Positions 1 to 52,806 of a DNA stretch of 52,806 bases are shown in pieces. Under the pieces are notes generated by a model. The model was not told the origin of the DNA. It searched no databases and saw only the letters and a program-made list of their open reading frames with translations. The stretch is from assembly GCA_032126655.1 (NCBI GenBank), contig JAQBAU010000012.1:1-52806 (forward strand). The letters are read 5' to 3'. Every line of letters starts with the position of its first letter. Within the stretch, counting starts at the first letter, position 1. Both the position numbers and the translations under genes were made by a program. This stretch comes from Desulfobacterales bacterium. Its GTDB lineage: Bacteria; Desulfobacterota; Desulfobacteria; Desulfobacterales; C00003060.

Positions 1-8339: not shown

Positions 8340-8852
8340 ATGTTAAAGGGCTCAAATCAAATGATCAACAAACATGGCCTCAGGTTGGCCGTGATCTTCT
8401 TGGCCATTTCCGGGATGATTCTTGCGGGAATCAGAAGCACAGAATCAAAAGAAGTCCCCAAAGTCGCGAGCGAACACCAAGGATCCGAAAGACTTCCGGG
8501 AAACGATTTCTCGGGAAGGGAAATTATCGTATACTATTTTCACGGGACGTACCGGTGTCCCTCATGCCTGCAAATAGAGGATTGGTCGTTTGATGCGATA
8601 CAAGAAAGGTTTGCCCCGGCACTTGAACAAGGGACGATCGCGTGGAAAACGATAAACATTGACAAGCCGGAAAACCGTGATCTCGCGGAAGCGTATCAAG
8701 TCTCAAACCAGGCCCTGATTATTGCAGAGATGACTGGAAAGAAGCAAAAACGGTACAAAAACCTTGAAAAGGTATGGGAGTACCTTTCGGATCAAAAAAC
8801 CTTCTATGACTACGTAACGCAGGAGATAGACAAGTTCTTGACCGGAATATGA
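8340..8852 (+). CDS. membrane-anchored thioredoxin-fold protein, ArsF-like family
   Basis: N-terminal anchor and YYFHGTYRCPSCLQIE CxxC motif. Starts 3 nt after ccdA. The family name is recalled from annotation practice and was not verified. Confidence 0.5.
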   Translation: MLKGSNQMINKHGLRLAVIFLAISGMILAGIRSTESKEVPKVASEHQGSERLPGNDFSGREIIVYYFHGTYRCPSCLQIEDWSFDAIQERFAPALEQGTIAWKTINIDKPENRDLAEAYQVSNQALIIAEMTGKKQKRYKNLEKVWEYLSDQKTFYDYVTQEIDKFLTGI

Positions 8853-8940
8853 ATATAGGGGTCAACAAATAGAGCTTTTTGACTGAAGCTCTCCGCAGTC
8901 CCGACAAAATCGGGGCGGGGGATACTGTTCCTAACGCTGT

Positions 8941-9115
8941 TCATAAAAGTTCACGCCGGCCCCCTGATTCATCTATGTGGTCTTCTCCTGTCCTTTCCCT
9001 CTCTCCTATCTCGACCGCTTCTTCGTTCGGGTTTTTTGTAATTAGGATCCTTGAACTTCCTGCGAGGGCCCCCATATCTTCGTTCTCTTCCGGAACGACG
9101 CTCTCCTTCATTCAT
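8941..9115 (-). other. candidate small ORF(s) below the ORF-track cutoff, two overlapping frames behind one Shine-Dalgarno
   Basis: SD aaggaga (complement of 9121-9127). ATG 9115 gives a 48-aa Arg-rich peptide (MNEGERRSGRERRYGGPRRKF...RRSGRDRREGKDRRRPHR, stop 8969). ATG 9111 gives a 56-aa acidic peptide (MKESVVPEENEDMGAL..., stop 8941). Confidence 0.3.
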
Positions 9116-9152
9116 GACATTCTCCTTTCGCCTTCAGGTGATGCGGCATCTA

Positions 9153-9668
9153 CTACGGTTCAGGATCTTGCCAGACTTCGATGCCGTTTTTTGTGTCCTG
9201 GACAAGGACGGAGCGCCCGTGCGGGAACAGTTTCAGAAGGATCCAAATATCCCCCATAGATCCGATGGTATTAGTCATGAGACACAGAAAAACAAAGGTT
9301 CTGAGGAAGCCGACCGCATACAGAGAAATGCATATCACATTCAGAGTGACTAGTGGTGCGAGAGTAACGAACATGAAGTGTGTGCGGGGGACTTTTGTGT
9401 CGAAAGTGACGTAGAAAAACGGCGGCTTGATCCCGAAGATCGGTTGGTGACCAAAAAGAAGGGCAACCGCGCCATGAATACCTTCGTGAAGGAATATGGT
9501 GGTAACGATAGCGCATGCCAGCCAGGCGAATAACGCGGGCCGCAAAGTAAAGTCAATGAATGGTATCCAGCTGTTGATAAGACCCGTACCCACTCCAATA
9601 CATGTGCCATATACCATGGCCTTGTTCCTTGAATACGTGTAGTCAGCGATCTTGGTTATTTCAGGCAC
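9153..9668 (-). CDS. DUF3267-like membrane protein (putative zincin peptidase, HExxH)
   Basis: TM helices plus FLHEGIHGAVALLFGH. Confidence 0.5.
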   Translation of the reverse strand: MPEITKIADYTYSRNKAMVYGTCIGVGTGLINSWIPFIDFTLRPALFAWLACAIVTTIFLHEGIHGAVALLFGHQPIFGIKPPFFYVTFDTKVPRTHFMFVTLAPLVTLNVICISLYAVGFLRTFVFLCLMTNTIGSMGDIWILLKLFPHGRSVLVQDTKNGIEVWQDPEP

Positions 9669-9669
9669 C

Positions 9670-10380
9670 TCAACCCAGGTAGGCTTGCTTGACTTGGGGA
9701 TTGGTCAGTAATTCGGCAGATTCTCCTTCCAGCACCAGGTTGCCGCTTTCCAACACGTAACCCCTCTGTGCAAATTGAAGTGCCAGGCGGGCGTTCTGCT
9801 CGACGAGAAGGATCGTCGTTCCCTCCTCCTTTAGTTCCTTCAGTGCTTCAAACACGCTCATCATCAATAACGGAGCTAGCCCCATGGAGGGTTCGTCCAG
9901 GAGCATAATTTTTCTGCCACTCATGAAGGCTCTTCCGATCGCCAGCATCTGCTGCTCTCCGCCGCTGAGTGTTCCCGCCTTCTGGGTCTTTCTCTCGTCG
10001 AGGCGCGGGAAAATGGAAAAGACCCTACGGAGATCCCTCTCTATTGCCTTACCGTCTTTCCTTGCAAAGGTAGACAGTTGGAGGTTTTCCATGACTGTCA
10101 AGTTGCCAAATACGCGCCTTCCCTCCGGGACGTGGGAGATTCCGAGTTCGCTGACAACCTTGTCGGGGGGGTATTTGAGCAGATTCTTTCCCATGTATGT
10201 CATTTTGGCTCCGGCTTCCACAGGGATCAAACGCGAAATAGCCCGCAACGTGGTGCTCTTTCCGGCGCCATTGGCGCCGATGATACACACACTTTCTCCT
10301 TCATCGATTCGGAAGCTGATGCCGTGGAGTGCCCTGATCCTATCGTAGGAAACACTCAGGTTTTCCACTTCTAGGAGCAT
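9670..10380 (-). CDS. livF: branched-chain amino acid ABC transporter ATP-binding protein
   Basis: Walker A GANGAGKST, signature LSGGEQQ, Walker B MLLDEPS, and C-terminal YLG typical of LivF. Confidence 0.9.
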   Translation of the reverse strand: MLLEVENLSVSYDRIRALHGISFRIDEGESVCIIGANGAGKSTTLRAISRLIPVEAGAKMTYMGKNLLKYPPDKVVSELGISHVPEGRRVFGNLTVMENLQLSTFARKDGKAIERDLRRVFSIFPRLDERKTQKAGTLSGGEQQMLAIGRAFMSGRKIMLLDEPSMGLAPLLMMSVFEALKELKEEGTTILLVEQNARLALQFAQRGYVLESGNLVLEGESAELLTNPQVKQAYLG

Positions 10381-11150
10381 TAGTGAACTGCCTCCGTGCC
10401 TAAATAAGCGTCTATAACCTTAGGGTCGTTTTGAATCTCTTGTGGAGTTCCTTCCGCAATGACCTCGCCAAAGACCAGTGCCTGCACGATCTCACAGAGC
10501 TCCATGACGATTTTCATTCTATGTTCAATAAGGAAGATGGCTATGCCCAGCTCGTCGTGGATTTGACGGATGACTTCCATCATTTGAATCAACTCTTCCG
10601 GGTTCATTCCTGCCGTGGGTTCATCCAAAAACAGTATCTTGGGTTCTGTAGCCAACGCCCGGGCCAGTTCCACTCTTCTCTGTGCACCGTATGGAAGACT
10701 GGTCACAACCTGATCCGCGAGGTTGCCGATGTCCAAGCGTGTTAGAAGGCTGTGGGATTTCTTTTCGATCTCTGCCTCTTCCCTGTGGCGCTTGGAGGTA
10801 CCAAAGAAAGCCCCCACGAGTCCGTAGCTGATTTTAGAGTAGTTGGCCATCTTCACGTGTTCGAGGACAGTCATGTGTCGCCACAACCTTAGATTTTGAA
10901 AGGTCCTGCCAAGACCCCTGGCGGCTATCTGGTGAGGTTGAAGTCCTACGATTGGCTTGCCATCCAGGATGATGTTCCCTTCAGTGGGTCTGTAGATCCC
11001 GCTGATGATGTCAAAAATGGTAGTCTTGCCGGCTCCGTTGGGACCGATCAGTCCCCTGACCTGACCTGGTTCAATCTCCAGGTTGTAGTCGTTGACAGCA
11101 CGAAGACCACCGAAGTTGTGGCTCATATTCTCAACCCGAAGCAATGCCAT
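10380..11150 (-). CDS. livG: branched-chain amino acid ABC transporter ATP-binding protein
   Basis: GPNGAGKTT, LPYGAQRRVELARAL, LFLDEPTAGMNP. 1-nt overlap with livF. Confidence 0.9.
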   Translation of the reverse strand: MALLRVENMSHNFGGLRAVNDYNLEIEPGQVRGLIGPNGAGKTTIFDIISGIYRPTEGNIILDGKPIVGLQPHQIAARGLGRTFQNLRLWRHMTVLEHVKMANYSKISYGLVGAFFGTSKRHREEAEIEKKSHSLLTRLDIGNLADQVVTSLPYGAQRRVELARALATEPKILFLDEPTAGMNPEELIQMMEVIRQIHDELGIAIFLIEHRMKIVMELCEIVQALVFGEVIAEGTPQEIQNDPKVIDAYLGTEAVH

Positions 11151-11151
11151 A

Positions 11152-12483
11152 CTACGCTTCTTCTCCTGCAGAGGACGTACTGCGTTCCCGCGGTTCCCCT
11201 TTTGGTTTCATCATTCTTCTGACGTCAAACTCCTTGAAGGCGATCAGGCCGGTCGGCCGAAAAATCATCAGCAAGATGAGAAGTAACGGAATGATAATCC
11301 ACTTCAGCATCTCTAATGGTCGCAAGGCTTCGCCAAGAAGGCTCAAGCTCAAGGCGCCAACAATCGATCCGTACACAGAGTTGAGTCCTCCGAAGTAGAC
11401 CATGGCCAGGACTTCGGCAAGTTTTTGAATGCCGAAGGTTCCAGGATTGACATACCTGAGAACATGGGCGAAAAGTCCCCCGGCTACACCTGCCCAGAAC
11501 GCCCCGAACAGGAATGCCGTAATCTTGGTGCGTCTTGTGTTGACCGTCATGGCATTAGCGGCCATCTCCTCGTCCCGCACCGCGTTGAGTGCCTTTCCGA
11601 GAGTAGAACGCACGAAGTTGTTGATGATCCATATACAGGCGACGGTCCAAAGGAAGACGGTAGGCAGGTTGGCCAAATCCGGCTGACTGCTCAATCCTCG
11701 TGCACCCCCAACGACTTCAAGGTTCTCGATCAAGCTTTTAACGATGAACATGAATGCCAGGGAGACTATGGCCAGATAGTCGCCTCTCGTTTTGAACGAG
11801 GGAATCGCGATAGCAAGTGCTCCCAGGGCTGCAACCACTCCCCCCATGATCAATCCAACAGGAAACATGAACGGCCCCAAGGCAGCAGGGAGAAGCGCTG
11901 GCCCGAAAAGCTTGTCGTTGACGAACAGGGCTACGGTGAAGGCCGAGGCCCCGTAAGCGCCCAAAGCCATGAATCCCGGGTGAGAGCAGGAGAACTCTCC
12001 CATATACCCGTTGATTACGTTCAAACTCAGGGTGACCATGATGGCAATCAGGGTAAGCTTCAGAGTAATGACCCTGTAGGCACTGATCCCAGACCAGAAA
12101 TGCAAGGCAGCGTAGAGGAGACCAAGGTGGATCGTGACGGAGAACCACATGGGAAGACTGAAGAGTCTTGCGGCCAGCCTGTTTGTCAGTGGGGCGCTCA
12201 GACGGGCGAATACTCCTATGGGCAAAACATATATCAGAACTACGTATAGGACCGCGCCCGGAATCAGCACAGGTTTTTTGAGCATGATAACGGAGCCGAA
12301 AAGGACAGGTATTTTGGACAATCCCAAAGCCAGCGCAAGTTGGTTACCCAGGAGATGTTCAAGGGTAACCGCTATCGGCGCTCCAAGGAGCCAGCCCAGC
12401 AAAGGAACCCGGGAGAACAGGTTCCGGATCCTTATTAAGTGTCTTCTATCCTTTGTGGGGGGACTCAAGGTTCGTCGCTCCAA
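11152..12483 (-). CDS. livM: branched-chain amino acid ABC transporter permease (long N-terminal extension; start uncertain)
   Basis: LivM-type polytopic permease (NVINGYMGEFSCSHPGFMALGAYG). The listed start is TTG and the next Met is residue 67. Confidence 0.8.
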   Translation of the reverse strand: MERRTLSPPTKDRRHLIRIRNLFSRVPLLGWLLGAPIAVTLEHLLGNQLALALGLSKIPVLFGSVIMLKKPVLIPGAVLYVVLIYVLPIGVFARLSAPLTNRLAARLFSLPMWFSVTIHLGLLYAALHFWSGISAYRVITLKLTLIAIMVTLSLNVINGYMGEFSCSHPGFMALGAYGASAFTVALFVNDKLFGPALLPAALGPFMFPVGLIMGGVVAALGALAIAIPSFKTRGDYLAIVSLAFMFIVKSLIENLEVVGGARGLSSQPDLANLPTVFLWTVACIWIINNFVRSTLGKALNAVRDEEMAANAMTVNTRRTKITAFLFGAFWAGVAGGLFAHVLRYVNPGTFGIQKLAEVLAMVYFGGLNSVYGSIVGALSLSLLGEALRPLEMLKWIIIPLLLILLMIFRPTGLIAFKEFDVRRMMKPKGEPRERSTSSAGEEA

Positions 12484-12488
12484 TGAAC

Positions 12489-12565
12489 GGATACTGGATA
12501 CTGGTCTCTGGATACTGGATAAAGTGGTATTCTAATGTTTCGTCCAGCATCCAGAATCCAGCATC
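12489..12565. repeat. imperfect palindrome built from 7-nt periodic units in the livH-livM spacer
   Basis: Left arm ggatact ggatact ggtctct ggatact ggataaa. Right arm tccagca tccagaa tccagca is its imperfect reverse complement. Confidence 0.7.
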
Positions 12566-12636
12566 TGTCTCTTATGCCCTAAATGTGTCGCAGGGCCCAT
12601 ACGCTATTATCTGGACAAAAGACATGCTCCAAAAAC

Positions 12637-13560
12637 TCACAGCCTCAGACGGGCGCTGTATGGCTCGCCAAAGAAGCCGTGGGGCCTGAAGGTCAGGATG
12701 ACCAGGATAATGGAGTAGGCGATGAAATCCCGCATTGTCGAGGGAAAGATCATCGCCACGAAGATTTCAATGAATCCCAGCATAAAGCCGGCCAGAGTTG
12801 CCCCCAGTATTGAGCCCCTTCCCCCCAGGATCGCAGCCACGAATGCCTTCCACCCGAATACGATCCCCATGTGAGCATCCAGTACCGGATACGCCACGCC
12901 AAAGAGTATCCCTGCCGCAGCAGCCAGCGCCGAGCCGATGGCAAAGGTCAAGGCCGCAATGGTGTTCAACGGCACGCCCATCAAGGGCACAACGGCATAG
13001 TCGAAGGCCATTGCCCGCATGGCCATCCCCCACTTGGTCCTTCGCACGAACTGATGTAAGGCTGTCATCAGCAGCAAAGAGACGACGACAATCATGATCT
13101 TCTTATTTGTTACAAACACGCCGCCGATGTTGTAGGTAGTTGACTCGATTAGGGACGGGAACCTGAGGCGTCTGGGACCTATCATGGCTAGGTTTCCGGT
13201 CTCAAGGATTATGCCGATCATCAGACCGGTGATTGCAGCCGAGGCCCGAGGCGCTTCCCTCAAGGGCCGATAGCCTACCCTTTCCACCAGCACGCCAACA
13301 AATGAAGTGAGGAACATAGAGATGAGGATGGTCAGCACCAGGATCAGCCAACCGGGCAAGGCAACGGCGCTCATGGAGGCGAGCGCCACCAGTCCAGTTG
13401 CGACACCGAACCCGATGTAGGCCCCGACCATGAAAATATCGCCGTGAGCAAAGTTGAACAACATCAGGACTCCGTACACCATGGAATATCCCAATGCGAT
13501 CAAGGCGTAGAAGCTGCCCCACTGCAAGGCGTTGACCAGATTCTGGAAGAAAAAGGTCAA
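12637..13560 (-). CDS. livH: branched-chain amino acid ABC transporter permease
   Basis: LivH-type sequence (FNFAHGDIFMVGAYIG; 8 or so TM helices). Confidence 0.9.
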   Translation of the reverse strand: MTFFFQNLVNALQWGSFYALIALGYSMVYGVLMLFNFAHGDIFMVGAYIGFGVATGLVALASMSAVALPGWLILVLTILISMFLTSFVGVLVERVGYRPLREAPRASAAITGLMIGIILETGNLAMIGPRRLRFPSLIESTTYNIGGVFVTNKKIMIVVVSLLLMTALHQFVRRTKWGMAMRAMAFDYAVVPLMGVPLNTIAALTFAIGSALAAAAGILFGVAYPVLDAHMGIVFGWKAFVAAILGGRGSILGATLAGFMLGFIEIFVAMIFPSTMRDFIAYSIILVILTFRPHGFFGEPYSARLRL

Positions 13561-13580
13561 TGTAGTCGTTCCTTTTTGCT

Positions 13581-13635
13581 GAAAAAAGGCGGGCTCAGGT
13601 TCAGGCTCATCGCCTTTGCCCCGGCCCGCCCTTTT
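13581..13635 (-). terminator. intercistronic hairpin/attenuating terminator between the binding-protein gene and livH
   Basis: Minus strand reads aaaagggcgggc, ~29-nt loop, gcccgcctttttt. Confidence 0.45.
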
Positions 13636-13718
13636 GTGCGCCGAGTTTCAACTCGCTTGGGCCTAAACGACCTCTTCGTTGACAGGTCGTCAGCAAAAGT
13701 CATGGTTCGCGACTGCAA

Positions 13719-14891
13719 TTATGGACAGACAGATTTATAAAACTCGTATTCACCCTTGTCGCTGATCCTGACAATGACGGCACACTTTATAGGGTCTCCA
13801 TCTTCAGTGAACGTCATTTGCCCTGTAATGCCATTGAATTTCTTGATCCGGGCCATGGCGTCTCGGACACACTGACGGTCCTTCCCAAGATTTCCGGTAA
13901 TGGTCCCACAAGCCTGAATGGCCTCTTGAACGATGTGGAGGGAATCCCAGGTCAAGGCAGCGACATCGTCAGGTACGTACCCATGCTCTTTGTTGTAGCG
14001 ATCAATGAATGCCTTCGTTGCTCCGGTGGCGCCGGCAGCAGCATAATGCGTGCTGAAGAAGAGTCCGTAGCAATGCTTGCCGCAGAGTTCCACGGTTTCT
14101 GCTGAACCCCAGCTGTCGCTTCCCACGATTGGCTTGTTCCACCCCAGTTCATGAGCCTGCTGAACGATTAAGGCCACCTCATTATAGTATTGAGGCGTGA
14201 ACAATACTTCCGCGCCCGATCTGATGATCTTCGTCAACTGAGAACTGAAGTCAGCATCTTTGGTAGTGAAGCTCTCAAAGGCTACGACGGAGCCTGGACC
14301 GTACAGGCCTTCCCATGCCTTCTTGAAGAACTCGGCCAGACCCTTGGGGTAGTCACTGGCGACATCGTATAGGACGGCAGCTTTTTTGAATCCAAATTCT
14401 TCTTTGATGAAATTGGCCAACACCGGCCCTTGGAAAGGATCAAGGAAGCAGCCGCGAAAAACATACGGGCGGTCCTTGGTGCTGTCAGGATTCGTGGACC
14501 ATGGTGTGACCATTGGGGTTTTGTAGTTGTTAGCCACTTCACCTGCGGGCACCGCCTGTTTGGAGGCCTGAGGTCCGACAATGACAAGCACTTCGTCCTC
14601 AGTGATCATCTTCGTATTCACCTTCACGGCCGATTCAGCCTTGGCCTCGTTGTCATCAACGACCAATTCGACCTGGTACATCTTCCCTCCGACCTTGAGA
14701 CCCCCTGCGGCCTTAATGTCTGCAAGCCACATCTGGGCGGCAAACTTCGTGCCCTCGCCTACCTTGGGGATGTCGCCTGTAATAGGGGCGTTAATACCGA
14801 TCTTGATGGTGTCTTTTGCGCACCAGGCAGATGGGGCAGAAACCAATAGGACACAAACCAGGAGCATAATTACTGCGGGGTGCTTTTTCAT
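13719..14891 (-). CDS. periplasmic branched-chain amino acid-binding protein (LivK/LivJ family)
   Basis: Signal peptide MKKHPAVIMLLVCVLLVSAPSAWC and type I periplasmic binding fold (IKIGINAPITGD). ATG 14891 is preceded by ggaggg. The listed ORF extends to 14996. Confidence 0.85.
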   Translation of the reverse strand: MKKHPAVIMLLVCVLLVSAPSAWCAKDTIKIGINAPITGDIPKVGEGTKFAAQMWLADIKAAGGLKVGGKMYQVELVVDDNEAKAESAVKVNTKMITEDEVLVIVGPQASKQAVPAGEVANNYKTPMVTPWSTNPDSTKDRPYVFRGCFLDPFQGPVLANFIKEEFGFKKAAVLYDVASDYPKGLAEFFKKAWEGLYGPGSVVAFESFTTKDADFSSQLTKIIRSGAEVLFTPQYYNEVALIVQQAHELGWNKPIVGSDSWGSAETVELCGKHCYGLFFSTHYAAAGATGATKAFIDRYNKEHGYVPDDVAALTWDSLHIVQEAIQACGTITGNLGKDRQCVRDAMARIKKFNGITGQMTFTEDGDPIKCAVIVRISDKGEYEFYKSVCP

Positions 14892-15092
14892 TCTGTAACC
14901 CTCCTCTTCTATTGATTCTCTTGCTTGCCTAAAGTCAACTTCACGGCCTGTACTCAGTGACGAGGAGATAACATAGGGGACACGAGTTTTCAACATTCAT
15001 ATCGATATCGATGCCTTCAATTGACACCAATCATTGGCTCCGTTATATTTAAACACTCAGCCATTGCGTAGGTAGGAGAAAATAGTCGGTTC

Positions 15093-15989
15093 ATGAATAC
15101 TGAGACTTCATTCAAATCCGGGTTTATTGGGATTCTTGGTGCGCCTAATGTGGGTAAGTCGACACTTATAAACCGGCTGCTCGGGCAGAAGATCGCCATC
15201 ACGTCGGAAAAGCCCCAGACTACTCGCCACCGTATCCTTGGCGTGGCCCATCAACCAGGTGCCCAGTTGGTGTTTTTAGACACACCTGGAATTCATCGGG
15301 CCAGGGGACCGCTAAATGTGCGCATGGTAGATGTGGCCCTGAAGGTCCTCGAGGATGTCGACCTGGTGGTGTTCATGACGGATGCGGCTTCTCCAGATGA
15401 TCTTTCCGATGAAATCATCCTTCAATCTGTGAAGAAAAGACCCCTTCCTGTCATTCTTGTGATCAACAAGATTGACCTGGTAAACAAGGAAACGCTGCTC
15501 CCCCTGATAGAACACTGGCGTGAAGTCTATCCCTTCCGGGCTGTTGTCCCAGTCTCGGCGTTGCGGGGCGTTCAGATTGATGTGTTGCTGTCAGAAATGG
15601 TCGCCGTGCTCCCTGAGGGGCCACGATATTATCCGGAAGAGAGCGTTACTGACTTGCCGGAGCGCTTTATCGCAGCTGAGATGATCAGGGAAAAGGTGTT
15701 TCGTTTGACGGGTCAGGAGATTCCCTACGGCGTGGCCGTAACGGTGGAGTCGTTCAAAGAGCGCCAGGAGAAAAACCTGATCGATGTTCAAGCCACCATC
15801 CATGTGGAACGTGATTCACAAAAACCCATCATTATTGGCAAGGGAGGAAAGCTGCTAAAGCAGATCGGGGAGCAGGCGAGAGAGGATATCGAACGCATGG
15901 TGGGGTGCAAGGTTTTCCTGAAGTTGTGGGTCCGCGTGCAGAAGAAATGGACCCGTGATGAAAAGGCGATCAGAAGATTTGGATACTGA
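15093..15989 (+). CDS. era: GTPase Era
   Basis: G1 [20 protein letters not shown], and a C-terminal KH domain ([13 protein letters not shown]). Confidence 0.92.
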
Positions 15990-15990
15990 G

Positions 15991-16833
15991 ATGGTTCTAT
16001 CATTTCACCCGAATATTGTAGCCGACAAAAACATTTTGTGCGCAGGTCGGTTGCCAGATGATGAAGATCGCGCCGCCATTTCCCGGGCTCAGGCTGTCAT
16101 CCTCCCTCAGGGGTGCAGTGAAGCCCTTTACAGGATGTGCCGCAATCACTGTCCTAACATCTTCCCTAACTATGATGCCCGCTTTGATTTCCCTGGCAAA
16201 GTCGGCCAGGCCAGGCTGTTTCAAAAGGTCGGAGCGCCGTTTCCCCATACCTATCCCTTTGATACGGTCTCTGACTACTACAAGGATTTCGGTGACAAAG
16301 GTCGTACGAGTCCCCTTGGGTTGCCATGCGTTTTTAAGTCTGACTGGGGCGGCGAGGGGGATGGGGTGTTTCAGGTCAAGACGGCCGAAGACCTGGAACA
16401 GGTCCTGGAAAAGGCCCAAAGCAATGAACAAAGCGGACAAAAGGGTTTCGTGCTTCAGACCTACATTCCTTCAAGGGATCGGAGTCTGCGAGTCGTGGTA
16501 ATTGGAGATGAATTCTTCAGTTATTGGCGCGTCCAGGAAGATCCGTCGCAGTTCGTGACAAGCCTGAACGCAGGAGCAGTCATTGACCATGATACCGACC
16601 CCGATCTGCAGAAAGCAGGTAGGGCTGAAGTGAAACAGTTCTGTATGGAGACCAGAATAGACTTAGCAGGATTTGATCTGCTCTTTCCGGAAGATGAACC
16701 AGATACAGGGCCCTTGTTTCTTGAGATAAACTACTTCTTTGGCAGACGAGGATTTGGAGGGTCGTTGGAGTATTATAAATTGTTCGAGGCAAGCGTCAGG
16801 AGGTGGCTAGGCCGACTTGGGCTGAGCCTTTGA
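15991..16833 (+). CDS. ATP-grasp domain protein (RimK/glutathione synthetase-like)
   Basis: ATP-grasp-like central region (VFKSDWGGEGDGVFQV...GFVLQTYIP...SLRVVVIG). ATG is 2 nt after the era stop. The listed ORF starts at 15955. Confidence 0.55.
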   Translation: MVLSFHPNIVADKNILCAGRLPDDEDRAAISRAQAVILPQGCSEALYRMCRNHCPNIFPNYDARFDFPGKVGQARLFQKVGAPFPHTYPFDTVSDYYKDFGDKGRTSPLGLPCVFKSDWGGEGDGVFQVKTAEDLEQVLEKAQSNEQSGQKGFVLQTYIPSRDRSLRVVVIGDEFFSYWRVQEDPSQFVTSLNAGAVIDHDTDPDLQKAGRAEVKQFCMETRIDLAGFDLLFPEDEPDTGPLFLEINYFFGRRGFGGSLEYYKLFEASVRRWLGRLGLSL

Positions 16834-18138
16834 GCTCCTGCGGCTTTTCTTGTCTCTAGGCTGTTGCCTTTGTTTCGTGGTCTTTTGTCTTCCTCCGGGA
16901 CGAGGGGCTGCAGGAGGGCGACTTGATGCAGCCTTCTTCCGTCCCGGACCGGGCCGCCTGGCCTGGTCCTTTTCGTGCCAATCGTCTTCGGCCCATTCCA
17001 CCTTTATCTTCTCTCCGATGAACTCTTCTATCGCTTCAAGATGGTATACATAGGTTTCACAGGCAAGCATGATCGCCTTTCCGCTTTTTCCGAGTCGACC
17101 TGTACGCCCGATACGATGGACATAGTCTTCAGGATCCTGGGGGATGTCGTAGTTGATGACGAGATCAATGTCTTCGACGTGGATGCCCCGGGATGCCACG
17201 TCTGTCGCTACCAGGATTCTTATCTCCCCCGCCTTGAACTGCTGCATGATTTTCAAACGCTGCTTTTGTGGAACCGTTCCGGTGATTCCGACCGCTGCGA
17301 AGCCATTTCCTCTCAACTTGCGGGTAAGCATGTCAACACCCGTTCGGGTATTTGCAAAGATGAGGAGACGGTTCCACGCCCCGCGTTTAAGGAGGCCGAG
17401 CAAGAGATTTGGCTTTACGCTGTTTCCTACATGGTACAGGACCTGGTCAATCTCTTCTACGGTAACCTTCTCGGGATCTGCGAAGACCTCCTGTGGATTG
17501 TTCATGTACTCATAGGCAAGTTCCATAACGGCATAAGACAGGGTGGCCGAAAAGAGCATCGACTGCCGCCTTGTATAACGAGGAAGCTGTCCAAGGATGT
17601 AACGGAGATCTTTGATGAAACCCATGTCAAAGAGTCTGTCTGCTTCATCAACCACCAGCATGCGCACGTTTTTCGGGGTGAAGACCCTTTGTTTCATGTA
17701 GTCAATGAGACGGCCCGGCGTGGCGACCACTATATCGGTTCCCCTGCGAAGGGCATCTTGCTGTTTCTGGTAATCGATGCCGCCAAAGACGGGCAACACC
17801 CTGAAATCGGTGTGGCTTCCTAAGAGCCTGGCCTCTTCACAGATTTGGACTGTCAACTCCCGGGTGGGCGCAATAATCAGAGCGTGAGGTCCCGCCTTTT
17901 TTGGCTCAGGGTGCTTTACGAGATGATCGAATATCGTAATGAGAAAAGTCGCTGTCTTACCCGTGCCCGTCTGGGCCTGTGCCGCAATATCGCCCCCTTT
18001 CAATGTAACAGGGAAAGCCATGGCCTGGATCGGCGTGCACTGTTTGAAGCCTGCGGAGTCAATTCCCTTCAAGACCTGTTGGGAAAGGTCAAACTCGGTA
18101 AACAGGACGTCTTTCGTTTCTATGTCCAAGGATTTCAT
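16807..18138 (-). CDS. DEAD-box ATP-dependent RNA helicase with basic C-terminal tail
   Basis: Q motif, AQTGTGKT, DEAD (VVDEADRLFD), SAT, HRIGRTGR, and an Arg/Lys/Pro-rich tail. Likely start is MKSLD at 18138. Confidence 0.9.
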   Translation of the reverse strand: MKSLDIETKDVLFTEFDLSQQVLKGIDSAGFKQCTPIQAMAFPVTLKGGDIAAQAQTGTGKTATFLITIFDHLVKHPEPKKAGPHALIIAPTRELTVQICEEARLLGSHTDFRVLPVFGGIDYQKQQDALRRGTDIVVATPGRLIDYMKQRVFTPKNVRMLVVDEADRLFDMGFIKDLRYILGQLPRYTRRQSMLFSATLSYAVMELAYEYMNNPQEVFADPEKVTVEEIDQVLYHVGNSVKPNLLLGLLKRGAWNRLLIFANTRTGVDMLTRKLRGNGFAAVGITGTVPQKQRLKIMQQFKAGEIRILVATDVASRGIHVEDIDLVINYDIPQDPEDYVHRIGRTGRLGKSGKAIMLACETYVYHLEAIEEFIGEKIKVEWAEDDWHEKDQARRPGPGRKKAASSRPPAAPRPGGRQKTTKQRQQPRDKKSRRSSKAQPKSA

Positions 18139-18256
18139 AAGAGTTTTGGGAATATAGAACACGTTGTGCGTATTTGCAAGACAAACCGAGGATGGCAATT
18201 GCCACCTTTTGGCTTGAAATGCCGGGTGCGCTTGGTTAGGGTGTGATCGGGGAATT

Positions 18257-18562
18257 TTGAATCACTTCGCAATTGACATAGACGATGCCTTTATCAGCCG
18301 GGAGCGGCACAAAGCAAGGGAGCTGAGGGCGTCTCAGTGGTGGAAACGTCAGCTGGGACAAGGCCGGTGCTACTACTGCAGGAGAGCTTTTCCCCCGAAG
18401 ACCCTCACTATGGATCACGTTGTGCCCCTGACAAGGGGTGGCAAGTCGACCAAACGGAACGTTGTTCCTGCATGCAAGGAATGTAACAACAAGAAGAAGT
18501 ATATGCTGCCAATCGAGTGGGAAGAGTATCTGCAGTCTCTCACGAAGAATGGTATCGAATAA
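18257..18562 (+). CDS. small HNH endonuclease-domain protein
   Basis: CYYC...MDHVVPLTRGGKSTKRNVVPACKECNNKK (HNH with flanking Cys pairs). Non-ATG start listed. Confidence 0.7.
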   Translation: MNHFAIDIDDAFISRERHKARELRASQWWKRQLGQGRCYYCRRAFPPKTLTMDHVVPLTRGGKSTKRNVVPACKECNNKKKYMLPIEWEEYLQSLTKNGIE

Positions 18563-18619
18563 TGATATTATCGACGTCGGCTGGCCGGAAGTGATGGGGC
18601 TGCCTTGGGTAAGAAAAGC

Positions 18620-20350
18620 TCAAACAAGGAGGCTCCACAGACCTGAGACAATGGCCGTGAATACAAATAGGGTTTCTACCAGGAACTCAAACCTGAAACC
18701 GGGAACGATCCAGCGTCGTTCAAAAGCTATAAGGATCCCTGCCATATAGAACAGGGAAAGGATCATGCCGTAAGCCAGGGTGGTGGCAAGGTGTATCAAG
18801 GGCGCTAAAATGAGCGCCGCCAGAAAGATAGTCAGGACCTGTTTGAGTATACGAAATGTCTTCTTCTCGCCCAGCACTATAGGCAAACTTTCCTGTCCCA
18901 CAATCCGGTCCCCCTGCATATCGAGAATGTCAAAAACAGCGGTTCGCACGAACGCCATGACGGATGCCCAGAGAGCGACGAAGAGCATGGTCGTGGTAAT
19001 TTTGAGCGATACTGCAAGGTGTGGGAGGGCCGCTGTAACAACACCCCACGCGAGAGCAATCAACACCGTCCTGGAGCCGGGTATGTCACTGATTCGCTCG
19101 ATTCTTTTTCCTATCTTGAGCCCTCCGGGTATGATTTTCACCTTGTAGAGAACACCCAGGAGGCTGATGATACACAGGATAAGGAACGGAACAGGTCCCA
19201 GAGTAAATGCCATGAAGAGTCCCATCGCACCTGCAACGATAGCTAGGGTCAAAAGGGTGTAGCGGTTGCGGTGATGGAAGCTCGCCCGATCCGGATCGTT
19301 GTAGCGGACCGCCTCCCTCCCGATAAAATTGTTCAATATATGCATGGAGAATACGTAACAAGCAGCCATCAGGGCGGATGCAAAGCTCGGCACTATACCC
19401 GACAACAGCGCACACGTATAGCTCAGGCAACCAGCACCCAGAGCGAGGTAGAGATTGCTCAATAACAGCCAGCGCCGTGCCCTGAATACTGCAAGGTGCC
19501 AACGTTTTCCCTGATGAGGAAGCGCTTCGAGGGTTCTGTAAACATTTTTTATGACCCAGTTAGGCGTGGAAGCCCCGGCCGTAATGCCTACGGCATCCAA
19601 CGGTTCGATTTCCTCACTGTTGAGTTCTTCCTCGCTCTCGATATGAAAGGCTCGAATTCCCTCTTGTTCAACGACCTGTGCCAGTCGCTGGGTGTTGCCG
19701 CTGTCATGACCGCCCACCACCACCACAGCATCCAGATTCGCTGCCATCTCCCGGACTTCGGCCTGGCGTTTCAAGGTTGAATCACAGATTGTGTTGAATA
19801 CCTTAAAGTGAGGAAAACGCTCGACAATCGTACGGGCCATACGATCAAAGAGGACACCGTCTTGAGTGGTCTGGGCTACCACGATGCCGCGTTTGAGAGG
19901 TGGAAGTCGGTCTATATCGTCGGGGTGGCTGATAACATAACCCGCTTCCTCGGCATACCCTAAAAGGCCCGCAATCTCAGGGTGGTCTTTGTCGCCAACG
20001 ATGATCGTGGTCCACCCCTTTTTTGCGTACTTGCTGATAATGGTTTGAACCTTGATCACCCTGGGGCAGGTTGCATCGATGATGGTACACCCTGCATCAA
20101 CGAGATTCTGTTTGACCTGGGGTGGCACTCCATGGGCCCGGATGACAACGCTTCCAGGAGTGGGTCCAGCAACATCATGGAGTACCGTGACGCCCTTTTC
20201 TGCCAGAATCTCCAGCACCTGAGGATTATGAATGAGCGGGCCGTAGGTGTAAATGGGGCCTTTCTGCGTATTGGCCGTGTCCAGGACGATCTCAACGGCT
20301 CTGCGGACTCCCATGCAGAAACCTGCTGTCTTGGCGAGCTTAAGCTTCAC
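18620..20350 (-). CDS. ispH: 4-hydroxy-3-methylbut-2-enyl diphosphate reductase (IspH) fused to a UbiA-like polytopic prenyltransferase domain
   Basis: The N-terminal ~285 aa has the three IspH cluster Cys contexts (GFCMGV, ATCPRV, ICDST) and GASTPNW. The C-terminal ~290 aa has about 8 TM helices and the Asp-rich motif FDILDMQGD (DxxDxxxD). Confidence 0.8.
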   Translation of the reverse strand: MKLKLAKTAGFCMGVRRAVEIVLDTANTQKGPIYTYGPLIHNPQVLEILAEKGVTVLHDVAGPTPGSVVIRAHGVPPQVKQNLVDAGCTIIDATCPRVIKVQTIISKYAKKGWTTIIVGDKDHPEIAGLLGYAEEAGYVISHPDDIDRLPPLKRGIVVAQTTQDGVLFDRMARTIVERFPHFKVFNTICDSTLKRQAEVREMAANLDAVVVVGGHDSGNTQRLAQVVEQEGIRAFHIESEEELNSEEIEPLDAVGITAGASTPNWVIKNVYRTLEALPHQGKRWHLAVFRARRWLLLSNLYLALGAGCLSYTCALLSGIVPSFASALMAACYVFSMHILNNFIGREAVRYNDPDRASFHHRNRYTLLTLAIVAGAMGLFMAFTLGPVPFLILCIISLLGVLYKVKIIPGGLKIGKRIERISDIPGSRTVLIALAWGVVTAALPHLAVSLKITTTMLFVALWASVMAFVRTAVFDILDMQGDRIVGQESLPIVLGEKKTFRILKQVLTIFLAALILAPLIHLATTLAYGMILSLFYMAGILIAFERRWIVPGFRFEFLVETLFVFTAIVSGLWSLLV

Positions 20351-20384
20351 AGGGGTTCTGTCCCGGTCTCTCGTTGTATTGCTG

Positions 20385-20570
20385 CTATTCCTTGAGGAGA
20401 ATCCTGTGATTGGAAAAGAAGAGGGAGTGAATATGGGCGTGTACGAACTTCTGGTCGCCGAAGATATTCACGAGCCGGAGTCCATCGTCTTCCGGCTCAA
20501 TCTTGTCGACTGCCTCCATCACAAGTTCTTCATCACCATCACGAATCATGTACACATTTGCTTCACACAT
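20385..20570 (-). CDS. CooT-family small protein (putative nickel-binding)
   Basis: 61 aa beginning MCEANVY, the family hallmark. Confidence 0.65.
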   Translation of the reverse strand: MCEANVYMIRDGDEELVMEAVDKIEPEDDGLRLVNIFGDQKFVHAHIHSLFFSNHRILLKE

Positions 20571-20991
20571 TTTCAGAAACGAGCTCCTTTAAGTGTTTTT
20601 CAATCATGGTTTCGATCAGCGGCGGGAGCGGGGACGGCGACAGCCCGACAATTTCTACATTTTCCTGAGTGAGGGGGATGAGGAGCTTCTTGGCTGGGCA
20701 TGCGGCTACGGCCTCAGCGATCCTTGGGGTTACCTCCCCCATCATGGCGTGGGCCATCACAACTCCGATGGGGGCCACGACTAGGTCGGCTTGCGAAACC
20801 ATACGCACAATAGCATTTTCTCCGGAAGCTCCCCGGTTTGCCCGCGCCTTCAGCATTTGCGCTGTGGCAACCGCGTTTGTCCCCAGGGCTATGATCTCCA
20901 CTGATTCGTTGAAAGCTTCTCTGAGCTTCTTGATGACAGCACTCCCAATGCCGCCACCCTGTCCGTCGATTACACAGATTCGCATTCCCAA
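20563..20991 (-). CDS. DUF3842-family protein
   Basis: MRICVIDGQGGGIGSAVIKKLRE...ALGTNAVATAQMLKA...GENAIV. 8-nt overlap with the CooT-like gene. Confidence 0.55.
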   Translation of the reverse strand: MGMRICVIDGQGGGIGSAVIKKLREAFNESVEIIALGTNAVATAQMLKARANRGASGENAIVRMVSQADLVVAPIGVVMAHAMMGEVTPRIAEAVAACPAKKLLIPLTQENVEIVGLSPSPLPPLIETMIEKHLKELVSENV

Positions 20992-21203
20992 GATGATACC
21001 CCCTCAACGCTTCTTGTCGCGGGCTGTTCGAACCTGGTCATCATCAAAACAACAAACGAAAAGAAGCATCCCAACAAAAGACGCTTAGAATCTCTCTATC
21101 TGTTTCGTGCAATTAGGAAGTTAGCAGATTGGGGATGGGGGGTCAATAAGAAGGCAAAGGAAGAACGGGCAAAACAAGGTCATGGGGAGAGATGAGAGAC
21201 GGA

Positions 21204-22319
21204 CTACTCTATCTTTGGAAAGACGTTTGCCTTGAAATACTCAAGGCATTTTTGCATGTAGTGCCTGGATTTCTCCTGCCAAGCACTTCTGTGTTCGGCA
21301 TCTCGAAGTTTTTTACCGCGGAAGCCTTGAGCAGAGAGGGGTTCTATCATGGACTCTGGCAGGTCATCAGGCAGGTCAATCCCGTTCATAATCGCCCATG
21401 CCAACGTCCAGGCACGTGCCACACTTGCCGGGTTGTAGCCCCCTCCCCCTAATGCTACCCAAGGGATTCCTGCCTCGGTCAGATAACTGATGGCTTTACA
21501 GAATCCATTGGTGGTGAGCTCAAGCGCAGCAAGGGGATCATCTACGAATGTGTCAACGCCGAGCTGAGAAACGACCACGTCCGGGCGGAACCGCTCTATG
21601 AGTATGGGGACGACTGCGCTAAAACCTTCCCAGAACACATGGTCATCCGTGCCCGGGAGCAGGGGTATGTTTACCGAATACCCTATTCCCTCTCCGCGGC
21701 CCATCTCCCCGATTCCGCCGGTGCCAGGGAACAAGGTGCGCCCGTCCTGGTGAAAAGAAACGGTCAACACCCTGGGGTCTTCATAAAACGCCCATTGGAC
21801 GCCATCGCCGTGGTGGGCATCTATGTCTAAATACATGACACGTTTCCCTAAATCCACAAAATGGTAGATGGCGAGGACCGGGTCGTTCGCATAGCAGAAC
21901 CCTGAGGCCTTTGAGGCCCCGGCATGGTGGAGACCGCCGGCGATGTTAAAAGCGACATCGACCTGACCCTCGGAGACCAGTTCAGCACACTGAAGGGATG
22001 CGCCCGTATGAAGCTGCGACCACTCCCAAAGACCAGGAAAGACGGGGTTGTCCCCTGGCCCGATTCCGTATGAGAATCCCCTGGTCATGCGATCGGAACT
22101 CGCGCCTTTCAAGATCTCAACATATTCGCCCGTGTGAAAGCGGAGGAAGGCCGAGTCGGATGCAGGCGTGGTTTCAATCAACGATGCATCAGGAAGGGAG
22201 TAAAGATCGTATGCCGTGCAAAGGTCGTAGGTGAGGCGCAATCTCTCTATCTTAAGAGGATGACTCGCCCCGTAGTCGTATGCAAAGTACTTGTTGGTAT
22301 AAAGAAAGGCTGTTTTCAT
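21204..22319 (-). CDS. histone deacetylase-family enzyme (AcuC/acetylpolyamine amidohydrolase-like)
   Basis: GGLHHAGASKASGFCY and DIDAHHGDGVQ motifs. Confidence 0.85.
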   Translation of the reverse strand: MKTAFLYTNKYFAYDYGASHPLKIERLRLTYDLCTAYDLYSLPDASLIETTPASDSAFLRFHTGEYVEILKGASSDRMTRGFSYGIGPGDNPVFPGLWEWSQLHTGASLQCAELVSEGQVDVAFNIAGGLHHAGASKASGFCYANDPVLAIYHFVDLGKRVMYLDIDAHHGDGVQWAFYEDPRVLTVSFHQDGRTLFPGTGGIGEMGRGEGIGYSVNIPLLPGTDDHVFWEGFSAVVPILIERFRPDVVVSQLGVDTFVDDPLAALELTTNGFCKAISYLTEAGIPWVALGGGGYNPASVARAWTLAWAIMNGIDLPDDLPESMIEPLSAQGFRGKKLRDAEHRSAWQEKSRHYMQKCLEYFKANVFPKIE

Positions 22320-22582
22320 CAGGGCTTGAGGACTTTCTTGTAGAACTTCTTGTATATCATAGTGTTAAGCGCCCTCGCAACATTGATGAGCTGACATAAC
22401 GAGAAACCCGTTAGCATTGTGGCAGGTTAAGGGTTGATGACAAGTTGGACTTGCGTTCCCCCACCCCTAAGAGGGTTGCAATAAACAGAGTGACATGTGT
22501 AACATCAGATGATAACCAAGTCCGGATTGCCTGAGCTTGCGTCCGGTTACCAGGCCACGCGGAGCGGAGAGGAGTTTCTGCT

Positions 22583-23512
22583 ATGGAGAAGAAAGTTCTG
22601 TTGGTGGTTGATGGATCGATTCACTCAACGCATGCGGTCACATATGCAGCCAGGATATCCTCGGTGGTAAAAGACCTCAGCTACACGTTGTTTCATGTTC
22701 AGCCTACCCTTTCCCGGTATCTTTTGGATGAAGCTGAATGCGATCTCGAGTCAAGGGCTGCGCTCAAAAAAGTCGTCCGCAAAAATGCCGAACATGCCTG
22801 CCAGATCCTGGAGCAGCACAAAAACAGGATGGTGCTCATGGGAATCGATGAAAAGCGCATCGAAACTGCGACCCAGAAGAAGGTCATGGGAATTGCCAAA
22901 GATATTTTGGACCGTGGCCAGCGGGGCCTCTATGATGCGATTCTGGTGGGCCGAAGAGGCCTGTCGCGCCTGCAGCAAACCTTTATGGGCAGCACAACTT
23001 CCCAGTTGGTGGAGCATTCCAGGTTGATCCCGGTGTGGGTGGTGGACGGTGATGTGGAGTCTATGAAAGTGATGTTGGCCGTGGACGGTTCTGAGGCGTC
23101 ACTTCGGGCTGTGGATCACTTTAGCTTCATGGTGGGGGGAAACGAAGAACTGAAGGTGACGGTGTTTCACGTTACGCCAATGCTCAGAAACTATTGCGCC
23201 ATTGATTTCGATGAGAAAGAAAGTGACGCAGGAAAGGTCATTGCTCGGGGCGCCAGACGATGTGTTGACCATTTTTATGCCCAGGCACGGAAGAAATTTA
23301 CAGAGGCAGGCCTCCGGGATGATCAAGTAGAACTCGAGGTGGTCAAGCGTAGCGTGGATGTCGGCAAGGCCATCGTGGGCCAGATTCGGAAGCAAGACTA
23401 TGGGACGGTGGTCCTTGGCAGGCGCGGGACGGGCGAGGCTTTCTTCATGGGAAGCGTGTCGAAATACGTGCTCGACAAGACATATGGCCGCGCCCTGTGG
23501 GTTGTCTCTTAA
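22583..23512 (+). CDS. tandem-domain universal stress protein
   Basis: Two UspA repeats, each ending with a G-x-RG...GS.. motif (VGRRGLSRLQQTFMGSTT; LGRRGTGEAFFMGSVS). Confidence 0.8.
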   Translation: MEKKVLLVVDGSIHSTHAVTYAARISSVVKDLSYTLFHVQPTLSRYLLDEAECDLESRAALKKVVRKNAEHACQILEQHKNRMVLMGIDEKRIETATQKKVMGIAKDILDRGQRGLYDAILVGRRGLSRLQQTFMGSTTSQLVEHSRLIPVWVVDGDVESMKVMLAVDGSEASLRAVDHFSFMVGGNEELKVTVFHVTPMLRNYCAIDFDEKESDAGKVIARGARRCVDHFYAQARKKFTEAGLRDDQVELEVVKRSVDVGKAIVGQIRKQDYGTVVLGRRGTGEAFFMGSVSKYVLDKTYGRALWVVS

Positions 23513-23606
23513 GACAGGGACATCTAAAACATCATCCTCTTGACTGTAGCCGTAAAGTGATTAGTTTTTTGTTGAAGTATAACGGGACAGGAAGGAGGTT
23601 GATGAT

Positions 23607-24050
23607 ATGTTTGCTCTTACACCCATACTTAGACGAAAGGGATTCTTGAGCCGTCCTGAAGCGGACTTCTTTGATCGCTTCTTTGGCGATTTCACCCTGC
23701 CAAGCCTGATGTTTGAAGACACGGAATGGACACCGGCTTTTGACGTGTCCGAGACCGATAGGGAACTCATGATCAAAGCCGAGGTTCCCGGCATGGACAA
23801 GAAGGACATCAACATTACCGTGTCAGACGGAATGCTGACCATCAAGGGGGAGAGAAAGCACGAAAAGAAAGAGGAGAACGAGCACTACCACCGTGTTGAA
23901 ACACGCTACGGCACGTTCTCCAGGACTCTGAGACTCCCTACCGAGGTCAAGGCAGACAAGGTAGATGCAACCTATAAGGATGGGGTACTCAATATCACAC
24001 TCCCCAAGTCCGAAGCTGTTGAGCCGAAGAAAATAGAGATAAAGAGCTAA
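23607..24050 (+). CDS. Hsp20/alpha-crystallin small heat-shock protein
   Basis: Alpha-crystallin domain (PAFDVSETDRELMIKAEVPGMDKKDINI...GVLNITLPK). Confidence 0.9.
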   Translation: MFALTPILRRKGFLSRPEADFFDRFFGDFTLPSLMFEDTEWTPAFDVSETDRELMIKAEVPGMDKKDINITVSDGMLTIKGERKHEKKEENEHYHRVETRYGTFSRTLRLPTEVKADKVDATYKDGVLNITLPKSEAVEPKKIEIKS

Positions 24051-24069
24051 TGAAATCCCGAGTTTAAAG

Positions 24070-24104
24070 GGTGCGCCGGGTACGAGCCCGGCGCACCTTT
24101 TTTC
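24070..24104 (+). terminator. rho-independent terminator after hsp20
   Basis: ggtgcgccggg-tacgag-cccggcgcacc followed by tttttt. Confidence 0.8.
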
Positions 24105-24252
24105 TCTTGACTGAAAAAGCCCCAACCCCATCCATTATTCTATTGACCCACCTCTAAGATACTTATTATAAAGGAGAACCCCAGAACTTTGAGGGGGCTG
24201 GAACTGGTAATGGTGATTCTTTAACACATGGAATACATCGGGAGAAATTGCC

Positions 24253-24741
24253 GTGCCCATCTATGAATTCTATTGCAAAGATTGCAACACCCTGTTCAAC
24301 TTCTTATCCAGAGGGGTGAATACGACCAAGCGGCCGATCTGTCCCAAGTGCAAGAACGCAAAGCTCGAAAGACAGATGTCTACTTTTGCCAGGCTCACGG
24401 GGGCAAAGGAGGGTGGCGACCTGGATGATCTTCCTGTGGATGAGACCAAGATGGAGAAAGCAATGAATATGTTGGCCCGGGAAGCCGAGGGGGTCAGCGA
24501 GGATGACCCCAGGCAGGCCGTCAACTTGATGCGCAAGCTCTCGGATGTTGCTGGTATTGGTTTTGGACCAGGGATGGAAGAAGCCTTAAGCCGGATGGAA
24601 GCAGGGGAAGACCCCGAACAGGTAGAGGCAGAGATGGGGGACCTGCTCAATGAGGAGGAGCCATTCATCATCGGGGAGAAGAAGGGCCGGAAGACCACGC
24701 GGGTGGAACCGCTCATCGACAAGACGCTTTATGAGTTGTAG
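24253..24741 (+). CDS. FmdB-family zinc-ribbon protein with acidic C-terminal extension
   Basis: MPIYEFYCKDCNTLF...CPKCKN at the N-terminus. GTG start. Confidence 0.7.
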   Translation: MPIYEFYCKDCNTLFNFLSRGVNTTKRPICPKCKNAKLERQMSTFARLTGAKEGGDLDDLPVDETKMEKAMNMLAREAEGVSEDDPRQAVNLMRKLSDVAGIGFGPGMEEALSRMEAGEDPEQVEAEMGDLLNEEEPFIIGEKKGRKTTRVEPLIDKTLYEL

Positions 24742-24815
24742 GTAAGGATTCAACTTGTTGAATAAAAAGGATATTTTGTTCGGAGTGTTTGCCTCAGAAT
24801 GAGGGGATTGCTACC

Positions 24816-25352
24816 ATGACCAAAAAAGAGGTCATTCTTAGAGGTCCTGATATCGACCGGATCTTAACACGGATGACGCACGAGATTCTCAAGCAGCATA
24901 AGGGAACGGAAAATCTCGTACTCATCGGCATCCGGACGGGGGGTGTGTTCCTCGCGGATCGAATAAAGACAAAGGTTCTTGCTATCGAAGGGACAGACAT
25001 TCCGACGGGAGATCTCGATATCACTCTCTACAGAGACGACTGGACCCGTATCGGCCACCAGCCCACAGTGCAGAAGACAGAGCTTCCGTTCTCCCTGGAC
25101 GGCAAACAGGTGGTTCTGGTAGACGATGTCCTTTTTACCGGCCGCACGGTTCGAGCGGCCATGGACGCCCTGATAGATTTTGGACGCCCAGACCGGATTG
25201 AATTGGCCGTCCTTGTGGACCGGGGTCACCGCGAACTGCCGATTCAGGCCAACTACGTTGGGAAACATGTGAAAACCATCCATGACACCATGGTCAACGT
25301 CTACCTCAACGAAAAAGGTGGGGTTGACGAAGTGGCTGTCAGTCCGCAATAA
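24816..25352 (+). CDS. pyrR: bifunctional pyrimidine operon regulator / uracil phosphoribosyltransferase
   Basis: PRTase motif VVLVDDVLFTGRTVRAA and PyrR-type N-terminus (ILTRMTHEI). The listed ORF starts at 24789. Confidence 0.85.
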   Translation: MTKKEVILRGPDIDRILTRMTHEILKQHKGTENLVLIGIRTGGVFLADRIKTKVLAIEGTDIPTGDLDITLYRDDWTRIGHQPTVQKTELPFSLDGKQVVLVDDVLFTGRTVRAAMDALIDFGRPDRIELAVLVDRGHRELPIQANYVGKHVKTIHDTMVNVYLNEKGGVDEVAVSPQ

Positions 25353-25515
25353 AGTCCCGTATTCGAAGACAATATGTGCTTCAAGACCTATTCATAGGGC
25401 AGGCCGTTCACACCTTTGACTACGCCCAGAATTCATCTTCATTTTTCTCCTATAATTGGGCCGGCGTTGGGATAGACGAGACCCCATTCTTTTTTGGCGT
25501 AATGCTTATTTGATG

Positions 25516-25542
25516 TTGACAAATTTCGATTTTTCGTATAAT
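25516..25542 (+). promoter_or_regulatory. candidate sigma70 promoter of dsrC
   Basis: TTGACA (25516-25521) and TATAAT (25537-25542), both consensus hexamers. The spacer counted is only 15 nt. Confidence 0.45.
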
Positions 25543-25616
25543 AGGATCAGACGCTAAAACAGCAACTGCAACGAGTGCAAAGGTAGAATCTTAACAAAGA
25601 AAAGGAGGACGTTGGC

Positions 25617-25934
25617 ATGCCAGAAATCGAGTTTGAAGGTCAAACCTTTAGTGTAGACGAGGACGGTTTCATTGACGATTATAAAAACTGGTCTCAAGGA
25701 TGGGTCAAGTATGTGAAGTCGGTTGAGGGGATCGATGAACTGACCGATGAGCACCAGAAGTGCGTGACTTTCCTGCGGGAATACTATGAGAAGAATGGGA
25801 TTGCCCCTATGGTCAGGATCTTCTCGAAGGTTACCGGTTTCAAACTGAAGCACATCTACGAGTTGTTCCCGTCTGGACCAGGTAAAGGCGCATGCAAGAT
25901 GGCAGGTCTTCCCAAACCGACCGGATGCGTATAG
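25617..25934 (+). CDS. dsrC: DsrC (dissimilatory sulfite reductase gamma subunit / trisulfide carrier)
   Basis: TusE/DsrC fold with the flexible C-terminal arm carrying both conserved Cys: CKMAGLPKPTGCV-stop. Confidence 0.9.
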   Translation: MPEIEFEGQTFSVDEDGFIDDYKNWSQGWVKYVKSVEGIDELTDEHQKCVTFLREYYEKNGIAPMVRIFSKVTGFKLKHIYELFPSGPGKGACKMAGLPKPTGCV

Positions 25935-25977
25935 TTAAAAAGCTTTGATTTAGTGAGACAATTTGGACGTCCGAAAA

Positions 25978-26012
25978 AGAGGCTTTACTGCGCAGTAGAG
26001 CCTCTTTTTTTT
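25978..26012 (+). terminator. rho-independent terminator after dsrC
   Basis: agaggctttact-gcgc-agtagagcctct followed by tttttttt. Confidence 0.8.
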
Positions 26013-26025
26013 GTCTGGTGAGCTC

Positions 26026-26418
26026 ATGAAACAGACAATCTCGGTTAAGACCAAATCCAAGACTGAATTCGTTGAGATTACCGGGGCTGTCGAGGATGCC
26101 ATCCGATCTCAAGGAGTCGATGAAGGGATTTGTATGCTCTTTGTTCCGCATACCACGGCGGGTATTACGATCAATGAGAGCGCGGATCCCAATGTCAAAT
26201 CAGATATCTTGATGGTTCTGAATAAGATGGTCCCCTGGAAGGAGGCGTATCGTCACCTGGAAGGGAATTCGCCAGCCCACATCAAAGCCAGCATCATCGG
26301 GGCCTCAGAGCTCATTGCGGTGGAGGGCGGCCGCCTGAAATTGGGGACATGGCAAGGGGTGTTTTTCTGCGAGTTTGATGGCCCTCGGAGTAGAAAGGTC
26401 CACATCCGGCTCGTATAG
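26026..26418 (+). CDS. YjbQ/UPF0047-family protein (secondary thiamine-phosphate synthase family)
   Basis: HTTAGITINE...DP and SPAHIKASIIG motifs. ATG 26026 lies downstream of the terminator T-run. Confidence 0.8.
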   Translation: MKQTISVKTKSKTEFVEITGAVEDAIRSQGVDEGICMLFVPHTTAGITINESADPNVKSDILMVLNKMVPWKEAYRHLEGNSPAHIKASIIGASELIAVEGGRLKLGTWQGVFFCEFDGPRSRKVHIRLV

Positions 26419-26454
26419 ACATGGCGAAGCATACCAGTGGATATTTTGACCAGA

Positions 26455-26901
26455 ATGGATGACACCGATAGAGCCATACTGAACCGAATTCAATCTGATT
26501 TTCCAATTGCTTCCCGGCCGTATCTGATCGTCGCTCAGGAACTGGGTTTGGAAGAAGATGAGGTCATCAGGCGCATAACTCATCTAAAAGACAGCGGAAT
26601 TATCAGGCGCATAGGCGCCAATTTTGTGCCTGGCAGGCTTGGATTTGTCAGCACACTTTGCGCGGCCCGAGTTCCGAAGGACAAGATCCCTCTGTTCTCG
26701 GAGACCGTGAACCGATACCCGGGAGTCACTCACAACTATCGGCGGGACCATGAGTACAATATTTGGTTCACGTTTATTGCCGAATCCATGGAACGGATAG
26801 AGTCGTATTTGAAGGAGATAGCCTCCAAAACGGGTGTAACCGAGATACTGAACCTCCCCGCCACAAAAGTGTACAAGCTCAAGGCACAGTTTGAGGTGTA
26901 G
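26455..26901 (+). CDS. AsnC/Lrp-like siroheme decarboxylase subunit (AhbA/AhbB, NirD/H family)
   Basis: MDDTDRAILNRIQSDFPIASRPYLIVAQELGLEEDEVIRRI..GIIRRIGA matches the Ahb/NirDLGH family pattern. An alternative GTG start is at 26437. Confidence 0.7.
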   Translation: MDDTDRAILNRIQSDFPIASRPYLIVAQELGLEEDEVIRRITHLKDSGIIRRIGANFVPGRLGFVSTLCAARVPKDKIPLFSETVNRYPGVTHNYRRDHEYNIWFTFIAESMERIESYLKEIASKTGVTEILNLPATKVYKLKAQFEV

Positions 26902-27073
26902 AATAGGCCCCTGGCAGGGACTGATAAACCATTTGTATTTTCATAAAATCGCGAAATAGTTCTAATTTGTTTACATTTTCTGCCAGCTGCTTAGATGGTT
27001 TTTCCCACCCAGTCAGCACCACCAGCCGACAGTTGGTATCCGCCGATGGGTCACAGGCCCTTGAGAGGATAGC

Positions 27074-27904
27074 ATGAAAGACCTCCGTATTGCCGCTGTA
27101 GTTATGCGATCCGTGTTGGGGGAGACATCGGACAACCTGAATCGCACCGCAGCTTGGGTCCGAAAGGCTGCATCAGAGGGGGCAGGTCTGGTCTGTTTCC
27201 CCGAGTTGAACTTGACGGGATACAGTGTGCGCGAGGTCGCTCGTTCGGTGGCAGAACCTGTTCCAGGTCCTCTGAGTGAGGCAGTGGTTCAAATGGCTCA
27301 TGAAAGCGGGGTGCTCATCCTGGCAGGTCTGGTTGAAAAGGGCGCGGATGGAAGTGTATTTGCGAGCCAACTGGTTGCGAGTCCACAGGGCTTTCAGGGC
27401 GTCTATCGTAAATGTCACCTCAGCCCGTTTGAACAGCCGCTCTATTCCTCCGGGAACGCCCTCCCTGTGTTCAATTCCGGGGACGCAAACTTCGGTATAG
27501 AGCTGTGCTATGACACCCACTTCCCGGAGTTGAGTACTCTTTTGACCCTCAAAGGGGCAGAGATCCTGTTCTGTCTCCATGCTTCCCCGCGTGGCACACC
27601 CGAGGAGAAGCAACGCAGCTGGATGCGACACCTCACTGCCAGGGCATACGACAACGGCGTTTTTGTGGTGGCATGCAATCAGACAGGTGACAACAATGAT
27701 GGACTGGAGTTTCCGGGCTTGGCGTTCGTATTGAACCCCTCTGGGGAAGTGATTGATGAAGACATAAGTGGAGAGGAGGGGATTCTTATTGCGGATCTCA
27801 CTGCAGCTCAACTGGCCCATGTTCGGGAGAACAGGATGCGGTTCTTCTTACCCAATCGACGTCCCGAATTATACGAGGGCTTAACCGGCAAAGGACCTGC
27901 CTAA
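27074..27904 (+). CDS. carbon-nitrogen hydrolase (nitrilase superfamily)
   Basis: Catalytic Glu context CFPELNLTGY and Cys context GIELCYD. Confidence 0.8.
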   Translation: MKDLRIAAVVMRSVLGETSDNLNRTAAWVRKAASEGAGLVCFPELNLTGYSVREVARSVAEPVPGPLSEAVVQMAHESGVLILAGLVEKGADGSVFASQLVASPQGFQGVYRKCHLSPFEQPLYSSGNALPVFNSGDANFGIELCYDTHFPELSTLLTLKGAEILFCLHASPRGTPEEKQRSWMRHLTARAYDNGVFVVACNQTGDNNDGLEFPGLAFVLNPSGEVIDEDISGEEGILIADLTAAQLAHVRENRMRFFLPNRRPELYEGLTGKGPA

Positions 27905-28173
27905 GAGATCGACGACGCCTTCAAAGATTGGGTCAAGAAAAGTGACCGATTTGCTTGACTTAGAGCCTACGATATGTTACCAGCAACACGTGGAATGGCT
28001 TCATTTGTTTTTCAGCTTCACACCTTCGGGTGGGGCAAAGCAGTGGTTTGGGATAGGAATTTTGCAGATTCTAGGAAGATGCCAGCAAGGTCCGCAGACC
28101 TTGTTGGCTTTTTTTTTCTGTCAGGTCCATATCCCAGCTCAAGCTAATATGTTGTGAAAGGGGGGATATGGTT

Positions 28174-28374
28174 ATGGCAGAAGGCGTGGTGAAGTGGTTT
28201 AACGAGAAGAAGGGCTACGGTTTCATCAGCATGGACGAAGGTCAGGATGTCTTTGTTCATTACAGCTCAATTCTCGGAACCGGTTTCAAGTCTTTGTACG
28301 AGGGCCAGCGGGTTCGATTTGAGGTCGAGCAGGGAGACAAGGGTCCTCAGGCAGTGAATGTTGAAACCACGTAG
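28174..28374 (+). CDS. cold-shock protein (CspA family)
   Basis: [15 protein letters not shown] (RNP1) and VFVHYS (RNP2). Confidence 0.92.
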
Positions 28375-28504
28375 GATGAAAGGTTATAGACCATTGCAGG
28401 GAAATCTTTAGACCGAACGTTGAGGCCCGCGGCAACCCAGGAAAAAGAAAAATCAAGATTGCGATGACGCGGGCAACAAACCGCTAAATTAAGAATTGAA
28501 TCGA

Positions 28505-28543
28505 GAGCCCCGTCTCCTTGGTGACGGGGTTTCTTGATTCTTG
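28505..28543 (+). terminator. terminator-like hairpin downstream of csp
   Basis: ccccgtc-tccttggt-gacgggg followed by tttcttgattctt. Confidence 0.5.
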
Positions 28544-28611
28544 TGGCCCCGGTATTTTGGATTTAAGAAGCTTGGTGTCACCGTTCGCAGGATCTACTGT
28601 TGAGAGATGGC

Positions 28612-29301
28612 ATGATTAAGCGCAGTTACACGCTGCCTGAAGTAGGGGAAGTTTCTCGCACGCACTGTATTCGCTGTGGAACCTGTTGTGCGAAAGGGGG
28701 ACCCACCCTGCACGACGAAGACGCCGTCCTGTTCTCTAACGGAGTATTGAACAAGGCCGATGTTTACACCCTTAGAAAAGGCGAAATCGTACGAAATATC
28801 AATGATACGCTAAAGGTCATCGAGCAGGAAATGGTCAAGATCAAAGGGCAGGGTGAGTCGTGGTCATGCATGTTTCACGATGATGACGAGAATGCATGCA
28901 AGATCTATCAGGACAGACCTGCAGAGTGCAGGGCATTACAGTGCTGGGATCTGAAAGGTCTGAGGGAAGTCATGGCAAGACCGTGTCTTCAAAGGAAGGA
29001 CCTTATCAACCCGGGTGATGGCGTTCTCAGAATCATCGAGGCCCACGGAGAGAAGTGTGCCTATGCAGCCCTGGATTCGGCAGTAAAAGAATTGCAGCAG
29101 CCAGACTCCGACAAGGCCGCGGAAAAGATACTCGACCTTCTGCAGTACGATGACTACCTGCGGCCCTTCTTGGCAGAGAAGCTCAAGATGGATCCGAATG
29201 TGATGGATTTCTTCTTCGGCAGGCCCTTGAAAGACACTATCCGCATGCATGGCCTCTGTGTCAAGGAAGATGGCAATGGCTTCCTTCTGACCAAAGCATA
29301 G
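28612..29301 (+). CDS. YkgJ/UPF0153-family cysteine-cluster protein
   Basis: HCIRCGTCCAKGGP (CxxCxxCC) plus a downstream CKIYQDRPAECRALQC. First ATG is 28612. Confidence 0.7.
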   Translation: MIKRSYTLPEVGEVSRTHCIRCGTCCAKGGPTLHDEDAVLFSNGVLNKADVYTLRKGEIVRNINDTLKVIEQEMVKIKGQGESWSCMFHDDDENACKIYQDRPAECRALQCWDLKGLREVMARPCLQRKDLINPGDGVLRIIEAHGEKCAYAALDSAVKELQQPDSDKAAEKILDLLQYDDYLRPFLAEKLKMDPNVMDFFFGRPLKDTIRMHGLCVKEDGNGFLLTKA

Positions 29302-29304
29302 ATT

Positions 29305-29449
29305 AGAAGCCACTTCAAAACCTTAGATCGCGGTCGAGGGCAAGACGTCCCGCGAATTTAAGACGGAGCGTACACGTCAGTACGTGAGTATTTCAATTCG
29401 CAGGACAACACAGCCATCGGCCGTTAGATGGGGTTTTAAAGTGGCTTCT
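29305..29449. repeat. ~145-nt nested-palindrome element filling the convergent YkgJ/def spacer
   Basis: Outer arms agaagccacttcaaaacc / ggttttaaagtggcttct (17 of 18 complementary). Inner arms gcgaatt / aattcgc. Core is ggagcgtacacgtcagtacgtgag. Confidence 0.7.
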
Positions 29450-29969
29450 AGAGCTGGGGGGCTTCCCTCTGCTTCAGTAGTTTTTTCAGCTTTCTCTTGT
29501 ATAGCTCACGCCTGAGTTTGCTTATATGGTCAATAAATAGAACGCCATTCAAATGGTCAATCTCGTGCTGCAGGACAACGGCACCAAGTCCTTCTTTCTT
29601 TAACGTCACCGGATTTCCTTCCCTGTCGACACCCTCCACGGTCACACGTGCGGCCCGTTTGACCTCGGCCCTACAGTCAATGACGCTCAGACATCCTTCT
29701 TCTTCGACAATGAGTCCATCAGCTTCGATGATTTCTGGGTTGATGAGTACCACGAGATCGTTGGGTTCATCCTTGGGTGAAGTGTCGTAGATAATGATGC
29801 GGCAAGGCTCCCCAACCTGATTGCTCGCCAACCCAATCCCCGGGGCGTGATACATGGTATCAGCCATGTCATCAATCAGCTGCTGGATCCTGCCGTCTAA
29901 ATCGGTGACGGGTTCCGCACGTTCTCGCAAGACCGTGTCCGGGTATGTAAGTACTTTCTTTATTGTCAT
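29448..29969 (-). CDS. def: peptide deformylase
   Basis: GIGLASNQVG, EGCLS and HEIDHLNG motifs. Confidence 0.93.
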   Translation of the reverse strand: MTIKKVLTYPDTVLRERAEPVTDLDGRIQQLIDDMADTMYHAPGIGLASNQVGEPCRIIIYDTSPKDEPNDLVVLINPEIIEADGLIVEEEGCLSVIDCRAEVKRAARVTVEGVDREGNPVTLKKEGLGAVVLQHEIDHLNGVLFIDHISKLRRELYKRKLKKLLKQREAPQL

Positions 29970-30040
29970 CCTTCGGTTTACCCTCTGCTCAACCCACTAT
30001 AATTCAAGAGTAATGACTGTTTTTCAATAAGTCAATCCAC

Positions 30041-30073
30041 AAACAGAAAAGACGCCGCTAAGCGCGCGGCGCC
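30041..30073 (-). terminator. terminator-like hairpin after the Mrp/NifX-like gene
   Basis: Minus strand reads ggcgccgc-gcgctta-gcggcgtc followed by ttttctgttt. Confidence 0.5.
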
Positions 30074-30171
30074 TTTCTGTGCTGGTTGCAGAGGGATGGC
30101 AATAAACACTAGTTATGACATTCAGGAGGTTATCTATCTATCAGTTCGTTTTTGACCTTCGTTGCATTCCA

Positions 30172-31398
30172 TCAGTGGTCACAAACGTTCTCTCCAGTGA
30201 CCAGGGCGCTCGCAAGGTACTGCTGGACCAACTCCTCCGGGGTGAGGCTTGGGGCACCCGTGAGGACCTTGATGCCGTTTTCACCAAATAGTGCCTGGGC
30301 TTTTGAACCCATGCCCCCCGCAATAATAACGTCCACGCCAAGATCCCCGAGCCATTTCGGCAGTACCCCGGGTTCGTGGGGCGGCGGCGTCAGGAGTTCT
30401 TTGTCTTTTACTTCCTGATTTTCTACGTGAACGATGGCAAATTCCGCTGCATGACCGAAATGCGCTGTTAGCTTCCCTTCGGCAATAGGAATGGCAATCT
30501 TCATAGAACTTCCATCTTGTCCCTTGAGGTTCGATTTGGTCTCAGACACTTCTACCTGTTTACTTTCCACGATCTGTTCCACAATGTCGTTGAACACTTT
30601 TGTTGCTTCCGAATCTGGATTTTTCTCGACGTATGATTCTCCTGCATCGGAGCACTCCACCATTTTGGGATCGATGGGGATTCGACCCAAATACGGAACA
30701 TTCATGGCTATGGCTGTTTTAAACCCGCCCCCAGAGCCAAACAGATCTATCGATTGACTGCAATGGGGGCACACAAAACCGCTCATGTTTTCCACCAATC
30801 CAAAGATAGGCATATTGACAGTTCTGCAGAAGTTGATCGATTTTCTAATGTCAGCCAGGGAAATCTCCTGCGGTGTGGTCACGATAATGGCCTGGGCGCC
30901 AGGGATGGTTTGCGCTACGGAAAGTGGTTCGTCTCCCGTACCGGGTGGTGAATCGATAATCAGATAGTCGAGTTGTCCCCAGTGGACGTCTGAGATGAAC
31001 TGGCGGATGACATGCATTTTCATAGGCCCTCGCCAGATTATGGCGTCATCTGCATCTTGGGATAGAGATTCAATGGAGACCACACCCAAGTTCTCTGAAT
31101 AGCGCTTTGGGAGCAGATGTCGATCATCGTTGACGTCAAGTAACCCAGTCAGGCCGAGCATTCTCGGGACATCAGGGCCGTGCAGGTCTACATCCATGAG
31201 ACCCACCTTTGCTCCTTTTTTTGCCAGGGCCACGGCCAGATTCACGGAAACACTGGTTTTGCCGACGCCACCTTTGCCGCTCATGACTAGAAATTTTTTC
31301 TTGATCAGACCCAGAGATTCCTGGATCGCCTTATCTTGCGGGTCAACCTCCGCACCGTGCTGGCACGTACCTGATCCGCAGTGTTTTGTGTCACTCAT
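30172..31398 (-). CDS. Mrp/NBP35 (ApbC) Fe-S carrier ATPase fused to a C-terminal NifX/NifB-type (Nitro_FeMo-Co) domain
   Basis: Cys-rich N-terminus (HCGSGTCQHG), deviant Walker A SGKGGVGKTS, Mrp CxxC (FVCPHCSQSIDLFG). The C-terminal ~110 aa (MKIAIPIAEGKLTAHFGHAAEFAIV...VIIAGGMGSKAQALF) is NifX-like. Confidence 0.8.
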   Translation of the reverse strand: MSDTKHCGSGTCQHGAEVDPQDKAIQESLGLIKKKFLVMSGKGGVGKTSVSVNLAVALAKKGAKVGLMDVDLHGPDVPRMLGLTGLLDVNDDRHLLPKRYSENLGVVSIESLSQDADDAIIWRGPMKMHVIRQFISDVHWGQLDYLIIDSPPGTGDEPLSVAQTIPGAQAIIVTTPQEISLADIRKSINFCRTVNMPIFGLVENMSGFVCPHCSQSIDLFGSGGGFKTAIAMNVPYLGRIPIDPKMVECSDAGESYVEKNPDSEATKVFNDIVEQIVESKQVEVSETKSNLKGQDGSSMKIAIPIAEGKLTAHFGHAAEFAIVHVENQEVKDKELLTPPPHEPGVLPKWLGDLGVDVIIAGGMGSKAQALFGENGIKVLTGAPSLTPEELVQQYLASALVTGENVCDH

Positions 31399-31520
31399 AT
31401 GGAACCCTCCTTCATTGGTATTGTGTCAAAAGATTTATGCTTCATGTCACATGACAATAAGCACGAACAGATTGGGTTGCAAGTGCGGGGGGCCTGGCCT
31501 GTCCCTGTGGCAGACCCTTC

Positions 31521-31883
31521 TTACGCCCAATGACCCTCTACATTTGGCCCGTCCGTGGTTTCGAGTTGCCCGCTCCTATATTGCGTAACGGCATCTATCA
31601 CGCGCCCTTGGGCGCCTGTTACTACCTTGACGCCGGCAGCCTTCAGCACTTGAAATGCCTTTGGGCCGCAGTTGCCGGAGATCAACACATCTGCTTTCTG
31701 ATCCACGATGGTCTTTGCGGCCTGTATCCCTGCCCCTTGAGGCAGATTGAGGTTCTGTTCGTTTTCCACAACCCCATACTCGAGCGTCTCTGAGTCCACA
31801 ATAACGAAATACTTCGCTCTCCCAAAAAGGGGATCCATGTCTGAAATTAGTTCATTCCCAGTAGATGTGACGGCTATCCTCAT
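31521..31883 (-). CDS. NifX/NifB-family (Nitro_FeMo-Co domain) cluster-binding protein
   Basis: MRIAVTS...FGRAKYFVIVD...VLISGNCGPKAFQVLKAAGVKV. Confidence 0.75.
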   Translation of the reverse strand: MRIAVTSTGNELISDMDPLFGRAKYFVIVDSETLEYGVVENEQNLNLPQGAGIQAAKTIVDQKADVLISGNCGPKAFQVLKAAGVKVVTGAQGRVIDAVTQYRSGQLETTDGPNVEGHWA

Positions 31884-31899
31884 TGTTGGTCATGCCTCC

Positions 31900-32196
31900 T
31901 TATGGATGGAAACTAGCTTGTTTTAGAACCTCCATGAGTTCATCGGCCCTGTTGTACCCCGCGACCTTGACTTCGACTTCCTTGACGCCCCCTGTTTCTT
32001 GAACGGCCCTCTGAATATCATAAGCGAACTTAAAGGCCATGGGGCAGACCGGAGAAGACGGATGAAATGTCAAGCAAACCCTACCATCTAGGTCCACGAC
32101 CAGGTCTCTGACCAATTTCATGCGCATGATGTCAAGATTGGTGCCGGGGTCGATGACCCCCTTTAACGCATCTTCTATGTCTTGTTTGAGTGTCAT
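31900..32196 (-). CDS. DUF59 (SufT/MIP18/PaaD-like) metal-sulfur cluster assembly factor
   Basis: 98 aa. ALKGVIDPGTNLDIMRMKLVRDL...HPSSPVCPMA. Confidence 0.7.
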   Translation of the reverse strand: MTLKQDIEDALKGVIDPGTNLDIMRMKLVRDLVVDLDGRVCLTFHPSSPVCPMAFKFAYDIQRAVQETGGVKEVEVKVAGYNRADELMEVLKQASFHP

Positions 32197-33128
32197 CGGG
32201 GATTCTTAAGTTGATAATAGGCTACTGAGCCGTCGCTCACTATGGCAATTGATTGGTTTTTAACCAAGGGCTCGATGTATTTCAAAATTTCATTTCTATG
32301 TACTTTGAGTGCGGAAGAAATATCGTCCAATGTGCACGGGCGCCTTGCAAGGATGTTCAAGAGATCTTCCTCAATATCAGCGCCTCTCTCATATCTCTCA
32401 GTGTCCTTGAACGGGGTAATGACTTCGGCCTGTTCTCCTATGATGTTGCAGAACGTGTTCATCTCTTGCACAGGAACCCTCCGTGCATATGACTCAGCCG
32501 GAGGGCGAACGGCTGTATTAACGTGTACCTTTTGGGGGTTCACCTTTTCAATCCAGTGTTTGAACTGTGTTGCGTCAGTTGGGGTCGCATTAATGCCATC
32601 CAAAATGAAGACCTCGAGCCATATTTGTCCGGAGTATTCCTTGCGAAACTTGAACAAGCCCTCGAGTACCGACTCAAGCCTGATTTCAGGATGGGGGCGA
32701 TTGATGGTTTGAAACCCTTCTTCATCATGCGCATCAAGGGAGGGAAGTACTGCATCGGCCTCCATTAGTGATTCCCGCACCTGCCTGCTTCCCAAAAGGG
32801 AGCCATTTGTCAAGACAGCCACCGGAATCTGAGTAAGTTCCTTGATTTCGTGAATCAATGGTCCGATTTCAGTGTTCAATGTGGGCTCCCCTGAGCCCGC
32901 CAGAGTGATGTAGTCTACGTCGACACCTTCTTCGAGCTTCTCACGTACTTGAACAAGGATCTCTTCAGCAGGTATGTATGGCTTTCGCTCGATGGTTCTC
33001 TGTTTGGTTCGTCCGAGTTGACAATAGATGCAGTCGTATGAACACACCTTAAGCGGTACCAAGTCAACCCCGAGAGAGCGACCCAATCTTCGTGAGGGCA
33101 CGGGCCCGTATACCAAACGCTGTTTCAC
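32193..33128 (-). CDS. radical SAM protein (COG0731-like)
   Basis: YGPVPSRRLGRSLGVDLVPLKVCSYDCIYCQLG carries the CxxxCxxC triad. GSGEPTL is the SAM glycine motif. 4-nt overlaps on both sides. Confidence 0.8.
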   Translation of the reverse strand: MKQRLVYGPVPSRRLGRSLGVDLVPLKVCSYDCIYCQLGRTKQRTIERKPYIPAEEILVQVREKLEEGVDVDYITLAGSGEPTLNTEIGPLIHEIKELTQIPVAVLTNGSLLGSRQVRESLMEADAVLPSLDAHDEEGFQTINRPHPEIRLESVLEGLFKFRKEYSGQIWLEVFILDGINATPTDATQFKHWIEKVNPQKVHVNTAVRPPAESYARRVPVQEMNTFCNIIGEQAEVITPFKDTERYERGADIEEDLLNILARRPCTLDDISSALKVHRNEILKYIEPLVKNQSIAIVSDGSVAYYQLKNPR

Positions 33129-33994
33129 GATCGATCCTTCATGTAGTGCTCGACCCTATTCCATATCCCTTCTATGGCTTTGGAGACGTCCCCGTCTGCG
33201 AACTCCACAATGCTTTTACCAGCCACCATGGCATGAGTCACTGCCGTATCATAGGGGATACGGCCCACCATCTCAATTTGGTTTTGGGCACAGTAATCTG
33301 CAATCTGATTCGATATGTCCTCGTTCAAATCGAATTTATTGACACAGACAAGTGTTGGTATCTTAAAGTGGTCAGCCAATCCTCCAACCCGCTTGAGGTC
33401 GTGCAAGCCTGACAAAGTGGGTTCGGTCACGATGAGAACTGCACTGGTTCCGGTTATGGAGGCAATGACGGGACACCCGATTCCTGGGGGGCCGTCCACA
33501 ACGATCGTCTCAAATCCTCGCTCTTCAGCCAACACCTTCGCCTGGTTTCTCACCAAACTGACCAACAATCCAGAGTTTTCTTCGGCAATGCCCAACTTGG
33601 CATGGACCATGGGGCCACACCGGGTTTCCGAGATGTACCATTTGCCACATATATTCTGGGTAAAATCAATGGCATCGACCGGGCAGAAATGGACACACAC
33701 GCCACACCCTTCACAGTCTATTTTGTTGACCACAAAGTCCGGCCCGATTGCCTTGAACTGGCAGAAATCCAGGCATTCCCCACATTCGATGCACCTTTCG
33801 GGGTCTACCTGGGCGGTTCTTCCCCCCCTAAAATCCTCTTCATGCTGTATTTCAGGAGCGAGTATCAAATGGAGATCGGCCGCATCTACATCCGCATCAG
33901 CTAGAACCTTGTTTTCGGCAAGAGCCGCAAAAGAGGCTACAACACTGGTCTTCCCGGTGCCCCCCTTCCCACTTATGATCGTCAGTTCTCTCAT
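33125..33994 (-). CDS. MinD/ParA-type P-loop ATPase with inserted 2x[4Fe-4S] ferredoxin motifs
   Basis: SGKGGTGKTS, CIECGECLDFC and CEGCGVCVHFCP. ATG 33994 follows gaagg. Confidence 0.8.
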   Translation of the reverse strand: MRELTIISGKGGTGKTSVVASFAALAENKVLADADVDAADLHLILAPEIQHEEDFRGGRTAQVDPERCIECGECLDFCQFKAIGPDFVVNKIDCEGCGVCVHFCPVDAIDFTQNICGKWYISETRCGPMVHAKLGIAEENSGLLVSLVRNQAKVLAEERGFETIVVDGPPGIGCPVIASITGTSAVLIVTEPTLSGLHDLKRVGGLADHFKIPTLVCVNKFDLNEDISNQIADYCAQNQIEMVGRIPYDTAVTHAMVAGKSIVEFADGDVSKAIEGIWNRVEHYMKDRS

Positions 33995-34019
33995 GCACAA
34001 AACCTTCAGTTATTTCCCG

Positions 34020-34853
34020 TTAGGACAATTCTTTTATCTTTTCATACATTTTCCGGAAACGATTCCTCATCTCGGGTACGACGTCTACCATCATGATGCC
34101 GCGGGAATATGCCTCTGCGATCTTTCGGTCATTTGGGATCTCCATCAGGATCGGTATCCCTTCTTCTGCGGCATATGCGGTGACCCGATCGTCTCCTACA
34201 TCACAGCGGTTCACGATGATCCCAAGGGGAATTCCCAGGATACGCACAGCCCCAACCGCAAGCTTCAAGTCGTGCAGCCCGAAGGGCGTGGGCTCGGTAA
34301 CCAGAATCACGAAATCTGCACCTTTCAACGCTACAATGACCGGGCAGGATGTCCCGGGTGGAGCATCAATGATGGCAATCTTACCCGGATCGATATGCTC
34401 CTTAACCCGCTCAATGAGGGGCGGAGACATTGCCTCGCCAATCCGCAACAAGCCATGAAAAAACTCTACCAAGCCGGATGTGCCTGTTTCCAATTCGCCA
34501 AGCGCCCGGCCCTTCTCGCTTATCGCTTCTTTGGGACAGACCATCATACACCCCTTGCAGCTGTGACAGAGCTCCGGGAAGGTCAGAACTTTTTTCCCGA
34601 TGACAGTGATGGCGCTGAACTGACAGATCTCTCCGCACTCTCCGCAAAAATCGCACTTATCGAAATCGACTTCAGGGACTGGCGTAGTCACCACCTCGGT
34701 GTGGTCAATCTTAGGCTTCATGAAGAGGTGGGCATTGGGTTCTTCCACATCGCAGTCCAGCAGCTGAACATTCCCGTTCAGCGACACGGCCAGATTGGTC
34801 GCAATCGTGGTTTTGCCCGTACCCCCTTTTCCGCTGGCAATACAAATGATCAT
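34020..34853 (-). CDS. MinD/ParA-type P-loop ATPase with inserted 2x[4Fe-4S] ferredoxin motifs (paralogue)
   Basis: SGKGGTGKTT, CDFCGECGEICQF and CHSCKGCMMVCP. Confidence 0.8.
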   Translation of the reverse strand: MIICIASGKGGTGKTTIATNLAVSLNGNVQLLDCDVEEPNAHLFMKPKIDHTEVVTTPVPEVDFDKCDFCGECGEICQFSAITVIGKKVLTFPELCHSCKGCMMVCPKEAISEKGRALGELETGTSGLVEFFHGLLRIGEAMSPPLIERVKEHIDPGKIAIIDAPPGTSCPVIVALKGADFVILVTEPTPFGLHDLKLAVGAVRILGIPLGIIVNRCDVGDDRVTAYAAEEGIPILMEIPNDRKIAEAYSRGIMMVDVVPEMRNRFRKMYEKIKELS

Positions 34854-34936
34854 CGGTCCACCTCGGTATGACTACAGCTTACTGACATCGTAGCCATTGA
34901 CTTTCAACCAGTCCTCCCTGCTGGCACTCTCAGCAA

Positions 34937-35025
34937 CTGGAGTAATGGAGTACTGGAGTGATGGAAAGACAAAGCAAATGCCGTTTCAAACTCGATCTCT
35001 CTTCCCAATACTCCAACACTCCATG
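34937..35025. repeat. imperfect palindrome built from 8-nt periodic units (copy 1)
   Basis: Left arm ctggagtaatggagtactggagtgatgg. Right arm cccaatactccaacactccatg. Both arms recur in inverted orientation at 44225-44320. Confidence 0.8.
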
Positions 35026-35033
35026 CCTTTCTT

Positions 35034-35234
35034 CTATTCCCGCGTCATTGCTTCTTGACATTTGGGGCATTTTTCCTCAAAGCACGGTTGTCCCTTCTTG
35101 TGCGGTACACGTTCACCGCACTTCGGACAAACGCAGTCTCCACCTGGACCCCTGCCAGGCCTGCCGCCCTGTCCCGTGCCCCTTCCCGTGCCAGAGCCTT
35201 GGCCTGTGGGACCTGTTTTATCTCCTTGTGGCAT
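35034..35234 (-). CDS. DUF5320-like Gly-rich small protein with C-terminal CxxC...CxxC zinc ribbon
   Basis: [24 protein letters not shown]...[30 protein letters not shown] 35234 is the likely start; the listed ORF extends to 35273. Confidence 0.55.
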
Positions 35235-35273
35235 TGTAATCTCCTTCGTTAACGTTAGAAATTGGAAACTCAC

Positions 35274-35927
35274 TCACGGATTTTCATTTTCGAGCTCTTT
35301 GATCCGCCGTTCGATTGCTTGCATCTCCTCACGCAACGTCCGGGCGTCCTGCTTAAGACCGGCAAGTTCATCTTTCCCTGTCATTTTTCCCAAAGATGTC
35401 ATAGCAGTTGGAGCAGACAGGGCGCGTCCCATACCTCGGCCCATACCCATGCCCCGACCACCCCCTTTGCCGCAACCGCCTCCCATGCCCATGCCGCGAC
35501 CCATACCGGGTCCTGCATTCGGTGTTTGCTGAGCACGCGGTCTCCGGGACTGGTTGGCATCGGCCTGCAGACCCGGGGCGATCTGGGCGTTGGGTTGATC
35601 GTTTTGCTGTAGTTCTCCGTCCTTGTATTGTTGGGCCTTCTCGCGGACAGTTCCGGATATACCGGTGATGATATCCACACCCACTTCTGCAAGGACATCC
35701 TGTGCCTTGGGGCCAATGTTTCCTGTGAGCACGGCCTTGGCCCCTTGATCAACAACCAGCTTGGCTGACTGTATGCCCACACCACTCCCCTGAGCGAGGT
35801 TTGTATTGGGTATTGCCTCGAAGCTCATATCGTCCAAGTCTACGATCATAAAGTATTGACACCGCCCAAACCGCGGGTCGACTTCTGAGTCGAAACTCGG
35901 ACCGGTTGACGAAATGACTATCTTCAT
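35274..35927 (-). CDS. NifX/NifB-type domain fused to a DUF5320-like Gly/Met/Arg-rich and coiled-coil tail
   Basis: The N-terminus MKIVISS...FGRCQYFMIVD...VLTGNIGPKAQDVL is NifX-like. This is followed by GPGMGRGMGMGGGCGKGGGRGMGMGRGMGR and LREEMQAIERRIKELE. Confidence 0.7.
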   Translation of the reverse strand: MKIVISSTGPSFDSEVDPRFGRCQYFMIVDLDDMSFEAIPNTNLAQGSGVGIQSAKLVVDQGAKAVLTGNIGPKAQDVLAEVGVDIITGISGTVREKAQQYKDGELQQNDQPNAQIAPGLQADANQSRRPRAQQTPNAGPGMGRGMGMGGGCGKGGGRGMGMGRGMGRALSAPTAMTSLGKMTGKDELAGLKQDARTLREEMQAIERRIKELENENP

Positions 35928-35952
35928 AAACGAATTTCTCCTTCAGATTCCC

Positions 35953-36374
35953 CTATTGCTCAACTTCCTCGATGTTCTTGCCGGCATTGGGCTCAGGACT
36001 GGTGACAAAGATATCTGTAATCTTCACGATAACGGCTGACTTGGGTGCCAGATCAGGCTTTTCAGCCTTGACCATCTCAACAGCCATGTCGAAGATTTTG
36101 CCGGATGTATCAATTCTGGGAGTCCCTTTGAATTGATACCCCTTGCGGGGTTTTACATCCCAATCCCATACGGAAATAGCCAGGATCGGGTTCTGCTGAA
36201 TGTTTTCAAAAGTCTTCTTCATGAAGATATCGGCCAGCATGATCTCATCATCTGAAAGGATCTTGATGAAATGTATGGGAACCACGTTGGGGTACCATCC
36301 TTGGTGCTAGTGGCTATGGCATAGCCACTGGTTTTTTCCATGACATCCTTCATATCCTGTGTCAGTTTTGCCAT
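35953..36374 (-). pseudogene. pyridoxamine 5'-phosphate oxidase-family (flavin-binding split-barrel) gene interrupted by a -1 frameshift
   Basis: ATG 36374 (SD aaggaag) encodes MAKLTQDMKDVMEKTSGYAIATSTKDGTP. The downstream 110-aa ORF (35953-36285) continues as VVPIHFIKILSDDEIMLADIF in another frame. The junction is a 4-nt C run (complement of gggg 36289-36292). Confidence 0.65.
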
Positions 36375-36457
36375 TTTGTGCTTCCTTTCTTCCTGTGTTG
36401 CGGCGGGGGAAAACCCTCCGTCATCCTTGTGTCACCGGCATCTTGACCGCAAAGCAT

Positions 36458-36883
36458 TTACCCTTTTTCCCTCACGCGTTGGAATGCTTTCCAGCCACAT
36501 GAAGGGCACTTCTTGGGTCGACCTGTGCCACGTGGTTCTTCCCATCGAAAATCGCACTTATCGCACTGAAAGACCCGATCCGCGGTGTTGTCTACCCTTT
36601 CGTAATTCCCGCCCCCTACATTTATGGCTTTTCCGTGGATCAATGCATCTGCTACAGTCTTTCTTGCCTGTTCAACAATACGCCCGAATGTAGCCCGGGA
36701 CACGCCCATCTGCTTTCCGGCATCCTCATGGGACTTTCCCAAAAAGTCAGCCAGCCTCAATGCTTCCAGTTCATCCACGGTCAACTGGACCTGTTCCAAA
36801 TTGATCATGGGGACGCCCCGGGGTTTGAAATAGCTGATCTCCGGGTCGATCTTCACCAAACGGCTTTTCTGGGGGCGTGCCAT
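36458..36883 (-). CDS. DUF134 (UPF0251) putative DNA-binding regulator with C-terminal zinc ribbon
   Basis: MARPQKSRLV...YFKPRGVP...LTVDELEALRLADFLGKSHEDAGKQMGVSRATFGRIVEQARKTVA, then CDKC...CPSCG. Confidence 0.75.
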   Translation of the reverse strand: MARPQKSRLVKIDPEISYFKPRGVPMINLEQVQLTVDELEALRLADFLGKSHEDAGKQMGVSRATFGRIVEQARKTVADALIHGKAINVGGGNYERVDNTADRVFQCDKCDFRWEEPRGTGRPKKCPSCGWKAFQRVREKG

Positions 36884-37008
36884 GGTGCCTCCTTTATAAG
36901 CATATGCTTAAAACTCAATTTAGGTACTCGACTTGAGGTTGTCAAGTCATTTCTGTGAGGATTTTTTCGATTTCTGTGCGTATGCCTAATGGTGGGGTCC
37001 TGGTGCGG

Positions 37009-38739
37009 TCACTTGAGAACCTTCAGGTAGTGGGCGAATTGTCGAAGGCTCAGGCTGGAGAACTCATCGAATTCTGCAAACATCTCGAGGCCGGGCACGA
37101 TTGCCTTAACGACCGGGATGTCGAGATCCTCCCGCGTCAGGTTCACATAAATCGGTTGGTACCCGTTCGTGATCAGCAGCCTTTCCAAGAGCCGCAAATC
37201 ATGACTTGCGTTGCCCGACGAGTAGTCTGAAAGGGTGTCTTCCTTCATCCTTTTTACGCCGGGAAGTGCTGGGACAGGACGGAACCACGAAGGGTGGAAT
37301 GGCAGTTCCAACAATGCAGAGACAGCAGCCCTTTTTCCATCCAGATGGGCCGCACATCCTTTCAGGATTTCGCCCCCAGGGCCCTGGGCAAATGCCTTGT
37401 AGCAGGGAACGCCCAATTCGGTGGTAATGTCCAGGAACTGGACCTGGAGGCCCTCTTGGGCTGAACGCTGCAAAATGTCTTCAACCTCGGGGAGATCCGA
37501 CTCGAGTAGGAAACACCTCTCCTCACAATAGGGCATAACCCGTTCCGCGTCCCTTTCTATGACCTCAAGCAAGGCATGGAGCTTGGCTTCCTCCATGGTG
37601 TTTCCTGAAGCCAGGCCGGTGGATGGCGGACCGCTTGTGAGACTGATTTCATCCAGATTACAGAAGAGGAAGACCAGTTGAGCCGGCACATGGGTCAAAT
37701 GTGTCCCCTGCTCATCAACCCTTTGAGCAGGCACCCAATAAAGAGGTTGGTTTTCATAAGGTACCTCAAGGTTCATATCATTGGGGTTCAATACCTCATG
37801 AGCGTTCTCTCTCAGATCTTCATAACAGGCTTGGATCAAACGCAGACCATCTTTGTAATGAAGCGCAGCCTGGGAATCAATGCTCGCAAATGATGAAACT
37901 CTTTCAACGACTTCCATGAAACATGAGGCTCTCGCCTGGTCTGTGCCAAGCCCCTTGCCATAGCTGGTCTGGACTCCTGTCAGTTCCCAATGGTTTCTCC
38001 CCACTGAGGTGCGAACATGCAGAAGCCATTGCATTTGAAGGGCGCAAGGACTGAGGCTGGCCTGGTTCTCCGTTTCCGGTCCAAGCTTGAAGTCGATGGC
38101 CTTGAGTCTTTCCATCGCCTTTGCCTGGGTTGCTGCAGGGCTGAGTTGGTTAGCCGTATGTTCGGATGTTGTGTCCCTTTCAGGACGGTCCAGCAACGCA
38201 CTGATCGGTATGACCCGACTCATCAACGCGTCCATAGCTTTCTGATCAAACGGGATCGGAAACGCTGTTCCGTTGTCACGCCTTGCAGGCTTGTGCCGCA
38301 GGATATTGTCTGAAAAAAGCCCAAGCCAGTGAGCCTTCTCGTCCATTTCTTCTTGCAGCGACCAGTTAATGAAGATCAACGGCGTATACTGCGCTAGGGT
38401 TTTGGCATCCACGTCGTCGAATTTGCTTCTCAGTGGAAGAAATCTGTCATTGAGAACACACACTTCATACATTATCGCTGCAAGGTGCGCGCTTTCGTCC
38501 TTCCCTCTTTGAATCAATTCGCGTGTGAGGTTCGGCCCGAATTGTCCTGCCAGGTGAAGGAGGTACTTGTGCATGAAATCGTCGTTAGGATGCTCCTGGA
38601 CATAGATAAGGGCATCTTCAAAATCGAAATGCTCCACCGGAAAACAGGCAAATTGCCCCGTTCCATGCTGTGTGACTTGGTGTTCAAGCTCATAACCAAT
38701 GAAGGAATGAGCTGTCGGCCGTTCGTCAGAATGATTCAT
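37009..38739 (-). CDS. YcaO-domain protein with ~200-aa unassigned N-terminal extension
   Basis: YcaO signatures SYGKGLGTDQARASCFMEVVERVS and LASGNTMEEAKLHALLEVIERDA. C-terminal region ends ...VKAIVPGLE. Confidence 0.8.
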   Translation of the reverse strand: MNHSDERPTAHSFIGYELEHQVTQHGTGQFACFPVEHFDFEDALIYVQEHPNDDFMHKYLLHLAGQFGPNLTRELIQRGKDESAHLAAIMYEVCVLNDRFLPLRSKFDDVDAKTLAQYTPLIFINWSLQEEMDEKAHWLGLFSDNILRHKPARRDNGTAFPIPFDQKAMDALMSRVIPISALLDRPERDTTSEHTANQLSPAATQAKAMERLKAIDFKLGPETENQASLSPCALQMQWLLHVRTSVGRNHWELTGVQTSYGKGLGTDQARASCFMEVVERVSSFASIDSQAALHYKDGLRLIQACYEDLRENAHEVLNPNDMNLEVPYENQPLYWVPAQRVDEQGTHLTHVPAQLVFLFCNLDEISLTSGPPSTGLASGNTMEEAKLHALLEVIERDAERVMPYCEERCFLLESDLPEVEDILQRSAQEGLQVQFLDITTELGVPCYKAFAQGPGGEILKGCAAHLDGKRAAVSALLELPFHPSWFRPVPALPGVKRMKEDTLSDYSSGNASHDLRLLERLLITNGYQPIYVNLTREDLDIPVVKAIVPGLEMFAEFDEFSSLSLRQFAHYLKVLK

Positions 38740-38760
38740 ACAGTCTCCAGGTGATGGGTG

Positions 38761-38914
38761 CTAGCTTGAGTTTCCAATCCAGAAATGAGGAATTTTCCGT
38801 AAGGTCAAGGAAATCAAGGGATTGCGCGGAGGCGTACATTTGGTACGTCGCACAAGCGATCCCGCAGATTGAAGCCGAGATTGCGGAAAATGGCCATTTG
38901 TGGATGGAAACTAG
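38761..38914. repeat. ~150-nt nested-palindrome element in the divergent YcaO/YkgJ spacer
   Basis: Pairs found: ctag..gtttcca.tcc / ggatggaaactag; attttccg / cggaaaat; gggat.gc / gcgatccc. The core ggaggcgtacatttggtacgtcgcac resembles the 29305-29449 core. Confidence 0.55.
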
Positions 38915-39074
38915 TTTGATTGCGGATAAACTAAACAGGTGCCCTTGTCAACAGGGGCCTTTACACAGATGATTCTTCCGACGACGAGCAGCCGAAACGC
39001 ATCCGGACGAATGGTCGTTGACAGTTATAATTGCGGTCTGTTATCAAGGTGCCCAAGCTACCACTCAGTGAGGC

Positions 39075-39725
39075 ATGATCATGTTAGATTTTTCAAAGAC
39101 GTTTGCCCGGTATGAAGCTCTGGTTGCCGAAGTGGACAAGATCTTCAGTGCCATGCAAAACGCCCATGAAGACTGCGTTCGGTGCGAGATCCATTGCAGT
39201 GACTGCTGTTATGCGGTTTTTGATGTCACACTTATTGAATCGGCCTACATCAATTATCATTTCAACAGGTCCTTGAACAGAAAGGAACGTCGACCGATTG
39301 TCATGCGGGCTGAAAAGGCTGATCGGGAGTATTATAAGATAAAACGTAAGCTTCAGAAGATGTACATACAACAAGGGAAGCCTCCGGAGGAGGTGTTCTC
39401 GTACCTGGCTGAGGAAAGGGTCGCGTGTCCACTCCTGAATGACGAGAAGGTGTGTGATCTGTATGCCAGGCGGCCAATTACCTGCAGAGTGTATGGGATA
39501 CCCACGTCGATTGGTGGAACCCCCCATATCTGCAAAGAATCTGGTTTCAAGGAAGGGACAGCCTATCCGACGGTCAACCTCGACAACGTGAATGACCGTC
39601 TCATTCAGTTGTCTAAAGAGCTGCTTGAAGAGGTCGGGTCGGACCGATTGAAGATGCAGATGAGTCTTGTGCCGGTTTCAGCAACTCTGATGACGACCTA
39701 TGACGCGGAGTACTTCAAGATTTGA
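39075..39725 (+). CDS. YkgJ/UPF0153-family cysteine-cluster protein (second paralogue)
   Basis: CVRCEIHCSDCC motif and downstream CPLL...CDLYARRPITCRVY. Confidence 0.7.
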   Translation: MIMLDFSKTFARYEALVAEVDKIFSAMQNAHEDCVRCEIHCSDCCYAVFDVTLIESAYINYHFNRSLNRKERRPIVMRAEKADREYYKIKRKLQKMYIQQGKPPEEVFSYLAEERVACPLLNDEKVCDLYARRPITCRVYGIPTSIGGTPHICKESGFKEGTAYPTVNLDNVNDRLIQLSKELLEEVGSDRLKMQMSLVPVSATLMTTYDAEYFKI

Positions 39726-39744
39726 GGGTGGAGGGCATTTCTAG

Positions 39745-40092
39745 ATGGTTCAGCGAACGCCTGAAGATGAAGAGAGAAAGAAAAGCATTTTTGACAGCAT
39801 GTCGCCTCGACGGCAGAAGCATATTTTGGACAAGACCGGCTACGATAAATGGGACCCCTTCATTGAACCAAAGGAGCCGATCGATTTGCGCGCGGACAAA
39901 ACAAAGCGCACAGCCAGGGACTTAGCCAGGCAATTTCTTCAAGACTGTGAAAGTGAGGACTACAGCAATGCTTTCGGCCAGGGGGTCTGGGACATGTGTC
40001 TTGGAATCGTTAATGATGACGACCGCTACAAAGGGATGTATGAATTCTCATGCTGGTATCGGGAACTTCTGAAAGAAGAGGGCACGAAGTAA
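39745..40092 (+). CDS. hypothetical protein (115 aa, charged, no recognised family)
   Basis: ATG is preceded by gagggtggaggg and lies 19 nt after the YkgJ stop. Non-repetitive composition. Confidence 0.5.
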   Translation: MVQRTPEDEERKKSIFDSMSPRRQKHILDKTGYDKWDPFIEPKEPIDLRADKTKRTARDLARQFLQDCESEDYSNAFGQGVWDMCLGIVNDDDRYKGMYEFSCWYRELLKEEGTK

Positions 40093-40143
40093 CAAAGAAA
40101 TCGTTTTTGACACGACCAACTGTTTTCATTACTGAAATCCGAT

Positions 40144-40167
40144 GGCGCCTCTGGCGCTTTATTTTTT
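40144..40167 (+). terminator. weak terminator-like hairpin
   Basis: gcgcc-tct-ggcgc followed by tttatttttt. The stem is only 5 bp. Confidence 0.35.
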
Positions 40168-40181
40168 GTGTGTAAGGACTC

Positions 40182-42500
40182 ATGTCTGATCATTTCCTTT
40201 TTATCCATGTAAACCAGTCAGCCCCGGTGGAGTCCCCGGACACCATCCCCATCTCAGAGGCCACTATCCTGGCCCATTTGAAGAACCACGGCTTCTCCGG
40301 CCAGATCCTGGGCGATTTGGCGAACAGCCCTCTTAAACCCCGGGATTTGGCAAAGGTCATTCACAAAGATCAACCACTTGCCGTTGGGTTCACGGCATAT
40401 CAGCAAAACATTGAGCAGATAAGGCTTTGGGCCAAGTTTACCAAGAAGGTATCGCCCGATTCCAAGGTTATCCTCGGGGGACCCCAGGTGACGTTCATGC
40501 CGGCCGAGGCTCTCAGGCATATGCCAGAGGTCGATTTCCTGTGCAGGGGGGAAGGGGAGGAAGTGATGCTGGGCCTCGCCCAGGCCCTGAGCAATGGGGC
40601 AGAGATCTCCCGTGTTCCTGGCCTCTGTTTTTTGCAGGAGGATGAAGCGGTAGAGACGGGTCCGGCGCTTGGCGCGAAAGATCTGGATGAATACGCCTCT
40701 CCCTATCTGACGGACCTGATCGATTTGAGGTACAAGGCACGGGCAGTGATGCTGACTTCCCGGGGATGTTCATACGATTGTGCGTTTTGTTACACACCAA
40801 AGGCGAGTGGACGAAGAGTTCGGCTTCACTCCATCGAGCGAATCGTGGAGGAGATGAGATACCTCAAATCGAGGGGAATGCCCGCTTTTTGGTTTGCAGA
40901 CCCGAATTTTTCTCTTTCTCGAAAGCGCCTGGTTACCCTCCTCGAGGCGATCCTCAGGGAGGTGCCCGGGGTTACCTTCTGGTGTCAGACACGCTACGAT
41001 CTAGTAGATGAAGAACTGGTTTCTTTGCTCAGGCGGGCTGGCGCTGATAATGTGGCTTTCGGACTTGAGTCGGCAAACCCCGAAGTGCTTGACCGAATCA
41101 ACAAACCCATTGACCTGGTACGCCTTTCAGAGGTGATCCGTATGACCCAGGAGGCAGGTATCAACGTGGAACTCTTCAGCATGTTTGCGCTTCCGGGGGA
41201 GACGTTTGACCAGGCTGCTGCTACCCTTGAGTTCGTGAAGGAAAACAGAGTGGCCATAGAGAGCAACTCTATATCGCAGCAGGCCCACCTTTTCTTTGGC
41301 ACCCCTATGAATGACGATCCTGCAGCTTACGGGATCCGACCTCTTCCCCGCACGCGGCCAGCGTATCTGAGCGTGTGCCGGGACTACGAAACGGATACCA
41401 TGTCGGTGGATGATATCCACCGTATGAGTTTGATCTGGCGTCTCAACCGAAACGATTTTGCCGAGGACGTGCTCACCGGGAAGAACCTGTTCCACAGAGC
41501 AGCTTTTATTACCGAGAATCGCGACGTTCTAAAAAACCGACCTGAGGCCGCATATCTGCTGGCCCGCATATATCTTGCCCTTGAGGAGTATAGTGCCGCA
41601 ATAAACTCCATGCGTCTGCTGAGCAAGGAGTTTTCAGAAGATCCCGGAGCGCAGGAACTGCTTCGGGGTCCCTTCTTGTGTTTCAATGTGAGTCACGAGA
41701 AAGCCCGTCCCGGGTTCAAGGTAATTTACGACTGTCAGGGCTCTGTGGAAGGCAGGCTCGTGTTGGCAACATGCGGCAGGTTTCAGGAAGCAGTACTTGG
41801 CGAGGGCACGCTATTGCCTGAATTCGAGGTGCACCTTCAGGAAATGAGTCCTGGGGAAGACATCCGGTTTGACATGACCTTTCCGGACAATTACGGACGC
41901 ACTGCACTGGCAGGGAAAGCTATCACGTTTCGGATTCATCTGCACCACACCATGGAGCCAGTGGCCGTGGAAGGTTATGAGGACCTCGATAACGAGGCAC
42001 CGCGCAATGGCTACCAGATAGAGGACTTGGCAGCGTTGCGCCAACATAACATCAACCTCTATTATAGAGTGCTTCGCACAACCAACATGAGTGGACAGAA
42101 GACAGACATGGCTGATGCCCTCATGCTCGTGAACCTTTATCTTAAGCTGGGGTTCATGGACCTGGCCAGAGATGTCGCCGAGACGCTCCGAGACAACGCC
42201 GTGGTTTATACCCACGCGGCGCACATATTTCGCCAAAACGGCCAGCCCCAGGAGGCTTTAAAGCTTCTGGATGAGGGGGGGCAAGACGGACAGATGGAAC
42301 AGATGATCCGAGCTGAAGCACTTTTCGAAATAAACAGGTTGGAGGAATCAGAGGAACTCATGAAAGAGATGGGGTTGCCCCACAATGTCACGCTTGCAGA
42401 CCTTCGGGTGAAGCTGGCTGCAAGCTTGGCCCTCCCCATTGAAACATACCTTGAAAGGGAAGAAGACCTGCTTGATGCAAGAACCCAGGCCATGCTGTAA
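40182..42500 (+). CDS. B12-binding-domain radical SAM enzyme fused to a trigger-factor-type FKBP PPIase-like domain and a TPR-like C-terminus
   Basis: B12-binding N-terminus (VILGGPQVTF...FLCRGEGEEVM). rSAM triad LTSRGCSYDCAFCYTP. Residues ~500-590 (LGEGTLLPEFEVHLQEMSPGEDIRFDMTFPDNYGRTALAGKAITFRIHLHH) resemble the trigger factor PPIase domain. The tail is helical and repeat-like. Confidence 0.75.
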   Translation: MSDHFLFIHVNQSAPVESPDTIPISEATILAHLKNHGFSGQILGDLANSPLKPRDLAKVIHKDQPLAVGFTAYQQNIEQIRLWAKFTKKVSPDSKVILGGPQVTFMPAEALRHMPEVDFLCRGEGEEVMLGLAQALSNGAEISRVPGLCFLQEDEAVETGPALGAKDLDEYASPYLTDLIDLRYKARAVMLTSRGCSYDCAFCYTPKASGRRVRLHSIERIVEEMRYLKSRGMPAFWFADPNFSLSRKRLVTLLEAILREVPGVTFWCQTRYDLVDEELVSLLRRAGADNVAFGLESANPEVLDRINKPIDLVRLSEVIRMTQEAGINVELFSMFALPGETFDQAAATLEFVKENRVAIESNSISQQAHLFFGTPMNDDPAAYGIRPLPRTRPAYLSVCRDYETDTMSVDDIHRMSLIWRLNRNDFAEDVLTGKNLFHRAAFITENRDVLKNRPEAAYLLARIYLALEEYSAAINSMRLLSKEFSEDPGAQELLRGPFLCFNVSHEKARPGFKVIYDCQGSVEGRLVLATCGRFQEAVLGEGTLLPEFEVHLQEMSPGEDIRFDMTFPDNYGRTALAGKAITFRIHLHHTMEPVAVEGYEDLDNEAPRNGYQIEDLAALRQHNINLYYRVLRTTNMSGQKTDMADALMLVNLYLKLGFMDLARDVAETLRDNAVVYTHAAHIFRQNGQPQEALKLLDEGGQDGQMEQMIRAEALFEINRLEESEELMKEMGLPHNVTLADLRVKLAASLALPIETYLEREEDLLDARTQAML

Positions 42501-42604
42501 AGCCCTACAGCTTACCCTCCGGTTGGTGAGAGCTCTTTGACTGGGACAGGTGGCAATCTTTCGGATTCTCTGTATGTTGGAAACACGGCGAACGTCTCTG
42601 AGTC

Positions 42605-43417
42605 ATGAATCAAGCATTAAGAGATATCATATACAACACAGTCATTGAGGCCAGTGAAAAGATGACCCCCGGCGAAGTTGGAAAGGCAGTTGCCGTGGCC
42701 ACCGGCTTTGACAGGGAAGACATCAAACTCGCCATCAGGGATCTTGTTAGCCAGGGAGAACTCAGCTACACATATCTCTATGGCACGAGCTATTTAGAAA
42801 GGTCCTTTGACAGACCGATTCGGGTTTCTACAAGGATTGTGATCAAACCTCCTGACAAGGTGTACAGGCCCCAGACCGGTGAGGTCGTGATCGACATCGC
42901 AACAGGGGCTGCGTTTGGAAGTGGAGCCCATCCGAGCACTGCTCTGGCCTTAAGAGCATTGGACGCTGCCTTGCCCGAGCCTCACCGCGTGTTGCAAAGG
43001 ACCCCTTTTAAGGGGCTTGACGTGGGTACGGGCTCAGGCATTCTGGCCATTGCCATGACCAAGCTCGGCGTCCAGGAAGTGGTCGCTGTTGACATCGACC
43101 CGAGTGCCATATTCGAGGCCACTCATAACATCCGGTTGAACGACCTTGTCGCGCAGGTAACCGTTTCAGATTCTTCTCTGGAGGAATTGACGACCCATTT
43201 TCAAATGATTGTTGCCAATTTGGCTCATCCCACATTGAAGAAGTTTGGACTTCTTTTTTCAAACAGAATGGAAAAAGATGGGCTACTAGTCCTGTCCGGT
43301 TTCAAGGAGGCGGCATTTGAACCCCTTTGTTCAGTCTATGCTGAAAACGGGTTCATGTTGATCCGGCAAGAGAAAGAGGGCGAATGGATGGCGACGACAT
43401 TTCGCAAGAGCGCGTGA
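42605..43417 (+). CDS. PrmA-like class I SAM-dependent methyltransferase
   Basis: VIDIATGAAFGSGAHPSTALALRAL and LDVGTGSGILAIAMTKLG...VAVDIDPSA follow the PrmA pattern. The N-terminal domain is atypical. Confidence 0.7.
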   Translation: MNQALRDIIYNTVIEASEKMTPGEVGKAVAVATGFDREDIKLAIRDLVSQGELSYTYLYGTSYLERSFDRPIRVSTRIVIKPPDKVYRPQTGEVVIDIATGAAFGSGAHPSTALALRALDAALPEPHRVLQRTPFKGLDVGTGSGILAIAMTKLGVQEVVAVDIDPSAIFEATHNIRLNDLVAQVTVSDSSLEELTTHFQMIVANLAHPTLKKFGLLFSNRMEKDGLLVLSGFKEAAFEPLCSVYAENGFMLIRQEKEGEWMATTFRKSA

Positions 43418-43513
43418 AGCCAACGAGGCAATATTGACAACTCTGGGGACGTTTGCTACGAAGTACGTATGCACAGATGAAAACCCAACGATTCGTTTAC
43501 GTAAAGGAGCACT

Positions 43514-52806: not shown

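Follow-up and report, generated by a model that had tools for sequence, protein, structure and literature searches.

A predicted orp operon of the Desulfobacterales type with an accessory radical SAM enzyme and a candidate operator

The orp system has been known from Desulfovibrio vulgaris since 2011. The ORP complex of Desulfovibrio consists of Orp3, Orp4, Orp5, Orp8 (ORP), and Orp9 (MrpORP) (PMC6345978, PMC8359166, PMC3897727), in which MrpORP is joined by the orange protein, a small protein rich in cysteine, and a pair of MinD-class ATPases that carry ferredoxin inserts. The Mrp/NBP35 domain of MrpORP hands an Fe-S cluster in vitro to apo-aconitase and to an Orp3-Orp4-Orp8 preparation (PMC6345978); this cluster has been interpreted as a dimer-bridging [4Fe-4S], with the CXXC motif as its holder. 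As for the complex, the published proposal is a role in cell division, namely septum positioning, rather than cofactor assembly.

Here we compare this system with a locus on a 52,806-nucleotide stretch of DNA from a Desulfobacterales bacterium (GCA_032126655.1, contig JAQBAU010000012.1), called the window hereafter. Both the locus and the orp genes of D. vulgaris Hildenborough encode a protein of the MrpORP equivalog, an orange protein orthologue, a small Cys-rich protein, and two paralogous MinD-type ATPases, each with a pair of [4Fe-4S] motifs; both come from anaerobic sulfate-reducer lineages (PMC6345978). The D. vulgaris genes, however, are arranged in two divergent operons, whereas those of the window appear to form a single co-directional one, which additionally encodes a radical SAM–winged-helix enzyme, a DUF59 protein, a HupZ-like split barrel, and a third NifX-like domain (fused to DUF5320). 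Regulation seems to differ as well, with sigma-54 promoters, the PAS-[4Fe-4S] activator OrpR, and IHF in Hildenborough versus a sigma-70-type promoter, a palindrome, and DUF134 in the window.

Gene content and identity of the locus

An earlier note on this DNA had described eleven co-directional genes at 30172-38739, and every ORF was recovered in its place on the minus strand (as are all features below, the palindrome excepted), together with the 4-nt overlaps at 32193-32196 and 33125-33128 that are derived from the ORF ends. Pfam reproduces the domain calls made there, namely DUF59, radical SAM, DUF134, YcaO, and three Nitro_FeMo-Co domains (one free, 31521-31883; one Mrp-fused, 30172-31398; one DUF5320-fused, 35274-35927), and both MinD ATPases have MinD/CbiA calls and two CX2CX2CX3C motifs per protein. 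It is also correct that nitrogenase, hydrogenase, and CODH structural genes are absent from the window ORFs scanned, among which the sole CdhD-like match is HgcA; that no nifHDK or nifEN was found in the window sets the locus apart from the FeMo-cofactor assembly system.

MrpORP (Orp9; 30172..31398), in which an Mrp/NBP35 P-loop Fe-S carrier is joined to a NifX-like domain, scores 546 bits against the NCBIfam MrpORP equivalog NF041136 (cut-off 450) and contains a deviant Walker A motif (GKGGVGKT at residue 41) as well as CPHC at residue 210. It shares this type of Walker A and the CXXC motif with the Mrp/NBP35/ApbC plus DUF59 systems (SufT; eukaryotic CIA Nbp35-Cfd1, CIA2), and the window operon also encodes a DUF59 protein with a conserved cysteine motif. 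Unlike these carriers, it has an added NifX-like domain and dedicated clients. A terminator-like hairpin (12 pairs, 7 of them G-C, then a T-run) follows the gene at 30047..30077. The 120-aa protein encoded at 31521..31883, a single NifX-like domain, is an orange protein (ORP/Orp8) orthologue whose top PDB match is 2WFB (D. gigas ORP; E 9e-22, 46% identity).

The two MinD/ParA-class ATPases, each with a 2x[4Fe-4S] ferredoxin insert, match the published description of Orp3/Orp4 (PMC6345978). Paralogue a (34020..34853; Pfam CbiA, ParA, and Fer4) has its Walker A motif (GKGGTGKT) at residue 8 and CX2CX2CX3C at residues 67 and 96, and paralogue b (33125..34000) is 32% identical to it over the full length. 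When compared with the ORP-adjoining ATPases of Desulfovibrio sp. X2 and metagenome locus L088, which were both located via close homologues of D. gigas ORP, the window ATPases are 43-54% identical (43-48%, full length, for paralogue a).

Farther upstream, a 217-aa protein (35274..35927) combines a NifX-like (Nitro_FeMo-Co) domain (80 bits in Pfam) with a Gly-rich DUF5320 coiled-coil tail (32.8 bits); its PDB matches are MTH1175 and D. gigas ORP. A 79-aa ORF is better taken as a 66-aa protein (35034..35234), as called on the source contig. Its DUF5320-type N-terminus (MPxGDxTGP, Gly-rich) covers only the first ~25 DUF5320 positions and is followed by a Cys6 module, CxCx2C-x5-H-x5-C-x4-C-x2-C, in which the six cysteines and one histidine are invariant in the family alignment; eight of the 15 family members touch the DUF5320 N-terminus, under Pfam's threshold. 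Many orp clusters contain the small gene, which in L035 is joined to a NifX-like domain. It probably codes for an Orp5-type small Fe-S protein, where the suggested equivalence to Orp5/Dde_3197 is based on descriptions (PMC6345978, PMC10533852) and gene order, not on alignment; a homologue has been reported to bind [2Fe-2S] (PMC6345978).

Because MrpORP passes the NCBIfam equivalog, the 120-aa protein has D. gigas ORP as its nearest solved relative, and the ATPases match Orp3/Orp4, we identify the ten genes from DUF134 to MrpORP (30172-36883), on sequence grounds, as an orp operon of the Desulfobacterales type. The core being the published Desulfovibrio cluster and its ORP complex, the gene set has already been described, contrary to the earlier statement that no function was on record for it.

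In a gene-neighborhood check, ~15 related contigs show the same gene order and dozens of contigs farther removed keep the core, and the arrangement is therefore not a matter of chance. Among 39 well-flanked ORP genome loci, 30 have both ATPases no more than 8 kb from ORP, 29 have a second NifX-like protein, and 16 have an Mrp domain. The cluster was found in Pelotomaculum too, and the recurrent partners include a NifU_N scaffold in L053. What does stand is the idea of a coherent metallocluster-related unit with its own regulator: gene order is kept in relatives, a promoter and a palindrome precede DUF134, and NifX-like domains are fused, when loci are combined, to Mrp, DUF5320, the Cys6 module, and the radical SAM enzyme.

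Under the published proposal, the ORP complex could serve MinD-like cell-division positioning, with its Fe-S clusters as redox sensors, MrpORP as a maturation factor only, and no cofactor being produced or carried. The window ATPases do fall in the MinD/ParA class; however, they reach only 37-76 bits against MinD equivalog cut-offs of 202-213, and no min or fts genes were seen among the window ORFs scanned. NifX-like carriers, an Fe-S carrier, DUF59, NifU_N (L053), and radical SAM partners are, moreover, hard to reconcile with positioning, and we consider this explanation rather unlikely.

Promoter, palindrome, and candidate regulator

The predicted orp operon is preceded by a sigma-70-type promoter at 36917..36945 (TTGACA, 17 nt, TAAATT; 10/12 matches in a consensus scan). 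The CTTGACAA box is invariant and a -10-like box is kept in all seven close-clade loci, the remaining spacer having diverged, and the same layout is seen in most of ~16 more distant DUF134-led loci. A 14-bp palindrome, TAAGCATATGCTTA (36897..36910), follows the -10 box, ahead of the ribosome-binding site. It, too, is conserved in the seven close loci and is the sole window match to TRAGYATATRCTYA; for the 21-nt clade motif, 0.02 matches are expected by chance. Variants (TGAG[CT]ATAT[ATG]CTCA) occupy the equivalent position in ~16 distant loci; the palindrome is a different one in a second class of DUF134 paralogues. We regard TAAGCATATGCTTA as a candidate operator that is probably bound by DUF134.

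The DUF134 gene itself (36458..36883) codes for a 141-aa helix-turn-helix protein (Pfam DUF134, 92.5 bits, and also Sigma70_r4_2) with a zinc-ribbon-like C-terminal module, CX2C-x16-CX2C, making it a candidate regulator. The Cys pairs are kept in every aligned orp-leading DUF134 and missing from the short paralogue. DUF134 heads ORP-MrpORP in many loci and is not detectable beside the ORP gene of Desulfovibrio sp. X2. Going by descriptions and gene order, not alignment, it may be the equivalent of Orp7. As for sigma-54 control, the window ORFs of at least 385 aa include no enhancer-binding protein, and promoter motif matches occur only at chance level.

Within the operon, a candidate internal promoter of mrpORP (31454..31482; TTGCAA, 17 nt, TATTGT) falls under the consensus-scan threshold and is suggested by conservation: it is kept in L007, L091, L162, and L167, with weaker conservation in L003 and L008, in an otherwise diverged spacer. 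Given this candidate and the 180 bp that separate the first ATPase gene from the gene ahead of it, the array may be transcribed as more than one unit.

Accessory genes and the YcaO neighbor

The 98-aa DUF59 (FeS_assembly_P) protein (31900..32196; Pfam 56.5 bits, SPVCP cysteine motif) falls well short of the SUF-associated equivalog, with 40.6 bits versus 143. Its gene is translationally coupled to the radical SAM gene and is an accessory, present in all of the close clade and only here and there outside it (L028, L050). Likewise accessory is the HupZ/PNPOx-like split-barrel gene, found in L005, L012, L162, and L167 and missing from L003, L010, and L091. The gene earlier labeled "PNPOx-like" in fact extends over 35953..36374 and has a frameshift: the assembly misses 1 nt in a C-run near 36288-36292, as judged from the 139-aa L005 orthologue and the uninterrupted L012 frame. 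The repaired protein has HupZ entries as top PDB matches (E 3.5e-8). Being frameshifted here and variable among close relatives, the gene does not hold up as the flavin-type part of the system it was taken for.

In the protein encoded upstream of DUF134, residues 255-479 match the YcaO ATP-binding domain, as in azoline- and thioamide-forming YcaO enzymes (e.g., MJ1094, LynD/TruD); it passes the generic domain model only and, unlike those enzymes, lacks a TfuA or E1-like partner as far as the neighboring genes that were scanned show. YcaO-DUF134 adjacency (L003, L005, L010, L012, L091, L162) is confined to one close clade, which also has unrelated divergent genes in common. Full-length orthologues with 46-48% identity sit among housekeeping genes, in two cases outside the clade, and no orp gene lies within 9 kb of them. 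Because of these unrelated contexts and the conserved promoter between YcaO and DUF134, YcaO is probably a syntenic neighbor of the orp operon and not a component, although it had been counted as a member. Taken with the published core (PMC6345978, PMC8359166) and the variable flavin-type gene, this makes it quite improbable that all eleven genes, YcaO and flavin-type gene included, form a self-contained and previously undescribed machine assembling a cluster or cofactor, even if they are co-directional, tightly spaced, and metallocluster-related in domain content, with YcaO next to DUF134 in six loci.

The 311-aa radical SAM enzyme (32193..33128), whose gene shares 4-nt overlaps with both flanking genes, has its CX3CX2C motif at residues 29-36 and C265 as the only other conserved cysteine. 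Searched against the PDB, the family profile matches the cores of viperin-like enzymes, TYW1, and MoaA, and residues ~215-311 match SmtB/MarR-type winged helices, i.e., a C-terminal ArsR/SmtB-like domain. Orp neighbors occur at 23 of 48 informative, independent metagenome loci of this family, in at least five gene orders and with only two of the 23 supplied by the close clade. Since they were not seen at the other 25 and the gene is present in only one of 38 distant ORP-anchored genome loci, it is an orp accessory in some lineages only.

With its NifX-type carriers, radical SAM enzyme, and dimeric SIMIBI-class Fe-S ATPases, the locus resembles NifB/NifX/NafY plus NifH. As in NifB, a NifX-like domain is fused to the same radical SAM family in some relatives (P0362, with Nitro_FeMo-Co, radical SAM, and wHTH; P0392), but there it is N-terminal. 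The window enzyme is not NifB and differs further in its nearest solved cores and in the absence of auxiliary-cluster cysteines, judged by cysteine conservation in the family; this absence speaks against a cluster fusion of the NifB kind. The ATPases, in turn, have ferredoxin inserts instead of the subunit-bridging cluster of NifH.

It is very improbable that the enzyme, using its C-terminal winged helix as a recognition element and perhaps together with the YcaO close by in this clade, modifies the Gly/Cys-rich small protein to yield a modified protein and not a cofactor, as might be read from the small-protein genes directly upstream of it in L111, L114, and L115, shortly upstream in L107, and overlapping it (a DUF5320-type ORF) in L108: the invariant six Cys and one His look like metal ligands and a homologue is reported to bind [2Fe-2S] (PMC6345978), the core resembles small-molecule enzymes without SPASM or auxiliary-cluster cysteines, the winged helix matches DNA-binding metalloregulators, and YcaO is not conserved alongside the orp system.

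Working model

For the orp operon, we propose that DUF134 would bind TAAGCATATGCTTA just downstream of the sigma-70-type promoter and thereby control the genes, in place of the sigma-54/OrpR control of Desulfovibrio. MrpORP, aided by the DUF59 protein, would supply the two ATPases and the radical SAM enzyme with [4Fe-4S] clusters. The ATPase pair could then form a NifH-type switch that operates at low potential and is driven by ATP, acting on a metal-sulfur species that would be held non-covalently by the three NifX-like domains, with the Cys6 protein as an extra cluster site. Finally, the radical SAM–winged-helix enzyme would perform a radical step on the carrier-bound ligand or on a partner protein. 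Together, the orp operon at 30172-36883, this model, and YcaO as a probable neighbor form the best explanation of the locus, and one we consider likely. Compared with the accessible literature, three aspects of the orp system are new, namely the radical SAM enzyme with a winged-helix tail within the operon, the conserved sigma-70-type promoter and 14-bp palindrome ahead of the DUF134 gene, and the DUF59 and HupZ-like genes as orp accessories.

The probable orp operon and its genes

All eleven minus-strand reading frames that an earlier note had placed between 30172 and 38739 were recovered at their coordinates by ORF calling, and the Pfam calls reproduced its domain list. Starting from the lower coordinate, the array comprises Mrp/NUBPL plus Nitro_FeMo-Co (30172-31398, the latter domain at residues 307-395), a free Nitro_FeMo-Co domain (31521-31883), DUF59 (31900-32196), Radical_SAM (32193-33128), two CbiA/ParA ATPases with a Fer4 insert (33125-34000 and 34020-34853), a small cysteine-rich protein (35034-35234), Nitro_FeMo-Co plus DUF5320 (35274-35927), a weak PNPOx_N match (35953-36285), DUF134 (36458-36883), and YcaO (37009-38739). 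The ORF ends also imply the overlaps at 32193-32196 and 33125-33128, by which the radical SAM gene shares 4 nt with each of its neighbors. In a motif scan, GKGGxGKT was intact in all three ATPases of the array, occurring in the Mrp-type protein as a deviant Walker A motif, GKGGVGKT, at residue 41, together with CPHC at residue 210. Each MinD-type protein carries two CX2CX2CX3C motifs, and the radical SAM protein has CX3CX2C.

The product of the array's last gene scores 546 bits against the NCBIfam MrpORP equivalog NF041136 (cut-off 450), and the best PDB match of the 120-aa protein encoded at 31521-31883 is the orange protein (ORP) of Desulfovibrio gigas (2WFB; E 9e-22, 46% identity over 114 residues). 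Combined with the published description of the Orp proteins, these two matches place the known orp core in the window, and the ten genes from DUF134 to MrpORP are very probably an orp operon. The ORP complex is known from D. vulgaris Hildenborough, where Orp3 and Orp4 resemble each other and each contain two [4Fe-4S] ferredoxin motifs, Orp5 has a small [2Fe-2S] protein as homolog, and the orange protein and MrpORP are Orp8 and Orp9; the genes form two divergent operons (orp5-orp4-orp3 and orp7-orp8-orp9) that depend on sigma-54, IHF, and the redox-sensing activator OrpR (PMC6345978, PMC8359166, PMC3897727). The two paralogous MinD-like ATPases of the array, with their paired [4Fe-4S] ferredoxin motifs, agree with Orp3 and Orp4. 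According to a 2019 review, the function of the orange protein was still unknown (PMC6650914). The earlier note's view that the gene set is undescribed thus has to be given up for the core, which is the cluster described in D. vulgaris. Its view of a coherent, metallocluster-related unit with its own regulator is borne out by the gene order recurring in relatives, the fusions between components, and the conserved promoter and palindrome. Compared with D. vulgaris, there appears to be one operon here instead of two divergent ones, the control is probably of the DUF134/sigma-70 instead of the sigma-54/OrpR type, and radical SAM, DUF59, and HupZ-like genes are added.

Two of the smaller genes needed correction. 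The PNPOx-like gene keeps its (weak) domain match but not its extent, as the true start is an ATG at 36374 and the gene is frameshifted, its first 29 codons lying in another frame than the 110-aa ORF. The orthologs in two close relatives (L005 and L012) read uninterrupted across the same stretch (...KDGTPNVVPIHF...), and a base is therefore missing from the C-run near 36288-36292, either through an assembly error or as a real frameshift. After repair, the protein comes nearest to HupZ, a heme-binding split-barrel protein. The idea that a hairpin at 36306-36332 terminates transcription behind DUF134 was dropped, as the hairpin falls within the coding sequence of this frameshifted gene, in its N-terminal part. 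The second case is a 79-aa ORF, best read as a 66-aa protein starting MPQGDKTGP, which follows the gene call on the matching contig JAQBBF010000262.1 (MAG GCA_032126455.1). Its family combines a Gly-rich, DUF5320-type N-terminus with an invariant CxCx2C-x5-H-x5-C-x4-C-x2-C module. This Cys6-His protein is conserved and recurs in orp clusters, and going by the published descriptions it may correspond to Orp5. In L007, the relative closest to the window (its completely covered proteins are 91-97% identical), the corresponding gene (497-706) has lost its last three cysteines (...GERVPHTGIEQKPGELEG...), whether by deletion, by frameshift, or by an error of assembly. The spacer after the small gene measures 180 bp in the window versus about 5 nt in most relatives.

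Among the noncoding features, a strong hairpin with a T-run follows mrpORP. An Rfam scan of the whole window gave a single tRNA only, and a repeat search found P-loop paralogy among the three ATPases and nothing else.

Conservation, regulation, and neighboring genes

The genome scan was seeded with orange-protein orthologs; the best 80 loci were kept, which all have 51% identity or more to the window ORP, and Desulfovibrio was thereby excluded. These loci and those obtained from MrpORP homologs were searched with the window proteins by tblastn. The nearest relatives are uncultured Desulfobacterales, and on the question of whether the order is conserved outside this genome, the full array order does recur in a close clade with ORPs at least 79% identical (L003, L005, L007, L008, L010-L015, L091, L162, and L167): DUF134-(HupZ-like-NifX/DUF5320)-small-ATPase-ATPase-radical SAM-DUF59-ORP-MrpORP. 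The counts are over 39 ORP loci flanked on each side by 5 kb or more; of these, 38 are more distant than this clade. Both ATPases are found in 30 of the 39 and a second NifX-like protein in 29; a Mrp domain is present in 16, DUF134 in eight, and the small Cys6 protein likewise in eight. A frequent unit is the triplet DUF134-ORP-MrpORP (L004, L006, L017-L019, and others), which fits the published orp7-orp8-orp9 operon, where Orp7 may be a DUF134 protein.

Cultured relatives with the cluster include Desulfonema magnum (L018), Desulfocicer vacuolatum (L054), and Desulfobotulus alkaliphilus (L079), and it also extends to Pelotomaculum, a member of the Firmicutes (L085 and L086). Two more loci came from a search with the D. 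gigas ORP as query, which reached Desulfovibrio sp. X2 and not strain Hildenborough. In Desulfovibrio sp. X2 (L087), ORP-ATPase-ATPase-NifX-like genes stand beside PAS/sigma-54 activators, and a metagenome locus (L088) has the same gene core; the window ATPases are 43-54% identical to the pair adjoining the ORP gene in these two. A more distant cluster, L053 (7918-15548), encodes a PAS/sigma-54 activator (OrpR-like), a weakly NifX-like 119-aa protein, ORP, the small Cys6 protein, and MrpORP, and continues with two ATPases, a NifU_N scaffold, and a full DUF5320 protein. Both regulatory styles, as well as an extra Fe-S scaffold, hence occur within the orp family.

The DUF134 family is essentially unstudied in the literature. 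Among close relatives, the spacer between YcaO and DUF134 has diverged except for three elements: the CTTGACAA box, which is invariant, a -10-like box that follows it after 17 nt, and, directly after the latter, the block GTTTTAAGCATATGCTTATAA containing the palindrome TAAGCATATGCTTA, the sole such site in the window by pattern scan. In about 16 more distant loci, most DUF134 genes leading ORP-MrpORP are preceded by the same promoter/palindrome layout, the palindrome reading TGAG[CT]ATAT[ATG]CTCA and standing just before the ribosome-binding site. We infer DUF134 to be a DNA-binding autoregulator, which would have its operator close to the start of transcription and may respond to metal or Fe-S. 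A CX2C...CX2C module at the C-terminus is common to the DUF134 proteins that lead orp genes and absent from a second, shorter paralog class, which has a different palindrome resembling TGGTCAAATGACCA. Members of this short class lie near orp genes in L006 (8566-9100), L023, L028, and L036. They have no zinc ribbon; the one in L006 has about 107 aa and is followed by DUF5320 genes, and in both L006 and L028 the gene is transcribed divergently from the DUF134 gene that leads the orp genes. In the operon itself, mrpORP is preceded by another conserved promoter-like element, weaker than the first.

Sigma-54 control was considered and rejected for the window: a scan for TGGCAC-N5-TTGC gave 52 matches versus 55 expected by chance, and the sole intergenic match (34974-34988) is without the essential GG. 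No enhancer-binding protein of the OrpR type was found among window ORFs of at least 385 aa; OrpR-like genes are present in L053 and L087. In place of sigma-54 sites, a promoter of the sigma-70 type is conserved. This is a difference in regulation that does not take the structural genes out of the orp family.

The YcaO gene, which the earlier note had included in the array, is probably not part of the orp operon. Its adjacency to DUF134 was seen in the close clade only, which also shares unrelated divergent upstream genes (for a CxxCxxCC protein, a 115-aa protein, and a B12-radical SAM protein). Full-length orthologs of 46-48% identity adjoin a histone-deacetylase-family gene or a Mur ligase gene, with no orp genes within 9 kb. 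The protein passes the generic TIGR00702 model only, only its residues 255-479 match solved YcaO enzymes, and the flanking genes that were scanned showed no TfuA or E1-like partner domain. It is 576 aa long, and its N-terminal region of about 250 aa is unmatched. In the window (37009-43417) and in L003, L005, L010, and L091, YcaO faces a conserved divergent set that consists of the CxxCxxCC protein, the 115-aa protein, a B12-binding radical SAM protein of 772 aa that also has TPR and FKBP/trigger-factor-like domains, and then PrmA; in L091 a second, shorter YcaO adjoins PrmA. YcaO and this set may form a separate protein-modification set. The set is not kept around more distant YcaO orthologs (L089 and L090).

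Some further genes of the window deserve mention. CxxCxxCC paralogs (PF03692, putative Zn/Fe-chelating) lie on either side of the orp operon at 28600-29301 (+) and 39075-39725 (+), both syntenic in close relatives. The mercury-methylation pair HgcA/HgcB occupies 1440-2846 (-), with HgcA at 1800-2846 (NF040863, 467 bits, cut-off 275), HgcB at 1440-1787 (NF040864, 114 bits, cut-off 99), and a MarR-type regulator gene upstream (2952-3428); HgcA accounts for the sole CdhD-like match in the window. At 18620-20350 (-), a single 576-aa ORF fuses IspH/LytB (TIGR00216, 282 bits) to a UbiA-family prenyltransferase domain. A DsrC/TusE-family gene at 25617-25934 (+; TIGR03342, 111 bits) lies among housekeeping genes, its neighbors called on the matching contig including Usp, HSP20, an AsnC-type regulator, and YjbQ.

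The radical SAM-winged-helix enzyme

Against NCBIfam, the radical SAM protein (32193-33128) matched no equivalog and no NifB model, the best scores being those of MoaA, a tungsten-enzyme maturase, and viperin (44-52 bits); as a single sequence it had no match in the PDB. With a profile from 61 family members, the core showed weak similarity to viperin-like enzymes, TYW1, and MoaA, and the last ~90 residues resembled ArsR/SmtB and MarR-type winged helices. Only C29, C33, C36, and C265 are cysteines that all, or 90% or more, of the 61 members have in common. As C265 is the sole conserved cysteine besides those of the SAM cluster, the enzyme is not NifB-like: NifB has Cys/His ligands for the auxiliary K1/K2 [4Fe-4S] clusters, whereas the enzyme is without them.

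With 1,156 clusters at E <= 1e-30, the family is large. A distant member of the L017 type served as anchor for a metagenome scan, which gave 80 loci; in 48 of them the flanking sequence amounts to 3 kb or more. In 23 of these 48, two of them from the close clade, an ATPase, ORP/NifX-like, or small Cys6 gene lies within 5 kb, in at least five gene orders (ATPase-ATPase-rSAM-MrpORP, ATPase-rSAM-ATPase, small protein-rSAM-ATPase, NifX/DUF5320-rSAM-Mrp, and Mrp-NifX-rSAM, rSAM being the radical SAM gene). The other 25 have no orp neighbor, and no alternative partner set was found there, the surroundings being housekeeping genes such as DAHP synthase and an ABC transporter. The gene also occurs in just one of the 38 genome loci that are anchored on ORP and distant from the clade. 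It is therefore an accessory restricted to some lineages and does not belong to the core. Among protein relatives, P0362 fuses Nitro_FeMo-Co, radical SAM, and winged-helix domains, and P0392 carries a divergent NifX-like N-domain, 39% identical to that of a NifX-Cys6 fusion in L035. Fusions of the NifX-like domain are thus known with each of the other component classes. No paper tying a radical SAM enzyme to the orange-protein system was found in the literature searched. In other family members (P0364, P0483, and P0478), class I methyltransferase domains or an HD domain stand at the C-terminus, which hints at small-molecule chemistry outside orp clusters.

Possible roles and significance

What the operon does may be approached from the Desulfovibrio proteins. 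The Mrp/NBP35 domain of MrpORP binds Fe-S via CXXC, read as a [4Fe-4S] cluster bridging two monomers, and passes its cluster in vitro to apo-aconitase and to an Orp3-Orp4-Orp8 preparation (PMC6345978). According to the literature, the NifX-like domain of MrpORP has a [3Fe-4S] cluster that is poorly transferable, and ORP is able to hold a Mo-Cu-S cluster non-covalently. A cofactor-handling role of the orp operon is a reading that we favor tentatively, holding it to be almost an even matter. DUF134 would gate the sigma-70 promoter, the ATPases and the radical SAM enzyme would receive clusters from MrpORP and DUF59, and the ATPase pair would be an ATP-driven low-potential switch. The NifX-like domains would be docking or carrier modules for labile metal-sulfur species, on which, or on a partner protein, the radical SAM enzyme would act.

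There are two main rivals. One takes the orp operon as a protein-modification system. The other, proposed in the literature, takes the ORP complex as a septum or division-positioning system: the C-terminal helix of Orp3 and Orp4 has been likened to that of MinD (PMC6345978, PMC8359166, PMC3897727). The window ATPases do not pass as MinD septum-site ATPases: they score 37-76 bits against the MinD equivalogs TIGR01968 and TIGR01969, below the cut-offs of 202-213, and no min genes were found among the window ORFs scanned. Coming back to cofactor handling, a bolder and rather doubtful proposal is that the ORP system is a radical-SAM-assisted, NifB-independent pathway by which strict anaerobes assemble or pass on a labile metal-sulfur cofactor, and not a division device. 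DUF134 would then be a metal- or redox-responsive repressor, and the NifX-like domain a common docking module, as it occurs in fusions with the Mrp carrier, with DUF5320, with the Cys6 module, and with the radical SAM enzyme.

To our knowledge, the orange protein holds one of the few non-pterin, non-nitrogenase molybdenum clusters in biology, and we know of no function established for the ORP complex since its description in 2011. The radical SAM enzyme brings a testable activity, genetically tied to the orp system and sometimes fused to its carrier domain, and the defined DNA site offers a simple assay for the DUF134 family. The core orp genes are now also set apart from accessory and merely adjacent ones. 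In short, these three results on their own reveal no new kind of system and make the function of the ORP complex more testable. If the cofactor pathway reading is true, it would provide the first function for DUF134, DUF5320, and this radical SAM subfamily.
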